Source: an uncultured virus (IMG/VR IMGVR_UViG_3300009370_000022) (Duplodnaviria > Heunggongvirae > Uroviricota > Caudoviricetes). Taken from it: a DNA stretch of 64,000 nucleotides. The notes under the pieces were generated by a model. It did not search any database. It had not been told where the DNA came from and was given only the letters and a program-made list of their open reading frames with translations. Numbering within the stretch: position 1 is the first letter of the stretch; every line of letters begins with the position of its first letter. Positions 1 to 64,000 of this stretch are shown piece by piece. The stretch lies in IMG/VR virus record IMGVR_UViG_3300009370_000022; one strand, written 5' to 3'. A program made the position numbers and the translations under genes.

Positions 1-161
1 TTCTCCATAACAGCATGAAAGAGGATAGGACGTCCTGTAATAGACGCCAGGCCAAAAATAATGCAGTCTTCAACTTCTCCATGGTGTTCTTTAAGATCAT
101 AGAGATATTCTCTCCTGATCTGTGCGTAGGTCACAGGAATGTTTGCATTTAAATAGGCCAT
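1..161 (-). CDS. Hypothetical phage protein, 3' end outside the window
   Basis: Not in the ORF track. ATG at 161 reads MAYLNANIPVTYAQIRREYLYDLKEHHGEVEDC... and is open to the window edge. Confidence 0.7.
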   Translation of the reverse strand, partial: MAYLNANIPVTYAQIRREYLYDLKEHHGEVEDCIIFGLASITGRPILFHAVME

Positions 162-174
162 GTATCATATACTA

Positions 175-285
175 TTATATTAGAATTATAATAACGACGA
201 TGACAGCAATAACCACAACTGTAGCTTTTTTATTACCTATCGCTAAGTCCCATATTCTTTGAGCGTGTTGTTTTACTTTGTCCAT
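175..285 (-). CDS. Small single-TM membrane protein (36 aa)
   Basis: Read by hand: MDKVKQHAQRIWDLAIGNKKATVVVIAVIVVIIILI; GGAGG RBS upstream. Confidence 0.65.
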   Translation of the reverse strand: MDKVKQHAQRIWDLAIGNKKATVVVIAVIVVIIILI

Positions 286-293
286 ACTTCCTC

Positions 294-2240
294 CTAGTTA
301 ATGTTCCCCCAACTTTTTCCCTTCTTATAAGTAACTTTATTCTTAACAAGAAGAGGAATAGCTTCTTCCATAATTTGTTTTATTATGCAAGCTTGCTTTT
401 CATCAGAGACAGATACACATAACTCATCGTGAATCTGAATATGGGGTAGTATACCTTTTTCGTAAAGCATTACCATAGCTTTTTTAGTCATGTCTGCAGC
501 AGATCCTTGAATTAATCTATTTAATGCCTTGTACGTGAATGCAGGTTTATAGTAATATTTAAAGTTGTCCATATAGTTGGGATCTAACTTATCGTCAGCT
601 ACTTTTTCTAACAATTCTGCTTTATAAGCTCGCTGAGCTTCTTCTAATGTGAGAATAGGAACAGGTTCATATCTATTTATTTCATTATTCCATTCCCGGT
701 CTCGTGTCTCCCATTTATTAAATCGACAAAATCTATCTTCCAAGGTGAATAAAAGTTTATGATCTTCTGCAAAGGTAATAAGATCTTGAGATAATTGTTT
801 TACAAATGGAACTTGGCGATGATAGTTACTAAATAATTGAGTTGCTTCCTCTTTAGATAAATTTAATTCTTGTTGTAATTTTATTTTTCCCATTCCATAG
901 AATAATCCTAGGTTAATGGTCTTGGCCGTGTTCCGTGGTATGTGGGCCATGTCTGCTACTATCTGGTGAAAGTCAGCATCATCATTATCAAATTCTTTTT
1001 TTAAATCTTCAGTACCGGGTAATTGAAGTTTCAATGCATAGTGAACCACGATACGTGGTTCCTGTTGCGAGTAGTCAAAGCTCCCCCAGGTACAATCTTC
1101 TTCGGGTATAAATAACTCACGCATTTTTTTACCATAGTATCCTTTGGCTGGGATCTGTTGTAGATTAGGATTAGACATAGAAAATCTTCCTGTCACTGTT
1201 CCTCCTTGGTCCGATCTGATTTGATTAATATCTGCATGGATTCTTCCTTTATGTACAAAACTTAATAGTCCTTCGACAAATGCATTTTTAGCTTTATCGC
1301 ATCGTCTAGCGACTTCAATCATCCTTAAGAATCTATTGGCATGAGTTTTTAAATAATCTTTAGGAAGTTGTGGAAGTCCAGACTTAGGAGTCTTTTTATA
1401 ATCTGTAATTTTTTGGTTGTATAATAATTTTTTAATAGAAGCTGCAGCCCAGATCTGAACATCTACACCAGTACGTTTTTTAATAATATTAACTAAATTA
1501 TTTCTACGTTTCTCTAGCTTTTCTCCAAAACGCTTTGCTTTTTCGACATCTATTTTAACTCCCCTGAACTTCATGTCAACTAAACAAGGAAATAATTTTG
1601 TTTCTAAAGTAAAAATTTTTCGTAGACTCTTCTGCTTTGGAGGGTATATAATCTCGTCCAATTTTTTTTCAAAAAGATTCCATAAATTTAATGTTAGTTT
1701 AACGTCTTGAAGTGCATAGTCTTTAACAAGATCATAAGATAACTTATGCATGTTAGACATTGGATCTTTAATCCCTAATTCTTCCCATGCTCTTTGTTTT
1801 AAATCATATTTATATTTAGAATCTTTTAAATAATCTCGACTGAGAGAGTCTAAAGAATATTTCATTCTTGTTTCATCTATTACAGATGCAGCAATCATGG
1901 TGTCTACTAATTCTCCTGCAGGCATTTCCCCTGTGACTGCGCGGATCCAGCAAACGTCGTACATAGCATTATGAAAAACCTTACGTAAACCCTTGTTTTT
2001 AAAGACTTTTTTGTCTAATTCTTTCCAAGTTTCTTCGGCATTTAAATTACTTGTCATGGCATGAGCAATTGGAAAATATAAATTTTGTTTGGAAGTTGCA
2101 ACAGCAATACCACAAACAAATCCATTTCCTTTTATTGCGCCCGATCCTTTTCTTTTTAAATCGGGATCATAAGTTTCTAAGTCAACCGCAATTGTATCAA
2201 TACCTTTTAAATCTAATTCTGAAATTTCAGGGATACACAT
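294..2240 (-). CDS. polA: Family A DNA polymerase with 3'-5' exonuclease domain
   Basis: Exo motifs DLET and FHNAMYD; TGRFSMSNPNLQQIP; motif A DYSQQEPR; motif B AKTINLGLFYG; IQGSAAD; motif C IHDEL. Confidence 0.97.
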   Translation of the reverse strand: MCIPEISELDLKGIDTIAVDLETYDPDLKRKGSGAIKGNGFVCGIAVATSKQNLYFPIAHAMTSNLNAEETWKELDKKVFKNKGLRKVFHNAMYDVCWIRAVTGEMPAGELVDTMIAASVIDETRMKYSLDSLSRDYLKDSKYKYDLKQRAWEELGIKDPMSNMHKLSYDLVKDYALQDVKLTLNLWNLFEKKLDEIIYPPKQKSLRKIFTLETKLFPCLVDMKFRGVKIDVEKAKRFGEKLEKRRNNLVNIIKKRTGVDVQIWAAASIKKLLYNQKITDYKKTPKSGLPQLPKDYLKTHANRFLRMIEVARRCDKAKNAFVEGLLSFVHKGRIHADINQIRSDQGGTVTGRFSMSNPNLQQIPAKGYYGKKMRELFIPEEDCTWGSFDYSQQEPRIVVHYALKLQLPGTEDLKKEFDNDDADFHQIVADMAHIPRNTAKTINLGLFYGMGKIKLQQELNLSKEEATQLFSNYHRQVPFVKQLSQDLITFAEDHKLLFTLEDRFCRFNKWETRDREWNNEINRYEPVPILTLEEAQRAYKAELLEKVADDKLDPNYMDNFKYYYKPAFTYKALNRLIQGSAADMTKKAMVMLYEKGILPHIQIHDELCVSVSDEKQACIIKQIMEEAIPLLVKNKVTYKKGKSWGNIN

Positions 2241-2497
2241 TACTTTTTAATTATTCCCCACGAGTTTTTCTTTTCTTCTTTCACTTCTTCAGGATAGTCT
2301 CTATCTATAGCCATGTCAATATAATGTTTAGCTTTTAGTAAATCTTGTTTTTGATTTTTTTGTTTGTGCCGACATAAATATTTTATTGCATTGCCTTCTG
2401 CAAAAGGAATATTATTTTTATTAATAAATTCTGATGGTTGAATGACCATAGACTGGTAGTGATTCCCGCCTACCTGCTTTTTATATATGTCACTCAT
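2240..2497 (-). CDS. DUF3310-family protein
   Basis: QVGGNHY...GNAIKYLCR...KQDLLKAKHY pattern; start moved to the ATG overlapping the helicase stop (ATGA). Confidence 0.85.
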   Translation of the reverse strand: MSDIYKKQVGGNHYQSMVIQPSEFINKNNIPFAEGNAIKYLCRHKQKNQKQDLLKAKHYIDMAIDRDYPEEVKEEKKNSWGIIKK

Positions 2498-4089
2498 CTT
2501 TTGCCTAACTCCCATTTTCCTTCGGAAGCTAAGGTCCAGTAATCATAAATCGCTCTACTGTATGCAGTATATTTTAATCTTAGTTGTACATCATAATCTT
2601 CTTTTCGAGTCATAGTTAGATCTACAACCACATTATCAAATGTTAATCCTTTTATCGTATGTATGTTTCCATATTTAACTCGAATGTTTTTATCAAAGTC
2701 AACTCCCTTTCTTAACACATCTTTTATATATCTCATTCTCATGTCGTGTTTATCAACTCTCTTTCGTATAAGATCAAAGTCTCTATGTTGCTTACAATCA
2801 TTTTTTAAGTATTTCTTTTCTATTAACTGATCGACAGTATAATCTTGTTTTATCCAGTCGTCAAATTTTGAAACTTCTCCCTTTCCAAATATTTTAATTT
2901 TACCTGAGAGATATTCCCAGAACTCTTTAATCTGCGTCAGACTCATAGGTTTTCCATTTAAAAAATCTTCCCATAAATAATGTGCTCTTAATTCCTTTTT
3001 AGATACGAAAGGAGAACTATCTATATGAGAAAATTCGATAGCATTTTCTATAAAAAATCTTCTTATCTTTGTATCACTTGGAGTTCCTCTAAATGTAAAT
3101 AAAAATGTTTCATTGGTATTATGAATTTTATTTAATAAAATACTCAAATGAGTACAGCCATTAAGGGTAGGTAAATAATAGCCTTTACCATAAATAAATT
3201 CTCCTATCTTTCCTTTGCCGTGTCTTTCTGTATATTTAGCAGCTGTCCATACTCTACTATACCCATACTTATCCCATATAGGTTTAATAATTTGTTTGCA
3301 TTTTTCATTAACTGCTACACTACATCTTTTTCCTTCTTCTAGTTCTTCAAAAGGATCGGCTGAAAGTTTATGGAAATAGTCTGCATCTGATCCAGAAAAT
3401 TCAAAGATAGTTTGGTCAGCGTCTCCTACCATATAATAATGTTCCTCTTTAACATTACGAGCCATTTTATTTATAGCTTTTAATTGGGGAACGTTACTGT
3501 CTTGAGCTTCGTCTATGATAAGTGCATCTATCTGAGGATCCTTGGCGATTTGAGTGAACTCTTCTATCATATCTTCAAAGTCGCAAATGTTATATTCTTT
3601 TTTATAATTGATATAAACTTCGTATAACTCTGTCAGAAGTTTAATATTATTGTAAGGTTTGTAATCAGTTGGAATACATTTTCTCCAGAATTGTTCGAGA
3701 GTAAAACCTTTTCCTCTCGCTGCCTTTACATATTTATAAAACCCGTGTTTTTCTAGATTTTTTTGTGTACTAAAAAAATGTCTATTAAGTTTAATTAAGT
3801 TAGCGTGATCAGCTACATCATCAAATTTTTCTTTATGAGGAATTTTGCTTCTACAATATTTATGAATAGTGCAGATTCTGTATTTAAAAAATTTCTTTCT
3901 TAAGCCCCTTTCTTTCATCTCCGGTAATTCTAGAATAGCGTCTCTAATTTCATCAGCGGCTACATTAGTATGAGAAAGAATAATTATATTTTCTGGAGAA
4001 TATTTATTTAATAATTCCTTATATAGTTTCACAATAAAGGTATGAGTTTTACCAGTACCTGGTGGACCAGCTACAAATCTAGGAGTCAT
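2494..4089 (-). CDS. UvrD/Rep-like SF1 helicase
   Basis: Walker A GPPGTGKT, TIH, IDEAQD, GDADQTIF, NIHTIKGLTFD, YTAYSRA. Confidence 0.93.
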   Translation of the reverse strand: MTPRFVAGPPGTGKTHTFIVKLYKELLNKYSPENIIILSHTNVAADEIRDAILELPEMKERGLRKKFFKYRICTIHKYCRSKIPHKEKFDDVADHANLIKLNRHFFSTQKNLEKHGFYKYVKAARGKGFTLEQFWRKCIPTDYKPYNNIKLLTELYEVYINYKKEYNICDFEDMIEEFTQIAKDPQIDALIIDEAQDSNVPQLKAINKMARNVKEEHYYMVGDADQTIFEFSGSDADYFHKLSADPFEELEEGKRCSVAVNEKCKQIIKPIWDKYGYSRVWTAAKYTERHGKGKIGEFIYGKGYYLPTLNGCTHLSILLNKIHNTNETFLFTFRGTPSDTKIRRFFIENAIEFSHIDSSPFVSKKELRAHYLWEDFLNGKPMSLTQIKEFWEYLSGKIKIFGKGEVSKFDDWIKQDYTVDQLIEKKYLKNDCKQHRDFDLIRKRVDKHDMRMRYIKDVLRKGVDFDKNIRVKYGNIHTIKGLTFDNVVVDLTMTRKEDYDVQLRLKYTAYSRAIYDYWTLASEGKWELGKR

Positions 4090-5518
4090 TGGTTATCTCC
4101 TTAAAGTCTCCTTCAACTGTAATATCTTCTTTGTCGATGTCAGGACTATCTATTCTCCAAGAAACACAAGACTTCTCGTGAAATTTTCCTCTTTTCTTTT
4201 TAGCTTTTAATACTCTTTGAATTTTAAGTACCAAATCTACTCTATTTAAATTAACTTTCTTGCTTTCTAAATAATCTTCAAAGTTGTCTAAATTAAATTC
4301 TAAAAAGTTTTTAGGATTATTAAAATAAGGTAGTCCATATTGGGCTAATTCTTTTTTATCTGAGTATGCTTTAACTTGTCGAATATAATTTTTAAAATGT
4401 TTAACAAATCTTAATTCTTCTTCTGCTTCTTCTACATAATCATCCGACTTAGTTCTTTTTTCATATTTCTGTCTCATTATTGTTTCAAAATCTTTAGGAG
4501 GCATTTTAGGAACCCATAAAGATGCTTTACTAATAACTGCATCATAAAATAATTTTTGATTCATGAGCGTTGGTCCGTCCACAATGATTTGTTTTTCTTT
4601 TAATTCTCCTTCTAATAAAGTATTTACTTTAACAATGTATCTATCACTTCCATATTCAATAATATCTCCGATAGATTCCTGAGCAATTTCTTTTCCTGCT
4701 ACATGCTTTGCTCCTACCCATTTAAATAATTCTGAAACTACTTTAGGAGAGCATCCAATAATCTCGGCTAATTTAGGAATTCCTAAATTTTTATTTGCTT
4801 TCTGTCCACTTGTACCTTTAGCCATGCGTTTGCTTGCTTCTTCATCATTAGATTCCGTGGCCAAATTGTAAACAAATTCATCTACATCTTCTATATCCCA
4901 AGTAGTATGCTTTAGTAAGACTCCGGCCACAGCTGTACAATAAGCGTCTCTTTGGCCCTGGGGTGCATATAAAAGACAAAGTGCGGTAGAGAGAGCCACT
5001 TTACCCACATCTGCTCTTAAATCTCCTGTATATTCGTTTATACCTACATATTTCTCCCATTTAACACTTTCGTTAGCTTTACTATGCTTAGATTCAGGAA
5101 CAATAGTATATCGATCACTCCCATTTCTTAGTTCGCACAACATGGAACCATGAGGTAAATCTTCGTATCTATCTTTTAATTCTTTGGGTAATTTAAATTG
5201 AGTAAAATCTAATGTGCCTTTCCACCAGTAGTGACTTCGTGGATTACCTCCTCTTCCAGAGATTGCTCCACAAGATCTCACATATTGATCTATAAATCTT
5301 TTAACTAAAGCATTGTCTATATCCAGATCAATATTATGATCGAGTCTTAATGCAATTTCACAGTGGCGATAATTATTTTTCCATTCTTCTTTCGTTATTT
5401 TAAAATTGGGATTGGTCCAATCTTTGACAATTGGAGTACCTCGCATACATGGAATGATAATATAACCGTCATCAATCCACTCTTCATAAGTAACAGGAGC
5501 TCTATTTTTCACTAACAT
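4079..5518 (-). CDS. Bifunctional primase-polymerase (Prim-Pol/AEP) domain protein
   Basis: N-terminal IIIPC..GTP..KDW, DLDID acidic motif, HYWW, YTIVPESKH; no Walker A seen. Confidence 0.8.
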   Translation of the reverse strand: MLVKNRAPVTYEEWIDDGYIIIPCMRGTPIVKDWTNPNFKITKEEWKNNYRHCEIALRLDHNIDLDIDNALVKRFIDQYVRSCGAISGRGGNPRSHYWWKGTLDFTQFKLPKELKDRYEDLPHGSMLCELRNGSDRYTIVPESKHSKANESVKWEKYVGINEYTGDLRADVGKVALSTALCLLYAPQGQRDAYCTAVAGVLLKHTTWDIEDVDEFVYNLATESNDEEASKRMAKGTSGQKANKNLGIPKLAEIIGCSPKVVSELFKWVGAKHVAGKEIAQESIGDIIEYGSDRYIVKVNTLLEGELKEKQIIVDGPTLMNQKLFYDAVISKASLWVPKMPPKDFETIMRQKYEKRTKSDDYVEEAEEELRFVKHFKNYIRQVKAYSDKKELAQYGLPYFNNPKNFLEFNLDNFEDYLESKKVNLNRVDLVLKIQRVLKAKKKRGKFHEKSCVSWRIDSPDIDKEDITVEGDFKEITNDS

Positions 5519-5533
5519 AAATCCACCTCTGAC

Positions 5534-5557
5534 TAAGGGGTTCCTAGGAACCCCTTA
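5534..5557. repeat. Perfect 24-bp palindrome upstream of the primase
   Basis: TAAGGGGTTCCTAGGAACCCCTTA. Confidence 0.9.
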
Positions 5558-5601
5558 ATCTTTTTTCCTAGTCCACTCTCGCTTTCTAGAAAATTCAGAA
5601 A

Positions 5602-6372
5602 TTATAAATTAATTTCCTTTTTGGGTTCTACGCTAGACTCATGTTTCGCTTCTACTTCTCCTTTGTTAACTCTTTCAGAAAAAGTTTTGGCTACTTCATA
5701 AACAGATTTGTCTTGAATTGGTCCTTTTAAAGACACATCCCATCCAAACCATGTTCCCTTGTCATTAGACATTTGAACAGCTTTTAGATTATAAATGTGG
5801 CTGTAAGTTGGCGGTGTAAACAATCCATTTTTGCCTTGCATTTTTAATCCCATCATTAATGAGTTCCACTTTCTACTCACTTTGAGTTGAGTGGCCTTCA
5901 TTGAAATTAATGCAGTTGTTGGAGTTTTACCTAGAAGAACAACAAAGTGACTTGCTGTGGTTTCTAAATAATTTCCATTAGCTAATCTATCTTTGTTATC
6001 TTTGCTTCTTTGAGTTTTAGGCAAATTAGCGGAAGCTTCATATATGTTCACAGGTGCGCCCATACTTGCTCCTCTATCTTGCCATTCAATATACTGTCTT
6101 TTATAAAAGACTGGAAGTACATCGATTCCCTTCTCACCGTCGAACAACTCACTTGAAACAGTATTGATAATCATACCAGGTTGTGCACCTTCTATGTATT
6201 TCGCATGCTGTTTGTTGATCTCAGGCGATAAATGACCCAGAACTTTTAAGAATGGTAACGCAAGATCATCCTGCGCTATGTTCTGTGATCCTTTATTAGC
6301 ATCTGCTTCAAATAAATTTGAAGATAATGCTCCGGCAGTGTTACGTACTGCAACGTTTGTTTCATTTTTCAT
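5602..6372 (-). CDS. Putative ssDNA-binding/replication accessory protein
   Basis: DLALPFLKVL..LSPE, YIEW, MKATQLKVSRKWN, NDKGTWFGW; sits in the replication operon. Confidence 0.6.
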   Translation of the reverse strand: MKNETNVAVRNTAGALSSNLFEADANKGSQNIAQDDLALPFLKVLGHLSPEINKQHAKYIEGAQPGMIINTVSSELFDGEKGIDVLPVFYKRQYIEWQDRGASMGAPVNIYEASANLPKTQRSKDNKDRLANGNYLETTASHFVVLLGKTPTTALISMKATQLKVSRKWNSLMMGLKMQGKNGLFTPPTYSHIYNLKAVQMSNDKGTWFGWDVSLKGPIQDKSVYEVAKTFSERVNKGEVEAKHESSVEPKKEINL

Positions 6373-6374
6373 GT

Positions 6375-6926
6375 TTATTGTTTCCTTTTTATTGTTGTTT
6401 TATTTCCAACGAATACGTTGAAAAGTTCCGTTGGCATTTCTTTACCTGCCTCTAAACGTTCACGGACTAACGCTTTGAGAGTCATAGGTTCGACCTTCAA
6501 CTTCTGTGTCGGTTCAAACCCGTGACTCTTCGCAAGGTTGGCATAATCAGCCGCCTTGTTATCTTCGTTACGACCAAAAGATACGAGTATCTCGTTTTTG
6601 ATTATATCTCCTAGTCCATTGTTACGAAGCCAGTTAAACGCCGCTTCTCTATTTGCTATAGTGATACTGGCGCTATAATTTGGTTTAACATCTACTGAAG
6701 AACCATCTGCTAATTTAAGTTGGGATAAACCCATCTCAGACATCATAGTTGGTATCACTTCTCCAGATAAATGTTCTATTTGTTTTTTATGTTCTTTAAG
6801 AGCATCTTCTCGTATTTCAAGTTCATGCTGCATTTCTTCTAAGTTTTTTATTTTATCAGCCAGTTTGTCAATATTGTCTGTTCGATTTAATAAATCCTCC
6901 TGGTCTTTTTCAAAATCAATTGCCAT
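6375..6926 (-). CDS. Conserved phage protein of the replication operon
   Basis: Coiled coil followed by AFNWLRNNGLGDIIKN and VEPMTLKALVRE; GGAG RBS before the ATG at 6926. Confidence 0.7.
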   Translation of the reverse strand: MAIDFEKDQEDLLNRTDNIDKLADKIKNLEEMQHELEIREDALKEHKKQIEHLSGEVIPTMMSEMGLSQLKLADGSSVDVKPNYSASITIANREAAFNWLRNNGLGDIIKNEILVSFGRNEDNKAADYANLAKSHGFEPTQKLKVEPMTLKALVRERLEAGKEMPTELFNVFVGNKTTIKRKQ

Positions 6927-7338
6927 CAATTTCTCCTTTCTCATGTAAATTAATTTCTATAGGATAATATTTTCTTTCTTGTTTATCCCATTTTAATAGA
7001 TTGTATTTTCCATTAGTATTGTCTGATACGATAGAACAAGCTACTCCTATTATTGCTGGATCTCCAGTTAATAATAAATAATCTTTTTTAGAAAAATTTT
7101 TTAAACCTTGTCTAAGTTTATAAATTAAGGGACCAGGTGAAAATATTATTTGCGATAGTTCCGGTAATAAAAATTTTAATTTACCATAACCTGCAGCTCC
7201 CATAATATTTATTTTAGGTCTTCCTTCTTTAGTTCCAGGAATTTCCTGAATCACATGAACTATGGATTCCGGATCATGTTGGTCTGGAGCAGGTCCACAT
7301 TTTAAGCTACTAAAAACATCTTGTTGTATCTTTCTCAT
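6916..7338 (-). CDS. Hypothetical protein
   Basis: DYLLLTGDP motif; start moved to ATG 7338, directly downstream of a promoter. Confidence 0.65.
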   Translation of the reverse strand: MRKIQQDVFSSLKCGPAPDQHDPESIVHVIQEIPGTKEGRPKINIMGAAGYGKLKFLLPELSQIIFSPGPLIYKLRQGLKNFSKKDYLLLTGDPAIIGVACSIVSDNTNGKYNLLKWDKQERKYYPIEINLHEKGEIDGN

Positions 7339-7374
7339 TGACAAACAATATAACCATGTATATATAGAAGTCAA
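7338..7374. promoter_or_regulatory. Overlapping divergent sigma70-like promoters
   Basis: Plus strand TTGACA-17-TATATA; minus strand TTGACT-18-TATTGT; lies between divergent genes. Confidence 0.7.
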
Positions 7375-7394
7375 GAAAGAAAAAAATAAAAATT

Positions 7395-8825
7395 ATGAAT
7401 TATAAATTTAAAATGAAGCCATACGCTCATCAAGTAACGGCGTTGGAAAAATCGTGGAATAAGGAAACGTTTGCCTACTTTATGGAAATGGGAACTGGTA
7501 AGTCAAAAGTTCTTATAGATAATATAGCTATGCTTTACGATAAAGGAAAAATAGATGGCGCTTTAATTATTGCTCCTAAAGGAGTTATTAAAACTTGGTA
7601 TGAACAAGAGCTCCCGGCTCATCTTCCAGATCATGTCGAAAATGAGGCAGTTTTATGGCAAGCTAATATTACTAAATCTCAACAAAAAAAATTAGATCAT
7701 TTATTTGAACCTGCATCTATCTTTCATATTTTAATAATGAATGTAGAAGCTTTAAGTACTCCTAAAGGTACTAACTTTGCTTATCGATATTTATCGTGTC
7801 ATAATGCTTTAATGGCTATTGATGAATCTACTACTATTAAGAATCCCAAAGCAAAAAGAACTAAGAATATCTTAAAATTAGCTGAGTATTCTAAATATAG
7901 AAGAATACTGACTGGTTCTCCTGTAACTAGAAATCCACTCGATCTTTATACTCAATGTGAGTTTTTAAGTCCCTGGTTATTAAACTTTGCTTCTTATTAT
8001 TCTTTTAGAAATAGATATGCGGAAATGAAAACTATGAGATTTGGAGGAAGGCAGGTACAAGTTGTAGCTGCGTATAAAAATCTGGGAGAACTTTCTGATA
8101 AATTAAAAGATTTTTCTTATAGAGTTTTAAAAGAAGATTGTCTGGATCTCCCTGAAAAAACATTCATGAAACGAATGATTTCTTTAACTGCTGATCAAGT
8201 AAAAATTTATAAACAAATGAAAGAAGAAGCGTTAGCTTATCTAAACGGTAAGGTTACAACAACTGCCACAGTTTTGACTCAATTAATGAGACTCCAACAA
8301 ATCACTTGTGGTCATTTTAAAGCTGATGATGGAAGTACTCAACCTATTAATAATAATAGGATTACTGAGTTAATGAATGTATTAGATGAGATAGAAGGAA
8401 AGGTCGTTATATGGGCTCATTTTCAATATGATATTACTTCTATAATCAAAGCTATTGTTGACGAATATGGTCCGGGATCCGTGGTCGATTATTATGGATT
8501 AACGCCACAAGAAGACAGACAAGATAATATTCGTAAGTTTCAAAATGATGAAAACGTAAGATTCCTGGTAGGAACTCCTGCAACTGGTGGATACGGAATC
8601 ACCCTGACTGCTGCATCGACCATGATTTACTACTCAAATGGGTATGATCTGGAAAAAAGATTACAGTCACAAGACCGTATTCACCGGATTGGCCAAAAAC
8701 AGCCAGTTACCTATATAGATATTATAGCGGAAGATACGGTAGATAATAAGATAGTCAAATCCCTTAAAAAGAAAGTAAATATCGCATCTAAAGTAATGGG
8801 CGAAGAACTTAAATCATGGATTTAG
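7395..8825 (+). CDS. SNF2-family SF2 helicase
   Basis: MEMGTGKS, IDESTTIKN, ILTGSP, GGYGITLT, QSQDRIHRIGQ. Confidence 0.93.
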   Translation: MNYKFKMKPYAHQVTALEKSWNKETFAYFMEMGTGKSKVLIDNIAMLYDKGKIDGALIIAPKGVIKTWYEQELPAHLPDHVENEAVLWQANITKSQQKKLDHLFEPASIFHILIMNVEALSTPKGTNFAYRYLSCHNALMAIDESTTIKNPKAKRTKNILKLAEYSKYRRILTGSPVTRNPLDLYTQCEFLSPWLLNFASYYSFRNRYAEMKTMRFGGRQVQVVAAYKNLGELSDKLKDFSYRVLKEDCLDLPEKTFMKRMISLTADQVKIYKQMKEEALAYLNGKVTTTATVLTQLMRLQQITCGHFKADDGSTQPINNNRITELMNVLDEIEGKVVIWAHFQYDITSIIKAIVDEYGPGSVVDYYGLTPQEDRQDNIRKFQNDENVRFLVGTPATGGYGITLTAASTMIYYSNGYDLEKRLQSQDRIHRIGQKQPVTYIDIIAEDTVDNKIVKSLKKKVNIASKVMGEELKSWI

Positions 8826-8855
8826 TAGGATATACGCGTGGGGCGCGCTAGAATT

Positions 8856-9341
8856 CTAGGATAAGACTTTTCCGCCGGCCCATTTCATGTCAGGTAGACC
8901 ATTTTCGTAAGTTTTTCCATCGTAAGTGAGAATTTGTTTTCTGTTAGCACCTTTTTCATTGTAACTGACGTGTACCCAGCCTCCTGCGGGATCATCTTTT
9001 TTATAGAACTCGAGGATTAATTGATCAAAGTCCACGTTATTAGAAAGCCAATAAGCTGTCTGAATATTTGGAACGCCTGCTATTTCAAAGTCAACCGCCT
9101 GGCCCTTTGCATGTTGCGACGTTTTTTTGCTGCCGATCGCTTCACACAGCGCCTCGCTGCGATAGCCCGATGTTATTGTAATTGGTTTGTCAAAGTGTGC
9201 ACGAACCGGTTCCAAAATTTCATAGCATACGTTCTCCAAGTTTTTAATATCACCTGCTCCAGGTGAGTTGTCGATACCTTTACGAGTAGCGGTCATACTC
9301 TTAGTCATCTCTTCGAGTTTAAAATGTTTTGATAGTTGCAT
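8856..9341 (-). CDS. Peptidase M15 endolysin-like protein
   Basis: LSKHFKLEE, ITSGYRS, SQHAKGQAVD, WVHVS; true start likely MQLSKHF at 9341 (TAATG overlap). Confidence 0.88.
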   Translation of the reverse strand: MQLSKHFKLEEMTKSMTATRKGIDNSPGAGDIKNLENVCYEILEPVRAHFDKPITITSGYRSEALCEAIGSKKTSQHAKGQAVDFEIAGVPNIQTAYWLSNNVDFDQLILEFYKKDDPAGGWVHVSYNEKGANRKQILTYDGKTYENGLPDMKWAGGKVLS

Positions 9342-9553
9342 TATGTAATAAAAGTATTGAAGAGTTGTAGTGCAACAGCCCCCACCGTCGCCAATAATAC
9401 CCAATAGATTTTATCTATCTTGCCGCCCAATTTGTCCACGTCCTGATGAATATGTAGCAAATCATTCTTCTTAATATTATCGACATCACGCTTCAATCCC
9501 GTGATGTGACCTTCTAAACTGATAATAGATTCTCTAGTTGTTTTGGGCGTCAT
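9341..9553 (-). CDS. Small coiled-coil protein with C-terminal TM (holin-like)
   Basis: IYWVLLATVGAVALQLF segment; directly upstream of the endolysin. Confidence 0.55.
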   Translation of the reverse strand: MTPKTTRESIISLEGHITGLKRDVDNIKKNDLLHIHQDVDKLGGKIDKIYWVLLATVGAVALQLFNTFIT

Positions 9554-12500
9554 GTTAATCTGTTCCTATTTATTCGTTGTGCCAATACCTGGTCACTCGG
9601 AGATAGTAACGCAGTCTGTGTCTGTGTCAAGCCTGTAATTGGACTTAAAGTAAGGGGTTGACGGTTAAAAACCTGAGGGTTTATATTACTTGCACCAGAT
9701 GGTGTTTGTTGAAGATTACCTTCAGGTAATGGAGAAGGATTTAAATTAAACCTGTCGGTTAAATCCGGCCATTCATTCATATCTAATCTAAATGTTTCCA
9801 TCATTCCTTTTAAAGAATCAAGAGGTCCTTCCGCAGCATAAAAAGGATTAGTTACCCCTAACTTTCTTGCGTTCTCTTCAAAAACTTCTTGAACATTTTT
9901 AGAAATATTAAATGGAATAAAATAATTATCGTATGCCAAAGCTTCAGCATCTTTTTTAGATATTCTTCCTAATACTGTTTCTAATTTACTAGGAGTCACA
10001 CCTAAAACTTCTCCTGCTGTAATATTTAAAGTCATGTCCTTCATTGCTTCCCACTTAGCTTTGTTAGATATAATATATCTATCTATAATTTGTTGTGGAG
10101 TTACTTCTTCTCCTCTTAATAGCTCTGCATTAAATTCTCTTCGTGCATCTCTAATTGATCTTTGGTATGCACTCATCATAAAGTCTAGACTTCTTGCAGG
10201 ATCTATTGGTACCGGTCTATAACCGGTAAACCCTAGAGCTTCATCACTAAGTTGATAAGTTTCTCCTGTTCCTCTAAACGGTCCAACCGTTTTACTTGGT
10301 TCTCCTTTAGCAGCAAAACCTAAACGAATCATTTGTTGAGCAGAGAATGGAGCCTGCGCTCTAACAAGGTGAGCCATGATGGCGGATACTCTTTCACCCA
10401 TTGGTGTTGCATCGGTGTATAAAACTTTTCCGTCTTTAGTTTTACCTCCCCCTCTGATTACATCTAAGAATGCTTCGGTCCAAATTGATTCAGAAATAAA
10501 AGGCTGACCTAATTCTGCAGTTGAAGTAGCTAAACCTTTCATGAATCCTTCCATTAAAGTTTTTTCATCTGTCTCTCCTTGAGCTACCATATTCAATACA
10601 GTTTGAACGGGTCTCGTAACTGTGTCATAAGCAAAGCCATGACTAAAGTCTATATATTTTAAATTACCTTCTTCATCTCTCATAGGTAAGATGGTAGAGT
10701 TCTTAGACCAATCAGGTAAGAATCTTTTTAATGCTTCAAGTTCATCATCAGTGTAATCATAAATTGTTTTAAACATTTCAACCATTGTTGGTGGGACTAC
10801 AGCTGTAGTGGCTGCAAAACCAGTCAGCCTTTTCATTCCAATCGTTCTAGTAATTGGATCGTTAATTTCTTTTAATCCTTGTTGAACAATCCCTGTAGAT
10901 GTTCTTAAAATTTCTGCCGGGAATGATACGAAGTTTCCAAGAGGAAGTTTTCTTAAACTTCTAATAAACTCTGGAACATATTCATAGTTAGGGACAGTGT
11001 TTCTAACAATGTCTGCTGTCATTTCTTTAAGTCTTTGCTCCGTAGGCATCTCTTTAATTAAACCTTTATCAAAAGCTCTTTTATATGCATTCTTATATCT
11101 GTATCTTTCCATTACCCAGTTACCTAGTTTCCAGAAATCATCTTCTGCTACATACATATCTTGACTCCACTTAGCAAACTTCTTAGCCCAGTTAGGTTGT
11201 AACATCATTTTAGTTAGACGGTCGGTAGCTAACTTTCCTTGACCAAATGTACTGCCTACATCCTGAAAGAGTCTCATCATGTCTCCAGCTCTTGCATTAG
11301 TATTAGTCACTCCTAATTCTACTGCTTCGTCATAAAGTTCTTGAGCTAGTTTACTATTTTGTTTGATAGTTTGAGGTTGAAGAGCACCAAAGGAATCTCT
11401 CCATGCAGCGGCTAATGTCTTAGGATTTTCAAACCAGATACCATTGGCTGTTTGAAAAGTAGCAGCACTAAAAAAGTTTCTTGCGTGAGTGATAGGTGAG
11501 AACACGGTCTTAGCAAATTGAGATGTAGCTTTAGGAAATAAAAATAAAGAATCATAAAGGAACCCTATTGTTTTATTATTAAATAAAGATTTCTGTGTAG
11601 TATCTAATGCTTCAGCTAATGATTTTTCCATCCAAGCTCCATCAGGAAATGCATTAATGATAGGGTTCTGTGCGGCTGTCTCTCCCCATGCGGACCCAGC
11701 GGGTCTTGCTTCGTACTTTGCTACGTCTATATTATTTAAGGTAGCTCGTGCTGCTCCCTCTGTTGCAAACAAGAAGGGTCTGCCACCTGCAGCTGTGGCT
11801 CTTAGCTCAGGTGTCAGTGCATCCCATTCTTTTTGTCTTCTTGCCGATCTTTCTACCAGGTTCGTTAAGAATTCATTTTTTCTAGCTACCAGAGATAAAC
11901 GTTCTGTTCCATGTAACATTTTTTGTCTGACATCTTTCATTTCTCCAAATAATTCTCTGAATGCTTTACTTCCTTGACCGATAACAGTCTTTTCTGGAAG
12001 ACCTTCTTTACCTATGGTTGCATATCTTCCTTTAGTAACTGCTTGTTCTAATCTTTTTGTAAACATATCTGTCTTAGCAAGATCGGCTGCCACAGAATCT
12101 TTCACAAAGTTTGTATTAATATTAAAGGTGGGAACTCTTAAAGCTCTGGTGACTTCAGTGTCCTTCATAATTTTTAAAATATCTTTGTCTCCTTGCGTGG
12201 AATTTTTTAAAATAGTATCTACTTCCCACTCCGCTTGTTCTTTAGTTAAAGGAGTAGGAGGTGTGGTTCCCTGAGCTTCTGCTCTGGAAATAGCTTTTCT
12301 GTTTTGTCTCATAAATATATTAACTACTTTATTAAAAGCTTCTTCCGCAGGTTTATAATTTAAAAAAGGAATAGCTGATTTGTTTTCAAAAATTCCATAT
12401 GTTCTTCCTAACCATCCTTTAAATTGATCCCCTATCATTAATCTAAATTGGGGTCGAGCAGTTAAGGGAAGTTGAGCATGAATAAGTTCTGCCATGTTCT

Positions 12501-13629
12501 CCCATTTCTTTCTCATCAACCCTATATTTTGAAAAATATTACCAACGTGTTCAGGATTAGCTCCGTTGTTTAAAAGTTTTTTACTGATTGTTTCAATCAT
12601 CTGAGGATTCATTTCTCCCATTGTAACTCTACCTGCATCATCAACCCCCGCTTTACCAGAGAATAAAACATCTTCTAAATCTTTATATAATAATTCTTTT
12701 TCTGCTCTTGTTGTTTTATTAAAAGTAGATTTAATATTAGGAAAGATTCTATCTATATCTCTATCGACAGCTCTTGATAAACTAACAGCTCTAGTTAAAT
12801 CTTTAGATCTTTTTCCAATTTGTTCTCTCTTAGTTAAGAAAGCTTCTTCCGGTATATCTCCTCTCGGTCTAAATCTGTGAGCTAAACTATTTAAAATTCT
12901 ATCCCCCCAACTGTTAGAATACTTTAAAGCTTTACCTCGGGTTGCAACTTTTTTTATAGCTGCACCTGTTCCACCTATAACTCCTGTAAGTAAGGCACCT
13001 TCAGTTCCAAACTTAACTCTATTTAATATGGATCTCGCTGCTCTGTCTTTACCTTCTTTTAAAGATAAGTCTTGAAGTTCAGTTGGTCCTCCTAATAAAT
13101 CTCCTAGTGTTCCAAAGTCTTCTACGTCTGCAACAAAAACTCCTTCAGCAACCCCTCCAGCTACAGCACCGGCTGCAAACTTTGCAACCTTACCTTTTTT
13201 ATTTAATTCTAAAGCTTTCTGTCCTGCTTTAGCTAGTGTTGGATTGTTAAGTGTAAAATATTTTCCTTTGTTAGCAGATTTAATTGCCCAGTTAGCTGCC
13301 TTAGTTCCATATCTAAATGCAATACCACCAGGTATACCAATGTTAACAAGAGCTGCTGTAATTTTACCAGCAGTTGTTGCTTCTGCTTTCTCTTCTATGT
13401 TCCCTAATTTTTTATAAACATTATCATCAAACCATTTCTCTACTTCAAGAGCTGTGTCTGTATCATTCGTCAGATCATAGATGTTTGCGTATAAAGATGC
13501 TGCCCCTTCGGGAATTTTAATTAAACCTGTTGCAATTCCTGCACCAATTGACTCTATTAAACTTGCTTGATTTTCTTCTTCCGGCTCTATAAGTTTTTGA
13601 GAGTCGTATTTTTGCCAGTCAATAGCCAT
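9550..13629 (-). CDS. Large internal virion/DNA ejection protein
   Basis: 1359 aa with Ala/Gly-rich amphipathic segments; last and largest gene of the post-nozzle cluster, as in podoviral ejectosomes. Confidence 0.7.
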   Translation of the reverse strand: MAIDWQKYDSQKLIEPEEENQASLIESIGAGIATGLIKIPEGAASLYANIYDLTNDTDTALEVEKWFDDNVYKKLGNIEEKAEATTAGKITAALVNIGIPGGIAFRYGTKAANWAIKSANKGKYFTLNNPTLAKAGQKALELNKKGKVAKFAAGAVAGGVAEGVFVADVEDFGTLGDLLGGPTELQDLSLKEGKDRAARSILNRVKFGTEGALLTGVIGGTGAAIKKVATRGKALKYSNSWGDRILNSLAHRFRPRGDIPEEAFLTKREQIGKRSKDLTRAVSLSRAVDRDIDRIFPNIKSTFNKTTRAEKELLYKDLEDVLFSGKAGVDDAGRVTMGEMNPQMIETISKKLLNNGANPEHVGNIFQNIGLMRKKWENMAELIHAQLPLTARPQFRLMIGDQFKGWLGRTYGIFENKSAIPFLNYKPAEEAFNKVVNIFMRQNRKAISRAEAQGTTPPTPLTKEQAEWEVDTILKNSTQGDKDILKIMKDTEVTRALRVPTFNINTNFVKDSVAADLAKTDMFTKRLEQAVTKGRYATIGKEGLPEKTVIGQGSKAFRELFGEMKDVRQKMLHGTERLSLVARKNEFLTNLVERSARRQKEWDALTPELRATAAGGRPFLFATEGAARATLNNIDVAKYEARPAGSAWGETAAQNPIINAFPDGAWMEKSLAEALDTTQKSLFNNKTIGFLYDSLFLFPKATSQFAKTVFSPITHARNFFSAATFQTANGIWFENPKTLAAAWRDSFGALQPQTIKQNSKLAQELYDEAVELGVTNTNARAGDMMRLFQDVGSTFGQGKLATDRLTKMMLQPNWAKKFAKWSQDMYVAEDDFWKLGNWVMERYRYKNAYKRAFDKGLIKEMPTEQRLKEMTADIVRNTVPNYEYVPEFIRSLRKLPLGNFVSFPAEILRTSTGIVQQGLKEINDPITRTIGMKRLTGFAATTAVVPPTMVEMFKTIYDYTDDELEALKRFLPDWSKNSTILPMRDEEGNLKYIDFSHGFAYDTVTRPVQTVLNMVAQGETDEKTLMEGFMKGLATSTAELGQPFISESIWTEAFLDVIRGGGKTKDGKVLYTDATPMGERVSAIMAHLVRAQAPFSAQQMIRLGFAAKGEPSKTVGPFRGTGETYQLSDEALGFTGYRPVPIDPARSLDFMMSAYQRSIRDARREFNAELLRGEEVTPQQIIDRYIISNKAKWEAMKDMTLNITAGEVLGVTPSKLETVLGRISKKDAEALAYDNYFIPFNISKNVQEVFEENARKLGVTNPFYAAEGPLDSLKGMMETFRLDMNEWPDLTDRFNLNPSPLPEGNLQQTPSGASNINPQVFNRQPLTLSPITGLTQTQTALLSPSDQVLAQRINRNRLT

Positions 13630-13635
13630 GACTTA

Positions 13636-14718
13636 CTACCCCTCTAAAATTTCTTCAACCGAAACAGACCAGTCTACTCCACCTGTTCCAACTTTAGAAT
13701 CATCTTTTATTCCTACTTCTCCTTCAAGAGAAACAACTATAGTTCCGTTTTTAATTTTGGCTAATTGTTTTGGATTGTTTACATCAACTGAGTCTGCCAC
13801 TCCTCGTTTACCACCTAGAACAGCTCTTAATGCTTTAGCTATTCCTTGCCCGGTTTGTCCTCCAGGTAAACTCATTAAATCCTCATATCTTTGTAGGTCT
13901 GTTAAGGTAGGGTCTCTTTTAAGCGCCGCAATTCTTTTATTCCAAATGGCTTCTGCCTGTTCACCTTTTAATGTTTGAACATCCATTGCACTCTGGTCTT
14001 TTTGACTTTGTATAGCGCTTAAAATTTTAGCTCTGTCTTTAAGATCCATAGCTGCGAGTGTAGCTTTGCTTGCTTCATCTCCAAAGCCAGTTAGTCCTTC
14101 TGATATAGCTGCTGCTCTTTTCTCTGCAGTAGGAGCACCTCCCCATTTAACTGCCGCTGCCGCTGCTTTCATTAAAGCATTTCCTCTTCCAAGTTTTTTC
14201 TTGGCTTCAATATTTTTATCTAAGAAAGCAAAAGGATCTACGTCTATGTCTGTTGTGTTTTGGGTTCGTAAAAATTTTGCATCAGGGCTACTATCTATTT
14301 CACCACTTAGCTCTTTTTGTTTCATGGCCATAGTACTACTAGGAGATATAACTTCCTCCTCTGTTACATCTTCATATTTACCATATAAAGGATGCTCTCC
14401 TCCTGGAAGATTTCTATTTCCTTGGGTTTCTTCAAGTTTTTGCTGTTGTCTATTTTCCCACGTGGGTTTAGAAAAAGGCATATTTTTTATCCACATAGGA
14501 ACTTCTTCCCAAGTATCATATCCACTCATCCATCCGCTTTGTTGAGCGGGGTCGATCCAATAGTCATCTACATATAAAGAATTTTGAGCTTTCACTCTCC
14601 CACCATAATTATATCTTTGTCTCTCTTCATTACTAACCAAGTTAGCAGATATACCTGTACCGTAAGCAGGTGACTTGACCTGTTTAAACATTGGTCTATT
14701 TAAAATATGTTTTTTCAT
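13636..14718 (-). CDS. Putative internal virion protein
   Basis: ILNRPMF N-terminus, YNYGGRV motif; within the ejection cluster. Confidence 0.6.
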   Translation of the reverse strand: MKKHILNRPMFKQVKSPAYGTGISANLVSNEERQRYNYGGRVKAQNSLYVDDYWIDPAQQSGWMSGYDTWEEVPMWIKNMPFSKPTWENRQQQKLEETQGNRNLPGGEHPLYGKYEDVTEEEVISPSSTMAMKQKELSGEIDSSPDAKFLRTQNTTDIDVDPFAFLDKNIEAKKKLGRGNALMKAAAAAVKWGGAPTAEKRAAAISEGLTGFGDEASKATLAAMDLKDRAKILSAIQSQKDQSAMDVQTLKGEQAEAIWNKRIAALKRDPTLTDLQRYEDLMSLPGGQTGQGIAKALRAVLGGKRGVADSVDVNNPKQLAKIKNGTIVVSLEGEVGIKDDSKVGTGGVDWSVSVEEILEG

Positions 14719-15629
14719 TATGCGCTTTGAAACATTCCTAAGTTTTTCATACCAGCATAACCTAAGCCTGCACCGATACCCATACCTAGTAAGTTCTGCA
14801 TAGGGCTTGCTGCTGGTTGGTCGGTCATTCTAGTTCCACCAGGGTAACCACCCATCAATCCTGTTAACTGTTCACCCATGAAACCATATCTTTGATAAGG
14901 TTCATACAATGCCATCTTCTGTTGAGCTGAATAAGTATCAGCTAATGCTTGTCTGTAAGCTTGTTCGCCTTGACCTAACTGAGAAATGTTTCCTACATTC
15001 CCCATTGCTAATTGAGGTTGAAGCTGTGCTAGTCCTGTTAGGTTTCCAAAATCTTGTTGTCTTGCCATCTGTGCTTGATTAAATGCTTGTCCTGTTTGTT
15101 GAGCAACCATCTGTCCAATCATTTTATTGTATTCTGTATCAGCTACCGACTGTTGAACTCCTTGTCTTGCTCCACCAAAAGCTCCTGCGCCTACCGCTTG
15201 AGCATTTCTTGCAATGTCTTGTTGAGCTTTAACGTCAGCCATTTGATCTTTCATTGCTTGAATAACATTAGTCGTGTAAGGACTCATGTAAGAAGAGATA
15301 GTTCCTGCTCCTGTTCCTGCTCCTGTACCTGTTAAGGCTGCGGCATCTGTTAAGTAAGGTTGATAGCCAGCGATTCCTGTACCACCAGCCCCAATCCCTG
15401 TAACTTGCCCAGTAGTGGAATCAAAGGTTAATTGACCTAAACCTGCTTGACTTGCTGCAGCTTGCTGCGCTGCTTGGCCTACTGCCCCAATCCCTGCTAC
15501 AGTTGGTTGAAATTTTGTTGTATCGATTGGCTTTGCACCTAATCTTGTAAGACCTTCACCGAAGGTTTTACCCATCGTTTCAATAAACGGTGCTGGTAAA
15601 TTAGTTTGTGTTATTGTTTCTGTTGCCAT
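14718..15629 (-). CDS. Putative DNA ejection/pilot protein
   Basis: Gln/Ala/Gly-rich; YMSPY, GAFGGAR; hydrophobic C-terminus. Confidence 0.65.
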   Translation of the reverse strand: MATETITQTNLPAPFIETMGKTFGEGLTRLGAKPIDTTKFQPTVAGIGAVGQAAQQAAASQAGLGQLTFDSTTGQVTGIGAGGTGIAGYQPYLTDAAALTGTGAGTGAGTISSYMSPYTTNVIQAMKDQMADVKAQQDIARNAQAVGAGAFGGARQGVQQSVADTEYNKMIGQMVAQQTGQAFNQAQMARQQDFGNLTGLAQLQPQLAMGNVGNISQLGQGEQAYRQALADTYSAQQKMALYEPYQRYGFMGEQLTGLMGGYPGGTRMTDQPAASPMQNLLGMGIGAGLGYAGMKNLGMFQSA

Positions 15630-17875
15630 TAGCTTAGTGCTTTTCCTATTGGTTCATACTTGTGCATCATGTCGTACATTCTTTTTGCACCTAAATCTCT
15701 GTCTCCACCACCGATACCTTTCACAGCATCAGAAGTGACAACGAATTCTCCTTGAGCTAATAATGCTCTGACATCATCATGCTTTTCTTTTTTACCGTGT
15801 GGTTGGTAACCACCTATATCTCTAAAATCTAATTGAGGTCCGTCCTTAGATGGAATAACGGGTTGTTCTGATCCCATAGCATATCTAGTTCTCATTAAAC
15901 CACCACCTGCTGCTTCAACTACTTCTTCTTCTTCTACCTCTTCTGATTCTTCTACAACTTCCGGTCTACCTGCTGCTTGGTCTTTACTTCTAATAGCGAT
16001 AGCCATCTCTACTAATTCGTCTTTAGTTCTACCTCTTAATTGTTCCATAGGTATTCCCATAGAAGCTAACATTCTAATTAGCTTTAATAATTCTCCATCG
16101 TCTTCCTTTTTAGCCAGCGTCGCTGCAGCTTGTGTGCCACTGATCCCTGGTCCTTGGGCCGGGATTCCTGGTCTTTGACCCATCATAGGATTTCCTCTTC
16201 CCATCATAGGATTGCCACGCATCTGACCTTGGGCCATTAAATTCTGTTGGTTAAAAGGGTTCATGCCCGGCGAGCCCATGGCTCCCAGACCTCTGTTCAT
16301 CATAGGATTCATAGGGTTATTCATACCACCCATTCCTCCTCCATACAAGCCAATTCTCCCGCCTCTGTTAAGTAAAGCTTTGTACTTAGTAGTGTCGTCA
16401 AACAATGGAGTCGTTGGACCTCCTGCCCAATCTTCCCATTCTTTAAATCCATAATAGTCTCCTGTTGTTTCACCAGTTCTTGTGCCACCCACACCACTTT
16501 GAGCTGCCAGCCATGCGTCATAGCTAGGGTATCCTAATCTTTGCCATTCTGGTTGAGCACCTCTACCTTCTCCTCCTTGAGTAGGAGTAGGACCTGGAAA
16601 TAATCTGTCCCAGTCTGCTTGTGTCATATTGTTTCTATCTAAAATATCTTGACCTTCAGTAACTCTTCCTAAAAGTTCTACTCCACTTCCTTTTTTAGCT
16701 GGATTAAGATTAGGATTATAGGTTGCTTGACCATAATCTTTGATACCTTGTATATCCGAGGCCATTGCAATTAATTGGTCTTCTGTTAAATTTTCAGCCC
16801 ATTCAGGAACTTGACCACCTAATCCTTGAATTAATGCCCCCCAAATATTTGATGCTGCAGGACTTAATAAATTCATCTTTCTCATAGCTAAAACTTTATT
16901 TCTATTAAGTCCGGATTGATAAGATTTATTTCTAAAATCATTTATCCTCATTCCTATAGTAGGTTTTTCTACAAGAGGTGGAGGTCTAAAAAATTGTCCG
17001 TAGTTTGTATCTTGTTGCTGTGTTTTTAGGTCAGATGCGATTTTTTGTTTTCTTAATGCTTCTTGAAATCCTACATCTACTTTTCCATCGCCAGCACCAC
17101 CACTCCACGCATCCTTGGCTGCCATGGCTACTGCTTCTCTATTTCTATCTTCGTTGGGATTGCCTCCTCCGTATTGCATCCCAATCCTTCCACCTTGAGC
17201 ATTTTGTTCTCTCATTGCATCAAGCATTTTATTAAATTCTTCTACTGATACAGGTTCTATACCCATTGATTTCATTTCTTGTATATAGTTATAATACATT
17301 TCCGCACGATCAGATATATCTCCTCCCATGTCATACCCAATTCTTCCGCCTTGAGCTAGACCTATAAGTCCGCCTTCAGCTTTAGCGAATAATTCTTTTT
17401 CAGCCATGGCTCTGGCTGTCTCTTCATCGTGTCCTTGCTCAATTAACCAATCAGTCCATTCATCTACAAACATTTTTCTTGAATTTAAATAACCTTCATG
17501 ACCTGAAGTATCTATTACTGTTTTACTTTCTTCTAATACATCATCTCCCAGAGCACCAGCTGCCATAGCAGTACCACCAGCGGTAATGTAAGGATGTTTT
17601 TTAGCAAAGCCCAGTGCTTTAGTTAAAATTCCAGTAGGATCAGCACCAGGATTAGCAACACCTGGTACACCTTCTGCATATAACCATGGAGCTTTAGCAG
17701 TTAACATTTTTTTCCACCCTGCACCGCCTGCGCCATAACCACCCATCATTGGAGCCCCATAATAAAGAGCAGCTAAACCTGCTATTTTACCTAGCGGACT
17801 TCTTAATATCTTTTTGAAAGGTTTTGTTATACCTTTAACTGCCTTACCTACTGCTTTGAATGGATTAAATCCCAT
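15629..17875 (-). CDS. Internal virion protein with repeated GG motifs and a C-terminal GEFV domain
   Basis: LAQGGRIG, NAQGGRIG, LNRGGRIG; C-terminal DDVRALLAQGEFVV. Confidence 0.65.
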   Translation of the reverse strand: MGFNPFKAVGKAVKGITKPFKKILRSPLGKIAGLAALYYGAPMMGGYGAGGAGWKKMLTAKAPWLYAEGVPGVANPGADPTGILTKALGFAKKHPYITAGGTAMAAGALGDDVLEESKTVIDTSGHEGYLNSRKMFVDEWTDWLIEQGHDEETARAMAEKELFAKAEGGLIGLAQGGRIGYDMGGDISDRAEMYYNYIQEMKSMGIEPVSVEEFNKMLDAMREQNAQGGRIGMQYGGGNPNEDRNREAVAMAAKDAWSGGAGDGKVDVGFQEALRKQKIASDLKTQQQDTNYGQFFRPPPLVEKPTIGMRINDFRNKSYQSGLNRNKVLAMRKMNLLSPAASNIWGALIQGLGGQVPEWAENLTEDQLIAMASDIQGIKDYGQATYNPNLNPAKKGSGVELLGRVTEGQDILDRNNMTQADWDRLFPGPTPTQGGEGRGAQPEWQRLGYPSYDAWLAAQSGVGGTRTGETTGDYYGFKEWEDWAGGPTTPLFDDTTKYKALLNRGGRIGLYGGGMGGMNNPMNPMMNRGLGAMGSPGMNPFNQQNLMAQGQMRGNPMMGRGNPMMGQRPGIPAQGPGISGTQAAATLAKKEDDGELLKLIRMLASMGIPMEQLRGRTKDELVEMAIAIRSKDQAAGRPEVVEESEEVEEEEVVEAAGGGLMRTRYAMGSEQPVIPSKDGPQLDFRDIGGYQPHGKKEKHDDVRALLAQGEFVVTSDAVKGIGGGDRDLGAKRMYDMMHKYEPIGKALS

Positions 17876-17941
17876 AATTTTTCCTTGTAATTTGTGATAG
17901 CAGGTTGAAGGGTAGTCCTGAAAACCCTAATCTATATGATA

Positions 17942-18802
17942 TTACTTAATTTTTCTGCCTTCGTCAATGAATCTTCCACGATAAGCAAAGTCCCCATGAT
18001 GAGTAATGTAGGCATCCACATTAGCATAGATCTTACCACCAAGAGCAGTCCATCTATTACAAAATGCGTAATCTTCCCCTATGAATTCTCCTGTTTCTTG
18101 GTTAAAATCAGTATCAAAAAAGTTCCACATCTCATCTTCTCCTGCCAGAATACCGTTAACTAAATGCTTTTGTTTAATAAGTAATTTAGGATAAGCTTTA
18201 GCCATTTTTTCAAAGACTTCTCTTTTAATTAACATACACCCAGCTGGTCCTTTTTTAATTTCTACTAAACCATCTACACTTTCAATATTATTTTTATCTG
18301 GAAATTCCATGCAATAATAGTAAGGACATTCTTCAATTGGTCTTCCACTTTTTTCTGCCATATCTCTGGCTTTATCCCAATTAACTGCTTTCATGGGATA
18401 AGGTGTAAGTACAATATCTTTATCTGCTTTTAACATCATAAGAATAGAGGTAGCATCAAATTCAATATCTGAATCAATGAATAAAAGATGTGACATTTTA
18501 GAATTTAAGAAAGATTGTACACACATATTTCTCCCTGTAATAATAATGGAAGATCTTACCATATGAAATTGAGGAATAATATTTTGTGACAAGCACAGAC
18601 TTTGAAGTTCTAATAAAGATTTCACACAACTTAATTTAATCTCTCCCATGTTAGGAGTAGCTACAAACAAAGTATCTTTAAGGTGAGAATGTAATGTAGT
18701 GTCTATTATTTGGCTACCATTGATGGTGTTCTGTTCATACAATTTAACCTCAGGATCAAATTTATCATCAGTTAAAAAGCTATCATTTGCTTCCATCTTC
18801 AT
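17942..18802 (-). CDS. GT-A fold glycosyltransferase-like protein
   Basis: FVATP, GRNMCV, HLLFIDSDI (DxD), GCMLIKREVFE, GEDYAFC. Confidence 0.85.
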   Translation of the reverse strand: MKMEANDSFLTDDKFDPEVKLYEQNTINGSQIIDTTLHSHLKDTLFVATPNMGEIKLSCVKSLLELQSLCLSQNIIPQFHMVRSSIIITGRNMCVQSFLNSKMSHLLFIDSDIEFDATSILMMLKADKDIVLTPYPMKAVNWDKARDMAEKSGRPIEECPYYYCMEFPDKNNIESVDGLVEIKKGPAGCMLIKREVFEKMAKAYPKLLIKQKHLVNGILAGEDEMWNFFDTDFNQETGEFIGEDYAFCNRWTALGGKIYANVDAYITHHGDFAYRGRFIDEGRKIK

Positions 18803-19742
18803 GGGGGAGTCCTTTCTGTATCAAAGCATTATTTAAAAAAGCTATCCATTCTTTAACTCTTTGATCCCAATCATAGAAGTGCATAAAATGTTGTCGTTGA
18901 TTTTCTAATCTATTTTGAATATCTTTTTGAGGTAGTATTTTTTTAATATATTTAACATGCTGTGCATAATCTAAGGCCAATTGTTTAGGGTTCTTATTGT
19001 AGTTAACATAGAATCCATAGTCATGACATGTTTCAAACAATGCCCCAAAGTTAGTTACCAAGGGTATACATCCTGCGGCCATCGCTTCTATAGCTGAGTT
19101 ACATGAAGTTTCTTCCCAGATCGAAGGGTAAGCAAAGATATGGCTATCTTGTAAAGCTTGGAATACTTCTTCTTGAGGAGCATATCCTTTGAAGTTAACA
19201 TTCTTCATTGATTTTGCATGCTCATAGATAGGTTGATAATATTTATCATTAGCTTCTTTAAAAGAATCTCCATATATTTGAGTAGAACTATAAACATCTA
19301 GTATAATATTCTCATCTTTAAGAAAATGCATAGCGGCTAACAATACATTTAATCCTCTCCAAGGAGTAATGTGATGAATTAATTTTAAAGTTTCACCTTC
19401 TGTGTAATGTTTTTTAGGTTGCCAATTGAATTTCGGTAAGGCATTTTTAATAACAAAAGAACGAGAAGTAGGAATATCAAAATGAATCCTAAACTTTTCA
19501 TAATTCCAATGAGAATTAAAAACATACCAATCATATTTAACATGATTCTCTTTTCGTAAGAACCAGGGCCTAAGGTTTGGTTGATCATAAGAATTTTTTT
19601 GCCATAGTATATTTAATTTACTTTGATCAATAGGATGTTTTTCTGGTACAGATGTAGTAATAGCAATCTTCTTCCAGTAATGTTTAGGAAGTCTCTTTCT
19701 AAGTTCTTCCAACTGTATCTCTGTTCCACCTTTAGCTTTCAT
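18783..19742 (-). CDS. GT-B (GT4-like) glycosyltransferase
   Basis: GGTE, PWRGL, YPSIWEETSCNSAIEAMAAG, GALFET. Confidence 0.9.
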   Translation of the reverse strand: MKAKGGTEIQLEELRKRLPKHYWKKIAITTSVPEKHPIDQSKLNILWQKNSYDQPNLRPWFLRKENHVKYDWYVFNSHWNYEKFRIHFDIPTSRSFVIKNALPKFNWQPKKHYTEGETLKLIHHITPWRGLNVLLAAMHFLKDENIILDVYSSTQIYGDSFKEANDKYYQPIYEHAKSMKNVNFKGYAPQEEVFQALQDSHIFAYPSIWEETSCNSAIEAMAAGCIPLVTNFGALFETCHDYGFYVNYNKNPKQLALDYAQHVKYIKKILPQKDIQNRLENQRQHFMHFYDWDQRVKEWIAFLNNALIQKGLPHEDGSK

Positions 19743-19992
19743 TTGGGTTTTTTACTGTACCCCCCACTAAATCAATGTGTGGTGCAATAATAGTTACATC
19801 TCTCCTTATATGTTCTCGCTGGGTAGTAGTAGCTGGGTTATCTACATCATCGTCAGCTTCTTTATCCGAATTATATTCTTGATTGGTTTGAGTATTCCAT
19901 AATTTAACAATAGTCTTTCCTCTATACTTAGGAACTTTTTCACCATTGATCATAGCATACCCTAAAAATTCACCTTTTTCTTCAAAACTCAT
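19732..19992 (-). CDS. Hypothetical protein
   Basis: Tightly packed in the operon. Confidence 0.6.
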   Translation of the reverse strand: MSFEEKGEFLGYAMINGEKVPKYRGKTIVKLWNTQTNQEYNSDKEADDDVDNPATTTQREHIRRDVTIIAPHIDLVGGTVKNPNES

Positions 19993-20336
19993 TATGTTCT
20001 ATCCTGTTCTAACACGCTAACAAATACATTAGCAGATGTTACTGTTGTTTGAAAGTGTAAAGCGTCTGATTCTTCTAACACTAATAGAGTACTTTCGTCT
20101 CCTTGAAGGAACTCTTTTTTGGTAGCTGCCGTAACTGACGATTCTCCTTTATAAACATAAGAAGCACTAGCACTATTATCATGTACTTTTAAAATCCAAT
20201 TAGTAGCGGAACTTGGATGAGTATTATAAGCAGAAATAGATTTTACCAATGCTACATTTGCGGCTGGACAAGTATACACAGTGGTAATATCTGTGGTTGC
20301 TAGTGGTGTAATATTAATTTTATATTTATTAGCCAT
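19992..20336 (-). CDS. Small beta-rich virion protein
   Basis: MAN start, VYTCP, LVLEESD; similar to the 30250-30642 protein. Confidence 0.6.
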   Translation of the reverse strand: MANKYKINITPLATTDITTVYTCPAANVALVKSISAYNTHPSSATNWILKVHDNSASASYVYKGESSVTAATKKEFLQGDESTLLVLEESDALHFQTTVTSANVFVSVLEQDRT

Positions 20337-20358
20337 TTCTTCTTTTCTATTTTATACC

Positions 20359-20526
20359 TTAACTTGTAAATAAAGTAAAGGCTTCCATTTCATCCTTTAA
20401 CTGTTGCTGATAAGTAGTGTTTAATTTTTGTACAATATTAACTACATTGTTTGATAAACCTTGTACATTAATTTGTTGAAACTCCGGTCCTAAAATATCT
20501 GTTACAACTTCAACTATCTTTGCCAT
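20359..20526 (-). CDS. Small protein (55 aa), not in the ORF track
   Basis: MAKIVEVVTDILGPEFQQ...EMEAFTLFTS; TAATG overlap with the nozzle gene. Confidence 0.65.
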   Translation of the reverse strand: MAKIVEVVTDILGPEFQQINVQGLSNNVVNIVQKLNTTYQQQLKDEMEAFTLFTS

Positions 20527-22688
20527 TATCTTCTGCCTCCTGCATTAATATCTAATCTAAAAGTTCCCATTCTCCAACTCTCTCCTGTTCCTATATTCCC
20601 TATTTTCAACGCAATTTGTCGAGCTCGTTTTCTAGTCCAAATTTGGGTAGTACTGGTAGTGGATGCATAAGAAGTTGATACCGCGGCGGCATTAGGAAAT
20701 GTTTTAGAATTTAAATAAACTTTAGCGTCTCCTGTTTGTTGACCAAAGTCAGGAATAATTCTACTTACTCTCATAATATATTCTCCTTGTCCTTGAATAC
20801 CTTCTTGTCTACTGATGTCATAGTCTCCTGATTCTACATAACCTTGAATAGCTGTAGTAGTTCCATTAGCTTTAACTTGGTCGGTTCCTATATTATGCTG
20901 CCAAAAATAACTGGCTCCATTAGTAACTCCACCGACACTTGGGTAAGTAGGAGCTTCTCCTGTTTCATATTCGGTTGCATAAGGATTAGAATAAATTCCT
21001 TGTTGGACCCATGTAGTTCTATCTAAAGAAGATGTATACCAAATAGGTCTATCAGGAGTAGACTCTAAATAATTGTATGTAACTGATCTATCTACATAAC
21101 TTGACCCACTACTACAATAAAACCACGTGACTTCACCAAATATATTATCTACCGCTGCATGAATTTGTTGATTAGCACTAGCATTAATATCTTCAAAGAC
21201 ATAATCTTCTACTAAACATAACATACTTTCTACACGACCGCCGGCAAATCTAAAGAAGCCGTTAGGGCCCATCCAATAAGCAATACCATCAATCTCTACG
21301 GCAGCATGTTGACTAGAAATACCACAGTTAGTTCCCACTTGATCAAATCCAAAAGTAAATGGAGGACCAATAAATCTCATAGTAAACATAGCTGTATCGG
21401 ACCAGATATATAAAGCAGTTCTACCTGTAGTACATGCCATTAATTTAGAACCATCGGGTAAGGTTTGACTACCAGCTGTGTTAGTTGCGGTAGGGGTATA
21501 CGTATTAATATCTTCTTGATCAGAAAATCTTACAAACATCTCATTTTGAGAAGTAGATGTTCCTATTGTTTCTTCGGTACCAATAAATACTAAGTGTCTA
21601 TCTGGAGTAGATACCATCATATCTCTAGAAGCGGTAGGTGCTCCGGACACCACTGTTGCTCTTACTGACAGATTAGCGAATGAAGGATTCCATTCAAATA
21701 CTTTTTTATTATGAACTAATGCTAAAAGTTTTTCTCCATAATTAGTTAATCTCCATTGACCGGGTTCAATAACTACGTGAGAAGAAGAACTTGCACTGCC
21801 CCAACCTACATAACTGGTTGCATCATACACTGTATCGCCAGCGGTGTGGGCAGCTCGTGTGCTTCCACTCGCTGCTCTAGTAATTCCTGTAATAGTATTA
21901 GTTCCTGTATTATTTCCAGTATAACTAATGAGTTCACTGCCTATCTGAATAGTACCTGACGGAGAAGAAAAAGCTGATGTTGAGGTTAATGTAATTTCTG
22001 TGGAAGGAGAGCCTCCAGTCCCAAAAGCATCATTTCCTAAATTTCCAACGAGTGTCGTTAAAGTAGGAGGAACTACTCTACCACCATAAGTATTAGTGCC
22101 CCAACCATAACCATAACCTTGTGTGATTGGACCAATAATATAATAAAAGTTTACATCTACACTTCCCCCAGTAGCCGCTGATCCTGCGCTTGCTGAGGTA
22201 ATAGTAAAAGTGGTAGGAGTAGGTGTTGTAATAATTTCAAATAATTTATTTTCAAAATCGGCGTCTGTAAGTCCTGTACCACCAGGTAAAGTTACTGCAT
22301 CTAGTAATATAATATCTCCTACGGATGCTCCGTGGGCCGTGGACGTTGTAATAGTGACCGAGGTTGTACCATCAAAGGTCCATGTAGCAGTGCTTTGTTT
22401 ACGGGTAGCATCTAAAGGGGTAATGTCATAGAAAGCACCTTCAAAATAGATATACAGCATTTTATTAGTACCAATAGCCGCGTACCTATTGCCATCATTA
22501 TCTACCCATACGTGCTGATCTCTCCCAGCACCTACTAAAAGATCACTTCCTAACTGAGACCATCCACCTATTTTTTCAGGATAACCATATCGAAACCGAG
22601 CATAGTCGGCGTTGACCCATTTTCCTTCGGCTCCAGTGTCTGATGATTGTTTATCTAAACCTGGTTGTAGTGTAATTTTATGAAGCAT
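20526..22688 (-). CDS. Tail nozzle/packaged-DNA stabilisation protein (beta-propeller type)
   Basis: About 720 aa, beta-rich; RFRYGYPEKIGGW, VRFSDQED; GGAG RBS before the ATG at 22688. Confidence 0.75.
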   Translation of the reverse strand: MLHKITLQPGLDKQSSDTGAEGKWVNADYARFRYGYPEKIGGWSQLGSDLLVGAGRDQHVWVDNDGNRYAAIGTNKMLYIYFEGAFYDITPLDATRKQSTATWTFDGTTSVTITTSTAHGASVGDIILLDAVTLPGGTGLTDADFENKLFEIITTPTPTTFTITSASAGSAATGGSVDVNFYYIIGPITQGYGYGWGTNTYGGRVVPPTLTTLVGNLGNDAFGTGGSPSTEITLTSTSAFSSPSGTIQIGSELISYTGNNTGTNTITGITRAASGSTRAAHTAGDTVYDATSYVGWGSASSSSHVVIEPGQWRLTNYGEKLLALVHNKKVFEWNPSFANLSVRATVVSGAPTASRDMMVSTPDRHLVFIGTEETIGTSTSQNEMFVRFSDQEDINTYTPTATNTAGSQTLPDGSKLMACTTGRTALYIWSDTAMFTMRFIGPPFTFGFDQVGTNCGISSQHAAVEIDGIAYWMGPNGFFRFAGGRVESMLCLVEDYVFEDINASANQQIHAAVDNIFGEVTWFYCSSGSSYVDRSVTYNYLESTPDRPIWYTSSLDRTTWVQQGIYSNPYATEYETGEAPTYPSVGGVTNGASYFWQHNIGTDQVKANGTTTAIQGYVESGDYDISRQEGIQGQGEYIMRVSRIIPDFGQQTGDAKVYLNSKTFPNAAAVSTSYASTTSTTQIWTRKRARQIALKIGNIGTGESWRMGTFRLDINAGGRR

Positions 22689-22729
22689 ATAACTCTCCAA
22701 GAGTAAAATATACTACATTTAACCTATAA

Positions 22730-23359
22730 TCAATTAGATTTAAAGCCTTTATACCAAGCAGGAAGTCCTAAAAATGGACGTTTATCAAATTCATTTTCTT
22801 TAGCTAGTTTAGAACCTTTTTTATTATAGTGTAAAAATACTTGCCCACAATTTTTTCCACTAAATTCTTCTCGCCAATGTTCAAGATCACATCCAGAATA
22901 AAGAAGCATATCTCCTGGTTTTAAATCTATTTTAATACCTGCCTGCCCTTTTTTACCGGTTGGATCTAAATAAATAGGCCAGGGATCTCCTCCTAAATGT
23001 AAAGTAGTGGAGACCTCACAAGAATATCTATCTTTATGTCTAGCAAGTATATCTCCTTGTTTATATATTCTTGCATAGGAATATGTAGGACTTAATTTAA
23101 GCGCGGTATGTTTTTCCATAACGGGTTGAACTTTTTGTAATAAAGTTTCCATAACTAAATCTGCATAATGAGAATAAGTATTAGGGACTTGCTGATCATT
23201 CCATACTCCCAAATATTCTGTAAAAGGTGATATGTATCTAGAATCAAATAAAAATCTGGTTACCTTTCTTTTATTTAGAAAATAAGCAAAACAGAAGTCT
23301 GCCATTTCTCTATTAATAGCTCCTTTTAACACTGTATATTTATTTTTTTTGAACGACAT
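22730..23359 (-). CDS. 2OG-Fe(II) oxygenase
   Basis: HKDR (HxD), GDMLLYSG..LEHWRE. Confidence 0.85.
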   Translation of the reverse strand: MSFKKNKYTVLKGAINREMADFCFAYFLNKRKVTRFLFDSRYISPFTEYLGVWNDQQVPNTYSHYADLVMETLLQKVQPVMEKHTALKLSPTYSYARIYKQGDILARHKDRYSCEVSTTLHLGGDPWPIYLDPTGKKGQAGIKIDLKPGDMLLYSGCDLEHWREEFSGKNCGQVFLHYNKKGSKLAKENEFDKRPFLGLPAWYKGFKSN

Positions 23360-24092
23360 TTAATACTCCTTTCGGTATAGCCTGACAGTTAAAATGTATA
23401 AATCTAAAGGGTTCATAGCCCATATCCACCGCATACATATGTGGCAGATACGATGGAAAGAATATCATCCTTCCAGGTTTTACTGTATAATTAACTTGAT
23501 TACTAGCATAAGTTATTTTAGCTGTGTCTTTTTGAGGTAGAAGATTCATTACATTCCCCGCTCTTGGGTCTTCGAATATAGGTCGTGATGTTTTCTCGCT
23601 GGCTTTTAAAAAATAGAATCCTGAGATATGACCATTCCAGTGAGTGTGTAAGGTATGGTGACCTCCCCCTTTTTTAGCAAATTCTTGAACCCACAGTTCT
23701 GTTAGAAAAATTTGATGATGAGTTAAATCAAAACCCATCTCTATCAATAGATTGTGAGCCGTGGCTCCTATATAATTTTGTAGGTCCAAAAAATGAGGGT
23801 CTCCTATTAAACTTGTTGAATGAAAAACATGGCCCATATCGCCATGGTCCCCAAACTTTTTATTTCTTTTATCTATATCTTTTTTTAAATTTTTCTTAGA
23901 CTCTTCTATATATTTATCAGATGCTGTATTTAAATCTTTCACCAATTCAGGTGCGTCCCCAAACCATATAGGGCATTTAAAATAATCTTCTAAAGATAAT
24001 TGTTTAGGAAATGTTTTAGCACTTCCACACGATATTTTTTCAAAGTCTTCTTTGCGTCTTTTATTTCTAACTTTCTTCTGTTTCTTTTTCAT
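23340..24092 (-). CDS. 2OG-Fe(II) oxygenase (TIGR02466-like)
   Basis: HTH..HISGFYFL, FEDPR, FFPSYLPH. Confidence 0.85.
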   Translation of the reverse strand: MKKKQKKVRNKRRKEDFEKISCGSAKTFPKQLSLEDYFKCPIWFGDAPELVKDLNTASDKYIEESKKNLKKDIDKRNKKFGDHGDMGHVFHSTSLIGDPHFLDLQNYIGATAHNLLIEMGFDLTHHQIFLTELWVQEFAKKGGGHHTLHTHWNGHISGFYFLKASEKTSRPIFEDPRAGNVMNLLPQKDTAKITYASNQVNYTVKPGRMIFFPSYLPHMYAVDMGYEPFRFIHFNCQAIPKGVLNVVQKK

Positions 24093-24100
24093 GTTCTCCT

Positions 24101-24733
24101 TTATTTATATGGCCACCCTAAATTCCAGATAACCAAACTATGTCTAGATCCTTTTTTAACTGGACATACTCTATGCCAAACAAACCCAGGAAACACAACT
24201 AAGGACCCTTTAGGTAATATTTCTTTACATTTTTTAATGTGACGTTTTTTATCCGGATCATAGTTTCTAAAATCAAATTCTAATTCACCACCTTTATAGT
24301 CTTTTGGATCGGATAAAGTTAAAGTTACAGATAGTTTTCTAATCCTGCCGTTTGCTGGGTCTTTACCGGGCTTTTGATAAGGTTTGTCCCAACCATCACA
24401 ATGCCAACCATAATATTGCCCTTTATTATATTTTGTAAATTGACAAGATTCTGACCAATCCCATTGAAAATTCCATCCTGCATTTTGATTTGCTCTGTGA
24501 ACATAGGGGTGAATTTCACTATATATCCACCTATCATTCATCCAGACCACATTGGAATCTCTTTTCTTTTTTAAATCTTTAATTTGTTGGTTACTTAATT
24601 TTTTAGGATTAGAACCTAGACCTCCTGTCAATGCCATTTGATCTTGTAGTTGTTTTCCATATCGTACAATATCATCACAGATTCTTTCAGGAACTGCTGA
24701 TTCAAAATACCAAAAATAGTGTGTTAAATTCAT
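24101..24733 (-). CDS. 2OG-Fe(II) oxygenase, prolyl-4-hydroxylase-like
   Basis: QFTKY, WHCD, RKLS, GGELE, FP..VWHRV.PV..G.R.SLV.W. Confidence 0.9.
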   Translation of the reverse strand: MNLTHYFWYFESAVPERICDDIVRYGKQLQDQMALTGGLGSNPKKLSNQQIKDLKKKRDSNVVWMNDRWIYSEIHPYVHRANQNAGWNFQWDWSESCQFTKYNKGQYYGWHCDGWDKPYQKPGKDPANGRIRKLSVTLTLSDPKDYKGGELEFDFRNYDPDKKRHIKKCKEILPKGSLVVFPGFVWHRVCPVKKGSRHSLVIWNLGWPYK

Positions 24734-24800
24734 ATGTCTTTATACATTGATTTTATATTAATTAAAACACAGAGTAAAGAAAAATATTAATCTAGATCAC

Positions 24801-25361
24801 TTATTTAAAATTTAAAATTAATATTATTCTCTGTTTTCCCTCCTCACAAAAAGAATTAGCGTGATAATATTGGCCATTAAAACAGATTATTTTACCTTGT
24901 TCCGGAGAGATAGTCTTTAAAACTTTAAAGTGAGGCTTTTCCTCCACCGGATATACTTGTGTATTTTTTTGATATTTTTTATCAAAAATTATAGTGTCCC
25001 CCGTGGTCTTATTTAGATACATTATACATACTTTATGAGATGAGGGCCAATCTACATGAGGATCAGAATATGCAAATCTTTTGTCGGCAAAAGTAAGATT
25101 TAAAGAACCTCTCAATATTTCCTTACATTTCAAGTTATGATCTTTTAGAAATCTTTTAAAAATATTTTCAAAAAAAGGAAATACTCCAGAATTAATCTTC
25201 TTCTCATGTCTTTTAATTAAGCTATGCGACATAAAAAAGAACTTATTAGTGGTAGGATTAGGATGAAGATACCAAGGAAAAGTATTCTTTAAAATATCTC
25301 TTTCGATGGTAATTATCTCTTCTTGTGTAAAAAATAGTCTACTTTCTTTGTAATGTAACAT
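24801..25361 (-). CDS. 2OG-Fe(II) oxygenase
   Basis: PHVD, YLN..GDT, FNGQYYHA, RIILILNF. Confidence 0.85.
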   Translation of the reverse strand: MLHYKESRLFFTQEEIITIERDILKNTFPWYLHPNPTTNKFFFMSHSLIKRHEKKINSGVFPFFENIFKRFLKDHNLKCKEILRGSLNLTFADKRFAYSDPHVDWPSSHKVCIMYLNKTTGDTIIFDKKYQKNTQVYPVEEKPHFKVLKTISPEQGKIICFNGQYYHANSFCEEGKQRIILILNFK

Positions 25362-25367
25362 TCCTAA

Positions 25368-27071
25368 TTAAGGTTGTATTATCAAATTTCCACTCGCTTT
25401 AAAAGTTAATAATGTACATCCCCCAGCTGGTGCCGGTAAAGTTGTTTTAGTATTCGCTCCTGCAGGTCCTGTTCCTGTTACACTTAATGTAGGTCCTGAA
25501 GGGCCCGGTGCTCTTAAAATAACGATTCCTGATCCACCTGCAGCACCATTTCCACCTCCACCTCCTCCAGTGTTAACTGTTCCTGCTACAGCGGCTACAG
25601 CATAGCTTCCTCCACAACCACCTCCACCTTGTCCACCAGATGAAACAGGGTCCGGAGCTAAATTTGTTTGGGCTCCACCTCCACCCCCAGCATACCATAC
25701 TGGTGATCCCGTAATTGAATTAGGTAATCCTGCACCACCGTCTCCACCACCTGAACCGGTTCCAGCTTGTCCAGCACCGCCGGCTCCACCACCACCTCCA
25801 GATGCATATGCCGGAGGACTTCCTCCAGCACCATTTCCTCCTGGATTTCCTTGGCCTGGTGGGCTCGCAGGTCCTCCAACTCCAGCTACATTACTCGAGT
25901 CAGCGTAAGAAGCACCACCTCCTGAACCTCCGGCTCTTCCAGCAGTGATAGCGGCAGGTTGACTTGATCTACCTGATCCACCACCTCCTGTAGAAGTAAT
26001 AGTTGAAAATACTGAATCATCTCCATCTGCACCTTGAGAGCATGGGGATGGTGCTCCTCCAGCTCCTATTACAATTGGATGAGTTCCATCAGCTAATTCA
26101 ATTTTTGATCCACCGGGAAATGAAGTACGGTATCCACCTGCTCCTCCACCACCTTCAACGTTAGTTTTACCTCCACCACCTCCTCCAGCGACTACTAAAT
26201 AGTCGAAGGAAACAGGAGAGGCTAATAATCTTGGCCATGTCCCTGCTCCTTGAGCTTGAAATTGTGATTGCATTGACCACACACCACTTGCTTTACATAA
26301 TTCTTTTACGATGACTATTCCTGATCCGCCTGCACCTCCAGCTCCGGGAGCACATCCACCACCACCGCCGCCACCACCGCCAGGGCCTCCTGCAGAACTT
26401 GCACTTTGACCACCACCTCCGCCACCACCAGAGTAAACTACACATCCTCCTGATAAATTACTTGGACTTCCAGCTCCGCCACATCCTACTTGTGATGTAG
26501 TTGCCGTTGTACCCACACCACCGGCTCCACCGCCACCGCCACCACCTCTATTTCTAGGTCCTGATTCTGTTCCATTTCCATCTCCCCCAGTATTTCCTTG
26601 AGGAGGAGTTGTAGCAGGATCATTTCCAGTTCCTCCAGCTACTTTACAAACTACACCACCTCCGCCACCTCCAGAACCTCCGGGGCCTGGAGCTGGAGCA
26701 CAGATTCCTCTTCCTTCTCCGCCACCAGTTGATGTAAATGTTGAAAAACTTGAATCACTTCCTTGGGTTGCTGCGGTTGCTCCAGGTACACCTGCGCCGC
26801 CAGCACCAACTACTACTGGATATGGAGTATTTCCACATACCGGAAATGCGGTGCATGTTCTATAACCTCCGCCACCACCACCGCCACCTCTATCTCCTGG
26901 TGCTCCACCACCTCCAGCAACAACTAAAGTTTCAATAAGTGTAGTTCCTGGTTGTGTAGTGAGAGTTGTTGATCCGGTACAAGTTGTAGATGTAACTGTA
27001 TTTTTTCCAAACGAAGCTTTATTCGTTTTTCCTATTATACCGCCGTTTGCTGATCCTGAAGGACTAGCCAT
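25368..27071 (-). CDS. Glycine-rich virion protein (2 modules)
   Basis: Repeated LVVAGGG...GGGGAGGYRT...GGSGIVI modules. Confidence 0.8.
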   Translation of the reverse strand: MASPSGSANGGIIGKTNKASFGKNTVTSTTCTGSTTLTTQPGTTLIETLVVAGGGGAPGDRGGGGGGGGYRTCTAFPVCGNTPYPVVVGAGGAGVPGATAATQGSDSSFSTFTSTGGGEGRGICAPAPGPGGSGGGGGGVVCKVAGGTGNDPATTPPQGNTGGDGNGTESGPRNRGGGGGGGAGGVGTTATTSQVGCGGAGSPSNLSGGCVVYSGGGGGGGQSASSAGGPGGGGGGGGGCAPGAGGAGGSGIVIVKELCKASGVWSMQSQFQAQGAGTWPRLLASPVSFDYLVVAGGGGGGKTNVEGGGGAGGYRTSFPGGSKIELADGTHPIVIGAGGAPSPCSQGADGDDSVFSTITSTGGGGSGRSSQPAAITAGRAGGSGGGASYADSSNVAGVGGPASPPGQGNPGGNGAGGSPPAYASGGGGGAGGAGQAGTGSGGGDGGAGLPNSITGSPVWYAGGGGGAQTNLAPDPVSSGGQGGGGCGGSYAVAAVAGTVNTGGGGGGNGAAGGSGIVILRAPGPSGPTLSVTGTGPAGANTKTTLPAPAGGCTLLTFKASGNLIIQP

Positions 27072-27081
27072 ATGAGTCTCC

Positions 27082-27534
27082 TTATGCGGATACCCAAGCT
27101 AGCGCTGATGCATCCCAATTAAAATTATTTATTGGATCTTCTTGATCTCTTGCAGTCCATTTTTGTCCTGCTTCATCCCAACTAATAATATACTTTTTAG
27201 CAGGGTCACCATATTCTGTAACTGTTGGATAAGTAACTGGCGCTTGCCAATCATCATTTCCATCTAATGCCCAAGATGCGTAAGGTTGAGGTGAAATAAA
27301 TTTATCTTTGGCAAAGTCATAAGTATAACCTTTGCCTGCATATTGTTTTCTAAAATTGTTATTATAAGAAGTTTGTTTCCAAGTTCCACCTTTGAAAAAA
27401 TTAATACACCATGTTTCACCATCAACATGCATATCATTTTCTCCTAAAGGACCTGCTGCTGTTGTAACATCATTAGCCACAACAACCACTCTTGTTACTG
27501 TATTATTACCATCTAATTCTGCAAAATGTGCCAT
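27082..27534 (-). CDS. Conserved partner of the Gly-rich proteins
   Basis: MAHFAEL..., WKQTSYN..FRKQYAG.GYTYD, PQPYASW. Confidence 0.7.
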   Translation of the reverse strand: MAHFAELDGNNTVTRVVVVANDVTTAAGPLGENDMHVDGETWCINFFKGGTWKQTSYNNNFRKQYAGKGYTYDFAKDKFISPQPYASWALDGNDDWQAPVTYPTVTEYGDPAKKYIISWDEAGQKWTARDQEDPINNFNWDASALAWVSA

Positions 27535-27573
27535 ATTTATACTCCTTAAATTTATATTTATAATCTAATTTTT

Positions 27574-30237
27574 CTACAGTGTCAATGTACCAGATACAGT
27601 AAAAGTTGCAACAGTGCAAGATCCTACTACTGTTGTTGTATTAGTTCCTGGTGCTACTGCAAAAGACGCGGGTTTACAGGCTGTTGCCATTCTTAAAATA
27701 ACGACTCCATCACCACCTGCTCCTGCGGTTACGCCACCTCCACCGCCACCACCTAAATTAGTAGTTCCAGCTGTTCCAGCTGGGTTTCCACCAGCTCCAC
27801 CTCCACCGGTTCCACCAGAACCATGAGGTACAGATGCTCCGGGTTCAGCTCTACCACCACCTCCACCACCAAATACTGTTCCTCCTGGAAAAGCTGGTGC
27901 TATTAAATTTGTTAATCCATCTCCTCCATCGCCTGCTTGAGGTCCACTTCCATTACATCCGACTGCAGATGCACCACCACCTCCACCACCTCTTGCTCCA
28001 GGGCCAGGATCATTTCCTTGTCCTCCAGCATAACCTTGAACAGGACTAACTGGTGTACTTACAGCTGGAGTATTTCCTGCTCCAAAAGCAGAAGCTCCTG
28101 GGGGAGCTGTTCTTCCTCCTCCACCGGATCCTCCGGCACCACCATCTACACTACAATAACCACCATATCCACCACCAGTTGAAGTTATATATCCTGCGAT
28201 AGAATCTGTTCCAGAAACAGTAGCAGCTCCACCACCTCCAACTGTAATTGTATTTGGTCCTGGACTTAAATATAATTTTGTTCCACCAGGGAACGAAGTT
28301 CTATAACCACCAGCTCCACCTCCACCAGATCCTCCTCCAGGACCTCCACCGCCAGCACCAGAAGAACCTCCACCACCTCCCCCAGCTACTACTAAATAAT
28401 CTAAACCATTAGCAGGTACACAACTAATTGTTAAATTAGCTGATGCATTAAATTTTGCTACAAACGTTGATGTGCCACCATCAGGAGATTGAACAGGTGC
28501 ACATGCACTGTCTGTTGATAAATATTGACTTGATCTTAAAATTACGACTCCTGATCCACCAGTTCCAGCACCGGTAGTATTTGTGAAAGTCGGATTAGCT
28601 GTTGCTGCTCCACCTCCACCTCCAGTGTTGACTGTTCCATTTTCTCCATCAGTTCCAGGCCATGTCCCTGCATCTCCACCTCCACCAGGACCTCCGGCTG
28701 AACCACACGCACTACTGATTGGACCCGATGTTGGTGCTATATTGGAAGCTCCTCCACCACCAGCGTATGTTACTGACGTTCCTGTAATACTATTTGCTGC
28801 ACCACTTCCTCCGATACCAGTACTTGTAGGTTTACCTACATTACCAACACCACCGGCTCCACCTCCTCCGCCACCACTCGTACCCCAGCTTCCTGGCGAA
28901 GCAATATTTCCTCCAGCATTTCCTTCGGGCGGACTATATCCTCCCGCATTTCCTGGTCCACCTAGACCTGGATATCTCGGTGATGGAGTACATGTTCCTG
29001 CTCCGGCACCACCACCTGAACCACCTGGTTGTCCGGCTCTACCACAATTACTACCAGCATTACCCCCGGCACTTGTTGAAATTTTTGTACTACCTTCTAC
29101 CCCTGCTGGATTAAAAACTGAACTACTTCCAGCACCTCCAACAGTTACGGTATAAGTTCCCCATTGTAAAGGTATGGCCGAAACGGTAGGAGCACAATAA
29201 GAAGTTCTATAACCTCCAGCACCTCCACCACCACCTATACCTCCACTTCCACCACCGGCCACTACTAAATAATCTAAATCTGCATAATTATAAACCCAAT
29301 TATCATTTTTTACGAAATCATATACGGTGTTCATTGACCAAACACCTGGTGCGCTTGCAGGTATTTCCTTTGCGGGTTCTTTTACAAGAACTACACCTTT
29401 TCCACCTGAGGCTCCATTTCCACCACCACCACCACTGTTTTCAATTCCTGCGGCTCCTCCACCAGGAGCACCATTTCCACCACCGCCCGGTCCACCTGCT
29501 CCAGCATTACAGCCCATACCTCCACCACCTCCCGAATAAACTCCGTTAGTTGGTGAATAAAAAGGTTGAGGAGAACATCCAAATATAGATGTAACGGGTG
29601 AACCATTACCTCCATCTCCAGCAGTGCCAGGAGCTGGTATAGCTGCACATACTCCTGCAGTTGATGCTCCACCTCCACCACCTTGTTGTCCGGCAACACC
29701 TGGTTGATGCATTCCTTTACCGCCAGGATTACCTTGAGGCGGACTTGTAGAAGGAGTATTACCTGCTCCTCCAGCGTTGTTAGGTTCACATGCAAGAGAA
29801 GAACTACCCCCACCACCACCTGATCCACCAGTACTTCCTGCATCTCCTGATGGTCCTCCACCATTACCACCAGCACCACCTGCTGTTGAGGTAAACATAG
29901 TGGTTCCTTCAGAACCTCCTGGATTAAAAACTGAATCTGTTCCGTTACTTCCAGCGGCTCCTCCACCACCTACTGATATTGGATAAGGAGATGCACCCGA
30001 AACCGGTACTGCGCAATTTGTTCTAAACCCGCCAGCTCCGCCTCCGCCGGCATAATTATTATTAGGGCCAGCTCCACCGCCTCCACCACCAGCAACAACT
30101 AATACGCTGACTTCTGTAGTTGCGGGTTGTGTAGTGAGTGTACCTGTTGCGTTAAAACCTGTAATGAGTTCTGCTTGACTTGAAGCCGCAGCAACTGTGT
30201 TGGGTGGTCCAATTATTCCGCCATTTCCTTGCGCCAT
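27574..30237 (-). CDS. Glycine-rich virion protein (3 modules)
   Basis: Three VVAGGG...GG.GVV modules; same NGGIIG N-terminus and GVWSM linker as 25368-27071. Confidence 0.8.
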   Translation of the reverse strand: MAQGNGGIIGPPNTVAAASSQAELITGFNATGTLTTQPATTEVSVLVVAGGGGGGAGPNNNYAGGGGAGGFRTNCAVPVSGASPYPISVGGGGAAGSNGTDSVFNPGGSEGTTMFTSTAGGAGGNGGGPSGDAGSTGGSGGGGGSSSLACEPNNAGGAGNTPSTSPPQGNPGGKGMHQPGVAGQQGGGGGASTAGVCAAIPAPGTAGDGGNGSPVTSIFGCSPQPFYSPTNGVYSGGGGGMGCNAGAGGPGGGGNGAPGGGAAGIENSGGGGGNGASGGKGVVLVKEPAKEIPASAPGVWSMNTVYDFVKNDNWVYNYADLDYLVVAGGGSGGIGGGGGAGGYRTSYCAPTVSAIPLQWGTYTVTVGGAGSSSVFNPAGVEGSTKISTSAGGNAGSNCGRAGQPGGSGGGAGAGTCTPSPRYPGLGGPGNAGGYSPPEGNAGGNIASPGSWGTSGGGGGGAGGVGNVGKPTSTGIGGSGAANSITGTSVTYAGGGGASNIAPTSGPISSACGSAGGPGGGGDAGTWPGTDGENGTVNTGGGGGAATANPTFTNTTGAGTGGSGVVILRSSQYLSTDSACAPVQSPDGGTSTFVAKFNASANLTISCVPANGLDYLVVAGGGGGGSSGAGGGGPGGGSGGGGAGGYRTSFPGGTKLYLSPGPNTITVGGGGAATVSGTDSIAGYITSTGGGYGGYCSVDGGAGGSGGGGRTAPPGASAFGAGNTPAVSTPVSPVQGYAGGQGNDPGPGARGGGGGGASAVGCNGSGPQAGDGGDGLTNLIAPAFPGGTVFGGGGGGRAEPGASVPHGSGGTGGGGAGGNPAGTAGTTNLGGGGGGGVTAGAGGDGVVILRMATACKPASFAVAPGTNTTTVVGSCTVATFTVSGTLTL

Positions 30238-30249
30238 AATTTAAACCTC

Positions 30250-30642
30250 CTACGCGTCTGTCAGTAATTCAAATGTAATTGTAAGATCTAAATCCCCTGA
30301 AGCACTAGCTTGTGCTTGTAAGTTGTCTCCTTCTCTTAAGTAGATAGGAGTATCAGTAATTACTAGAGAAGCATCTGCTGGTACTGAAATTGTTTTTGCT
30401 AAATAAGTTGTTGCATCCGCACCAGTAACTGTCGTGTTTGGAAAAGCTTGTGAGGCTGTAACAATAGCTACATCAACATCAGCTGCATTTGTTCCATCAA
30501 CATTTGCCACCACGATTCTATTAATTTTTAAAAGATAACCAGTATCAGGATCTATTAAATTAACTAATCCTCCTGTAGGAAGATTCCATCCTAAAGAGCC
30601 TGCTGTTATACCTGTTACGTTTACTATATTTGGGTTTGCCAT
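30250..30642 (-). CDS. Small virion protein
   Basis: MANPNIVNV..., ISVPADASL, IYLREGD. Confidence 0.7.
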   Translation of the reverse strand: MANPNIVNVTGITAGSLGWNLPTGGLVNLIDPDTGYLLKINRIVVANVDGTNAADVDVAIVTASQAFPNTTVTGADATTYLAKTISVPADASLVITDTPIYLREGDNLQAQASASGDLDLTITFELLTDA

Positions 30643-30654
30643 AATTTACTCCTT

Positions 30655-31272
30655 TTAACCGAAAACGATCGCCATTGCAATAGCTTTTCCTATACCAATT
30701 CCTGCAGATCCAAAACTCACTGAGCCTGATCCATCAGTTACTAATGCTTGTCCATTTGTACCATCGGCAGCGGGTAAAGTATAAGCCGCTTGTGCAGCGG
30801 CTGTTCCTGCTGATCCTCTAGTACTTACAAAGCCTCCTGTACGAATATCCGTACCATCATGATAACACCAAGTATTACCATATTTTGGTATAGTTATTCC
30901 TGTTGCTCCTGTAACTTTAAAGGTTATGGTATCGGATCCAGTTCTAGTAGTTCCATCAATAATTAAAAAAGGTTTTAAAATATTAGCTGCACCTCCAGGA
31001 GAAGAGCCTGAACCAGCTTGTTGAGCTATATCTAACGTCCTACTTGAACCTCCCGTAGTTCCAGTTAATTTAATAACTAAAGCTCTACCATTATAAGTTC
31101 CTGTAGAATTATCAGGTATAGTTAAAGTTCTGTCCGCGGTCATTGCCACTTCAATGTACGTAAACATATCTCTAACGTAATTTAAATTAAGGTTGGTGTT
31201 ATCACCCCACGTACCAGCGTTTTCACCAGTAGTCATTAGGTTAAAACCAAATGCATTATAATTTGATGCCAT
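30655..31272 (-). CDS. Tail fibre/spike-associated protein
   Basis: GENAGTWG..TN, TLPAADG..GQAL.TDGSG, C-terminal GKAIAMAIVFG. Confidence 0.65.
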   Translation of the reverse strand: MASNYNAFGFNLMTTGENAGTWGDNTNLNLNYVRDMFTYIEVAMTADRTLTIPDNSTGTYNGRALVIKLTGTTGGSSRTLDIAQQAGSGSSPGGAANILKPFLIIDGTTRTGSDTITFKVTGATGITIPKYGNTWCYHDGTDIRTGGFVSTRGSAGTAAAQAAYTLPAADGTNGQALVTDGSGSVSFGSAGIGIGKAIAMAIVFG

Positions 31273-31281
31273 AAAAATCTC

Positions 31282-32205
31282 CTAAGCTGCTTTTACTTCC
31301 GTATACGTAATATCTGTACCCGTAGATACTTCACTATAAGATACAGGCGTCCCTGTGTCAACCTCATTATATGCAAATACGGTAGGGATACCAGGATTAA
31401 TTGTAGCTGAAACTCCCGTAGGAAATACGTTAGCATTTGCTTTAAAAGCAAGACTACCTAAAGCAGTAGTTAAAGCTTGACCCGTTACCCCATATCCTGA
31501 AGCTTGTCTTATAATACCCGTCGTAGAAGATGCTGAAACTCCAGTAGGATATACCCATGCATCCCCTACTTGATCCGATTGATTTATACCACTTTCGGCT
31601 ACTACACCCGTTGGGAATACATGAGCATCTGCAGTTAAAGTTACTGAACCCGTAGTTCCTGTAGCACTTACTCCTGATACATCTATTGAAGCAGGACCTA
31701 TAACAATAGAATTTCCTAGATTTGTACTTAAACCTAGTCCTGTTAAAGAAACAGTAACATCTGTAACAACAGATGCACTTCCAATAGCAGTTTGAGCTGC
31801 CACGCCGAATGGTATTTCTAAATTCTTTTTAAGTTCAACTCCGATAGGACCAATAGTCCAACTCATTCCAAGACCAGTTACAGCAACTCCTACATCTCCT
31901 CGATGAGTAACACTTCCAATTGATGTGGCTGCACTAACTCCGGTAACTGGAACATTTTTAACTAGTTCTATACCGACGGATCCAACGGCAGTTGAAGCAC
32001 TAACTCCTGCTATATTTGTAATAGCATCATCAGTACCACCCCATACTTGAGATCCCCAAGTATCTCTACCCCATCCATCTAAATTGAAAGCTGATTCATT
32101 TCCGACTGCAGTAGCTGCCGCAACACCGGTAACGGAAACATTAACTGATCCTTGGTCACCCCAAAGATTATCCCCCCACTTTAACGAGCCCCAAGTGTTC
32201 GCCAT
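31282..32205 (-). CDS. Repeat-containing virion protein
   Basis: WG repeats followed by V.VTGV/VFPTGV repeats. Confidence 0.65.
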   Translation of the reverse strand: MANTWGSLKWGDNLWGDQGSVNVSVTGVAAATAVGNESAFNLDGWGRDTWGSQVWGGTDDAITNIAGVSASTAVGSVGIELVKNVPVTGVSAATSIGSVTHRGDVGVAVTGLGMSWTIGPIGVELKKNLEIPFGVAAQTAIGSASVVTDVTVSLTGLGLSTNLGNSIVIGPASIDVSGVSATGTTGSVTLTADAHVFPTGVVAESGINQSDQVGDAWVYPTGVSASSTTGIIRQASGYGVTGQALTTALGSLAFKANANVFPTGVSATINPGIPTVFAYNEVDTGTPVSYSEVSTGTDITYTEVKAA

Positions 32206-32219
32206 AAGGAACTACCTCC

Positions 32220-32657
32220 TTAGGATATTCTTAGGATAGCTAATGTATCTGTGAAATTTGGAAATTGAATTGTAAAAGTTCCAGCAGTAGCAGTTTTATC
32301 TCCACCAAAATCTAAAACACAAACTGCTTTATCAGAAGAAGATGCATTATAAATTAAAGCTCCTCTAGCTGTAATTGAAGCAGTTAACCAAGAAAGGTTT
32401 GTCCAATCGACAATTGCTGTATCATTTGATAGTTTATGAGTTTGCCCTGCTACAGCTAATAATTTTCCTTTTGCTACATATCCTGTACCGCTAGTCTCAC
32501 CAGAAGCTGTATAATCTGTTGTAGATTTTCCTAGTGTAGCACTATTAGTATATAAAGCTAAATAAAATTTATTACCTGAAGTTTGAGTAAAATTGTGAGT
32601 TGCACTTAAAAGTTGGTTTTTAAATGTATTGCACACTGCGCTAGTTGTTATTGCCAT
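32220..32657 (-). CDS. Virion structural protein
   Basis: LALYT..ATL, ITARGALIYN, VLDFGGDKT...FTIQFP. Confidence 0.7.
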   Translation of the reverse strand: MAITTSAVCNTFKNQLLSATHNFTQTSGNKFYLALYTNSATLGKSTTDYTASGETSGTGYVAKGKLLAVAGQTHKLSNDTAIVDWTNLSWLTASITARGALIYNASSSDKAVCVLDFGGDKTATAGTFTIQFPNFTDTLAILRIS

Positions 32658-32666
32658 AATAATCTC

Positions 32667-33377
32667 CTACTTAATAAGTCCTGCATCAGTTGTTGAAGGA
32701 GTGTTCATTGGGATTCTAATAGTTCCACTCGTATAATCACCTCTTCTACGTCTACCTAATTGTTCAAGACCGAACTTATCTACCTCTTGTTTATATCTAT
32801 TTTCATAATAAGTCAACATATCCATTGGACCTTTTAAAAAGCCATAAGCCTCTATCAAGCAAGCATAAAGCATACCATTAGGGAACTTCTGACTCAAGAA
32901 AGTCTGAGTATTTCCCGAACTTAATTGATCTGGCATAATAGAATATTCTACTTCAATGGTATAAGCAGCATCCGGAGAAGGGGCAATTTTATAATAATTA
33001 GTATTATTACTCGCTCCTTGACCAGACTGGAACATAGCATAGTATCTAGGCTTGCCAGTATTAGCTGTTTCATCTTGTGTATATTCATCAAGAAAAGTTT
33101 GATCTACCTTTTGAAGATACCACATATCATTATTTGAATCAGTGAGTTTAATAGCTCTAATAAAATCTTCATTACCAGGAGTATTATAAGTTCCTTGACC
33201 TACAATTAAAGTAGCTGTTTGATATTTTCTTTGAGCATCGGTTGCTACATCTCTATTAATTCTATTTTCAGCAGACATAATAAAATTATCTATGATAGCA
33301 GATGTAAAAAGAGAACTATCTACTTCAGTATAATCTCTGATTGCTGTTGTTAAAGTTGAATATGTATATCCTGCCAT
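32667..33377 (-). CDS. Head-tail adaptor-like protein
   Basis: TY..L..AI.DYTE, GKPRYY, APSPD..Y, LYACL.EA. Confidence 0.7.
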   Translation of the reverse strand: MAGYTYSTLTTAIRDYTEVDSSLFTSAIIDNFIMSAENRINRDVATDAQRKYQTATLIVGQGTYNTPGNEDFIRAIKLTDSNNDMWYLQKVDQTFLDEYTQDETANTGKPRYYAMFQSGQGASNNTNYYKIAPSPDAAYTIEVEYSIMPDQLSSGNTQTFLSQKFPNGMLYACLIEAYGFLKGPMDMLTYYENRYKQEVDKFGLEQLGRRRRGDYTSGTIRIPMNTPSTTDAGLIK

Positions 33378-33958
33378 TATGCTTGTAAGGTAACTGGTCC
33401 AATTGAAACAGATCCTCCTCCTTGTATATTACCAGTTGTAGCAGTAGATCCAACAACTGTAAATTGATAATTATTATAAGTTTGAGCATAAAGGGTACCC
33501 CATTGAGAGATAACATGACCTGCTGCTCTTGAAATTGTAGCACCATCAATTCCATCAAAATTAGGAATATTAGCGTAAGTAGCCACTGGATTACTGGTTG
33601 TCCCCGTACCTGGAGAAACCGTAGGGGGTCCATAAAATCTATAAGTATCTCCCATAGTTCTAGAATGTCCTGGTTGATAAACTCTAATTACTGAAGTTCC
33701 AGCGGTTGTAGTAAAGAAAGGATTAAATTGTAATAAAGTAGTTGTTGCAAATTCTGTTCTAGCTGGTCTTGCTCTTTGTAAAGCTTGAGGATCTCCTCCT
33801 GTAACTTTAATTTCTAATTGAGGAGATTTAGATTCGTATTCAGAAATATGGACCCATGCTCCTGTCCATTCTCTAACCATTTCTAAATAAGGAAAAGCTT
33901 GACCACTTCTATCAGAAATTGACAAAGCATATTTCCCTTGAGAAAAACGCGCTGTCAT
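33377..33958 (-). CDS. Virion protein
   Basis: GKYAL.ISDRSG..FPY.EM..EW; TAATG-coupled in the operon. Confidence 0.65.
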   Translation of the reverse strand: MTARFSQGKYALSISDRSGQAFPYLEMVREWTGAWVHISEYESKSPQLEIKVTGGDPQALQRARPARTEFATTTLLQFNPFFTTTAGTSVIRVYQPGHSRTMGDTYRFYGPPTVSPGTGTTSNPVATYANIPNFDGIDGATISRAAGHVISQWGTLYAQTYNNYQFTVVGSTATTGNIQGGGSVSIGPVTLQA

Positions 33959-34761
33959 TATGATACCGCCGGATAATAAGTTTGAGGAGTTATAAATGTA
34001 CTAGAAGCTGAACCATCTTCTGCCAATGCTCTAGCTAACTCATCTTCATAATATAATTTTAATTCTTGTGTTTTGGCAGGATTAATTTTTTGACTTAAAT
34101 AAAAAGCTAAACCTGAAACTAAACAAGGATAAAATCTATAAGGCACTTCAGGATTATTAGCATAAGGAGTACCCGTTGTTTGAGGGGCTCCTGTATCAGG
34201 GAACGCGATTCCTGGATCTTCAATTCTTCTCACATAATAAATATTAAGAAATTTACCTGCTTGAGAAGATCCTGGTGTAATATAAGTAGTTAAAGTAGTT
34301 TTATTAATAAATCTTTGAATCCAAAATTGACTAGGAACTCCTTGTGATTCTTTATTTGTTAAAGCCGCATAAGTAGATCTATCAATTTTAGTTAAAATAA
34401 TATCTGATTGATCAGTTGCTCCATCATTACTTCTATAAGAAGCAGTTAAAATATCTGTAGCATTATAAATAAAAGTACTAGACGCATCTGATCTAGCGGG
34501 ATTAACTGTATCTGATCCTCTTGCTGCGGCACTTTTATAAACATCGTAAGTATTCTGTCCACTATTTATATAAATATTAGTATTGGAAACCGTCCAAAAA
34601 TGGAGACCTCTATTTCCCCATTCAGAAAATAAAATGTTAAGTGAAAAAAGTGCAGTTTTAAGATTATAACCGGATGTCAATTGAACTTGACATCTTTCGT
34701 AAGCCTCTTCAATACATTGAGTTATTGAAGGCTCAAATGCAACTGATCCTGATGTGGCCAT
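33958..34761 (-). CDS. Head-tail adaptor-like protein
   Basis: MATSG, IEEAYER, EWGNRG, PYRFYPCLVSGLAFYL. Confidence 0.7.
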   Translation of the reverse strand: MATSGSVAFEPSITQCIEEAYERCQVQLTSGYNLKTALFSLNILFSEWGNRGLHFWTVSNTNIYINSGQNTYDVYKSAAARGSDTVNPARSDASSTFIYNATDILTASYRSNDGATDQSDIILTKIDRSTYAALTNKESQGVPSQFWIQRFINKTTLTTYITPGSSQAGKFLNIYYVRRIEDPGIAFPDTGAPQTTGTPYANNPEVPYRFYPCLVSGLAFYLSQKINPAKTQELKLYYEDELARALAEDGSASSTFITPQTYYPAVS

Positions 34762-34769
34762 TTATCCTC

Positions 34770-35081
34770 CTAACCAGTGATAGTTACCGTAACGCTGCCA
34801 CTTGCTCCAGTTAGATGATAAACAATTCCATTTTTAAATAGAATACCTGAACCTGGAATAAGAGTATTTAATCCTTCAGTTCCATATTTAGCTACGTAAA
34901 CTTGACTGCCTGGTGCTGATGCGTCAGCTGAGTCATAGAAAACTATAGTTGAAGTTGCAATACCTTTAGCTTGAATAGATGTAATTCTACATCTGCCCGT
35001 TCTTGCTAAAGTATTACTACCAACCGCCTCCATTTGAATGGAACCCTGGTCACTTGTAAATGTTCCGCCGCCATATGCCAT
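34770..35081 (-). CDS. Small virion protein
   Basis: IPGSGILF..G motif; GGAG RBS. Confidence 0.65.
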   Translation of the reverse strand: MAYGGGTFTSDQGSIQMEAVGSNTLARTGRCRITSIQAKGIATSTIVFYDSADASAPGSQVYVAKYGTEGLNTLIPGSGILFKNGIVYHLTGASGSVTVTITG

Positions 35082-35097
35082 AATTTTTCTCCTATTC

Positions 35098-35123
35098 TTG
35101 TAAGCTCCCGAAGGAGCTTACAA
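35098..35123 (-). promoter_or_regulatory. Intergenic 11-bp hairpin with cUUCGg loop
   Basis: TTGTAAGCTCC-TTCG-GGAGCTTACAA on the minus strand; no U-tract, so more likely a stabiliser or processing site than a terminator. Confidence 0.7.
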
Positions 35124-35133
35124 AATTTATTTA

Positions 35134-35622
35134 TTACTCGGTATCAGAAGTCGAACTAATTCCTAATACTTTAAATTTAATAGTACACCCACCTGCTCCT
35201 GGGGCACCTGATAAAGTAACTGTTAAATCAGCTGGTGCTGTTGCTGCAGCTGTTGTACCACCGCCAAGACTAACTATTCCATTACCCCCGTTACCTGCAA
35301 AGACACCTTTGAAGCCAGTTGAATTAGCTGCTGCGCCAATCCCATCTAACCAAGTGTCAGTTGCTCCTACAGGTCCTAAATTGTCAATAGTCACTGCATT
35401 AGTTGCCGCTGATGTAACAGCCACAAGAACAGATAGCACTATGAAGTTAGTAGGTAAAGTCTCAGTACTAACTGCAGTAGCATCCGCTGCTGCAACTGTC
35501 AGACTGTACTCATGGACCTTTAGACCCATATCAGTAGTCAAAGCTCCTGTTGTAGCACTCTCTTTTATGATCTCAAATCCGTTCTGCGAACGAACTGGAC
35601 CTTTAAACGTTGTGTTTGCCAT
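35134..35622 (-). CDS. Capsid-associated/decoration-like protein
   Basis: MANTTFKGPVRS N-terminus, beta-rich; strong GGAGG RBS. Confidence 0.6.
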   Translation of the reverse strand: MANTTFKGPVRSQNGFEIIKESATTGALTTDMGLKVHEYSLTVAAADATAVSTETLPTNFIVLSVLVAVTSAATNAVTIDNLGPVGATDTWLDGIGAAANSTGFKGVFAGNGGNGIVSLGGGTTAAATAPADLTVTLSGAPGAGGCTIKFKVLGISSTSDTE

Positions 35623-35706
35623 AATTATATCCTCCTATTTTCCGAACATAGTCTATAGGCCGTCGACTATACGCGTCTATGTTCTAATTAATTGTATAGT
35701 GAGTTA

Positions 35707-35735
35707 TTTATACGCTAAATTTTAATACAGCGCAA
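35707..35735 (-). promoter_or_regulatory. sigma70-like promoter
   Basis: TTGCGC-17-TATAAA on the minus strand. Confidence 0.6.
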
Positions 35736-35771
35736 GGTATCCTTAGGAAAAAAATTGATTTTTGATAGCGC

Positions 35772-35981
35772 TTAAGTGGCTATCGAAACTTCAGCCTTAG
35801 CGTCGTCTACTTTGGTTTGAAGCGTTTGTTCTTCAAACTCTTTGGCAATGATTTCTTTAACAATTTCCTGAATTTTTTTATCAATGTAGGACATATTAAT
35901 ATTATACTTGCCCTCCTTCAGGTGCTCCTGTTGCCACTCTAACTCCAAGGACCGTTTTGTATTGTATAGGTCTTGTGTCAT
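35772..35981 (-). CDS. Hypothetical protein
   Basis: GAGG RBS; in the operon. Confidence 0.6.
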   Translation of the reverse strand: MTQDLYNTKRSLELEWQQEHLKEGKYNINMSYIDKKIQEIVKEIIAKEFEEQTLQTKVDDAKAEVSIAT

Positions 35982-36168
35982 CTATAACCTCCTCATAGGT
36001 TATTCTCTTGGGAGTGTCTCTAAACATTCCCGTTGATTCCCATTTTATACTCTTTTCTCCCAGCTTGTCAAGGATTGCTTTTTCAATGGAAAGGGCACTA
36101 TCTTCCGCTAAAACTTCAAATTTAGCGTGATAATCGTAAGCCCAAAGATTTATGAGGAATTTCTTCAT
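35902..36168 (-). CDS. Hypothetical protein
   Basis: Follows the capsid hairpin; overlaps the next ORF. Confidence 0.55.
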   Translation of the reverse strand: MKKFLINLWAYDYHAKFEVLAEDSALSIEKAILDKLGEKSIKWESTGMFRDTPKRITYEEVIDDTRPIQYKTVLGVRVATGAPEGGQV

Positions 36169-36188
36169 TTTTTCTTTCTATTTAGTAA

Positions 36189-36215
36189 ATGTGGCGAAAC
36201 TATGTTCCGCCACAT
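36189..36215 (-). terminator. Hairpin/weak terminator after the major capsid gene
   Basis: ATGTGGCGGAAC-ATA-GTTTCGCCACAT followed by a short T run. Confidence 0.6.
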
Positions 36216-36228
36216 AAATTGTTTAAGA

Positions 36229-37131
36229 TTACACTCCAGGTGTTCCGAAGATTCCTCTCCAGTCTGAACATCCAAATGCGTATCTCTCTCTAGCTTTGTA
36301 TCTAACGTTTCCAGTATCGAAATCGCCTTCCATTGAAGTTTTCAATGGAGCTCTATCGAAATGTTTCATTCCGTTAGGTACATCAGTGATCATGAACCAA
36401 GCGTCAGTATCAGCTAAATAATTATTAATTACAAAACCTTCTGGAACTGCTCCCATTGATTTAACTGCATTAATATCATTGTCTGCTGTATTTGTTCTAC
36501 CTTGAGATTTCATCAATCGCTCTGCAACGAATTGCAAGTTAACCGGAAGAACCATTCTTCTCGGTTTAGCTGCAATTTTAAGACCTCTCTCATCTTTAGC
36601 TTGCGCGATCTGAATGATCATCGCTTCTAAAGAAGTTTCGTTTAAGTCTGCTGCATTCGTTAACAAGTTACTTTGATTACCAGATAACGTAGGGTGCGAA
36701 TTTACTATAAGAAATTGTCCATCTCCGAAAGTTCCGGATGTGAACGCATTGTTAAGTAAAGCTGCGCCTTTAGTATTCTTAGTACTCGCCATAGATCTTG
36801 CTAAAGCTTTTGTGTATCTAGAAGAAAGTCTGTCATAAAGGTTATCCTCTATTGCTTCTTCTGTGATTGCAAAAGCTAGTGCGATCGTTTCCATCGTGTA
36901 TCTAGCAGTGTAAGTTTCCTGAGCTGTATCAAAACTTACGTTTTGACCTTCAGGTTTTACTGCTGCATCACCAAAACCAGATAACATTACTTCCTCTTCG
37001 AAAGCTCTGTCAGATGATTCTGTTGCGTAGATGTCTTTAGTTTGATCCGCGTACTGTTTATATTCCAACCCAAATAAAGCATTTAGGCCAGGTTCTAGCT
37101 CTTTAATGAGCTGCTGTCGTGATATTGCCAT
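36229..37131 (-). CDS. Major capsid protein
   Basis: MAISRQQLIKELEPGLNALFGLEY..., DFDTGNVRYKARERY; position after the scaffold. Confidence 0.92.
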   Translation of the reverse strand: MAISRQQLIKELEPGLNALFGLEYKQYADQTKDIYATESSDRAFEEEVMLSGFGDAAVKPEGQNVSFDTAQETYTARYTMETIALAFAITEEAIEDNLYDRLSSRYTKALARSMASTKNTKGAALLNNAFTSGTFGDGQFLIVNSHPTLSGNQSNLLTNAADLNETSLEAMIIQIAQAKDERGLKIAAKPRRMVLPVNLQFVAERLMKSQGRTNTADNDINAVKSMGAVPEGFVINNYLADTDAWFMITDVPNGMKHFDRAPLKTSMEGDFDTGNVRYKARERYAFGCSDWRGIFGTPGV

Positions 37132-37143
37132 GTCCTATACTCC

Positions 37144-37749
37144 TTATTGTATATCGTAGTTGTAATATATGTGTTCGTTGAATTTAACTATCCAGTTAGA
37201 ATTCGCTGAACTTACGTCGCTATTAGAAGGATCTTCACTTAGTCTTACTACTGCAAACATTCCGCTTGCAACAGCCGTACCAGTAATCTCCTCTTTAGAT
37301 CTACCATTGCTTACTGCTGAACCTGCTGCATATACCATGTCAACACCTCTACCCACTACTGCTTGAGTGTGAGTACCAGATGTTTGAGCTTCGAATAAGT
37401 CATCAGGATTGTCGTAAACAAAGGCATCAATATCGCCCGTAGTGACAGTTATATCACCCGGCCAATAGTTTTGAAACGTCGGCTTATTAGTAGTTGGGTC
37501 TTGGTAAAGACAACCATTAAAGATACCTACATTACGTGCTGTGTCAGTCTCAGAAGATCCGATGTAACCAGCAGCGATTGCGCCACCAGCTTGGTCGGAG
37601 CCTACTGCTCCCATTGCAACAACGTCTCCAGCATAAATAGCGCCAGTTTGGCCATTATTTATTTTATACTGTGAAGTACCGTTAGAAGTTGGTCTACTAC
37701 CTAGTCCGCCCACTTGTCTAAAACCGAACGGTGCGTCTATGTTAGCCAT
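37144..37749 (-). CDS. Capsid cement/decoration-like protein
   Basis: MAN.DAPFGFR..., GIFNGC.Y.DP; immediately upstream of the MCP. Confidence 0.6.
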   Translation of the reverse strand: MANIDAPFGFRQVGGLGSRPTSNGTSQYKINNGQTGAIYAGDVVAMGAVGSDQAGGAIAAGYIGSSETDTARNVGIFNGCLYQDPTTNKPTFQNYWPGDITVTTGDIDAFVYDNPDDLFEAQTSGTHTQAVVGRGVDMVYAAGSAVSNGRSKEEITGTAVASGMFAVVRLSEDPSNSDVSSANSNWIVKFNEHIYYNYDIQ

Positions 37750-37833
37750 ATTATTACTCCTTGTGTGAATAGTTTTACCTATTCACGGTTAATTTAATCG
37801 ATAGTAGGGAATTGGTTGTTATCCCGAGAAAGA

Positions 37834-38295
37834 CTAATCTTCGTCCTTCTTTGTACCACCGAAGGTTACACGAGTCTGCCTCTCTTGATTGATTGGCATA
37901 CTTGGGTGCTGTTCCTTATTCAAATCGTGTTTTAAAGCTTCGTCGGCAGATCTTACTTCTTCAGCAAAATAAGCCTCACGAGATTTAGCGATCTCTTCAG
38001 GTACCCTAGCCAGCACTAGGCCACCAACTCCGATAACCCCAGCGTATTTTCCGTCTTTATTCACAGGATAATCTGAATCAGGATATTCGTCAGCTCTCAC
38101 TAATTCGTATCCGCTTCTAAGTCTTCCTTGTACGTTTCTCGTATCATCAAAACCTAGAGTCTCAGCTCTTATCCATCTGTGCCTAAATCCATCAGGCGCC
38201 GGTGGTGCATCTAAAGATGATGGTGGAGTCCAAACTTTTGGTCTTTCAGATTTAGACCTTGTTTCGCTCGCACGAGAAGTTTTATTGTTTTCCAT
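37834..38295 (-). CDS. Conserved head-module protein
   Basis: WTPPSSLDAP..PDGFRHRWIR, IGVGGLVLAR. Confidence 0.7.
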   Translation of the reverse strand: MENNKTSRASETRSKSERPKVWTPPSSLDAPPAPDGFRHRWIRAETLGFDDTRNVQGRLRSGYELVRADEYPDSDYPVNKDGKYAGVIGVGGLVLARVPEEIAKSREAYFAEEVRSADEALKHDLNKEQHPSMPINQERQTRVTFGGTKKDED

Positions 38296-38299
38296 ATGC

Positions 38300-39304
38300 T
38301 TATGCTCCTTCCGTGTTTAATACTTGTTTCGCATATTCTTCGAGTGGCACACCTAATTTTTTTGCAATTTGCACCTGTGAAGATGTGAGGCTCACAGTTT
38401 TGCGACCAGGTTTTACACCTCTGCGTACAGGGGCAACCGTCTGAGCGGGTTTAGTCGTATTTATATTAGTTTTACCAAATTTATGGGGGAAGTCAAGCTT
38501 CATTCGCTTATCTATCTCAGCATAATACTCGTCAGATGTAGGATCCATACCTTCAGACTCAACAAGATCCTTATGATGTTCAAAAGCAGTATAAGTCATT
38601 GGTTTATCTTTACCAAACCAAGTATTCTTTTCTGCCCATGTTTCCGCTTTCTCATCTACTTGAGGTAAGGATTGAGGCGTTGGTTGGGCCATTCCTTCTC
38701 TGTATTGAGGAGCTCGAGGGGTTTCCCTTTCATAAGTTTCTCTTTTTGATTTTTCTGAAGCAATCCTATTTGCATCAGTTGTTAATGTGCTCAACTCAGT
38801 TTGAGCTTCAACTTGTTTAGCTGTATCTCCTCCTTCAATAGCTGCAGCCAATTTTGCTTTAACAGCATCTAATTGACTTTTAACTCTTGTTTCTGAATCT
38901 TTAAGATAAGCTGAATCTAAATGTTTATATCTAGATTCCCAAGTCTTTCTTTTTGTTTCTACGCCTCTCGCGTAGTCTATAGCAGCATCTTTCTGACGTT
39001 CTGCCTCTCTCCACTTTCTGGTAAGTTTAGAAATTCTTTTTTTAACAGAATCACTATACTCTTCTAGTTTCTCGTCTTGCTTTTCTTGTTTCGTTTCTTC
39101 TTTTTCTTCGATCTTTGTTTCTTCTTGTTTGCTTTCTTGAACATCAACGCTGACATCAGATTTCTCAGATGTGTCAGCGGACTCAGTATTGACATTAACA
39201 CTTTCGTCATTTTTTCCTTCCTCTTTAATTTCAACTTCCGCACCTTCACCACTTGTGTCTAAGTCGACTAGTTTTTCACTAGGTTTTTTTGCTTCTTCTG
39301 GCAT
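38300..39304 (-). CDS. Capsid scaffolding protein
   Basis: Acidic N-terminus, coiled coil, WAEKNTWFG, C-terminal IAKKLGVPLEEYAK. Confidence 0.75.
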   Translation of the reverse strand: MPEEAKKPSEKLVDLDTSGEGAEVEIKEEGKNDESVNVNTESADTSEKSDVSVDVQESKQEETKIEEKEETKQEKQDEKLEEYSDSVKKRISKLTRKWREAERQKDAAIDYARGVETKRKTWESRYKHLDSAYLKDSETRVKSQLDAVKAKLAAAIEGGDTAKQVEAQTELSTLTTDANRIASEKSKRETYERETPRAPQYREGMAQPTPQSLPQVDEKAETWAEKNTWFGKDKPMTYTAFEHHKDLVESEGMDPTSDEYYAEIDKRMKLDFPHKFGKTNINTTKPAQTVAPVRRGVKPGRKTVSLTSSQVQIAKKLGVPLEEYAKQVLNTEGA

Positions 39305-39319
39305 AGTTCCTTCCTATGT

Positions 39320-39775
39320 TTAATATTCATGCAAGATCATTTCAGGATCTTGAATGGTTGCAAGAATCTCATCTTCATTTAAGATTCTTATTTCTCCCCC
39401 TTCAATTTTTAAACGTGAACCGGCATATCTAGCGAAGACTACCCATTCACCTTTTTTACACCACTGACCTTCCGGATATCTTTTTTTATCTCGATAACAA
39501 TCAGGTCCCATTCCTAAAACTAAACCACAAACCGTTCCGATTTGTTGTCGTTCTAAAGCGGCTTCGGCTAATAAAATTCCTCCTTTAGTTTTAACTTTTG
39601 GTTGAAAAGGTAAAACCATTATTCTCCAGCCAGTAGGTTTAGGCAAACTGGATTCTGCAGGAGGAACATTACGTTTCGCTTCTGCTTCTTCAGCTGCTTT
39701 TTTTAATTCAGGCTCTAAGGCTAATTTAATTTTAGGGATTTCTGTCTTTGTCGATTCTAATAACTTTTCCGTCAT
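39320..39775 (-). CDS. groES: Co-chaperonin GroES/Cpn10
   Basis: PTGWRIMV...KTKGGILL, G.V..MGP, YAGS, ILNEDEILA. Confidence 0.9.
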   Translation of the reverse strand: MTEKLLESTKTEIPKIKLALEPELKKAAEEAEAKRNVPPAESSLPKPTGWRIMVLPFQPKVKTKGGILLAEAALERQQIGTVCGLVLGMGPDCYRDKKRYPEGQWCKKGEWVVFARYAGSRLKIEGGEIRILNEDEILATIQDPEMILHEY

Positions 39776-39977
39776 TGTCTTGCTCCTTCGTATTATTTAG
39801 CAGGTTAGAGATTTCCTGAAAGACACCTTCAAGTGCCGCTATCTGTCCAGTAATATACTTATATTTATCAAAGTTGTCAACTGCTCCGGACGTAACACTT
39901 AACGATAAAGCTTGCAATCTTTGTTTAATTGCTCTTTGTAATTTATGAATTACAATAAACTCATTATTTTGAGCCAT
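39732..39977 (-). CDS. Hypothetical protein
   Basis: G.VDNFDKYKYITGQI motif; in the operon. Confidence 0.7.
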   Translation of the reverse strand: MAQNNEFIVIHKLQRAIKQRLQALSLSVTSGAVDNFDKYKYITGQIAALEGVFQEISNLLNNTKEQDNDGKVIRIDKDRNP

Positions 39978-40104
39978 GTTTCTTCTTTCCTTTCTTTTTC
40001 TTTTTTCCTACAGGTTTACTGCCATAGGTTTCAGTCCAATCTTTAGCAATCTTGGGATGATTTTTCCAGAGATATCTTCGTTGCTTCTCTGATTTAAAAG
40101 GCAT
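39964..40104 (-). CDS. Small basic protein (46 aa), not in the ORF track
   Basis: MPFKSEKQRRYLWKNHPKIAKDWTETYGSK...; TAATG overlap. Confidence 0.7.
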   Translation of the reverse strand: MPFKSEKQRRYLWKNHPKIAKDWTETYGSKPVGKKKKKGKKKHGSK

Positions 40105-40487
40105 TATTTTTTACCACCACGAAATATTTGAGTCCCCTTTATACCAAAAATACTCGCGCAGACAAGAATCCATAAATTTGTAAACCATGACGGCAACGCC
40201 TGGAAATGTTCGAAGAACACTTTTATCTTGGTCATAGCGGCCGGATCGTCCGACCAGACCCCCCAGGCCAAAATTATTATGGGCAGTGTGAGAATCGCCA
40301 AAACTACCTCGTCCTTGTAGTCGTTTTGACGGGCTTCTAAAAGTTTGCCCTGGTATTGCTCTTCGCCTCGGGCCATCTTAGCTGCATGCATGTGTTGTGC
40401 ATCAGCCATAGCCATTTTTGTCTCTTGACGCTTTTTGTAAATATGACTTCCAGCGTTGAGCGCTAGTTTAATAGCACTGAACCACAT
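40104..40487 (-). CDS. Holin-like membrane protein
   Basis: KDEVVLAILTLPIIILAW and LWILVCASIFG TM segments. Confidence 0.65.
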   Translation of the reverse strand: MWFSAIKLALNAGSHIYKKRQETKMAMADAQHMHAAKMARGEEQYQGKLLEARQNDYKDEVVLAILTLPIIILAWGVWSDDPAAMTKIKVFFEHFQALPSWFTNLWILVCASIFGIKGTQIFRGGKK

Positions 40488-40488
40488 A

Positions 40489-40671
40489 CTAGAACCACTT
40501 AACTTTTGATTTCTTGTCTTTTAACATTCTTCTTTGTCCACCAACTTGATCTTCTAGAGGTATTTTTTCAGACACAGTATATTCAACTCCGCCTTTTGCA
40601 TATCCATCTTTATTAGTGAATTTAGAAAAATTTACACCTTTGTAAAAAGGTTCTTTATCTTTTTTAGCCAT
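40489..40671 (-). CDS. Small basic protein
   Basis: NKDGYAKGG motif. Confidence 0.65.
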   Translation of the reverse strand: MAKKDKEPFYKGVNFSKFTNKDGYAKGGVEYTVSEKIPLEDQVGGQRRMLKDKKSKVKWF

Positions 40672-40906
40672 GTTTAATAGGTACTCCTCCCTTTAAATAT
40701 CCATCTTCATTTAAGAATTTAGATTGATCAGGTCTTTGTGTATTTAAAGCTGATCCCATTCTACCACCATGTGTTTGCACACCAACTCCTGGTGCACTTG
40801 TTTTAACTTCTTTCATAGTAGTATTTCGAGGTGCTGCATTTTTTACATGTAAGCCACCTTTTAAATAGCCATCTTTATTTAAATATTTTCCAAATGCGTT
40901 TTTCAT
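40664..40906 (-). CDS. Small basic protein with an internal repeat
   Basis: KYLNKDGYLKGG and KFLNEDGYLKGG; start moved to MKNAF (GAGG RBS). Confidence 0.65.
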   Translation of the reverse strand: MKNAFGKYLNKDGYLKGGLHVKNAAPRNTTMKEVKTSAPGVGVQTHGGRMGSALNTQRPDQSKFLNEDGYLKGGVPIKHG

Positions 40907-40907
40907 A

Positions 40908-41267
40908 TTAGCCTCTTTTCTTAGCCATCTTTTTAAAAGTTTTTGCAAGGTTATATCTTTTAGATCCTGGAGGGCAACTAGCACCACCAAATTTCTTACC
41001 AGTACAAGGTTTATCTTTTCTCATACCTTTAGTAGCTTTTTGAATCCAATTACTGTCTCCACCTTTTTTAAGGCCCACTCTTCCACCTTTGTTGTATCCT
41101 CTATTTAGTTCTCCAATAACTCTTCTCTTCTCAGCTCTTCTATTTGGATTCATTCTCTCAGCATCGATACGACCTACTTCTTCTAATAGGTTTGCTCTAC
41201 CACCAAGATTCATTAGTGCTCTTCCCGCAGTTTTAGCAGGGTTTAAAAGTATATTTCTCCAAGACAT
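40908..41267 (-). CDS. Small basic protein
   Basis: YNKGGRVGLKKGG, WIQKA, LAKTFKKM. Confidence 0.7.
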   Translation of the reverse strand: MSWRNILLNPAKTAGRALMNLGGRANLLEEVGRIDAERMNPNRRAEKRRVIGELNRGYNKGGRVGLKKGGDSNWIQKATKGMRKDKPCTGKKFGGASCPPGSKRYNLAKTFKKMAKKRG

Positions 41268-41275
41268 ATTGCTCC

Positions 41276-41524
41276 TTACTTGTTAACTTTATTTGAACGA
41301 CCAAATTTTTTCTTACGCTTTCCCCATTTTCCATAAGACTCATCTCTACGATCTTTCATAGATTGTTTCTTACCAGATTCTTTTCCAGTTCTCATTCCTA
41401 GAGATTCATCTTCTCTATCTTTGTAGCCCTGTTTTTTCTTTTTAACAGATCCACCTCTTTTCATGCCTTCTCTGTCGTAAGGGAATCTAGGTTTGTAAGG
41501 TCTTGTTCCAAAATCATCTCTCAT
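41276..41524 (-). CDS. Small basic protein
   Basis: MKRGGSV, KDREDES/KDRRDES repeat. Confidence 0.7.
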   Translation of the reverse strand: MRDDFGTRPYKPRFPYDREGMKRGGSVKKKKQGYKDREDESLGMRTGKESGKKQSMKDRRDESYGKWGKRKKKFGRSNKVNK

Positions 41525-41550
41525 AATTTTTCTCCTAATTAATTGTTATA

Positions 41551-44052
41551 CTATTCTCGAGGACCTTTCAAGGTTTTTACGTCTTTTCTTTTCATCACAT
41601 CAGAACGCATTTTAGCTTGATTAGACATCTCTTGTTTAACTAATGAAGTTTCAGCTCTAAGATTAGCTAAGTCCTCATTTTGCTCCATTTTTTCTTCTTG
41701 AAGCTCTCTATTTTGGACTAGTTTAGCTTTATCTAAGTTTACTCTTTCAGTAGTTTCGGTTTGTTTCCTATAGTTCTCCATAGCTTTAAGATCTAACTCT
41801 TGAGCTTTAAGTTTAACTAAAGGGTCACTATCTAACATGGAAGTAATCTCTTTTTCTTGCTTCATAAACTCTTCGGTAAATTCTGCAATTAAAACAGCTT
41901 TTCGTGCTTCCATCATTAAATTCAGTTGTTGAACTTTTTGTTGAAGTTCCGGCCCTTGTGCGCCTTGAGCTTGTAGTTGTTGTACTTCCATAATCTGGCT
42001 CGCAAATTCTAATTCAATATGCTCTTGTGCCATCAAGGATATATGTTCCATAATATTTTTTTCTAGAGCAGCCATAATAGGTGGATTATTTCTAGCAAAG
42101 TTAGTAGCCATAAAATTCATATGAGCTGTAATATGTGCTCTATGATCTTGGTTTCTATAAGCTTGAAAAGGTTTCATAGCCATCGCATCAATGTGTTCTA
42201 ATGCAGGATCTTTTGGAACCGGTGGTTGTGGAGGGGGTAATACTTGATCAATATTTTTAATTCCTAAAGCTTCGTACATTTTTCTATAAGATTCATACAT
42301 ATTATGCATTTGTGGATTAGACATAGATAATTGTAATTGAGTTTGTGCTAATTGAATTCTTTGAGTCATTGAAAAAATATTAGGATCCGCTACAGGAACA
42401 ATATCTATTCTGTCATCAAAATCCATTTGCTTAATTAATCTATTTCCCCCTACAACATCATAAGGATATTCTGGTGGTAAATATTGAGAAAATATATTTG
42501 CTAATAGTTTAAATTCCTCTTTTAAAGAATTATAAATTCTTTTGTGAATTGCGCTCATCACTCTTGAGCCTCTTTCTAATAATGCAACTGTCGTCCCGAC
42601 CGCTGCTCCTTGAGCTTTAGCATCTCCTACTTGGTTATCAGCAATTGAAGCAAATCTTTGACCCGCTTCAACAACAATTCCCATCAATTGTAATAATGTT
42701 GGTGAAGGTTCTTTATAAGGAAGATTAAAAAATGCATCTCTTAAACTTCCTCCTGGTGCATCAACGTCTCTCCATTCTCCTGGTTGTAAAGGTTGTGCAT
42801 CATCTCTAACTCTTACTCCTCTCTGTTTAAATCCAGATGGTAAATTAGCTAAAGTACCTGCATCTAGTAATTGGCGGAGAGCTACTGTTGCAGTTCTGCT
42901 CAATCCGCCAATCATATGAATAAGTCCAAATCCGTAGAAACCTAGTCCTGGTAGAAATTTAAAATGGACAAAGTATTGGACTTTCTTCTTCAGAGGATCG
43001 TTTGGTTGATAATTTCGTCTGATAGACAAAATTTTACGACCCCCAGCTTCCATCGTTACGATGTAAGGCAGTTTAATTCCTGTAGGCTCTCCTGTTTCAG
43101 GATCTACATCTTCAAAACCTTCCAGGTCTAAATTCACATGACATTCTAAAATTGTATAACTTTGATCACTCCGATTCATTGTTTTAGTAGTTCCTTCTAA
43201 TTTTCTTTCTTCCTCGTGAACTCTATCTTGCGTATAGGCTGGTGATCCTAATTCTATATCTCTATAGAATCCGGATACCTGTGCCTTACGTACGTCGTTC
43301 TCCGACATATACATACGTTGAATAACCGCTTCCGCATCTTCTAATGAGGTAGCAGAATACGGAACAATTAAATCATCCGCCTGTACAAATTTTGAAACTG
43401 CTCTTCCAACCATTTCATCATAATAAACTTTTTTAAATGATGAACCGGCTAGAGGTAAATAAAATAACATTTGATCAAACTCTGCATCATATTCTTTCAT
43501 TTCTTGTGTCAATTGATAATTCATATAATCTTTAACACGCATTGCTTGATCTTCTTTTTCTCTATTAGATGCTCCTAAAATTTGAGTTCTAACAGGACCA
43601 TTCGCTGGTAATAATTCTTTGTAAGCTGTAGCTTGAAACTGTGTTACTGCTTCAGCTAAAACTGGGTGTGTTGCACCTGAAGCTCCTTGGAATGGTTGAG
43701 ATCTTTGAGTATATTTAAATCCTAATAAATCTAAACCAGTTGTATAAGCTTGCTCCCATTCTCTTCGTGAAGCTCTGTAATCTTCGTATTGTTGATAAAG
43801 TTCTGAAGCTAATCTTCCTGTAATTTCATCACCAACTAATTCTGCTATGTTTGTAAAATGATCTTCTCCACCAGATGGTGAAACTTTTCCTGGTTCAAAA
43901 TCAATCTCGACTGAACCATCTTCATTTTCCTGAACGTCTACTCCAGGATCCATTTTATTCTGTTGATTAAGAACTTCTATTTCTAAATCTTCTTCTGGAT
44001 TAACTGTTACCTTTTCCCGATTATTAGGGAGCGCTTTGTCTATTTCTGCCAT
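41551..44052 (-). CDS. Portal protein
   Basis: 833 aa; HPVLAEAV, GSSFKKVYYD, GLGFYGFGLIH, VGTTVALLE; lies between TerL and the head genes. Confidence 0.9.
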   Translation of the reverse strand: MAEIDKALPNNREKVTVNPEEDLEIEVLNQQNKMDPGVDVQENEDGSVEIDFEPGKVSPSGGEDHFTNIAELVGDEITGRLASELYQQYEDYRASRREWEQAYTTGLDLLGFKYTQRSQPFQGASGATHPVLAEAVTQFQATAYKELLPANGPVRTQILGASNREKEDQAMRVKDYMNYQLTQEMKEYDAEFDQMLFYLPLAGSSFKKVYYDEMVGRAVSKFVQADDLIVPYSATSLEDAEAVIQRMYMSENDVRKAQVSGFYRDIELGSPAYTQDRVHEEERKLEGTTKTMNRSDQSYTILECHVNLDLEGFEDVDPETGEPTGIKLPYIVTMEAGGRKILSIRRNYQPNDPLKKKVQYFVHFKFLPGLGFYGFGLIHMIGGLSRTATVALRQLLDAGTLANLPSGFKQRGVRVRDDAQPLQPGEWRDVDAPGGSLRDAFFNLPYKEPSPTLLQLMGIVVEAGQRFASIADNQVGDAKAQGAAVGTTVALLERGSRVMSAIHKRIYNSLKEEFKLLANIFSQYLPPEYPYDVVGGNRLIKQMDFDDRIDIVPVADPNIFSMTQRIQLAQTQLQLSMSNPQMHNMYESYRKMYEALGIKNIDQVLPPPQPPVPKDPALEHIDAMAMKPFQAYRNQDHRAHITAHMNFMATNFARNNPPIMAALEKNIMEHISLMAQEHIELEFASQIMEVQQLQAQGAQGPELQQKVQQLNLMMEARKAVLIAEFTEEFMKQEKEITSMLDSDPLVKLKAQELDLKAMENYRKQTETTERVNLDKAKLVQNRELQEEKMEQNEDLANLRAETSLVKQEMSNQAKMRSDVMKRKDVKTLKGPRE

Positions 44053-44064
44053 ATAATTCCTACG

Positions 44065-47000
44065 TTAACCTACTCTAACTTGTTTTATATCAGAAGGCAA
44101 CCCCATGATTCCTTGCGGATTAGGCCCTGCTAATGGAGGTACTAAAGATTGTCTCCTTGCAATATCCCCTGTTTCAACTGTTCCACCACCAGCCTTTTTT
44201 TGCCAGGTATCTTTAGGAACCCATTCAGGGACCTCTCCTCCCACAACCTCTGCACCTTTTTCTCCTGACCATCCTTCAGGAGTCATATGTCCTTCAGGGT
44301 CAGGTAGAAGAGCTGCTTCTCCTTCGACGTCTTTAAAAATTTTCTTTTTAAAAGCTTCATCAACATCCGGTGCATCTGTAGTCTCGATAATAGAACCATC
44401 TTTAGCTACCATCTTTTTGTTACCTGTTAAATTTTCTAACGCTGCAACGACCTCATCTCCTTCTTCAAAAATATCTTTATAGTCAAACTCATCTCGCATT
44501 GGCGTAGACTGATCAGGATTGCCATAAGTAAATTCTGGTTCTTCGACTTTAACCCGCTGGTATTCCCAGGCCCCAGGATGTTCGGGATCTGCACCAAATT
44601 TCTGGAAACCCGTTTCTCCCGGTTTAAAGTTAATCCGTCTTGTCATATCACCATCAAAATCGTCCACGCTCCAAGAAATATCAATTTCTCCACTTATTGG
44701 ATTTTCTTCCAGTAGGACTTTTTTATTTACCATTTCAAAACCTGATTGTTTTTGCTGACCAGCTACCATGTCGAATTTAGGAACTTTAGTTGAAAGAATC
44801 ATTTCATAAATATCTCCATTCACATAATCTTTATCCGCCATCTGGATTAACTTCCCATGAGTTTTAATCTTAGCCACCGCTCTCGGGAACCACGCCGGCA
44901 TACCGTCTACTCCTACAAATTTTTTAGGGGCTTGTTTCACCGCTTGCTCTATTCCTTTTTTAGCACCTGTTTTAAATAATCCCGAAGCTCCGCCCGCGAT
45001 CCCCGCTGCAAGGCCCGCTAACCATTTTAAAAATCCTCTTCTATCCATTCCGCCACCAAACTTCATGCCCACACGTCCACCTTCATTAAAGAAATCAAAA
45101 TCATCAGCTCTATCTAAAGCTCTAACGTCTTTTCTCTTATCTTGGAATAAATCAATTTGTTCTTCCAGTCCTGAAAGAACTTGTCTTTGTTGAGTAGGAT
45201 CTAAAGTTTGTCCTCTTAATGTCATTTCGTCATCACCCCATAATCTATTACCTAAACCAAATGGTAAACTTCCTTGTTTAATAAGCGACATATAATTTTC
45301 TGCATCTTCTTCTGAAATTTTTCCTCTAGCTCTCATTGAATCTACAATGGCTTTTCCATCTCGGTAATCTTTGTATTGAGCATAACCAAAACTTAAAGCT
45401 CCTAGACCTAATGTTAAGGGTGCTGAAACTAAACCGGCTGCAACTGTAGCCGGTAAAAGAGCAGCTGCTCCTACTCCTATGGCAGCTCTCTTAGCTAATG
45501 CACCTAATCCTTTTTTAGCTACTTGTTTGGCCCCAGGAGAACCAATAATTGCTTCTGTAAGTTTTTTAGTTGCAGGTTTTAATCTTTTTTGAAATGCTAA
45601 ATCTGTTCCTGTAGCTGCGGGCGACATCATAGCTGTTCTCATAGCGCCTGGTAAATTTTTCCAACCTTGTACACTCTTTAAATTTTTAAGAGTGGTCATG
45701 TCTAATCCTCTTAGATTATGTTGTTTCAACATATTAGCATAATAAGCTTCTGCTGCTTTTAAACTTTCAGGACCTCTAATTCCTAAAGCCCATAATGCAT
45801 TCAATGGATCCGTGATCATTTCTCCAGCTTCCATTCCTTGTTTCCATTGCCACATTTTTTCTGGAATCATCATGGCTGGAATCATGGCCGTCCAACTTGT
45901 TAAATATCTTCCTCCTGGTAATCCTGCTTTAGCTAATGCTTGTCCTGCTCCTAACATAACGGGTAAAGCTGCAAATCCTGACTTAACTGGATTGTCTGCA
46001 ATCCAGTTTAATATTCCTTCTTGAGTTTCTGGATCTCCTGTTTCTGTGTTTACAAATTCACCCGTTGTTGAATTATATTTCATCGACTGGTCCGTGATCC
46101 CTGTTTCGTCAGCCTCCGCATCTCCCATCAGGGCTGCCGTACCAAGGCCCACGGCTCCCGCTCCTGCGACCAGGGCTCCAAGTCTTCCGCCTTTAGGGAT
46201 CTTGGATAAAAGTTGTCTAGCTATAGTTCTGAATTTTGTATTTTCACCTGGTTTAACTTTTGAGTTAGCAGCTTCTTGTATTAGTTGATCAGGGTTTTCT
46301 TGTAATGCTTGTTGCACCTGCTTAGCACATCCAGGTCCTTGAGGGCCTCCAGCTGCTTCTCCTACTCTAATATTTTTAACAGATGAAAGATTACAAATTG
46401 GACCTCCAGCTTGTCCTTGAGCAATAAAGTCTCTTATGTTATCTTCTATTTTAAACATTGCAGGATCATTTAATTTTCTAAATGATGCGGGAAGAATACT
46501 TGCTTTTGGTCTAACAGCTTCACTTCCCTCTAACATAATTCTACTTACTTCTGCAAGATTAGTATCGGTGGAAGCTGCTACAATATTTTTTCTAAGATCT
46601 AAATTATCAGCTAATTCGTTTATTAAATTTTTATTTTTATCTAAAATATTAGTTGCTCCAAAATCAACAATTTTAGTGACTCCAATTTTTTTACCACCCG
46701 GTTGAACTCTAATTTTACCCAAACTAGATTTATCCCCGGTCATCGTTTTCCAAATACCTTCCAATTGTTCTTGATTAGTTAAATATTTTTTATAAGTAGA
46801 CATGTCATTATTAGAAATAGCTTCTTGCATTCTTCTTAAATTTAATTGGGATCTTCGATCAAAAGTAGATTTAATAGCATTAATATCTTTCATCATAGGA
46901 GTAACCGCTAAAAATTGAGTTAAATTCCCATTTTTAATAGCTCGATAGGAAGCTGCATGATCTAAGTTAATCCACTTACTATCTATTCCATTATTTTCCA

Positions 47001-48033
47001 TGGCTGCTTTAAACATGTTGAACTCTCTTAATTTCTTGAGAGCTGCTTTTCTTTCAGGAGAACCATCTTGCGTGGAAGCTAAAATACTTTGAAGAATAGT
47101 TCGTTGATATGTTTTTTCTAAAGACTCAGATTCATAAACTTTTTGTCTAACTTTTTCTAATTCTTTATCACTATATTGTTTTAAAAATAAAGGTTGATCT
47201 GCTCTATTAGTTTTAGCAAGATTTCTCATCAACTTATTCATGTTGCCTTTAAGACGACCTGAATTAAATTCAAGTTTCTTCATTAAGGAATCAAAATCAT
47301 TATCGCCTGCTAAGATAGCTTTAAATAATCTGTTTTGATTTTTAGTGTATTTTAAGCCACTAGTATATCCAGTGAATTTAGCTCGTTGCTTTTCATTCAG
47401 TAAAGAAGTTTTTCCTTTATCAGTTCTTTGATACATAGTTTTGGCCTCTTCATTACCACCAAAAACCTTATCTAACCCTTTTCCTTCTTCTAAATTAATA
47501 GTTGGATTTTCTTTAACGATTCTATCGATTACAGCCCTATTTAAATCTGTTGGAGAAAAAGGATCTCCCTCTGCTGCTAATCTATTGAATTCATCTAAAA
47601 AAATAGGGTTATAACTCTCATGTAAAATTATTTTTTGGGCTTTGTTTAAAGGGGTAGTCTGTTTTTTAATATTTTCTAATTCATAAGACTTATTCTCAAT
47701 TAATTGATTTTTTATTCTTTGTTTTTCTTCTTTGAGTTTTATTTTTTCCTTAATCTTATCTAATCTTTTTTGTTCTTTTACCTCTTTTTTATTTTGTATA
47801 ATTCTTAATTTTTGTTCTTTTTCTTTTTTCTTACGTAGTCTTGCTTTTTCTCTTCTTGCCGGTCCATATTTTTTTTCATATTCTCTGGCTTTTTTAGATT
47901 CATTCTTTTTTCTTATCCCAGCAATCCACTCTTTGCTTCCTATATAATGAGTTTGAGTATCTCTTGGACCTATATACGTGCTATAAGTACCAGAGTTTTT
48001 GCCAGTGCCTTTTATGGTTTGTTTAATGGCCAT
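44065..48033 (-). CDS. Large multi-domain protein (HNH-like segment, TM segments, internal Tat-like signal)
   Basis: LDH...N..K, hydrophobic helices, FNEGGRVGMKFGGGMDRRGFLK. Confidence 0.7.
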   Translation of the reverse strand: MAIKQTIKGTGKNSGTYSTYIGPRDTQTHYIGSKEWIAGIRKKNESKKAREYEKKYGPARREKARLRKKKEKEQKLRIIQNKKEVKEQKRLDKIKEKIKLKEEKQRIKNQLIENKSYELENIKKQTTPLNKAQKIILHESYNPIFLDEFNRLAAEGDPFSPTDLNRAVIDRIVKENPTINLEEGKGLDKVFGGNEEAKTMYQRTDKGKTSLLNEKQRAKFTGYTSGLKYTKNQNRLFKAILAGDNDFDSLMKKLEFNSGRLKGNMNKLMRNLAKTNRADQPLFLKQYSDKELEKVRQKVYESESLEKTYQRTILQSILASTQDGSPERKAALKKLREFNMFKAAMENNGIDSKWINLDHAASYRAIKNGNLTQFLAVTPMMKDINAIKSTFDRRSQLNLRRMQEAISNNDMSTYKKYLTNQEQLEGIWKTMTGDKSSLGKIRVQPGGKKIGVTKIVDFGATNILDKNKNLINELADNLDLRKNIVAASTDTNLAEVSRIMLEGSEAVRPKASILPASFRKLNDPAMFKIEDNIRDFIAQGQAGGPICNLSSVKNIRVGEAAGGPQGPGCAKQVQQALQENPDQLIQEAANSKVKPGENTKFRTIARQLLSKIPKGGRLGALVAGAGAVGLGTAALMGDAEADETGITDQSMKYNSTTGEFVNTETGDPETQEGILNWIADNPVKSGFAALPVMLGAGQALAKAGLPGGRYLTSWTAMIPAMMIPEKMWQWKQGMEAGEMITDPLNALWALGIRGPESLKAAEAYYANMLKQHNLRGLDMTTLKNLKSVQGWKNLPGAMRTAMMSPAATGTDLAFQKRLKPATKKLTEAIIGSPGAKQVAKKGLGALAKRAAIGVGAAALLPATVAAGLVSAPLTLGLGALSFGYAQYKDYRDGKAIVDSMRARGKISEEDAENYMSLIKQGSLPFGLGNRLWGDDEMTLRGQTLDPTQQRQVLSGLEEQIDLFQDKRKDVRALDRADDFDFFNEGGRVGMKFGGGMDRRGFLKWLAGLAAGIAGGASGLFKTGAKKGIEQAVKQAPKKFVGVDGMPAWFPRAVAKIKTHGKLIQMADKDYVNGDIYEMILSTKVPKFDMVAGQQKQSGFEMVNKKVLLEENPISGEIDISWSVDDFDGDMTRRINFKPGETGFQKFGADPEHPGAWEYQRVKVEEPEFTYGNPDQSTPMRDEFDYKDIFEEGDEVVAALENLTGNKKMVAKDGSIIETTDAPDVDEAFKKKIFKDVEGEAALLPDPEGHMTPEGWSGEKGAEVVGGEVPEWVPKDTWQKKAGGGTVETGDIARRQSLVPPLAGPNPQGIMGLPSDIKQVRVG

Positions 48034-50507
48034 TAAACCCCCCTAAACATGGAGCCTACACCACCGCCTGCTGCGTTTTTAGTTCTTGGTGTTTTTTGAA
48101 ATGTTTGTATAATCTCTTCAGGACCCATTCCTTTTTCTTGCATCTTTAATGCTTCCCTCATTGTTGCTTTAACTTCTGCAATTCTTTGAGGATTCTTATC
48201 TGCTAAAATATTATTAATTAAATCATCCGTAATTCCTGGGAATTCCATTTGTAACTGATATCTTTCTGCAGATTGAGGTAAACCTAAATCTTTAAGTTGT
48301 GAAATTTCTTTTTTAATTCCACTTAATTCATCTTTAACAATAGGAGAATCGGCTTTTCTAATATAATTATTAATATCTAAAAATTGATCTGGCATACCTC
48401 TTTGAATTCTTAAAAAATCAAACATTGCAACATTACCCCCTAGTTCTTCAGTAATATCTAAAGCCACTAATCTATTTTTAACTCCCTGTCTGATTTGTCT
48501 CATATCTTCCCAATTAGGATGACGTCTTGATGGAAGGGGACCTAATTTTTTTAAAGTATCTTTTGCTTTAGCTCTTTCAAGCGCAATCCAATTTGATGGA
48601 ACTTTCTTACCTAAATAATCTACCGCATCTGGTCTAAAAAATTTTTCTTGTAATAACCATGTTGTATGATCTGTTGATTCGGGGTCCAAGAAGTGTTTAT
48701 TTTTAGTTGGAGTTGCAATAGGCCCCATCACTTTAGCTTCAGCTGCGGTCATTAAATCTTGGGTATCTAATTTCATATTAAAATCTTCAAATAGTTTTCT
48801 AGTTGCTTCATCTTCAACTGCTGTTTCAGGTCGGTCTATATCTGCAGCTTTTTTCAAGGTTCCTTCTCCAAATTTATCGTCTACTTTTTTAATTAAACTT
48901 TGAATTCCTTTTTTTCCGGAACCTTTCCACATTCCTACTCTTCCACCTTCAGCTAATCCAAACATTTCCAATTTCTTTTTCAGAGTCTCCCACCAATCTG
49001 TTGTAGCTTTTTGTCTAGTTGATTTATCTAATAAAATATCACCTGGTCCAACAAAAGGGTTCTTTTCAAAATTTCTTTCAAGACCTTCTTGAACCTCCCA
49101 TGGCTCAAGTTCTATTTTTTTAATCTTAGGTATTCCAGAGGTAGAAGCATAAGCTCTGGCTATGTCTTTATCAGGCGAAAAAAATCCTCCTTTTAAGTCT
49201 TCGTCAAAAGTAGATTCTTTCATATATTTACCCCATCCTGCATCCGTTTGATCTTTTATCAATTGGTCATGAGTTTTTTTCCACTCAGGATCGTCTTTAA
49301 ACTCCCCCAAATGACCTTCACTTTTATCACCTCTATAATACGTCTTTTTAGGACGTTTATTCCATTCATCGATTTGATAAGCTAAAGATCTTTTATTCGC
49401 AAGAATTCTATTCTCATTAATCTTAGCACCACTCATTTCATCCGCTGTTGTTATAAAATCGTCAAGAATTTCTTTTTCAAAAATTTTACCTTCATCATCA
49501 AGATCCCTTACTTTTTTAAACATACTTTCTAAACCTTTTTTTTCACTTAAATTTTTATTAGCCCAATCTTTAATTTTATGGACTAAATTTTTAGTAGCGT
49601 CTTTAGATCCATATTTTAATCCCACTCTTCCACCTTGATTAAATGGAATATCGTCGTCATCAGGTAATTTTGGTTTAATTTCTTCTGCCTCTGTTAGAAC
49701 ATATCTCCCATCTCCAACATCTGCTTGATTTAAAGGTTTTAAAAACTGATCATCAACATTTTCTCTTAATAATTGTTCATAATGTTTGTAGCTTTCACCT
49801 TTTTCGAAAACCGTTACAATATCTTCAACGTTTTTAATTGCATCATCTCCATAAAGTCTTTGAAACACTAAAATAGGATCGTGTTCAATCATTGGCGAAT
49901 ATTTCAGAACTCTTTCTTTATCTAAGTCGTTTAATTTCAATCTTCCGTTTTTAAACTCGGTTTGAAGGAATTCTCTAAGTGCTGTTCTCATATTTCCTTC
50001 GGCATACATGCTACCACCAAAAGATTTGTTATCTGGAACTTTAAACGGGTCTCCTCCATGTCCAGCGGTTAATAAAGCCTTCTCCAGTTCTTTTTCTGCA
50101 AAAGTTTTAGCTTCATCAGTTGATGTTTTTAAATTTTTGGCAGCATCTTCTAAATCTGTCATAGCTTTCATCATAGAACCCACTCCTTGAGTGTCTACAC
50201 CTCCTCCACCAATACTTTTGTAAGTATTAAGATTATTTAAAAAATTTACCGTCTCTGCATCATTAGCATTCATGATGAATTTTGCTTCATTAGCAAAAGC
50301 ATCTAATGCATCACCCATAGTTTTATTTTGAGAACGCATTGCCTCTAACATGTTGGGCTTAAATGGATTAATGTCCTTACCGCTAGTAATTCTTTGAATA
50401 TTAGTACCTCTACCCATGATATCACTTGCTTTGATACCAATTCCTTCTAAAGCTTCTAAAACTTTTTTCTTTAGGATCTCAGATGTGACTCCAGGTATTT
50501 TTGGCAT
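48033..50507 (-). CDS. Multi-domain protein with an ART-like module
   Basis: YYRG...GFFSPDKDIARAYA between two GGRVG motifs. Confidence 0.7.
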   Translation of the reverse strand: MPKIPGVTSEILKKKVLEALEGIGIKASDIMGRGTNIQRITSGKDINPFKPNMLEAMRSQNKTMGDALDAFANEAKFIMNANDAETVNFLNNLNTYKSIGGGGVDTQGVGSMMKAMTDLEDAAKNLKTSTDEAKTFAEKELEKALLTAGHGGDPFKVPDNKSFGGSMYAEGNMRTALREFLQTEFKNGRLKLNDLDKERVLKYSPMIEHDPILVFQRLYGDDAIKNVEDIVTVFEKGESYKHYEQLLRENVDDQFLKPLNQADVGDGRYVLTEAEEIKPKLPDDDDIPFNQGGRVGLKYGSKDATKNLVHKIKDWANKNLSEKKGLESMFKKVRDLDDEGKIFEKEILDDFITTADEMSGAKINENRILANKRSLAYQIDEWNKRPKKTYYRGDKSEGHLGEFKDDPEWKKTHDQLIKDQTDAGWGKYMKESTFDEDLKGGFFSPDKDIARAYASTSGIPKIKKIELEPWEVQEGLERNFEKNPFVGPGDILLDKSTRQKATTDWWETLKKKLEMFGLAEGGRVGMWKGSGKKGIQSLIKKVDDKFGEGTLKKAADIDRPETAVEDEATRKLFEDFNMKLDTQDLMTAAEAKVMGPIATPTKNKHFLDPESTDHTTWLLQEKFFRPDAVDYLGKKVPSNWIALERAKAKDTLKKLGPLPSRRHPNWEDMRQIRQGVKNRLVALDITEELGGNVAMFDFLRIQRGMPDQFLDINNYIRKADSPIVKDELSGIKKEISQLKDLGLPQSAERYQLQMEFPGITDDLINNILADKNPQRIAEVKATMREALKMQEKGMGPEEIIQTFQKTPRTKNAAGGGVGSMFRGV

Positions 50508-51646
50508 TATATGTCCCTGCTTCTTCCTGAAAGTGGTATGTCCATTAATCCACCCCGAGCTAAACCATAAGCTTTTACTTTTCCACCTGGTCCAACTCTG
50601 CTTGAAGTTCTTGCTACGTTTTGAGCTCTAGTTGTACGTGCTGGAGTGCTTTTTAAAAATGCACCTCCTGTTGGTTCTTCTTGTCTACCTGGACCAGCTT
50701 GAGTTACGTCTCCAGTTGCGCCACCTTTATAATCAAGGCCATGATACCAGTGAGTAGGTGCTCGTCCGCTTTCATAACTCTTTTTGTATTTTTTGTGTTT
50801 TGCAACTTGATCAAAATATCTGTTTACTAGTGGTTTAATTCGTTTCAAATAATTGTTCACGGCTCCCACAGAGCCTAGTTGATCAATCATATATTTTTTA
50901 CTTAAATCACTTCTGCTTGTACCAAACCAAATATCTGTAAAATTATCTGATTCTTCTTCATCAGGATTCATCATCTTTGCTCTTTCTATATCCCTAGCTC
51001 TGGTAAAAAATTCACCCATCTCATGGTCAGAAAGTTTATGCGGCCCATATCCAATTTCTATACCTTTTGCTTCATCAGCAATAGGTTTAAAACCACGTTG
51101 TGTATCTAAACCATGTGCAACCTCATGACTTAGTATATCTGTTATATATTTATTTATATCTGCCTGATTTGCTGTTTGGTTTCTACTTGAAGTAGTCATA
51201 TTACCCTCAACAATGTCTGTCATTCCAAAATCTTTTATTGGTCCAGGATACCAATCAGGAGCAGGAGACAGTTCATTTCTAGGTGAAGTAGGAAAAGTTC
51301 CATAAGCTTCCATCAGCTTGGGTTTTATTGCTTGGCGCGCACCATAACTCGATCCGTGAGGAAACGAACCAGCTGGCAGAAGTTCAACATTTAAAGGTTG
51401 ATAAGGGTCTTCTACATCCCATTGTGAATAACTTGTTTTATCGGTATCAAAATCATAATCTTGGGAATAATAATTTTCACCTTCAGGAACAAGAGTTGGG
51501 TCTATCTTATACAAAGGACCTTTTGGTGGACTAAAATAATCTTCAAATTGTAACTCTTGATATGGATAAAGCCCAGCGTCAAATTCTGGATATCCTTGTG
51601 ATTGCAACTCCATAAGTTTATATTGTAAATCTGTAATTCCAGACAT
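50507..51646 (-). CDS. Protein with a HExxH zincin-like motif
   Basis: ILSHEVAHG...EFFTR; C-terminal LARGGL. Confidence 0.65.
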   Translation of the reverse strand: MSGITDLQYKLMELQSQGYPEFDAGLYPYQELQFEDYFSPPKGPLYKIDPTLVPEGENYYSQDYDFDTDKTSYSQWDVEDPYQPLNVELLPAGSFPHGSSYGARQAIKPKLMEAYGTFPTSPRNELSPAPDWYPGPIKDFGMTDIVEGNMTTSSRNQTANQADINKYITDILSHEVAHGLDTQRGFKPIADEAKGIEIGYGPHKLSDHEMGEFFTRARDIERAKMMNPDEEESDNFTDIWFGTSRSDLSKKYMIDQLGSVGAVNNYLKRIKPLVNRYFDQVAKHKKYKKSYESGRAPTHWYHGLDYKGGATGDVTQAGPGRQEEPTGGAFLKSTPARTTRAQNVARTSSRVGPGGKVKAYGLARGGLMDIPLSGRSRDI

Positions 51647-53115
51647 TAATAATACTCCCTTTTCATAGGTTCTCGTTTTTCATCTTTGTAATCTTCCGGG
51701 TGAGGAAGAAAACCGCCTTGTCTGAAGCGCATGATAGCCTGTGTTGTTGAGTCCACAAGGTCATCGTGGTCGCCATAAGGGAATGCTGCGCATTCTTCTA
51801 TGACTTCCTCCGCAAACTTCTGTTCTGGCGCCCATATAATACCACTTTCGAACAAAGGTGCAACTGAATTGACCCTTACGTGCTTGTCATTGCCCTTCGA
51901 TGGTGTGAAGTTCACAACCGGAATATCCATCTGACGAAGTTCGTGAGTCAGCGGAAGGCCCGATGCTTTCGATTCGATAATTACAGTTTCAGGTTGCCAA
52001 TATTTGTACTGTTCCAAGGCCCGTCGTCGAAGTTCCGGGAATTCATAACGACCTTTTAGTGAATCGAGTAAAATTAAGTTCAAAGGAGAGTCTTCATTTG
52101 GGTAAAAAACGCCCCAAGTCGTAATTGCACTAAAATCGGCCGTTTCTTTTTTCATAAATGCAGTATCGTAAGACTGAATTACGTGTTGAAGCGTTGGAAT
52201 CCAATCTTTATCCCATTTTCGCCACCATTCTCGCTTAATTATTGCTCCTTCTTCAGAAGTGGGTCCTTGCATCCACTGTGCATTCCATTTTGCAACCGGA
52301 AGAGTTGCTTTAACTTTCTCTAATTCGTCCTGATTCCAGTATTCTGGCCACATTGGTTTTCCATCTTCCATGATTGCCGGAAATTCGATTACTTCCCATT
52401 GGTCTGCTTTAACTTCTTTTTGATTTTTTAGTAACATTCCCGTTAAATCTTTAGTACTCCAACGAGTCATTACACAAACGATAGATCCCCCTGGTTGAAG
52501 ACGTTGACGTGGTCCAGAAGTATACCATTCATACGCACTTTCTAACTTAGTTTCGCTTAATGCATCTTGTTCAGAATGAGGATCGTCAATAATTAATAAA
52601 TCAGCACCCCGGCCGGTGATGGCACCGCCGACTCCAGCAGCGAAATACTCGCCGCCTTGTGCTGTCTCCCACCTCCCAGCGGCTTTGGAGTCCTCTTGTA
52701 ATTTTGTAATAAAAATTTTTTTATATTCTTCGGAATCAATTAAGTGTTTTGCCTTACGACCAAAACGAATTGCTAATTCTCCAGTGTGAGTTGCTTGAAT
52801 GATTTTTAATTTTGGATTACGGCCCACCATCCACGATGGCAGAAGATAAGACGCAAATTCTGATTTTGTATGTCTTGGTGGCATATTGATGATTAATCGC
52901 TTAATTTCACCAGTAGCCAACTTATTAAATTTTTCTGCGACGTGTCTGTGATGAGCACCCTCAATAAAATCAGGCCATACACACTTTACAAAGCTCAAAA
53001 AATCACTTTTAGCTTTATTCTGTATCTTTTTTTCAGCATGCATTACCTGATAACGCTTATAGGTCTTCCGGACATCCGCAGGTAATTTTGAAATATCTAC
53101 ATTATCTAGGTTCAT
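51646..53115 (-). CDS. terL: Terminase large subunit
   Basis: NMPPRHTKS, LIIDDP, SYDTA..ADFSA, HDDLVD. Confidence 0.95.
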   Translation of the reverse strand: MNLDNVDISKLPADVRKTYKRYQVMHAEKKIQNKAKSDFLSFVKCVWPDFIEGAHHRHVAEKFNKLATGEIKRLIINMPPRHTKSEFASYLLPSWMVGRNPKLKIIQATHTGELAIRFGRKAKHLIDSEEYKKIFITKLQEDSKAAGRWETAQGGEYFAAGVGGAITGRGADLLIIDDPHSEQDALSETKLESAYEWYTSGPRQRLQPGGSIVCVMTRWSTKDLTGMLLKNQKEVKADQWEVIEFPAIMEDGKPMWPEYWNQDELEKVKATLPVAKWNAQWMQGPTSEEGAIIKREWWRKWDKDWIPTLQHVIQSYDTAFMKKETADFSAITTWGVFYPNEDSPLNLILLDSLKGRYEFPELRRRALEQYKYWQPETVIIESKASGLPLTHELRQMDIPVVNFTPSKGNDKHVRVNSVAPLFESGIIWAPEQKFAEEVIEECAAFPYGDHDDLVDSTTQAIMRFRQGGFLPHPEDYKDEKREPMKREYY

Positions 53116-53130
53116 AGGAGTCCCAATAAG

Positions 53131-53159
53131 TTTTTAACAGCTATGACACTCTAAATCAA
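53131..53159 (-). promoter_or_regulatory. Promoter for the terL/morphogenesis operon
   Basis: TTGATT-17-TAAAAA with a TGn extension. Confidence 0.5.
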
Positions 53160-53253
53160 GCCATAAAGAGAAAAGCAGTGGGACCCCTTTTTAAAAAAAG
53201 GTTTTTAAGGTTAGGGTGGGGGGATTTTTGGAGCTGGGCCGGGGCCCGATATG

Positions 53254-53281
53254 AAAAGCAGGGCGCGTTAGCGCCCTGCTT
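53254..53281 (-). terminator. Intrinsic terminator of the leftward early genes
   Basis: AAGCAGGGCGC-TAAC-GCGCCCTGCTT followed by T residues on the minus strand. Confidence 0.8.
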
Positions 53282-53292
53282 AGGGTTGATGA

Positions 53293-53532
53293 TTAGTCTA
53301 GCAAGACCATGTAAGCTTTGGCATTGTGTCTACGAAACCAATCAATGTTCTTACGAACAGTGTTCCAGTGTCTACTTGCACCGTAACCATGTAACTTGTC
53401 ATCAGCAGTTGCTAACATCTCAGCTACAAATAACTCGTCATGTTTCTTTGCCTCTTCATCAGTTAACTGAATAGATTCACCATTAAATCTATTTGATCTG
53501 ATGTTATGTGTTTGTGTGTTTGTTTTATTCAT
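53293..53532 (-). CDS. Hypothetical early protein
   Basis: C-terminal DWFRRHNAKAYMVLLD; has its own promoter. Confidence 0.7.
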   Translation of the reverse strand: MNKTNTQTHNIRSNRFNGESIQLTDEEAKKHDELFVAEMLATADDKLHGYGASRHWNTVRKNIDWFRRHNAKAYMVLLD

Positions 53533-53538
53533 ATGGTT

Positions 53539-53566
53539 ATCCTACATTATCCATTGTTATTGTCAA
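53539..53566 (-). promoter_or_regulatory. sigma70-like promoter
   Basis: TTGACA-16-TAGGAT. Confidence 0.7.
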
Positions 53567-53915
53567 CTGATTTGATTGTAGTTCTTGTTGCCATATATGG
53601 TACTCGTCGTTCCTTACCAAAGTCATATCTTTCGCTTTCGTACTTTTCTTTCTCAACTTTGATTGGAGTTTCAAGAGCCTCGCGCCTTGGTGCAATGTTA
53701 GCAATAGTTGTTGCATGTAATTTTAAGAAATCATGTAGACATCTATTATTACAAAAATAATCCCAAATATTAGGCTGCTCGTCGCCGGAGTAATTATATC
53801 TGCCCCATTTAATTTTAATAGTTCTTAAAACTTTATTTGTACCTGAGCCACGAACTCTTGATTGTGTTTGTTGAGTATGACACTCAGGACCATGACACCA
53901 ATTATAGTTGCTCAT
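53547..53915 (-). CDS. Hypothetical Cys-containing (Zn-binding-like) protein
   Basis: CHGPEC...FCNNRC; start at MSNYNW with a GGAGAGG RBS. Confidence 0.7.
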   Translation of the reverse strand: MSNYNWCHGPECHTQQTQSRVRGSGTNKVLRTIKIKWGRYNYSGDEQPNIWDYFCNNRCLHDFLKLHATTIANIAPRREALETPIKVEKEKYESERYDFGKERRVPYMATRTTIKSVDNNNG

Positions 53916-54069
53916 TATTTTTCCTCTCCAAGTTATTATCAATATACAAAACCACATCACCTAATCTTAATTGTAGCTTGCCGATAACTTTTTCAAGTGT
54001 AAATATTCTTCTCTCTAACTTATCAACTATATTAAAAAGTGTTTTAATTTCTTCTTTAGATTTATTCAT
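53902..54069 (-). CDS. Small coiled-coil protein (55 aa), not in the ORF track
   Basis: MNKSKEEIKTLFNIVDKLERR...; ATGA overlap. Confidence 0.6.
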   Translation of the reverse strand: MNKSKEEIKTLFNIVDKLERRIFTLEKVIGKLQLRLGDVVLYIDNNLERKNNEQL

Positions 54070-54293
54070 GCTTTCCTCACACTATAATTTACTGCTGTTC
54101 TTGGGTGTTCACTATCAATATCCCAAAAGTTATAACAAGGATTTCCTTTTAAATCTGTCCATTGTTTTGATTTAAATGTTGTGAAATCGCCACTCCACTT
54201 GTCCTCGTATTCGTATTCATCAACACCTCTACAAGTCGCAAATTTATTTCTAGATTTCATAAACCAAGAAAAGTATTTTATTTGTTTTGTCAT
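54066..54293 (-). CDS. Hypothetical early protein
   Basis: Downstream of the promoter at 54323-54352. Confidence 0.65.
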   Translation of the reverse strand: MTKQIKYFSWFMKSRNKFATCRGVDEYEYEDKWSGDFTTFKSKQWTDLKGNPCYNFWDIDSEHPRTAVNYSVRKA

Positions 54294-54316
54294 CTGTATT
54301 TCTTCTTTCTGTTAAT

Positions 54317-54352
54317 GAGGTTATCCTATCATAAATAGGATAACCTCGTCAA
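54317..54352 (-). promoter_or_regulatory. Promoter overlapped by a perfect 13-bp inverted repeat
   Basis: GAGGTTATCCTAT-CATAA-ATAGGATAACCTC; TTGACG-18-TAGGAT. Confidence 0.7.
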
Positions 54353-54355
54353 GTG

Positions 54356-55357
54356 TTAATTTACACTTGCATTTTGTTGTTGCTCGTACAACATTCTAGC
54401 CTTTATTTTATCCTCTCTTGTTTGGTTTTTGTTTTTCATACCTTTAATCCTATCAGCTAGGTTTTTAGGATTATATATAACAAGTCCGGTTGAGTTTGTT
54501 CTGATTATTTCTGCGTCAGAAATATTCAAACCAAGTTCTGTCGCTAACTCAATAGCCTCGTCAAGATATTTATAACCTTTTAGACCAATTTTAATTTCTT
54601 TCATCTGATCTAAAATACTTTTTATCCAATTTCTATGTGCCATAACAAATTGACCTTTGGCTTGTTTCCATTGTTTAAGCATTAAAAATTGTTGTTCATT
54701 ACAAGCAATAGAACGATCTCTACAATATTCTCTACCAATTAAATCTAATTGGTATTTTTCATTCCATTGTTTGCCATATCCACTATCATCACTTCCAAGA
54801 TATTTAGTATTGTTGTCAGTATATTTTGTTAAATGTGGGTTGTTGTCTTTGCCCTCTTGTTCGATCAAAATATCTGGATTGCAATTATCTTGTGCCTTTA
54901 GTTCATCACGATACAAAGCATAGCCATACGCACTATCATCAGAATAACTATCGCTATTATTTTCCATACTACCATTTAGTCTAAAATCAAAATGTTCTTC
55001 AATAGTATCTTGTTTCATGATTGGATTGTTGTCATAATCTCTATCTTCTTTCATACCTAAATAATGAAAATGAAAGCAACTATCTTTCGCAATAGTCGAA
55101 ACATTCTCAAATTTATTCTGTAAGTGATATGCCATTTTGACATCTTCTGGAGTATAATGTTTTCTGACAATAGTTTCTGCTAAATTCCACGCATTGTCAT
55201 TTAACTCAATTTGATCTGCTTTGAGTTCATCATACTTTGTTTTTTCTTGTGTTGGTTCTTGTTCCAAGTGTACTCGCATACGATTTGCGATTTTATTTCT
55301 ATACTCTTGGTTTAGTCTTATTCTACTCATTTTTGCCTTTCTGTTTTTATTTTGCAT
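54356..55357 (-). CDS. Hypothetical early protein (333 aa)
   Basis: Long ORF; no motif recognised. Confidence 0.8.
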   Translation of the reverse strand: MQNKNRKAKMSRIRLNQEYRNKIANRMRVHLEQEPTQEKTKYDELKADQIELNDNAWNLAETIVRKHYTPEDVKMAYHLQNKFENVSTIAKDSCFHFHYLGMKEDRDYDNNPIMKQDTIEEHFDFRLNGSMENNSDSYSDDSAYGYALYRDELKAQDNCNPDILIEQEGKDNNPHLTKYTDNNTKYLGSDDSGYGKQWNEKYQLDLIGREYCRDRSIACNEQQFLMLKQWKQAKGQFVMAHRNWIKSILDQMKEIKIGLKGYKYLDEAIELATELGLNISDAEIIRTNSTGLVIYNPKNLADRIKGMKNKNQTREDKIKARMLYEQQQNASVN

Positions 55358-55363
55358 GATTTG

Positions 55364-55402
55364 AAATTAACACTTGACATTTATTCTGTCAAGCATTAAA
55401 TA
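55364..55402. promoter_or_regulatory. Overlapping divergent promoters
   Basis: TTGACA...TGTCAA inverted pair; minus TTGACA-17-TAATTT, plus TTGACA-17-TAAATA. Confidence 0.6.
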
Positions 55403-55409
55403 GGATTAA

Positions 55410-55897
55410 TTAATTATGTATGAGAACTGATGGAATTCTAGGTTGTACGCCTCTGATTAATTGGGACAACTTCTGGTTGTAGTACGTCACACCGACATTA
55501 GCCGTCCGTCTTCGTGCTATGAACTAGAACTGATCCCTGATCGCTGTTAGCTCAATGGCAGAATTTCGAATTCACCAATAGTCCAGCGATCTGGGATCAG
55601 ATGTTGTAACTGCTGGATTTAAACGGCTATAGTACAGGTTGCAAGCGAAGTCACGCTGGCTATCAGTGTAGCTACGGAGGTAGCCTGCCTGCACAGGACA
55701 ACAACTGATCCCTGGTCCATATTATTAGTTGCCAGTAGCAGATCTCAATGTGGTTGCGAAGAGTATGGGCCTGGGATCAGGAATAATGAGAAAAAATCAG
55801 CTGTCTGCGGCCGGCCTAAACATTCAGCCAGGTTTTGCTCATACGTGTTCTATAGTAAGCACGTATGGGTTAGTATGAAATTTTTAACCCGGCCGGA
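55410..55897 (+). ncRNA. Candidate structured non-coding RNA (multi-hairpin)
   Basis: No ORF of 60 aa or more; GC-richer than the flanks; at least five stems, with G-U pairs on the plus strand. Confidence 0.6.
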
Positions 55898-55911
55898 ATT
55901 TTAAAAAGCTT

Positions 55912-55959
55912 CAAGCAACGAGCAACAAGCTTGACAGGACCTGTAGGATAGTATAGGAT
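55912..55959 (+). promoter_or_regulatory. Promoter with upstream heptamer repeats
   Basis: CAAGCAA CGAGCAA CAAGC then TTGACA-17-TAGGAT. Confidence 0.8.
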
Positions 55960-56033
55960 GTAATTGATGACCTCGTTTGGTGCTTTTCCGGTCGATAAAT
56001 TTGCCAAAGCACCACAACAAATAAAGGAGAAAT

Positions 56034-56216
56034 ATGAAAACAAAAAAATATAGAATACAGATGGACTTCGAAGGAATGCAGCATGAGCTGCAGCCCTACG
56101 ACGGCCTGATTGTAGAAGCAGAAGACGAAGACCAGGCAGAACGTCTTCTATTAAAAAAGATTAAAGATGATGACGTTAGCCCGCTTCCATACTTTGGGAT
56201 CTCAGATGAAGAGTAG
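56034..56216 (+). CDS. Small acidic early protein
   Basis: AAGGAG RBS; VEAEDEDQA motif. Confidence 0.75.
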   Translation: MKTKKYRIQMDFEGMQHELQPYDGLIVEAEDEDQAERLLLKKIKDDDVSPLPYFGISDEE

Positions 56217-56226
56217 ATTTAAGCCT

Positions 56227-56274
56227 GAAGCAACAAGCAGCAAGCTTGACAGCTGGTCCCGGAGATGATAGGAT
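56227..56274 (+). promoter_or_regulatory. Promoter with upstream heptamer repeats
   Basis: GAAGCAA CAAGCAG CAAGC then TTGACA-17-TAGGAT. Confidence 0.8.
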
Positions 56275-56292
56275 GGATTTAGAAAGGAATAT

Positions 56293-56469
56293 ATGACTGA
56301 ACTTGAAAAACTTAAAAAAATGCTAGTAGACGCTCACAACGAGCTACGAGCACGTAAACAAAAAAACACACCAACATTTGGCGCAATGATGTTTATGCTG
56401 GAGGCCATCGTCCAGTGTAACAAAGCAATAGGAGAAAAAAATGACCAGAATAAGATCCAATCACAATAA
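56293..56469 (+). CDS. Small protein (58 aa), not in the ORF track
   Basis: MTELEKLKKMLVDAHNEL...; AAAGGA RBS. Confidence 0.65.
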   Translation: MTELEKLKKMLVDAHNELRARKQKNTPTFGAMMFMLEAIVQCNKAIGEKNDQNKIQSQ

Positions 56470-56617
56470 TTTATTAAATTATTTCATCCATGATAAGCAG
56501 GACCTGAGTCCTGCTTACGTGCGCAGCTGTGAAAAGTTTTTTAAAAGCCTGAAGTCTCAAGCAGCAAGCCGCAAGCCGCAAGCGCCACGAAAAAGACACA
56601 ATCATGAATTAAAATAA
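56441..56617 (+). CDS. Small protein (58 aa), not in the ORF track
   Basis: MTRIRSNHNNLLNYF...; AGGAG RBS; C-terminus encoded by the heptamer repeat. Confidence 0.6.
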   Translation: MTRIRSNHNNLLNYFIHDKQDLSPAYVRSCEKFFKSLKSQAASRKPQAPRKRHNHELK

Positions 56618-56628
56618 AATTAGAAAGT

Positions 56629-57225
56629 ATGAAAGTTAAAGAAGCTCAAGCAATCACCGGGTCCATGACCCGCACGTCTAAGATGCCTGGCCTAAGCTAC
56701 AGCCTGCCAGCATGGGAATGCCAAACGGGCTCTAAGCTCCGGAAGGTTAAAGGCACGCCCTGCTATGGCTGTTATGCCCTGAAAGGAAATTATTTAAGAT
56801 ATCCAGCAATTAAGAAGGCACAGTACTACAGGCTGGCAAGCCTGGTCCATGACTCATGGGTCGTGGCTATGGTTGCACAGGTGAAGAGACAGAAATATTT
56901 TAGATGGCATGACGCCGGAGATGTACAGAGCCCCGAGCATATGAATAAAATTTTAACAGTTTGCAGGTTAACACCTGACACGAAGCACTGGCTGCCAACA
57001 CAGGAGCGCGCGTACCTGCCAGATCCTGAAGAGGTGCCCGTTAACCTGGTGATCAGGTTGTCAGGGTCGAAGGTCGATGGACCACCACCGACGGCCTGGG
57101 CTCATACATCATCAGTCGTAACGAAGGGCGCAACATGCCCCGCGCCTCAACAGGGCGGCAAGTGTAAAGAATGCAGGGCCTGCTGGACAAAATCAATTAA
57201 AAATGTAAGTTACGGAAAACATTAA
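56629..57225 (+). CDS. Gp88-like, Cys-rich radical-SAM-related protein
   Basis: C-x13-CYGCYA, FRWHDAGD, HWLPT, C-terminal C..C.ACW. Confidence 0.75.
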   Translation: MKVKEAQAITGSMTRTSKMPGLSYSLPAWECQTGSKLRKVKGTPCYGCYALKGNYLRYPAIKKAQYYRLASLVHDSWVVAMVAQVKRQKYFRWHDAGDVQSPEHMNKILTVCRLTPDTKHWLPTQERAYLPDPEEVPVNLVIRLSGSKVDGPPPTAWAHTSSVVTKGATCPAPQQGGKCKECRACWTKSIKNVSYGKH

Positions 57226-57227
57226 TC

Positions 57228-57407
57228 ATGACACATGTATTCAAACACCCGAAGTACTGGGCAGAGTTAAGAAAAACATACAAGCAAGCACGGACCAACG
57301 AGCAACGAGCGAGCACCGATCAACAAGCGAGCAAAGTCTCGAGCACCGTGGACCACGAAGCACGAGCAACGGACGAGCAAGCAAAGCCTTCCCTTAAAAG
57401 ATCCTGA
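57228..57407 (+). CDS. Small protein (59 aa) running into a repeat tract
   Basis: MTHVFKHPKYWAELRK...; overlaps the VRR-NUC gene convergently. Confidence 0.45.
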   Translation: MTHVFKHPKYWAELRKTYKQARTNEQRASTDQQASKVSSTVDHEARATDEQAKPSLKRS

Positions 57408-57685
57408 ATCTTGGACCCTGGAACAAGTATCAAGCACCCTTGACCAAGGTGCTTGGCTAAGATGAAAGTATTCTTAGGATGTGTTGTATGAAAAGCAATT
57501 TGATGTGGAGAAAATCTTATTTTGTTACTCTTCGTAACTTTTAATTCTATTGTGAAAAAGGTGCCAGAATCATTATAGCCCAATAAATCAGGAACACCAA
57601 CGCCAGCGAAATTTTCAATTCTTGTCCACTTAATTTGAGGACAATTTTTCTTAAGTTCGTGCCATAATTTTCTTTCGGGAGCCAT
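57320..57685 (-). CDS. VRR-NUC/Holliday-junction-resolvase-like nuclease
   Basis: GVPDLL...IELKV...SPHQIAFH. Confidence 0.85.
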   Translation of the reverse strand: MAPERKLWHELKKNCPQIKWTRIENFAGVGVPDLLGYNDSGTFFTIELKVTKSNKIRFSPHQIAFHTTHPKNTFILAKHLGQGCLILVPGSKIQDLLREGFACSSVARASWSTVLETLLAC

Positions 57686-57700
57686 TTCATTTCAAAGTAA

Positions 57701-57928
57701 TTAAAGCTTAGTAATGACTTTACCAGGAGAAGCAATTTCCTTATTAATCCGAATAACAACCCGGTGGGTTTCCCTCACTCCAATGATTTTATTCTCTGCC
57801 AAAAATATTTGACCAATATCCCACATCGTACCATCAGGAGTTTCTACTGAAACTCTAGCGTCCATAGCTACAGGGCTACCATCATTAAACTTTCTAATTA
57901 TCTTTTCTAATTCTTGCGACTTCAACAT
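57701..57928 (-). CDS. Hypothetical protein
   Basis: TAATG-coupled in the operon. Confidence 0.65.
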   Translation of the reverse strand: MLKSQELEKIIRKFNDGSPVAMDARVSVETPDGTMWDIGQIFLAENKIIGVRETHRVVIRINKEIASPGKVITKL

Positions 57929-58209
57929 TACAATCCACCAGATTTTCTAAATCTATCTACTTGATCTTCTACTTGTTTAGCCAACCTTCTATTATCCTCT
58001 CTTAACTCTCCATTTAATTTCTGATGAGATTTATTAATTTCTTCTAGATCTTTTACTCTCTTTTGGAGAACTCTATTCTTATACTCAAGTTCTCGATAAG
58101 CAATCTCATCCATAGTATTTAAAGAGCGACTCTTTTTAAAATTTTTAATAGAGGTTTTTAAAATCTCTTTTTGCTTTTCTAATTGGTCTATTCTTTCTTC
58201 TAAATCCAT
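57928..58209 (-). CDS. Coiled-coil protein
   Basis: Heptad pattern; HQKLNGELR. Confidence 0.7.
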   Translation of the reverse strand: MDLEERIDQLEKQKEILKTSIKNFKKSRSLNTMDEIAYRELEYKNRVLQKRVKDLEEINKSHQKLNGELREDNRRLAKQVEDQVDRFRKSGGL

Positions 58210-58210
58210 A

Positions 58211-58245
58211 CTTGACTTTTACTTTAATTTACTATAAAAGTCAAG
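58211..58245. promoter_or_regulatory. Symmetric bidirectional promoter
   Basis: CTTGACTTTTA...TAAAAGTCAAG gives TTGACT-17-TAAAAG on both strands. Confidence 0.65.
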
Positions 58246-58248
58246 CTT

Positions 58249-58298
58249 GGTCTTGTTTGGATGGACTCCACCACACGAAGTTCAAACAAGGCCTTTTT
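58249..58298 (+). terminator. Terminator-like leader hairpin upstream of terS
   Basis: GGTCTTGTTTGGA pairs with TTCAAACAAGGCC, then TTTTT. Confidence 0.6.
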
Positions 58299-58309
58299 AA
58301 TGGAGGAAT

Positions 58310-58915
58310 ATGGGCGTACCAAAAAGACTCACAGATCAGCAAAAAAGATTCTCAGAATTATATGTATATAACGAAGGAAGAATGACTCCTTATGAATGTG
58401 CTAAAGAGGCCGGTTATGCCGAAGACTCAGCTCGAGTTAGAGCTAGTGAATTAAGAAATCCCAAAAGATTTCCATTAGTAGTAAAATATATTGGAGAGTT
58501 AAGAGAGGAAGTACAAAATAAATATGAAGTCACATTCGAAAAACATATTAAAGAACTTGCAAGACTTAGAGAAGAAGCTCTCAAGAAAGGTAGCTTCTCA
58601 TCAGCTGTTAACGCAGAAGTCGCTAGAGGAAAAGCTGGAGGCTTATACATTGAACAAAAAATTATTAAAACTGGTAAACTGGAAGATATGACTGAGCAAG
58701 AATTAGAACAGAGAATGAAAGAAATTGTAGATCAGTATAGTCCAATACTAGACGCGAAACCTCTTGAACAACTTAAGAAAGAAGTTAAAGCAGGTCCTGC
58801 ACCACTCCTGAAAAAATTGCCAGATACAACATATGAAGATACCACAGCAGTAGAGAAGAGCACCAACAATCATCAAGGGGATGAGGACAAAAACGTAAAA
58901 AATATTACCCATTAG
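58310..58915 (+). CDS. terS: Terminase small subunit
   Basis: LTDQQKRF..LY, CAKEAGY..SARVRASEL HTH, AVNAEVARGK..GLY. Confidence 0.8.
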   Translation: MGVPKRLTDQQKRFSELYVYNEGRMTPYECAKEAGYAEDSARVRASELRNPKRFPLVVKYIGELREEVQNKYEVTFEKHIKELARLREEALKKGSFSSAVNAEVARGKAGGLYIEQKIIKTGKLEDMTEQELEQRMKEIVDQYSPILDAKPLEQLKKEVKAGPAPLLKKLPDTTYEDTTAVEKSTNNHQGDEDKNVKNITH

Positions 58916-59202
58916 ATCTTCTGAATTTTTTTAACAACCGATATTGGAATCATAGTTCTATCTCCAAATGTGAAAGTACCATCATCTTCTCGATCATAAC
59001 TTGCAAACAATTTAATTGCATGTCTATCTTTGTTATATAACCAACCTTCATTCACTGGAAAACTTAATCTCATCTTATCAAATTCTTTATCACTGGCCCA
59101 GCCCGAATCGCTCAAAATATCGATCCACTCCACTCGGACTTTAGGAAAAGGTACTTCGGGAGTTGAATGAGTGACGACTTGTTTTCTTCTTTTCTTAGGC
59201 AT
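58912..59202 (-). CDS. Conserved phage protein
   Basis: VEWIDI...GW...GWL...TMIP; start at MPKKRR. Confidence 0.7.
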   Translation of the reverse strand: MPKKRRKQVVTHSTPEVPFPKVRVEWIDILSDSGWASDKEFDKMRLSFPVNEGWLYNKDRHAIKLFASYDREDDGTFTFGDRTMIPISVVKKIQKI

Positions 59203-59347
59203 ACTAGCTGTTAACATAGACTGCGACACCTATAAAGGAAAAATTTTTTTTCGCTGCGCTAAAAAATAAAAAAATAAAAAGGTGTCGAATTTCTCCTGAA
59301 AATCTCCTAGAACCCTTGGTATACAACACTAATACGTGAAATAGGGG

Positions 59348-59529
59348 GGGTGTCGGAAGGGTGTCGGAAGGGTGTCGGCAAAGTGTCGAAGTGTCGACAT
59401 TTTGTGGCAGAATTGTGGCAAAAAGATGGCCAAAGTGCCTTATTTGTACACTTCTGTCGCAGTTTGCCAAAAAGTGCGACACCTCCCCGACACCCTCCCG
59501 ACACCCTCCCGACACCCTAAGTGTCGAAG
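59348..59529. repeat. Inverted arrays of 11-bp iteron-like repeats (candidate origin)
   Basis: GTGTCG at 59350/59361/59372/59383; CGACAC at 59477/59488/59499/59510. Confidence 0.85.
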
Positions 59530-59530
59530 T

Positions 59531-60199
59531 TTAGGCTACTTGTTTGTTGTACATATCCAGGCGGTGAAGCCACTTGTGCTTCCAACTTCGGAGATCCGAG
59601 TCTTGGATTTTGAATTCTTGGTAGTATAAATCTGGAGTGCAGATCATGATAACGCCCTGTCTAATTTCAGATCTATACACATAGTCATGGGCCATGGCGT
59701 ATGCAGCAATTTGTAAGAAATAGTCATCGATCCAATCTTTATTCTTGGGACGATTAGCCTGCTTAAAATCTACAATAGTATCTAAACCGTTATGATTACA
59801 TACCAAGTCAGTACTGCCAGCATATAACCCAGGATAATGCAACGTGACTTCCGAGCCGTAATACTCTTCAACAGGCGCAAGACCAATCTCAATAATTTTA
59901 TTGGCCATGGCTTTCGCCTTTTGTCCGAGCCCTGTAAGATCATCGTAGCCAACTCCTTGGATATGAGACTCAAGGAACTTGTGCATACTAGTCCCTCGCT
60001 TGCTAGATAGATTCTTAATTGATTCGGCTTTTTCATGTCCAACTTTATTTTTCCAGGCGGTTAGATACTCCTGATTTTTAGTTTTTGCAAGTATTGTTGT
60101 GACTGAAGGTAATTTTTCTCCTGCTACATCATAGCTCCGTGAGCCGTGTTCCGTGGACCGTGATCCCTGCACGTACTTATACCGATCACTCTTCTTCAT
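59531..60199 (-). CDS. PD-(D/E)xK exonuclease
   Basis: PSVTTIL, RGTSMH, YAGSTD, IVDFK, QIAAYA. Confidence 0.88.
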   Translation of the reverse strand: MKKSDRYKYVQGSRSTEHGSRSYDVAGEKLPSVTTILAKTKNQEYLTAWKNKVGHEKAESIKNLSSKRGTSMHKFLESHIQGVGYDDLTGLGQKAKAMANKIIEIGLAPVEEYYGSEVTLHYPGLYAGSTDLVCNHNGLDTIVDFKQANRPKNKDWIDDYFLQIAAYAMAHDYVYRSEIRQGVIMICTPDLYYQEFKIQDSDLRSWKHKWLHRLDMYNKQVA

Positions 60200-60273
60200 G
60201 CATCAATATTATTCTCTTACGCCAGGCCCAGTCACCAAGATGATGAGACTTCTCCTGAATCCATTTTAAAATA

Positions 60274-60399
60274 TTAAGTTTTATTTTTTTTATCATTTTT
60301 TTTATTAAAAATTTCTTTCCATCTCTTACGATAGGTTTCAGTAGAAACTCGAGACTTGCCGTCCCACTTTCTTCCCTTACTTCTTCGTTTCTCGCTCAC
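60274..60399 (-). CDS. Small basic protein (41 aa, GTG start)
   Basis: ...KWDGKSRVSTETYRKRWKEIF; read by hand. Confidence 0.5.
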   Translation of the reverse strand: MSEKRRSKGRKWDGKSRVSTETYRKRWKEIFNKKNDKKNKT

Positions 60400-60613
60400 T
60401 TAATTTCCTACCAATTATATTCTCAACCAAGTCTCCATACTTTTTATTTAGGCTGATTTGCGTGATAGATTTAATAATATCCTGCTTCAATTTAGGTAAT
60501 GTTTTCAAGGATTTAGAAACTCTTTCCTTATTTTGTCGAACAGATTCTTTATAAGATTCTGCCAGTTCCTTTTTTTCTTTTTCCGCTTCTTCTAAAAAAT
60601 CTTTTTCAATCAT
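60377..60613 (-). CDS. Hypothetical protein
   Basis: In the operon; ATGA coupling. Confidence 0.6.
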   Translation of the reverse strand: MIEKDFLEEAEKEKKELAESYKESVRQNKERVSKSLKTLPKLKQDIIKSITQISLNKKYGDLVENIIGRKLSERETKK

Positions 60614-60693
60614 AATACAACTATTAACATATACAAAGAAAGAAGAGTCATCAACCCTAGAAATGTAAAGACCATTATAAAAATTTTATTCAT
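60610..60693 (-). CDS. Tiny single-TM peptide (27 aa)
   Basis: MNKIFIMVFTFLGLMTLLSLYMLIVVL; ATGA overlaps at both ends. Confidence 0.6.
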   Translation of the reverse strand: MNKIFIMVFTFLGLMTLLSLYMLIVVL

Positions 60694-61124
60694 CGAGGCT
60701 CTATTCCTCTTATTTGTCGTTCTGCTTCTAGGTCTACTACATTATCCCCAAGATCCTGAATATTAGGTTCGTAATGATCTATAATTTGTTCTACCTTGTG
60801 GAGTTTAACCCGAGAGTACGGCCATATTAATTTAGCAACATACAAAGCGTCTCGGTGAGCCACTCGCCATCGCCATTGTCGTTTATAACCCTTCTTAACT
60901 TTACGTTCACCAAAGGAGCCACATTGAAACAATTCATGACACCATTTAATAACTTCCTTATCAGTCATAGCCATTTCCATTCTAACAACCCAGACCTTAT
61001 GAACTGGTTTGCCTGGTCGCTTATGCTTCATCTGGTCCATTCTTTTAATGTAAACGGATCCTTCGCCATCAAACAGTCCAGCAAAATAAGCTATATCATT
61101 TGTAGTAAGTGGTGACTCTTCCAT
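60690..61124 (-). CDS. Single-motif LAGLIDADG endonuclease-like protein
   Basis: YFAGLFDGEGS, MTDKEVI, WRWRV, PY..VK. Confidence 0.85.
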   Translation of the reverse strand: MEESPLTTNDIAYFAGLFDGEGSVYIKRMDQMKHKRPGKPVHKVWVVRMEMAMTDKEVIKWCHELFQCGSFGERKVKKGYKRQWRWRVAHRDALYVAKLIWPYSRVKLHKVEQIIDHYEPNIQDLGDNVVDLEAERQIRGIEPR

Positions 61125-61281
61125 CTTTATCTCTCTTTCTGTCTGGCCATTTTAATTTTAATACTAATATATCAGGATCATAAAAATCCCCCGAAACAAT
61201 TCTAATTTCATGACCATCTTTGATACTATCACTCCAGTATCGGATATAATCTTTAATAACTATTTCTTTTTTTCTAGACAT
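61096..61281 (-). CDS. Hypothetical protein
   Basis: Fills the operon gap. Confidence 0.5.
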   Translation of the reverse strand: MSRKKEIVIKDYIRYWSDSIKDGHEIRIVSGDFYDPDILVLKLKWPDRKRDKDGRVTTYYK

Positions 61282-61835
61282 ATTTTAGTTTCTCCGGCTT
61301 CAATTGTTTTAAAGTCATACAGTGTTAAAGCATAAGCAATAACACTCATTTCATAGTGAGTATGATCATCGAATATAAATCTCGTTCCGCGTCTACTTCT
61401 ATTAGCGAACCAGATCGCTTCGGTCATGACATCTTTACTTAGGTGGGGACCATCGAAGAAAACTAAATCAAACGGTCCCATCTCTGGGTGACTATTCATA
61501 AATTTAATATCGGTCATGTGATGAAACTTAAATTCTGGATAATTTTTAAAATCTATTTCCATTTGTTGACGCATGTCATCAGTATAATCGGCAGTGTACG
61601 AAGGTGAATCATCGTAGTGTTTATACTTAAGATTGTTATAAGGATCGATAGCTATATGTTTATAGGGAATTCCAGGAAGTCTTGCCTTGATTCCATCCAT
61701 AATAATCTTAGATCCTAATCCTTCACGCACACCAATTTCACAAGTTAAAACTTGTGCTGGTGATTCACTATAAAAAGGTACTGTCTTTACCCATTCAGTG
61801 AGTAATTCATATTCTTTACTATCACCGCTTATCAT
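61260..61835 (-). CDS. Class I SAM-dependent methyltransferase
   Basis: EIGVREGLGS, IDPY, FDLVFFDGPH, IFDD. Confidence 0.85.
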   Translation of the reverse strand: MISGDSKEYELLTEWVKTVPFYSESPAQVLTCEIGVREGLGSKIIMDGIKARLPGIPYKHIAIDPYNNLKYKHYDDSPSYTADYTDDMRQQMEIDFKNYPEFKFHHMTDIKFMNSHPEMGPFDLVFFDGPHLSKDVMTEAIWFANRSRRGTRFIFDDHTHYEMSVIAYALTLYDFKTIEAGETKICLEKKK

Positions 61836-61935
61836 TTTGTATTATCCATTTCAGTGTTGAAGTAGTGGGATCCAACCCATCAAAATGTTTACTGCAGCTT
61901 AGTAGCATCACCTGTAACAGGATCAACATAATCAT
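61822..61935 (-). CDS. Small lipoprotein-like peptide
   Basis: MIMLILLQVMLLSC lipobox-like N-terminus. Confidence 0.45.
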   Translation of the reverse strand: MIMLILLQVMLLSCSKHFDGLDPTTSTLKWIIQNDKR

Positions 61936-62110
61936 CAGGTTTAATAGACGGGGGCTCATATATATAAAATTCTCCTTCCGAATCACAGTCCCAACATTGG
62001 TGGACATTAGACTCCTTTGGATCTTCTTCATCCTTTATTTTCACATAGCCATTGCCATTACACGTAGAACAAATGGCCTTGTGAATTCTATTTGCTTTTA
62101 TTTTTGCCAT
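61889..62110 (-). CDS. DnaJ-type zinc-finger protein
   Basis: CSTCNGNG and CWDCDSEG. Confidence 0.75.
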   Translation of the reverse strand: MAKIKANRIHKAICSTCNGNGYVKIKDEEDPKESNVHQCWDCDSEGEFYIYEPPSIKPDDYVDPVTGDATKLQ

Positions 62111-62261
62111 TTAACTTTTTGGCTTTCTCATTAGCAATTTGCTCAATGGTTTTACTGATTGATAACTTTGCATCAGGTAATAAAACCTTCGACAAACTAA
62201 TCAATGTCTTGTATGTTTCGTGTGTTAACGAAACATTTCTATATTTGGTAATATCAGTCAT
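62088..62261 (-). CDS. Ribbon-helix-helix-like DNA-binding protein
   Basis: YRNVSL..ETY..L...LSISKTIE; AAAGGA RBS. Confidence 0.6.
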   Translation of the reverse strand: MTDITKYRNVSLTHETYKTLISLSKVLLPDAKLSISKTIEQIANEKAKKLNGKNKSK

Positions 62262-62285
62262 AGTTCCTTTCATTTATTTCTGATG

Positions 62286-62315
62286 ACTATATAGGATTAA
62301 ACTGGGTATTGTCAA
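62286..62315 (-). promoter_or_regulatory. Promoter upstream of the RHH-like gene
   Basis: TTGACA with TATATA (16) or TATAGT (18); contains a TAGGAT box. Confidence 0.55.
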
Positions 62316-62316
62316 G

Positions 62317-62562
62317 ATGAAATTTATATTAAGTATGATTATTTGCACAAGTGTTTATAATACTTGTTTATCACCCCATCCAATGCCTGATTTATATGGC
62401 TCCTACTATAATTGTATAATAGCTGGATATGAAGAATCCCTTAGGAAAGCTAAGGAGATAGGGGCTCCAGAGATTAATAAGTATGGAATCGTTATAAAAT
62501 TCTATTGTTTACCCCTGGAACAACATGAAAAAAAAATTGACATAAAGGTGGATACGTGGTAG
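62317..62562 (+). CDS. Small Cys-containing protein
   Basis: Hydrophobic N-terminus, four Cys. Confidence 0.55.
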   Translation: MKFILSMIICTSVYNTCLSPHPMPDLYGSYYNCIIAGYEESLRKAKEIGAPEINKYGIVIKFYCLPLEQHEKKIDIKVDTW

Positions 62563-62615
62563 GGCTCAGTTTTCCCTTCACACCCGTCAAAACTATTCTT
62601 GTTGCGATGGGTTTA

Positions 62616-62828
62616 TTATCTACAAATACATCCAAAAAAATCACCACTACCATCATTCATCACGTGAGCGTTGATAGAGTCAGTATATGTTGTTAATTTT
62701 AACCTTAAAATCTCACACAATTCAAAACAATTAACTGGACTCATTAACTCTATGCCAGCCGTGAGTTGTTTTGTTACGGGTACGAGATGGTACAGGCCAT
62801 CAGTTAAGATGATTAGATCCATTCTCAA
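62616..62828 (-). CDS. Hypothetical protein
   Basis: CFELC...GCIC; ATGA overlap. Confidence 0.6.
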   Translation of the reverse strand: MRMDLIILTDGLYHLVPVTKQLTAGIELMSPVNCFELCEILRLKLTTYTDSINAHVMNDGSGDFFGCICR

Positions 62829-63007
62829 TCTCGTGCATCATATCTTTTGGTGCCCTGATTTATAATTTTTTTATAACGAGCAGTGCTTATTTCTAATTTA
62901 GCAAAAGGTTTCCATGCTTGTTTTATCAAATTTAATTCAAGAACCAAGGCAGACCATTGCTTGGGTGTAATATTTTTACTTTTTATTATTAACTTTTTCT
63001 CTTTCAT
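62825..63007 (-). CDS. Hypothetical protein
   Basis: Start moved to MKEKKL, 6 nt after the -10 box. Confidence 0.6.
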   Translation of the reverse strand: MKEKKLIIKSKNITPKQWSALVLELNLIKQAWKPFAKLEISTARYKKIINQGTKRYDARD

Positions 63008-63013
63008 AACTGA

Positions 63014-63042
63014 TATATAGGATATCAGAGGATATTTGTCAA
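63014..63042 (-). promoter_or_regulatory. sigma70-like promoter
   Basis: TTGACA-17-TATATA. Confidence 0.7.
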
Positions 63043-63182
63043 CGTCCTTTTCTACCTTTTCCACGATATTTTCCCATTCTTTTTTCGTGCTTATTTCTAC
63101 GTTTTTTATGCCTTCCAGGCCTTTTTCTAGGCTGGTCGCGTAGAGGTTTAGTAACTATTCCGAATTTAGCTCTGCGGCCCAT
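63039..63182 (-). CDS. Very basic 47-aa protein, not in the ORF track
   Basis: MGRRAKFGIVTKPLRDQPRKRPGRHKKRRNKHEKRMGKYRGKGRKGR. Confidence 0.6.
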   Translation of the reverse strand: MGRRAKFGIVTKPLRDQPRKRPGRHKKRRNKHEKRMGKYRGKGRKGR

Positions 63183-63396
63183 CTTTTGGTAGAGAAGGTT
63201 TACTACACATAATAGGTAAATAACTTATTTTGCCATTAATATATTGTCTACAATCAGCACCACACGTTGTGCATCTAAATATTTCTGGAGTAAGAGATAC
63301 AAAAATACTTAATTCCGTGCAATGAGGGCAAGTCCCATTAGTGACTTGAGCTTCCACATTTATTTTACTTCCGAAGGGTCCTTGTCCGAATGCCAT
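63166..63396 (-). CDS. Zinc-ribbon protein
   Basis: CPHC...FRCTTCG. Confidence 0.7.
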   Translation of the reverse strand: MAFGQGPFGSKINVEAQVTNGTCPHCTELSIFVSLTPEIFRCTTCGADCRQYINGKISYLPIMCSKPSLPKDGPQS

Positions 63397-63494
63397 CTTT
63401 TTTTCCTATTATATGCTTTCTTATTCTTTACCACAAGTTGACGGTAACGTCTATCTCTTAAAAACTTTGCTATTGGATTTTTCTTTTTAGTCAA
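63360..63494 (-). CDS. ArfA-like small basic protein (44 aa, TTG start), not in the ORF track
   Basis: MTKKKNPIAKFLRDRRYRQLVVKNKKAYNRKKRW... Confidence 0.55.
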   Translation of the reverse strand: MTKKKNPIAKFLRDRRYRQLVVKNKKAYNRKKRWHSDKDPSEVK

Positions 63495-63702
63495 GGATTA
63501 ATGAGAGAATTTTCTTCTCGCCCATATATATCTCGGTCTTAGCCTTAGATTTTATGCATTTATAGACCACTCTATCTGTTGGCTTCTTGTCCCTCATCGA
63601 TATACGCTTGGCCTTAAGGCATTTGGAGAGGCTGGGCTGGATACGATGTTCTTTAATTTCATGGTCCCAGATTAAAAGCAGGGCGAACACAGTCTCTATC
63701 AT
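63487..63702 (-). CDS. Hypothetical protein
   Basis: ATGA overlap; GGAGG RBS. Confidence 0.65.
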   Translation of the reverse strand: MIETVFALLLIWDHEIKEHRIQPSLSKCLKAKRISMRDKKPTDRVVYKCIKSKAKTEIYMGEKKILSLILD

Positions 63703-63999
63703 TGATGACCTCCATTTCCATTAGCAAATGTTCTTTGCTTATCTTTTAATTTTTCAATGTCAGATAATATCTTCTCTACGTCTTTTTGTAAACGTTCTAT
63801 GTTAACGGTATTTGACATCATATCCTCCATCGAAGATTCTATTTTTTCTACTTGCCCACTCATATGTTCGATCAACATGAACTGCTCAGAATCAGCGGGG
63901 TAAGGATCCGAGTAATCCACGAGGCCATCCGATACGGAAAGCTGTGTTTTCTACGAGATCCTTCTCCATTAGTTCTAGTTTTGTTGAGTGTCGATTTTG
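63699..63999 (-). CDS. Coiled-coil protein, 5' end outside the window, apparent +1 frameshift at 63897-63900
   Basis: ...ENTAFRIGWPRGLLGSLP joins ADSEQFMLIE if one C of CCCC is removed. Confidence 0.55.
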
Positions 64000-64000
64000 C

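What the first reader, a model, noticed from the sequence alone, without database searches (positions are those of the whole stretch)
44065..51646. Candidate new system: GG-motif-delimited effector polyproteins between TerL and portal
Seen: a hydrophobic-x-x-G-G motif, often as the 8-aa tandem h-x-x-GGR(V/I)G-h-x-x-G(G/S), occurs in nine proteins: FNQGGRVGLKYGS, LAEGGRVGMWKGS, NAAGGGV (824 aa); FNEGGRVGMKFGG, KAGGG (1322 aa); LARGGL (379 aa); plus genes at 13636, 15629 and 40489-41524. It sits at boundaries between unrelated modules or near C-termini, and the DNA is similar too (CCCACTCTTCCACCTT at 41073 and 49621). The flanked modules look like an ART, a zincin, an HNH-like segment and a Tat-signal domain. 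Inference: a packaging/ejection tag or protease site, possibly also a recombination joint, that lets the phage load an exchangeable set of effectors into the virion. I know of no description of it.
Basis: partly seen in the sequence, partly recalled or inferred. Interest (0 to 1): 0.85.

Follow-up and report, generated by a model that had tools for sequence, protein, structure and literature searches.

The report
Shared peptide tag on pelagiphage head-island proteins
A very abundant group of ocean phages carries, between its DNA-packaging and portal genes, fast-changing proteins built from swappable pieces that are joined and ended by one short conserved peptide, most likely a common address tag for loading them into the virus head.

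Summary
The motif is real. The window is a relative of Pelagibacter phage HTVC027P. The full form, h-[A/N]-x-GGR[I/V]G-h-x-x-G, occurs 7 times in 4 proteins (0.0035 expected). In 82 related loci it falls 73:1 on the coding strand.

- **Location.** It lies in predicted disordered linkers. Homology breakpoints cluster around it (227 of 694 against about 91 by chance).
- **Shuffling.** The modules it joins occur in other orders and other proteins in relatives.
- **Terminal forms (new here).** A C-terminal form (…A-x-GG-[L/I]-A-x-M-L-G-E-stop and variants) ends 41 of 102 island proteins against 1 of 406 controls. A second tail (GPxPQG) marks the gene just before portal.
- **The island.** The TerL-portal gap ranges from 102 to 7,584 bp.
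- **Module functions.** No ART, zincin or HNH assignment was confirmed. Only the Tat-like RRxFLK element has profile support.
- **Protease.** None was found.

Best reading (0.4): a shared docking tag that loads diverse proteins into the head, as the T4 capsid-targeting sequence does, with a pattern like encapsulin targeting peptides. Cleavage site (0.25) and envelope-acting proteins (0.15) remain open. Packaging is untested.

The scan earlier noted similar bead-on-a-string head proteins with other motifs in other phages.

The parts
51646..53115 (-). Terminase large subunit (489 aa), upstream border of the island
   Evidence: phrog_38 E 4e-108, Terminase_6C. Its stop overlaps the next start as TAATG.
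50507..51646 (-). 379-aa island protein with HEVAH and the end ...AYGLARGGLMDIPLSGRSRDI
   Evidence: No Pfam or PHROG family. Atlas gives weak metallopeptidase look-alikes, TM 0.26-0.40, from a poor model. No homolog in 82 loci. ARGG[L/I]-type ends are seen in L002 and L035.
48033..50507 (-). 824-aa modular protein: A(1-288)-motif-B(303-516)-motif-C-D(742-824)-terminal tag
   Evidence: Mosaic homolog map. AF2 pLDDT is below 50 at 275-300, 517-536 and 810-824.
49605..49643 (-). Motif copy FNQGGRVGLKYGS (824 aa, residues 289-301)
   Evidence: HMM 17.6 bits, in a disordered linker. Many homolog alignments stop at residues 300-302.
48918..48956 (-). Motif copy LAEGGRVGMWKGS (824 aa, residues 518-530)
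   Evidence: HMM 18.0 bits, in a disordered linker.
48960..49601 (-).
   Evidence: R392, S444 and E477 are invariant in 8 homologs. No Pfam or PDB hit. Atlas leads are weak: an ART-PolyVal cluster at score 0.76 and DRAT at TM 0.34. The module sits at the C-terminus in P0012, P0016 and P0027.
48036..48077 (-). C-terminal tag NAAGGGVGSMFRGV-stop of the 824-aa protein
   Evidence: Conserved ends in P0002, P0003 and P0013. It aligns with a strong internal motif in P0042. 84 of 120 family members end with the GG-h tag.
44065..48033 (-). 1322-aa protein: Lys-rich N-terminal part, G/A-rich hydrophobic segments (618-636, 687-705, 842-869), motif, Tat-like element, beta domain, GPxPQG tail
45052..45090 (-). 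Motif copy FNEGGRVGMKFGG (1322 aa, residues 982-994)
   Evidence: HMM 16.9 bits.
44974..45048 (-). Tat-like element MDRRGFLKWLAGLAAGIAGGASGLF (residues 996-1020)
   Evidence: TAT_signal 20.1 bits against a cut-off of 22.7; 24 of 49 homologs match at E<=0.01. R, R, F, L and K are 90% or more conserved. 54 of 60 RR-bearing homologs have GGR[VIL]G within 30 aa upstream.
44068..44199 (-). C-terminal tail KKAGGGTVETGDIARRQSLVPPLAGPNPQGIMGLPSDIKQVRVG of the gene just before portal
   Evidence: The GPxPQG tail occurs in 17 of 69 last-before-portal ORFs, 0 of 38 earlier ORFs and 0 of 406 controls, and in 74 of 107 near homologs. KKAGGG aligns with KKAGGGRIGYADRG in L006.
41551..44052 (-). Portal protein (833 aa), downstream border of the island
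   Evidence: SU10_portal E 3e-18, phrog_1216 E 3e-71. 65% identical to the HTVC027P portal.
41276..41524 (-). 82-aa very basic protein (pI 10.4) with the degenerate MKRGGSVKKKK
40908..41267 (-). 119-aa basic protein (pI 11.2) with the best motif copy, YNKGGRVGLKKGG (DNA 41058-41096)
   Evidence: HMM 22.6 bits. Relatives L003, L005 and L068 keep it.
40492..40990 (-). Small basic ORFs with degenerate copies (GYLKGGLHVKN, THGGRMGSAL, GYLKGGVPIKHG, GYAKGGVEYT)
   Evidence: HMM 3.8 bits or less, so they are weak on their own.
15629..17875 (-). 748-aa protein, first of the putative ejection-protein cluster, with three motif copies (DNA 17321-17359, 17165-17203, 16334-16372)
   Evidence: HMM 17.3, 18.8 and 13.3 bits. 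Its HTVC027P homolog gp82 has copies at 18.0 and 6.0 bits. The cluster ends with a 1359-aa homolog of Cellulophaga phage virion structural proteins.
13636..14718 (-). 360-aa protein with the degenerate N-terminal copy YNYGGRVKAQN
   Evidence: HMM 2.5 bits; weak.

Best explanation
The three genes between TerL and portal form a hypervariable, dispensable island of the head operon. It occurs in HTVC027P-like pelagiphages.

Its products are strings of autonomous modules of unknown function. One intrinsically disordered linear peptide joins the modules and usually ends each protein. The internal form is [K/F/M/Y]-[A/N]-x-G-G-R-[I/V]-G-[F/L/Y/M]-x-x-G-[G/S/T]. The C-terminal form is A-x-G-G-[L/I]-A-x-[M/L]-L-G-E-stop and variants.

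The same peptide is on the small basic proteins behind portal and on the first protein of the putative ejection-protein cluster.

I read it as a shared docking (head-incorporation) tag. A conserved part of the procapsid would bind it and so load whatever carries it: the shell interior, the scaffold or the portal. The GPxPQG tail of the last gene before portal would be a second such handle.

- Shown: the motif, its disorder, its place at joints and ends, module shuffling, island variability, and the restriction of the motif to these proteins.
- Inferred: binding, the receptor, presence in virions, and ejection into the host.
- Cutting at the tag may follow but is not required by this reading.
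For: 1. **Specificity.** The window has 7 copies against 0.0035 expected. In 82 loci, GGR[VIL]G falls 73:1 on the coding strand. There are 89 strong HMM hits in 69 ORFs: 70 upstream of portal, 18 downstream, 1 on the other strand. In 80 loci centred on the capsid gene (395 kb; 122,045 aa of ORFs) there is only 1 hit of 6 bits or more.
2. **Linear motif in linkers.** AF2 pLDDT is below 50 exactly at 275-300, 517-536 and 810-824.
3. **Joints.** 227 of 694 internal homology breakpoints lie within 20 aa of a motif, against a null of 91 +/- 17. After clustering it is 73 of 346 against 42 +/- 6. No shuffle of 2000 reached either value.
4. **Order-independent modules.** B follows D in P0012, P0016 and P0027. 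The 1322-aa Tat-like module sits in one protein with 824-aa modules in P0039 and P0042.
5. **C-terminal forms conserved to the last residue.** 41 of 102 unique island ORFs against 1 of 406 control ORFs. 28 of 38 ORFs that are not last before portal. 84 of 120 members of the 824 family and 72 of 133 distant representatives, with MLGE ending 38 and 39 of them. A bare cleavage site would not need a conserved terminal stub.
6. **An unrelated protein with the same kind of end.** The 379-aa protein has no homolog in 82 loci but ends in an ARGGL-type tail.
7. **Accessory and fast-evolving.** The TerL-portal gap is 102-7,584 bp in 23 loci. In L170 the portal is 67% identical but the island protein is 27% identical over 260 aa.
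8. **Co-expression with head genes.** The TerL/379/824/1322 junctions are all TAATG overlaps.
9. **No protease.** Pfam and PHROG scans of 55 window ORFs found no protease other than the M15 endolysin-type peptidase.
[quoted passage not shown] Encapsulin targeting peptides NTGGDLGIRK and DGSLGIGSLKG bind through two hydrophobic residues separated by Gly, plus a basic residue (PMC7925596, passages). Compare GGRVGLKKGG here.
Against: - No datum places any of these proteins in a virion; no virion proteomics of this phage group was found.
- No receptor is identified.
- The 1322-aa protein has G/A-rich hydrophobic segments and a Tat-like RRxFLK element. These fit a protein that is inserted into the host envelope from the cytoplasm at least as well as a packaged one.
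- The likeness to encapsulin peptides is a pattern read by eye. A profile of the 7 copies found no encapsulin cargo among PDB sequences; its best hits (E 0.22) were the strand before the P-loop of F1-ATPase beta.
- Complete genomes of HTVC023P, DSL-LC04 and CRP-901 share the head genes but lack the motif (best 3.1 bits). Any receptor must therefore be a feature of one subclade.
- One locus (L075) has no island at all.
- Internal copies would be redundant for docking unless the chains are cut or multivalent binding matters.
Confidence: 0.4

Rival explanations
1. The motif is a protease site. The island products are polyproteins cut at or next to GG-R, by a phage or host enzyme, into separate modules before or after packaging. 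This is how phiKZ, SPN3US and T4 head proteins are processed.
For: - The motif sits in disordered linkers between autonomous, order-independent modules.
- A Tat-like signal follows one copy by 12-20 aa in 54 of 60 homologs, so a cut would make it N-terminal.
- Terminal copies could be relics of fusions.
- Earlier notes of this scan describe bead-on-a-string proteins between terminase and portal whose joints match their phage's protease sites (not checked here).
- Recalled, not tested: Gly-Gly-Arg is a classic trypsin-type substrate, and GG sites are used by adenain and papain-like viral proteases.
Against: - No protease family other than the M15 endolysin-type peptidase was found in 55 ORFs scanned.
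- The only HExxH protein (379 aa) has no homolog in 82 loci that do have the motif.
- The 824-aa protein has no cysteine, so it is not a cis-acting thiol protease.
- Conservation spans about 13 residues and is strongest after GG.
- Terminal forms are conserved to the last residue in dozens of divergent proteins. That is unexpected for a stub that would be thrown away.
Confidence: 0.25
2. The island proteins are not virion cargo. They are made late and act in the infected cell's envelope, for example in superinfection exclusion, lysis control or membrane-bound head assembly. The motif is then a linker or signal-proximal element tied to membrane targeting.
For: - RRxFLK plus a G/A-rich helix is 90% or more conserved and matches TAT_signal in 24 of 49 homologs.
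- There are three further hydrophobic segments in the 1322-aa protein.
- All Rickettsiales examined, with SAR11 counted among them, had tatC (PMC3827258, one passage).
- The motif-RR unit is found in 1180 protein clusters and is nearly always internal.
- Recalled: actinobacterial Rieske proteins use an internal Tat motif before their last helix.
- Hypervariability also fits exclusion proteins.
Against: - Most motif copies are not followed by any hydrophobic segment. The 824, 748, 379 and 360-aa proteins have none above threshold.
- The motif also marks very basic small proteins and a protein of the putative ejection cluster.
- The genes are translationally coupled inside the head operon.
- Ejection proteins of short-tailed phages also enter membranes (SU10 gp20-24; PMC9509320, passages).
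Confidence: 0.15
3. The motif is only a favoured flexible linker that spreads with module shuffling. Microhomology may help this. It is not recognised by any partner.
For: It is glycine-rich, disordered and at joints. A 16-nt identity is shared by two copies.
Against: - R, the [I/V] and the aromatic or aliphatic residue are invariant or nearly so in 75 distinct copies.
- Codons vary, so the peptide is what is selected.
- Dedicated terminal forms exist where no linker is needed.
- The motif is absent from other multi-domain proteins of the same phages.
Confidence: 0.1
4. The motif is a Gly-Arg hook that holds internal proteins on the packaged AT-rich DNA.
For: The Arg is invariant between glycines. 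The motif occurs in small proteins of pI 10-11. The genome is 31-49% G+C in 2-kb windows, mostly below 41%.
Against: - The conserved hydrophobic positions and the acidic or neutral terminal forms (…MLGE) do not suit DNA binding.
- Proteins cannot ride in on DNA through the portal (established knowledge).
Confidence: 0.05

Closest known systems
Phage T4 internal proteins (IPI-III, Alt) with the capsid targeting sequence
   Same: Diverse, fast-evolving proteins share only a short conserved peptide that puts them into the prohead (PMC3012670, passage). A packaged ADP-ribosyltransferase (Alt) is among them (recalled).
   Different: The T4 signal is N-terminal, binds the scaffolding core and is removed by the prohead protease at L/I-x-E (recalled). 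Here the peptide is internal or C-terminal and has another sequence, no protease is seen, and packaging is unproven.
Encapsulin cargo-loading (targeting) peptides
   Same: These are short disordered, mostly C-terminal peptides. They have glycines, two hydrophobic residues separated by Gly, and a basic residue (NTGGDLGIRK; consensus DGSLGIGSLKG; PMC7925596, passages). Compare GGRVGLKKGG and GGGVGSMFRGV-stop here. The shell in both cases has the HK97 fold (Phage_capsid_4).
   Different: The likeness is by eye only: there is no profile match and no binding evidence. Here the peptide also occurs inside chains, several per protein, in a DNA-filled phage, and the genes sit beside portal rather than beside the shell gene.
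Polyvalent proteins of phages and conjugative elements, and MuF-effector fusions (Iyer et al. 2017)
   Same: Large multi-module, mosaic proteins encoded among head genes of terminase-portal phages, proposed to be packaged and delivered with the DNA (PMC5512222, passages).
   Different: That class is defined by known enzyme and LPD domains. None was found here, in 61 + 55 + 49 proteins scanned. A search of that paper for 'linker' gave 0 occurrences, and the passages I read describe no common joint peptide.
Protease-processed head and ejection proteins of phiKZ, SPN3US and T4; earlier notes of this scan on terminase-portal bead proteins
   Same: A short motif recurs at module borders of head-associated proteins (search listings; scan notes).
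   Different: Those motifs (x-x-E or h-x-A-A) match the phage's own prohead protease. No such protease is detectable here, and the motif has terminal forms.
Ejection proteins of short-tailed phages (SU10 gp20-24; T7 gp14-16; P22 gp7/16/20)
   Same: Portal and adaptor belong to SU10-type families. A 748/303/360/1359-aa cluster stands where such proteins are expected, and the 1359-aa protein is a homolog of Cellulophaga phage virion structural proteins. SU10 virions release five ejection proteins (PMC9509320, passages).
   Different: No sequence match to SU10 proteins was sought or found for the island genes. No shared tag is described for those systems in the passages read.
Twin-arginine (Tat) signal peptides
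   Same: (S/T/D)-R-R-x-F-L-K followed by a weakly hydrophobic G/A-rich stretch and basic residues. The consensus is S/T-R-R-X-F-L-K (PMC3383694, abstract in listing).
   Different: It is internal, at about residue 996 of 1322, not N-terminal, and no AxA site is evident. The window's copy is below Pfam's cut-off.

Membership tests
T4-type capsid-targeting sequence / internal head proteins | Short conserved peptide shared by otherwise unrelated proteins | tested here: met
   Motif HMM hits in unrelated modules and proteins. Terminal tag on 41 of 102 island ORFs against 1 of 406 controls.
T4-type capsid-targeting sequence / internal head proteins | The proteins are present inside the head | not testable with these tools
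   No virion proteomics for this phage group was found.
T4-type capsid-targeting sequence / internal head proteins | N-terminal position and removal by a prohead protease | tested here: not met
   The motif is internal or C-terminal. No prohead-protease family was found in 55 ORFs.
Encapsulin targeting peptide | Disordered, mostly C-terminal peptide with h-G-h core and a basic residue | tested here: met
   Column counts of 75 copies, terminal forms and disorder, compared with the sequences quoted in PMC7925596. This is pattern level only.
Encapsulin targeting peptide | Binds the luminal face of the HK97-fold shell protein | tested here: inconclusive
   One complex-prediction job gave no verdict. 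No other test was possible.
Encapsulin targeting peptide | Sequence relationship to known cargo peptides | tested here: inconclusive
   A profile of 7 copies against PDB sequences gave no encapsulin cargo (best E 0.22, F1-ATPase beta). Chains under 20 residues are not in that library.
Polyvalent proteins (Iyer et al. 2017) | Several known effector, enzyme or LPD domains in one chain | tested here: not met
   Pfam gave 0 families in 61 homologs. In 55 more it gave one sub-cut-off DUF2624 match in one protein. Only TAT_signal and a weak DUF903 match appeared in 49. Nothing appeared at E<=10 on 7 segments beyond chance-level rows.
Polyvalent proteins (Iyer et al. 2017) | Mosaic multi-module architecture in a head-gene context | tested here: met
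Prohead-protease-processed polyprotein | A maturation protease encoded by the phage | tested here: not met
   No S77, S78, S49, U9 or U35-type match in the window. The 153-aa and 201-aa head-module proteins have no PDB sequence match. A novel protease cannot be excluded.
Prohead-protease-processed polyprotein | Cleavage at the motif | not testable with these tools
   Needs terminomics.
Tat signal peptide (PF10518) | S/T-R-R-x-F-L-K plus h-region, scoring above the curated cut-off | tested here: inconclusive
   The window scores 20.1 bits against 22.7. 24 of 49 homologs match at E<=0.01, best 9.8e-6. R, R, F, L and K are 90% or more conserved.
Tat signal peptide (PF10518) | N-terminal location | tested here: not met
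   It is at residue 996 of 1322. It is internal in nearly all of the 150 listed representatives.
ADP-ribosyltransferase (R-S-E type / ART-PolyVal) | ART fold or profile match with the catalytic R, S, E-x-E | tested here: inconclusive
   R392, S444 and E477 are invariant in 8 homologs, but there is no [Q/E]-x-E spacing. No Pfam or PDB profile hit. Foldseek and VIA found nothing on the whole-protein model. Atlas leads only.
Zincin metallopeptidase (379 aa) | HExxH in a zincin fold | tested here: inconclusive
   HEVAH is present. No Pfam or PDB match. The Atlas model is poor (pLDDT 0.43) with TM 0.26-0.40 to DUF4344 and M90.

The most novel reading that the evidence does not exclude
HTVC027P-like pelagiphages use a universal, transferable address peptide that docks any protein carrying it onto the inside of their HK97-fold capsid. 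It has an internal and a C-terminal form, with a GG-x-h-G-h core. This would be a phage counterpart, and possibly the evolutionary source or sister, of the encapsulin cargo-loading peptide. It would let one of the ocean's most abundant phage groups swap a fast-evolving set of injected proteins.
Probability: 0.15. Interest if true: 0.85.

Novelty: new variant of a known kind. Interest (0 to 1): 0.65.

Why it matters
[quoted passage not shown] Their structural genes are almost unannotated (bioRxiv 10.1101/2019.12.14.876532, passages).

A single short peptide marks every variable protein of the head island. It gives a handle to list candidate packaged or injected proteins in thousands of uncultured genomes. 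It also gives a simple experiment, tag a reporter and look in virions, on a cultured phage-host pair.

If the tag docks cargo on the capsid, it links phage internal-protein loading with encapsulin cargo loading, whose origin is open. If it is a cut site, it points to an unrecognised protease. Either way, the family of at least 1180 protein clusters with no known domain is a large piece of viral dark matter that now has an organising rule.

Tried and rejected
- **Binding test.** Complex prediction of the capsid protein (alignment A3) with residues 272-312 of the 824-aa protein gave no verdict. It counts neither way.
- **PDB sequence searches.** Those with the 379-aa protein, alignments A1 and A4, and the 153-aa and 201-aa proteins gave nothing significant.
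- **Motif profile against PDB.** It gave only a chance-level look-alike, PFAKGGKVGLFGG before the Walker A loop of F1-ATPase beta (E 0.22).
- **Internal translation start at GGRVG-M.** Rejected, because the residue after G is F, L or Y in 62 of 75 copies and M in 7.
- **DNA-level repeat or recombination signal.** Rejected, because codons vary.
- **Cis-acting thiol protease in module A.** Rejected, because the 824-aa protein has no Cys.
- **Gene co-occurrence screen.** I looked for genes present with the motif and absent without it, in 3 against 3 genomes of which two were partial. It gave only small unknown ORFs, a GP88-family gene and early genes, with no protease or obvious receptor.
- **PF18760 search in the window's genome.** No genome is held.
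- **Literature.** String searches for GGRIG, GGRVG, GGRIGF and GGRVGF returned 121 papers. The 20 listed were none about phages. AGMLGE, GGLAGML, GGIAGVL and LSYLMGM returned 0 papers.
- **Supplements.** Supplementary files of the pelagiphage papers could not be opened. They may hold gene annotations or proteomics that bear on virion content.

Full report
**What the window is.**
- All genes of interest are on the minus strand.
- The portal (41551-44052; SU10_portal, phrog_1216) is 65% identical to that of Pelagibacter phage HTVC027P, 60% to phage 023Pt_psg01 and 51% to HTVC023P.
- Gene order is as follows:
  1. TerL (51646-53115)
  2. a 379-aa gene
  3. an 824-aa gene
  4. a 1322-aa gene
  5. 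the portal
  6. four small basic ORFs
  7. a phrog_2524 protein
  8. a GroES-like protein
  9. a 334-aa scaffold-like protein
  10. 153-aa and 201-aa unknowns
  11. the capsid protein (36229-37131)
- Further on lie SU10-type adaptor and fibre genes, then a 748/303/360/1359-aa cluster before an M15 peptidase.
- HTVC023P-type phages were described as the most abundant known marine viral group, with very few recognisable structural genes (bioRxiv 10.1101/2019.12.14.876532, passages).

**The motif is real.**
- GGR[V/I]G-h-x-x-G[G/S] occurs 7 times. All copies are in coding frames of the minus strand, and none lies in the other five frames.
- Residue shuffles of the 59 long ORFs give 0.10 copies of the pentapeptide and 0.0035 of the extended form.
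- An HMM built from 75 distinct copies scores the seven at 13.3-22.6 bits. Everything else in the window scores 3.8 bits or less.
- The carriers are the 824-aa protein (2 copies), the 1322-aa protein (1), a 119-aa basic protein behind portal (1) and the 748-aa protein (3).
- NAAGGGVGSMFRGV-stop and KKAGGG nevertheless align with strong copies in relatives.
- Ends like …ARGGL… recur in other island proteins.
- The 16-base identity is confirmed at 41074 and 49621, with a third near-copy at 48934. Codons differ among the copies, so it is the peptide that is conserved.

**Relatives.**
- The 80 best portal-linked IMG/VR loci were taken from at least 600 candidates. Two GenBank relatives were added.
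- In these 82 loci, GGR[VIL]G occurs 73 times on the coding strand and once on the other strand.
- There are 89 strong HMM hits in 69 ORFs: 70 upstream of portal, 18 downstream and 1 on the other strand. These counts include the window.
- The consensus is [K/F/M/Y]-[A/N]-x-G-G-R-[I/V]-G-[F/L/Y/M]-x-x-G-[G/S/T].
- As a control I scanned 80 loci centred on the capsid gene (395 kb; 122,045 aa in ORFs of 80 aa or more). They hold one hit of 6 bits or more.
- HTVC027P gp41, gp42 and gp82 carry the motif. gp82 is the homolog of the 748-aa C-terminus.
- The complete genomes of HTVC023P, DSL-LC04 and CRP-901 do not carry it; their best score is 3.1 bits.
- The motif therefore belongs to the HTVC027P-like subclade. 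Portals in the loci examined are 58-96% identical to the window's.

**It sits at joints of swappable modules.**
- The AF2 model of the 824-aa protein used 61 sequences and has mean pLDDT 70.
- It has folded, mostly helical blocks. Confidence is below 50 at 275-300, 517-536 and 810-824. Those stretches are the two motifs and the terminal tag.
- Among 55 motif-bearing proteins, 227 of 694 internal BLAST breakpoints lie within 20 aa of a motif. Random placement gives 91 +/- 17.
- After clustering the breakpoints, the count is 73 of 346 against 42 +/- 6. None of 2000 shuffles reached either value.
- One caveat applies: the motif itself can seed an alignment edge.
- The 120 database homologs of the 824-aa protein are mosaics:
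  - Module A (1-300) ends at the motif in dozens of them.
  - Module B (303-516) lies at the C-terminus, after module D, in P0012, P0016 and P0027.
  - The closest relative, L003, lacks B altogether.
  - The motif-plus-Tat-like module of the 1322-aa protein lies in one chain with 824-type modules in P0039 and P0042.

**New: terminal forms.**
- Printing the last 40 residues of all island ORFs showed that many end in A-x-GG-[L/I]-A-x-[M/L]-L-G-E-stop. Close variants are …GGLSYLMGM, …KGGIAGVL, …GGIASLKKK and …GGGVGSMFRGV.
- A pattern for this end is met by 41 of 102 unique island ORFs, against 1 of 406 control ORFs from the capsid-centred loci.
- It is met by 28 of 38 ORFs that are not the last one before portal.
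- It ends 84 of 120 proteins of the 824 family and 72 of 133 distant representatives of the 1322 family. MLGE is the final four residues in 38 and 39 of them.
- The ORF just before portal often carries another conserved tail, GG…ARR…PP.SGP.PQG…VRVG-stop.
- The GPxPQG core of that tail is in 17 of 69 such ORFs, 0 of 38 earlier ORFs and 0 of 406 controls. It is in 74 of 107 near homologs.

**The island.**
- In 23 loci that hold both TerL and portal, the gap runs from 102 bp (L075, no gene) to 7,584 bp. The window's is the largest.
- Minimal islands have two small proteins. One ends in …KGGIAGVL. The other carries …YFPKMAKGGRIGY….
- Island proteins diverge far faster than their neighbours. In L170 the portal is 67% identical, while the related island protein is 27% identical over 260 aa. 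In L171 the TerL fragment is 82% identical.
- In the window, the TerL/379, 379/824 and 824/1322 junctions are all TAATG overlaps. This indicates coupled translation within the head operon.

**What the modules are.**
- Pfam finds nothing in the 379-aa and 824-aa proteins. In the 1322-aa protein it finds only a sub-threshold TAT_signal.
- It finds no family in 61 mosaic homologs. In 55 further large family members it finds one sub-cut-off DUF2624 match in one protein.
- Fold searches with the 824-aa model are empty.
- Module B keeps an invariant R392, S444 and E477 in 8 homologs. The Atlas gives weak leads to ART-PolyVal and DRAT.
- No profile or PDB match supports an ART. I leave that assignment open.
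- The 379-aa protein has HEVAH and weak, low-confidence metallopeptidase look-alikes. It has no homolog in 82 loci.
- No HNH family matched.
- The Tat-like element is the best supported:
  - R, R, F, L and K are 90% or more conserved.
  - 24 of 49 homologs match TAT_signal at E<=0.01.
  - 60 of 107 homologs have RRxF[LIVM]K. Of these, 54 have GGR[VIL]G 12-20 residues upstream. The other 6 start less than 25 residues before RR.
- The unit is found in 1180 clusters at 50% identity and is almost always internal.
- The domain behind it is beta-rich and has only noise-level fold matches.

**How it most likely works.**
- The facts to explain are these:
  - a roughly 13-residue disordered peptide with an invariant GG-R and two hydrophobic positions;
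  - its restriction to the variable proteins around portal and to one protein of the putative ejection cluster;
  - its position between autonomous modules;
  - its dedicated forms at the extreme C-terminus.
- A recognition peptide fits all of these. A plain linker does not.
- Two kinds of recognition are possible: docking, or cutting.
- I favour docking, that is a head-incorporation tag, for three reasons:
  1. The terminal forms are conserved to the last residue.
  2. Conservation is strongest after GG.
  3. No protease is detectable.
- The concept is that of the T4 capsid-targeting sequence (PMC3012670).
- The pattern is GG, then x, then hydrophobic-Gly-hydrophobic, then a basic residue. 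That is the pattern of encapsulin targeting peptides as quoted in PMC7925596.
- That likeness is by eye. No sequence profile backs it.
- The receptor is unknown. Presence in virions is inferred from gene position, from the basic small proteins, and from the neighbourhood of the 748-aa protein. That neighbourhood includes a 1359-aa homolog of Cellulophaga phage virion structural proteins. SU10 is known to package ejection proteins (PMC9509320).

**Rivals.**
- A protease site remains plausible. It would explain why each module has its own copy, and it would turn the Tat-like element into an N-terminal signal.
- The hydrophobic segments and the Tat-like element of the 1322-aa protein also allow a reading in which these proteins work in the infected cell's envelope. 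The host lineage has tatC (PMC3827258, one passage).
- Internal Tat motifs before a last helix are known in some Rieske proteins (recalled), so cutting is not needed for that reading.
- A DNA hook and a mere linker fit the data poorly.

**Novelty.**
- String searches of the paper library for the motif and its terminal forms found nothing on phages.
- The pelagiphage papers read do not mention these genes.
- Tags and cut sites on phage internal proteins, and mosaic polyvalent proteins, are known kinds.
- This scan has noted bead-like proteins between terminase and portal with other motifs in other phages (not checked here).
- This is therefore a new variant: a new peptide with internal and terminal forms, no linked protease, and a very abundant phage group.

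Noticed in passing
window 44068-44199; L003-L082 last ORF before portal: The gene immediately upstream of portal ends in a second conserved tail, GG..(I/V)ARR...PP.SGP.PQG...VRVG-stop. It is in 17 of 69 such ORFs and 0 of 406 controls. It may be a portal-directed handle distinct from the main motif.
   Followed up: partly
window 49644-49670 (824 aa, residues 280-288): The stretch just before motif 1 reads LPDDDDIPF. From memory this resembles the acidic DDDIPF tip of bacterial SSB. The family consensus keeps DDDDxPF. Not tested.
   Followed up: no
window 39320-39775: A GroES-like gene (Cpn10, E 4e-11) with a 45-residue N-terminal extension sits inside the head module. It is conserved in HTVC027P, HTVC023P, DSL-LC04 and CRP-901.
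   Followed up: no
window 17942-19742 and 23340-25361: Two glycosyltransferase-like genes and three 2OG-Fe(II) oxygenase genes flank the glycine-rich fibre genes (25368-30237, Gly_rich_2). This suggests enzymatic modification of virion proteins.
   Followed up: no
window 9550-13629: The 1359-aa protein matches virion structural proteins of Cellulophaga phages phi18:3, phi13:2 and phi19:3 (24% identity over about 530 aa). It also matches a Pseudoalteromonas phage gene annotated as ADP-ribosyltransferase (27%).
   Followed up: partly
window 46130-46200 (1322 aa, residues about 612-636): A motif-like KGGRLGALVAGAGAVGLGTAALM runs straight into the first hydrophobic segment. In L003 and L006 the same place reads GGRIG and scores as a strong motif.
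   Followed up: no
window 56629-57225 (+): A GP88-family gene (PF17338, E 6e-27) is 72% and 67% identical in the two motif-bearing relatives. It is absent from the three motif-less genomes compared.
   Followed up: no
window 5602-7374: Three genes match the Pam3 gp34, gp33 and gp32 families next to the DNA polymerase and helicase genes. A LAGLIDADG-like ORF (E 8.5e-4) lies at 60690-61124.
   Followed up: no
L085 (CRP-901) 5168-13880; L084 (DSL-LC04) 17490-19967: In CRP-901 the large unknown genes stand after portal rather than before it (526, 857 LysM-annotated, 456 and 519 aa nuclease-annotated). In DSL-LC04 a single 825-aa 'PcfJ-like' gene fills the TerL-portal gap. Neither genome has the motif.
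   Followed up: partly

Follow-up and report, generated by a model that had tools for sequence, protein, structure and literature searches.

A modular array of predicted RNA hairpins with self-complementary loops in the early region of an HTVC023P/027P-type pelagiphage-like genome

ROOL, GOLLD and OLE are RNAs of several hundred nucleotides built from many stems. According to the relevant sections of PMC12286853 and PMC12990946, ROOL and GOLLD are phage- or prophage-associated, and OLE L9.3 and GOLLD L21a form symmetric kissing loops, in which adjacent bases covary between palindromes; in OLE and GOLLD these contacts are intermolecular and confirmed by cryo-EM (same part of PMC12286853). The locus described here, known from sequence alone, resembles these RNAs in size and multi-stem build, and its loops share the covarying self-complementarity of symmetric kissing. 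It differs in lacking a single conserved overall fold, its modules being exchanged, nested and lost, and in carrying a repeated constant stem. Furthermore, no tRNA or tmRNA lies in the window, i.e., the whole stretch of 64,000 nucleotides analyzed here, and Rfam covariance models give no match there at the gathering score and chance-level matches only in E-value mode, in agreement with an earlier note on this DNA that recognized no known family. In the way its loops work, the array resembles ROOL, GOLLD and OLE, and it is not a member of these families.

Engineered single-stranded RNA nanostars carry consecutive stem arms with palindromic hexamers at their tips, three arms being enough for condensates, and all loops of one synthetic star are identical (nanostar sections of PMC11289419). 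The array likewise places stems in series as arms of a single strand, with palindromic hexamers at the tips; unlike in nanostars, each arm has its own hexamer, many of them weak, and the arms carry conserved internal loops. Besides GCGCGC, GUGCAC is the other hexamer of the HIV-1 dimer initiation site (DIS). GCGCGC is given as a retroviral DIS hexamer in the corresponding section of PMC11289419. Both occur among the ten loop hexamers of one arm of the array (T1, below), in contrast to HIV-1 in a DNA phage, with many loops per RNA and no sign of genome-RNA packaging. A third comparison concerns the PeSL cassettes of T4-type phages, which share with the array early host-type promoters and short repeats driving modular shuffling in a variable region (PMC2839356, passages on PeSLs). 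The dispersed terminator hairpins of PeSLs shuffle protein genes, whereas the array shuffles RNA modules at one locus, and no canonical or terminator-like site was called in 55410-55930.

By gene content, the window represents an almost complete pelagiphage-like genome of the HTVC023P/027P type. Pfam/PHROG detected a family A polymerase, terminase subunits, and capsid and portal families, and the gene order around the array locus matches HTVC027P, from which Pelagibacter HTCC1062 is inferred as host. The pertinent text of PMC9599517 counts HTVC023P-type phages with the most abundant pelagiphages, and that of PMC12753301 assigns no known function to any of their early genes. The structured region occupies the gap between a minus-strand gene and the next early promoter at 55931, and comprises the following features:

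54356-55357, minus strand: divergent early gene of 333 aa, homologue of HTVC027P gp35 (43% identity)
55392-55387, minus strand: -35 of the divergent promoter for the 333-aa gene, back to back with the plus-strand promoter
55374-55402, plus strand: predicted host sigma70-type promoter, TTGACA (55374-55379), 17 nt, TAAATA (55397-55402)
55410-55469, plus strand: 5' leader, AU-rich and variable, with the conserved anchor GGGACAA (55463-55469) at its 3' end
55470-55529, plus strand: module A, long hairpin with conserved internal loop UCACACC/CGUCUU and variable apical stem
55530-55600, plus strand: cassette B1, constant stem 55530-55539/55591-55600, 17 bp, U.U at pair 9
55565-55570, plus strand: B1 cargo tip UUCGAA (UUCGAA or CUCGAA in relatives)
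55602-55703, plus strand: linker module C, multi-way junction with covariation in 23 homologues
55602-55607/55698-55703 (P1), 55612-55627 (P2) and 55635-55639/55687-55691 (P3), plus strand: helices of module C
55658-55685, plus strand: distal arm of module C with palindrome GUAGCUAC (55668-55675) at its tip
55705-55780, plus strand: cassette B2, second constant stem around the "box" cargo, tip AGAUCU (55740-55745)
55723-55729/55758-55763, plus strand: box internal loop UAUUAGU/GAAGAG of cassette B2
55793-55836, plus strand: terminal arm T1, stem 55793-55803/55825-55836, 13-nt loop
55809-55816, plus strand: self-complementary octamer GGCCGGCC of the T1 loop
55837-55870, plus strand: terminal arm T2, 13-bp stem, 8-nt loop with CUAUAG (55850-55855)
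55871-55897, plus strand: 3' tail, conserved UAGUAUGAAA, then non-conserved CCGGCCGG
55906-55959, plus strand: AAGC-rich repeat with the next early promoter (TTGACA at 55931, TAGGAT up to 55959); arrays usually end here on the downstream side

The earlier note had proposed a multi-domain structured non-coding RNA under RNA-level selection, possibly a decoy, a scaffold or a processed small-RNA array. Folding agrees with a structured RNA: the plus strand of 55410-55897 has a predicted folding energy of -176.6 kcal/mol (z -6.14, none of 100 shuffles as good) and the minus strand reaches z -3.94. Stems at 55471-55529, 55530-55600 and 55705-55780 lie where they had been placed, and two other domains stand in part. 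The outer stem of the branched domain 55602-55703 was correctly located, whereas its GCUAC-GGAG-GUAGC hairpin is broken in all three homologues found (L039, L046, L559); these retain instead a longer arm tipped by GUAGCUA, and their four ACGC/GUGU pairs are still possible, but invariant. Within 55808-55895 the 13-bp stem at 55837-55870 holds, whereas the CGGCCGG closure is paired in only 49% of cells in nine homologues, with 54 of 500 shuffles as good, its 5' half forming the self-complementary loop in another, covarying hairpin. Overlooked had been that the same constant arm sequence recurs in both central stems and that five arms end in palindromes. A remark that many irregular positions are G-U fits the eight long or homologue-supported stems (68 Watson-Crick, 10 G.U, no A.C and 3 other pairs); in whole-region minimum free energy (MFE) folds the asymmetry is small, with G.U at 17/152 pairs on the plus and 13/145 on the minus strand.

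Homologous arrays extend this picture. In 121 of 127 arrays folding favors the plus (promoter) strand, and G.U exceeds A.C at the variable stem positions 14, 17 and 18 (57:2, 85:8 and 75:13; 348 records, including 39 offset duplicates later removed). Pairs changed on both sides amount to 5/18 in module A and 6/19 in module C (23 homologues each) and 7/13 in T2 (9 homologues), three pairs of module A showing changes in 10, 12 and 13 of the 23 aligned sequences. The folding bias and the G.U excess show selection on the single plus strand, and given a promoter, RNA is the simplest reading of it; together with stems that covary among homologues, this upholds the claim of RNA-level selection. What did not survive is one fixed multi-domain RNA, as modules differ among close relatives. 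The 5' leader also varies between relatives, its anchor and the start of module A being found in 88 of 130 arrays; module A has no conserved palindrome; the T2 loop reads CUUAAG in most relatives; and CCGGCCGG is able to pair with the T1 loop in the window genome only. A coding role of the 40- and 49-codon ORFs across the region was ruled out, because modules exchanged among relatives leave these ORFs unable to be conserved. A tRNA-like D-loop/T-loop resemblance of cargo B1 was likewise dismissed, its "D-loop" portion not being retained in relatives.

The promoter that had been said to precede the region is weak in the window (TTGACA-17-TAAATA, the -10 matching consensus at only three of six positions), and a consensus scan lists none at 55374. 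Conservation nevertheless supports it: in 130 homologous arrays picked by the -35 alone, the -10 at 17-nt spacing reads TATATT in 63, TATATA in 42 and TAAATA in 5. Transcription from the predicted promoter is, in our judgment, very probable. Contigs from four RNA runs cover modules of relatives in small shares; as they also span flanking genes, DNA carry-over is possible, and these contigs speak neither for nor against transcription.

Both central hairpins carry the constant arms CUGAUCCCUG and CUGGGAUCAG, forming a nearly invariant stem of 17-21 bp in which pairs 1-10 hardly change and pair 9 is a fixed U.U. Scanning viral contigs for the constant arms matched at least 121 stretches, and with pair 9 left free to either letter the mismatch was kept, as U.U on the promoter strand, in 221 of 247 matches. 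Among 63 relatives chosen by the neighbor gene, with 900 nt upstream, 57 have the constant stem and 5 are without it; the one other relative has a variant in which a G-C pair is doubly changed to A-U. The anchor scan caught at least one unrelated record (G310), which was excluded from later genome tests, as was G316, which has no exact arm. Enclosed between the inverted arms are folded, covarying cargos of 19-118 nt, falling into 214 families among 309 hairpins, 151 of them seen once (Chao1 about 480 families at the clustering threshold used), and the linkers between constant stems are structured modules in their own right. The 130 distinct complete arrays span 233-1121 nt and differ in modules and order, with one constant stem in 72, two in 44 and three in 14.

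Cassettes are rarely shared, even between close relatives. A cargo is common to 11 of 247 locus pairs at 85-90% neighbor-protein identity, to 2 of 45 at 90-95% and to none of 6 above 95%, i.e., sharing stays at or below 5% of pairs regardless of identity (102 loci). Identical cargos occur at different array positions, whole modules are nested within a constant stem in L058 and G309, and each genome has one array cluster (window and six long records). On this evidence, the locus is a combinatorial modular RNA array rather than one fixed RNA, and its cassettes are probably exchanged by recombination at the 13-18-nt constant arms. In L424, L441, L446, L450 and L513, T2 is swapped for another arm with a GUGCAC or GUGCAU loop, indicating that shuffling also takes place inside modules. 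A host-borne element was discarded: the exact stem pattern occurs in only 3 short contigs of 185,579 species genomes, and since one of the contigs, L205, bears the phage's own genes, host-genome matches look like mis-binned phage DNA.

A stem length of 17-21 bp in 264 of 309 hairpins, together with near-invariant pairs 1-10 and their U.U, is what a site for one protein would be expected to show. This would suit a processed small-RNA array, in which RNase III or another double-strand nuclease of the host would cut at the constant stems, freeing the cargos as separate 40-80-nt RNAs that dimerize and act alone. RNase III is known to process early transcripts of phage T7, although it requires little fixed sequence, which counts against it here. 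Modules A, C and T lie outside the constant stems, with the same loop signal attributed to them, and the 72 arrays with a single constant stem also speak against processing as the main function, which we regard as unlikely. Cleavage at the constant stem would be compatible with the self-pairing that we favor.

Evidence for self-pairing comes from the loops. With a search pattern that left the T1 loop hexamer free, 146 of 156 matches are perfect palindromes; among distinct loops these make up 34 of 38, of ten kinds, against 4.8 +/- 1.9 (maximum 13) in a column-shuffle null. The remaining four (GUCGGC three times, GGUGCC once) can pair with themselves on the plus strand through a single U.G, making all 38 self-complementary as RNA, and GUCGGC is intermediate between GCCGGC and GUCGAC, both observed in T1. 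In the box family a palindromic hexamer, mostly central, is present in 24 of 28 non-redundant members (null 8.6 +/- 2.5) and, in a separate scan with an overlapping set, in 10 of 13 (null 3.2); an alternative distal arm at the same position in modules C and E has one in 17 of 18, these tallies counting sequences and not independent events. Cargos overall contain 202 palindromic hexamers, compared with 118 in dinucleotide and 100 in structure-preserving shuffles, and 143 of 204 families have one, compared with 84 +/- 7 in the latter (214 families less 10 dropped for short outer stems).

Palindromes also replace one another between homologues. Out of 43 sites with at least two changes, 19 remain palindromic where 1.6 are expected, and 13 of these change the central pair, which is unable to form in cis. 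Because adjacent bases cannot pair within one chain, the loop palindromes point to RNA-RNA pairing between copies, by the same argument that PMC12286853 applies to OLE and GOLLD in its section on these loops. Like plus-strand folding and modularity, selection for loop self-complementarity emerges directly from the sequence comparison, and we are fairly confident that the loops pair between molecules. Template switching could create palindromes, but would not fix them at one loop position amid diverging flanks.

The five palindromic tips of the window are UUCGAA (55565), GUAGCUAC (55668), AGAUCU (55740), GGCCGGCC (55809) and CUAUAG (55850); comparison with relatives argues strongly for AGAUCU, GGCCGGCC and CUAUAG, moderately for GUAGCUAC and weakly for UUCGAA. 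Four of the five tip duplexes are weak (-3.8 to -5.1 kcal/mol) and many hexamers are AU-rich; across cargos the palindromes lean to stronger duplexes (-5.9 vs -5.0 kcal/mol; rho -0.26, p 0.035). Valency is uneven, with 6.1 palindromic hexamers per array vs 3.9 in shuffles and 99 of 130 arrays above their own null, while 11 of 130 arrays (47 of 130 in a core-only count) have at most one. When all cargos are counted, self-complementary hexamers that tolerate G.U show no enrichment (166 vs 159), and lost palindromes are G.U-compatible in 10/46 and A.C-compatible in 8/46 cases. MFE folding places the cargo palindrome in a hairpin loop in only 48 of 216 cases, and T1 itself is misfolded by it. Uneven valency, weak duplexes, the lack of G.U-tolerant enrichment and the few MFE loop placements make a universal condensate unlikely, and dimers or small multimers are the safer expectation. 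Palindrome cores are skewed (CUAG 35 vs 12 expected, UGCA 24, UCGA 20, ACGU and CAUG 4 each), and neither duplex energy nor genome avoidance explains the CUAG preference or the scarcity of ACGU and CAUG.

Palindromes could also act in the DNA, as restriction-site decoys or operators or as single-stranded hairpins of REPIN or integron attC type. They resemble type II restriction sites, and CTAG is enriched in cargos (67 vs 33) and depleted in the rest of the window (136 vs 224). Without correction, the more common a hexamer is in arrays, the rarer it is in the genome as a whole (rho -0.33, p 0.007, 20 genomes); correction for composition removes the link (rho -0.02, p 0.88; second test -0.20, p 0.12), and within a genome the palindromes of its own array show neither avoidance nor preference (p 0.42). 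With three tests null after correction, the restriction-site decoy was abandoned. The U.G exceptions in T1, moreover, suit a single strand and not duplex DNA. REPIN/BIME and attC arrays have a cognate HUH transposase or tyrosine integrase nearby. Among the 63 window ORFs searched with Pfam, which take in only some of the small ORFs, no transposase (including HUH), integrase or reverse transcriptase family was found, and unlike such arrays the locus has no dispersed copies in the window and six long records, and its cargos are too short for genes. We consider a DNA-level element very improbable.

The alternation of a constant repeat with variable inserts next to a conserved, early, uncharacterized gene invites comparison with CRISPR-, TIGR- or bridge-RNA-like guide arrays, the constant stems being handles for an effector such as the 333-aa neighbor and the cargos guides. 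These arrays have uniform unstructured spacers between direct repeats, in contrast to the structured, covarying cargos of 19-118 nt found here. The best cargo matches in 723 kb of related phage DNA are no better than those of shuffled and reversed cargos, a result that led us to drop self-targeting guides, and the window array gives chance-level matches only in 301 Pseudomonadota genomes. The neighbor has no Cas, Nop or nuclease match, and Pfam finds no Cas, Nop-domain or IS110 effector family among the 63 ORFs. We regard a guide array as very improbable.

The 333-aa neighbor belongs to no Pfam or PHROG family, and its model (pLDDT 80) has no clear fold match, the best reaching Z 5.3 over 68 residues. 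It serves as a context marker for the array and is at most a candidate for a role with the RNA. The protein is very widespread, with at least 8000 homologues (all 8000 scored candidates), and conservation and a ribosome-binding site suggest Met10 as its start. Next to a distant homologue in HTVC033P (L203, 1-9187; 27.5%) there is no constant-stem array, which makes the gene older or wider than the array. In HTVC027P the array-flanking genes gp35 and gp34 are classed as early and strongly expressed, gp35 with means of 174,025 TPM at the third and 213,855 TPM at the fourth time point (PMC12753301, Table S3, whose counts cover annotated genes only).

As the array stands directly behind a promoter, with no canonical terminator called before the next genes, it might be a cis-acting structured leader, or a PeSL-like promoter/stem-loop spacer, that controls or stabilizes downstream early genes and whose self-pairing might be a means of sensing genome copy number. 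Each early promoter has similar repeats in front of it, and PeSLs shuffle modules in T4-type phages (PMC2839356, as above). The downstream genes, however, have their own promoter at 55931 and differ among relatives; a terminator needs neither hundreds of cargo types nor covarying loop palindromes; and the array occurs once per genome, whereas PeSLs are dispersed. A cis role consequently seems rather improbable to us. AAGC-rich short repeats lie at 55906-55965, 56221-56280, 56545-56583 and 57286-57379, extend up to the TTGACA of early promoters and also occur between small ORFs; they are likely handles for early-gene shuffling.

We propose that host RNA polymerase would make the phage non-coding RNA of ~480 nt early in infection and that it would fold locally into a row of independent arms. 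Self-complementary arm loops would pair with the same loop in another copy, yielding dimers or higher multimers, while the constant 17-21-bp stems would insulate the fold of each cargo and, as short DNA repeats, let cassettes be swapped, nested and lost through recombination. The multimer may then show a strain-specific set of RNA shapes to host proteins, probably of defense or RNA binding, during takeover. An early self-associating multi-arm RNA, reshuffled at constant stems and probably a multivalent decoy or scaffold, is the reading we hold, with a probability slightly better than even. Its self-association is well supported by covariation, and probable pairing between molecules is the conserved feature added here to the roles suggested in the earlier note. 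The decoy or scaffold role, taken for itself, we put somewhat below an even chance; it is deduced from timing, position in a variable early island and cassette diversity, and the searches made found no partner protein or target. More speculative, and doubtful at present, is the combined idea of an integron-like RNA gene, with a pool of several hundred aptamer cassettes assembled on constant stems, whose orthogonal loops would build a strain-specific RNA cage or condensate sequestering SAR11 defense or translation factors early, as a natural counterpart of engineered nanostars. The box internal loop (55723-55763) may resemble loop E of 5S rRNA, and the GUA/GAAA flanks of the module C/E distal arm in relatives may resemble the sarcin-ricin motif; such motifs could orient kissing loops or mimic host protein-binding sites.

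One module is already catalogued. The Rfam motif Flavobacterium-1 (RF02976) turns up as one of the locus modules in 4 of the 60 related loci scanned (4 of the 40 first scanned, none of 20 further loci with a T module). The matches reach 90-104 bits (cut-off 58.9) in these four loci, with none in the window, at L205 652-771, L274 778-899, L225 530-651 and L202 4514-4634, the last corresponding to about 17753-17873 on the minus strand of cultured HTVC027P; CUGAUCAG lies in the last hairpin in the three alignments shown. In HTVC027P (MN698241) the locus as a whole covers roughly 17,680-18,200, likewise on the minus strand. The motif, which reportedly traces to one earlier motif paper, is catalogued as a stand-alone sRNA and not as one cassette of an array. 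Since L205, a Flavobacterium single-cell contig, bears the same phage genes, Flavobacterium-1 is probably phage-borne and misnamed. The novelty assumed in the earlier note is thereby qualified: the window is free of Rfam matches, whereas a module of its relatives has a name.

Literature searches returned no description of the array locus, single modules of which may sit in supplements of PMC10690425 and PMC5737381. Seven supplementary files of PMC10690425 contain no match, and the main text of PMC5737381 does not name Flavobacterium; the available portions of PMC12379486 and PMC9599517 do not describe the locus. The locus is real, conserved in kind and apparently undescribed as a system. What appears new is its cassette architecture; self-pairing phage RNAs as such were already known. 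Hundreds of cassette types in one combinatorial RNA gene, with self-pairing loops validated by evolution, would bring a further layer to phage-host conflict in SAR11. Such a gene would also place an orphan Rfam motif in a setting and offer a natural collection of kissing loops and folded RNAs. The reading is directly testable, as the locus is present in a cultured phage for which stranded infection RNA-seq exists.

Some minor observations concern the surroundings of the array. Four loci without the constant stem (L057, L065, L072 and L076) have two to three copies of a T-run followed by GGGTGGGCCCGCCC upstream of the neighbor gene. The large (51646-53115, minus) and small (58310-58915, plus) terminase genes lie on opposite strands with the 5-kb early island between them, an arrangement shared with HTVC027P. 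An A/T-run and a G-rich stretch at 53186-53250, upstream of the large terminase gene, possibly mark a genome end or packaging site.

Follow-up and report, generated by a model that had tools for sequence, protein, structure and literature searches.

A gene-free stretch at about 55410-55880 of the window (the whole 64,000-nucleotide stretch of DNA that was analysed) holds a non-coding array, of which two hairpins built on an identical base are two cassettes. This array is real and widespread, and as a system it is undescribed in the literature searched. We tentatively propose that it encodes a polycistronic non-coding RNA, processed by RNase III into a library of self-dimerising small-RNA decoys. 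Judged from its sequence, the window is a near-complete podovirus genome close to Pelagibacter phage HTVC027P, with identities of 72.5% for the terminase, 73.4% for gp88 (HTVC027P gp33) and 42.9% for the left neighbour of the array. The gene-free stretch has a G+C content of 46%, compared with 37% for the window, and is located between a leftward 333-aa gene and the rightward gp88 gene, with the following features.

54356..55357, minus strand: 333-aa gene, HTVC027P gp35 homolog (early gene), conserved left neighbour
55374..55406, no strand assigned: divergent promoter-like motif (TTGACA 55374-79, inverted TGTCAA 55387-92, TAGGAT 55401-06)
55463..55537, plus strand: predicted lead unit, domain A, in which the GGGACAACUUCUGGUUG leader would close on the handle 5' arm up to C8
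55530..55600, plus strand: handle hairpin 1, with 8 bp, U·U (55538/55592), 8-bp upper stem and 37-nt head
55565..55573, plus strand: overlapping palindromes TTCGAA and GAATTC, tip of head 1
55595..55712, plus strand: predicted multibranch linker unit, domain B, which after a cut would self-close via GAUCAG/CUGAUC
55705..55780, plus strand: handle hairpin 2, with 8 bp, U·U (55713/55772), 10-bp upper stem and 40-nt head
55740..55745, plus strand: AGATCT, a palindrome and predicted kissing site within the apical loop (16 nt) of head 2
55837..55870, plus strand: hairpin with loop palindrome CTATAG (CTTAAG in the related locus L051), likely the 3' end of the array
55931..55959, plus strand: next promoter-like site, TTGACA-17-TAGGAT, right boundary
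56629..57225, plus strand: gp88-family gene (PF17338), conserved right neighbour

The two hairpins had been predicted to have an identical base with a U-U mismatch, and upper stems that differ but still pair, and both claims were confirmed. The 5' arm AA-CTGATCCC-T is found at 55528-55538 and 55703-55713, the 3' arm T-GGGATCAG ends at 55600 and 55780, and the upper stems pair as claimed, GATCGCTG with CAGCGATC in hairpin 1 and GGTCCATAT(T) with (A)GTATGGGCC in hairpin 2. The arm pattern has two matches in the window and none in 100 shuffles, and the folding z-scores on the plus strand are -4.93 and -5.06 for hairpins 1 and 2, respectively, with none of 200 shuffles equally stable. On the minus strand the values are -4.20 and -1.72, the stability of hairpin 2 being lost because this hairpin uses G·U pairs. 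The heads, expected to be of about 37-40 nt, measure 37 and 40 nt; the first belongs to a family of four and the second is of the UAUUA[G/C]U..G[U/C/G]GAAGA family. The motifs CUCAAUG and GCAGA, thought to be common to the heads, are present in both, yet no more than expected by chance: a 7-mer is common to 7.4% of shuffled head pairs and 6.7% of random real head pairs, CTCAATG occurs in 1 of 326 head families, and GCAGA in 15 of 326 (11.9 expected). Overall, the original prediction of a constant handle presenting variable heads stands as regards the handle, and indirectly as regards RNase III, but finds no support as regards guides and is plausible as regards decoys, and it overlooked the palindromes in the loops and the fact that spacer and leader are cassettes as well.

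The leftward gene encodes a protein with no Pfam family, and its structural model (pLDDT 80.5) gave no Foldseek match at E 0.001, a best VIA Z of 5.3 and a blank Atlas result, an absence that is uninformative on its fold. The HTVC027P homolog is reported as an early gene with a peak mean TPM near 2.1e5 (PMC12753301). Rightward activity of the divergent promoter-like motif is presumed; the consensus promoter scan of the window does not list the site. Its inverted TTGACA/TGTCAA hexamers (55374-55406) are conserved in relatives and could bind a dimeric regulator between divergent promoters. No intrinsic terminator is listed by the window scan, and the commonest 3' flanks of handles are not U tracts. 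Short repeats containing AAGC or GAGC (e.g. AAGCAACAAGC) occur at 55906-55936, 56221-56251, 56545-56583 and 57286-57379 of the window; these runs directly precede TTGACA promoter-like sites, recur in most relatives, and are possibly binding sites or another RNA feature. Elsewhere in the window, two large proteins with repeated GGRVG motifs and without Pfam family are encoded before the terminase (44065-50507), and a glycosyltransferase and three 2OG-Fe(II) oxygenase genes are located near glycine-rich tail proteins (17945-25361).

Searching viromes for the handle and comparing heads, as had been suggested, revealed that in hundreds of phage loci the handle stays constant and the heads vary. 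Four IMG/VR pattern scans and one metagenome scan each gave at least 120 matches, and since most of the patterns fixed T·T, counts from a T·T-free scan and from protein-anchored loci are preferred. Among the matches listed for the T·T-free scan, 111 of 146 carried T·T or the reverse A·A and 12 carried A-T or T-A, the other 23 being mostly chance matches in G+C-rich contigs. Of the loci anchored on the left-gene protein, 62 of 70 contained the handle (10 more were too short), as did 43 of 53 anchored on gp88 (27 more were too short, and 2 more had a second handle type only); T·T had the expected orientation in 60 and 42 of these, respectively, and never lay on the opposite strand. Arrays with one handle account for 21 of the 70 and 30 of the 53 loci, gp88 lies downstream of the handle in 46 of 50, and the median distance from promoter motif to next promoter is 450 nt (134 loci, among the matches listed). 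Dispersed copies of the MITE/REP kind were not found, a single handle locus being present in five of five genome records and also in the window. HTVC027P carries at the same place one handle and a variant handle, with nothing annotated there. One IMG/VR contig (L438, L628, L708) is nearly identical to the window (left protein 100%, gp88 99%) and therefore gives no independent support. In GTDB (185,579 prokaryote genomes) four handle matches were obtained, all on contigs shorter than 7 kb, two of which encode the phage left gene and one of which has the phage promoter and array layout.

The handle is absent from 8 of the 70 loci, and the array is therefore accessory; some of the handle-less loci have almost no intergenic DNA. 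It is likewise absent from the examined stretches of HTVC023P, DSL-LC04 and HTVC033P (7.5-8.6 kb each). The intergenic regions of L657, L663, L667, L668 and L672, without handle, still hold other folded modules and GGGTGGGCCC repeats, and in L667 and L663 a head with its upper stem only is found directly behind a promoter-like site. A second handle type, CATTATTTGC-T-GGWCC..GGWCC-T-GCTAATRAT, was observed in 26 distinct hairpins (e.g. L121 3410-3470, L067), with C-U-G on both strands around U·U and the same head families.

Among the matches listed, 641 distinct hairpins fall into 389 head families of 40-140 nt (blastn-short, E 0.001), for which Chao1 gives about 900. The same head family can be found with many different neighbours, in two handle types and in inter-handle spacers (839, 39 and 124 contexts). 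Only 1 of 24 phage pairs with 90-97% gp88 DNA identity had a head family in common, compared with 3 of 3 at 97% or above, and cassettes are likely shuffled by homologous recombination between the repeated arms. Head inversion was considered and rejected, with only 12 minus-strand matches from few pairs. Some heads (e.g. L059/L085) resemble H-type pseudoknots or three-way junctions, and ATTCTAG occurs in 11 unrelated head families (0.7 expected). C-rich stretches like ACCUCCCC, at L121 3380-3395 and in several domain-A heads, resemble an anti-Shine-Dalgarno sequence; AGGAGG occurs in no head (2.8 expected).

The fold of handle and heads as RNA is well supported. In 455 distinct hairpins among the matches listed, oriented by T·T alone, the cells of pairs 11-17 are Watson-Crick in 2911 cases, G·U in 228, A·C in 12 and of other kinds in 34, and because G·U greatly exceeds A·C (228 versus 12) we conclude that the plus strand folds single-stranded as RNA, although wobble taken alone would also be compatible with single-stranded DNA. 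At pairs 14-17, which are fixed by no pattern, the counts are 132 G·U and 2 A·C. Among 160 tetraloop hairpins there are 20 GNRA loops versus 2 reverse complements, and when the first 60 of 134 regions were folded, the plus strand proved the more stable in 58. The geometry of 8 bp, U·U and a further 8-12 bp is found in 279 of 326 cases. In the hairpin-2 family (27 members) 98.2% of cells are paired and nine pairs have changed on both sides, a covariation above that of all shuffles and slid controls in a set of related sequences. Contigs from RNA libraries cover parts of the array (runs X17 and X18) or touch its tail (X19), with word shares of 0.04-0.08, such contigs carrying neither strand, ends nor level; the array is presumably transcribed.

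Another feature of the heads is the palindromes in their loops. Palindromes of 8 nt occur in 116 of 326 family representatives, versus 44 in dinucleotide shuffles, and the excess was replicated in families first seen in the metagenome scan (23 of 63 versus 7.5). Predicted terminal loops contain 6-nt palindromes in 39 cases versus 10.2. In the hairpin-2 family a palindrome is present in 44 of 49 variants versus 14.8 (one variant being a spurious long match) and varies over more than 12 sequences in a fixed frame, whereas in the seven variants of the head 1 family, for which the signature is weaker, TTCGAA is replaced by CTCGAA in five and GAATTC is kept in all seven. Heads of domain A, an internal control, show no excess (23 of 62 versus 24.8), and the palindromes are therefore not a by-product of structure. 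Adjacent bases cannot pair inside one chain. The loops are self-complementary and covary across the dyad (44/49; 27 distinct palindrome-to-palindrome swaps), which is the signature of kissing homodimers; against these swaps stand 92 distinct aligned changes that break a palindrome, a count covering all aligned palindromes, many of chance origin. At palindrome edges there was no bias of G·U over A·C (56 versus 52). Palindrome switching is described as a mark of cross-chain kissing loops in the OLE and GOLLD RNAs (10.1101/2024.12.08.627333, section 6). Kissing between modules of one molecule was rejected, a second copy of the loop palindrome being present in 9 of 72 cases (8.0 expected), as was a restriction-site decoy, given that loop palindromes do not track avoided palindromes (Spearman 0.02).

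Both strands of the lower handle stem have alternative partners in the neighbouring units. A GGGACAACUUCUGGUUG-type leader motif was found in 76 of 134 regions among the matches listed. The 3' arm GAUCAG meets an alternative partner CUGRUC, with at least two further pairs, in 324 of 682 arms versus 6.7 in shuffled ones, and this pairing, which closes the next spacer, has its partner outside any other handle in 256 cases and uses G·U in 123. Likewise, of the first 220 of 388 lead arms, 109 have a GGGA upstream with which UCCC of the 5' arm pairs, compared with 32 in shuffled and 23 in reverse complement controls, a lead-unit count that derives largely from one family. The alternative pairings exclude the lower stem of the handle and therefore make sense if this stem is broken. 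On the 5' side they stop at C8, U9 having a base opposite that could pair with it in 14 of 195 (for the most part a single family). On the 3' side they stop at G6', and G7' has a C or U opposite in 42 of 84, a frequency near chance. Ends at these two positions amount to a 2-nt 3' stagger, the geometry of cutting by RNase III, for which sequence rules are reported in E. coli (PMC6212723). In the best register, between C8 and U9 and between G7' and G6' (plus or minus 1 nt), A/A' is C-G and D' is A-U, in agreement with the E. coli rules (G-C/C-G at A/A' and A-U/U-A at D/D'), while D (pair 11) agrees, as A-U, in 48% and is G-C in 51%, and B', being C-G, does not fit. The stem below the inferred cut has 6-7 bp, compared with a substrate of about 22 bp, and is short unless neighbours stack. 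The predicted products in the window, 55463-55537, 55538-55594, 55595-55712 and 55713-55774, are each closed by their own stem, as folded in a register one base off. The host has an expressed rnc gene, SAR11_1053 (PMC12753301). The RNase III-type processing originally suggested thus receives indirect support, the alternative pairings ending where a cut with a 2-nt stagger would leave its ends.

Based on these results we propose a mechanism in which the divergent early promoter would very probably make a transcript of 300-750 nt. In this transcript each handle almost certainly forms, as the covariation indicates, a single helix of some 19 bp that includes U·U, and three segments would be joined by this helix, namely the 3' tail of the preceding unit, the head enclosed by the handle, and the leader at the 5' end of the following unit. 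Host RNase III would then, somewhat more probably than the contrary, cut the handle next to U·U and leave 2-nt 3' overhangs, the freed units re-closing as RNAs of 50-120 nt. Many units are expected with fair assurance to homodimerise via their self-complementary loops, in view of the covarying palindromes. The resulting compact, two-fold symmetric RNAs could, at a likelihood just short of even, act as an accessory, fast-evolving library that binds defence or regulatory proteins of the host, as decoys or aptamers, and recombination between repeated arms would swap cassettes between phages. The decoy or aptamer role is a hypothesis, whose case is made by an accessory locus on the side of an early promoter, by constrained diversity and by heads that show no guide behaviour where testable. 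More speculatively, the array may do through RNA alone what an anti-defence gene island does: it would be a recombining set of about a thousand naturally evolved aptamer folds, which RNase III cuts from a single transcript, and the units, each closed on its own stem, would form two-fold symmetric dimers or a network that binds and neutralises dimeric host proteins. Other candidate functions were tried and rejected: a CsrA sponge (GGA in 151 cases versus 153.9, not enriched), D-arm/T-loop tRNA mimicry by head 1 (neither ARAGORN nor Rfam gives a match, and in most of its family CUCGA replaces UUCGA), and mimicry of rRNA processing stalks, the handle being unlike the Ruegeria and Rhizobium 16S flanks in a weak test confined to 16S flanks.

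The main rival explanation, which we consider unlikely, is that the transcript stays uncut, the handle serving as a structural brace or as the place where a dimeric protein docks, and that self-kissing loops build an RNA network, cage or condensate. Arrays do carry several palindromic loops, which differ within one array as expected of orthogonal cross-links (1 of 33 pairs in common, 4.6% expected), and C-U-G/C-U-G around U·U is retained in the second handle type. The phage RNAs ROOL and GOLLD are reported to form cages through kissing loops (10.1101/2024.12.08.627333), but cage-forming RNAs keep one conserved fold and the heads do not. Moreover, an uncut network leaves the mutually exclusive partners of both lower handle strands unexplained and sits poorly with the many one-handled arrays (21/70 and 30/53 loci).

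Less probable again is that the heads are base-pairing RNAs, either antisense to host mRNA or guides taking a phage enzyme (e.g. gp88) to palindromes in DNA or RNA. Guide segments were part of the original prediction, and hypervariable heads on a constant frame, gp88 as the usual neighbour and the C-rich, anti-Shine-Dalgarno-like loops of some modules would all suit them. Nevertheless, 12-16-mers of the heads have no excess matches in five related phage genomes, which speaks against self-targeting guides, and an rRNA mimic or antisense was rejected as well, the heads matching one E. coli rRNA operon no better than shuffled heads do, in either orientation. The loop palindromes are also unrelated to palindrome avoidance in these genomes, gp88 is found without the handle (HTVC033P; 10 of 53 loci), and what covariation preserves in the heads is a fold and not a free seed.

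Slightly less likely still is that the hairpins act as single-stranded DNA, be it as recombination sites like attC, as an origin primed by the promoter, or as templates from which cDNA hairpins are made in the manner of UG27. Cassettes are shuffled, G·T wobble in DNA likewise favours one strand, the palindromes resemble sites of dimeric DNA-binding proteins, and GNA triloops are strand-biased as well (15 versus 3). Against this, no reverse transcriptase, integrase or HUH family was found in 69 of the 70 ORFs of at least 70 aa in the window, which is no shorter than the complete genomes of relatives (57.6-60.9 kb). In addition, the 389 families have no single fold as RT templates would, the heads are non-coding, unlike integron cassettes, and the cumulative GC skew has no turn at the array, which argues against an origin. 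The loci without handle, some with almost no intergenic DNA, and the occurrence of GNRA and UNCG loops and of an Rfam RNA family all on one strand also disfavour a DNA role. Finally, it is very improbable that the array is debris, neutral or selfish, whose symmetry is maintained by template switching and gene conversion, for although the U·U mismatch is repaired in 28 of 512 handles, 14 each way, and pair 11 agrees between handles of one locus in 71% versus 50% expected, template switching cannot yield a bias of G·U over A·C, covarying family-specific internal motifs, palindrome swaps, or a fixed place and orientation.

If our preferred reading, a processed library of self-dimerising decoys, is true, the array represents a new class of phage tool, a hypervariable and protein-free RNA library, borne by HTVC027P-like pelagiphages, which are very common ocean viruses of SAR11 bacteria. 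Structural work would also gain hundreds of small RNA folds that occur naturally and come with their own dimer loops. The proposal is testable now, since HTVC027P and its host are cultured and an RNA-seq time course of infection is published.

The array also provides a genomic home for an orphan motif, the Flavobacterium-1 RNA (RF02976) of Weinberg et al. 2017 (PMC5737381). This RNA is one module of related arrays, with five matches above the gathering score in 68 sources, HTVC027P included, all on the T·T strand of the handle and with a variable palindromic loop in the last hairpin. Its covariance model (at least 58.9 bits) has no match in the window and covers one head, the handle and the array lying outside it. 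A Flavobacterium single-cell scaffold (KB911123.1; L485 362-771) carries Flavobacterium-1 together with the handle and the phage promoter layout, and Flavobacterium-1 is therefore probably a pelagiphage RNA and not one of Flavobacterium. The literature searched, which included pelagiphage papers and stopped short of the supplements of Weinberg et al. 2017 and Fremin et al. 2023, does not describe the array, and the pelagiphage papers in it do not deal with non-coding or intergenic elements; those supplements may list single modules, the latter paper reporting candidate RNAs linked to Pelagibacter phages (PMC10690425).

By the tests run, the array belongs to none of the nearest layouts, namely UG27 arrays, RNase III stalks and multimeric ornate RNAs. 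Stems of the T7 early transcript and the stalks of rRNA operons are RNase III processing stems. The dicBF stem of Qin is described as another, and the handle resembles all of these in its helix of about 19 bp made from the ends of neighbouring units, in C-G at the inferred cut and in the 2-nt stagger; the known stems separate genes or fixed RNAs, whereas here the products would be an exchangeable library. UG27, as reported (bioRxiv 10.64898/2026.09.22.753630), is a phage-encoded variable array of diverse non-coding RNA units with short constant motifs, and is alike in that units are gained and lost and that no genome complementarity was found. In contrast, its units all adopt the same fold, of about 150 nt, and depend on a three-protein RT complex that makes cDNA, while in the present array no RT was found and there are hundreds of head folds with palindromic loops. 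OLE, GOLLD and ROOL are non-coding RNAs, two of them phage-borne, whose loops also switch palindromes (10.1101/2024.12.08.627333), but each is a single large conserved fold, and no Rfam match to them was obtained here. With respect to function, pseudo-ToxI and adenovirus VA RNA are small RNAs of viral origin that keep defence proteins of the host occupied. Racr RNA anti-CRISPRs are phage RNA decoys as well (PMC10651486). All these decoys copy a known host RNA, whereas no host model for the heads was found, yet occupying host defence proteins is the very way of working that we propose for the array.
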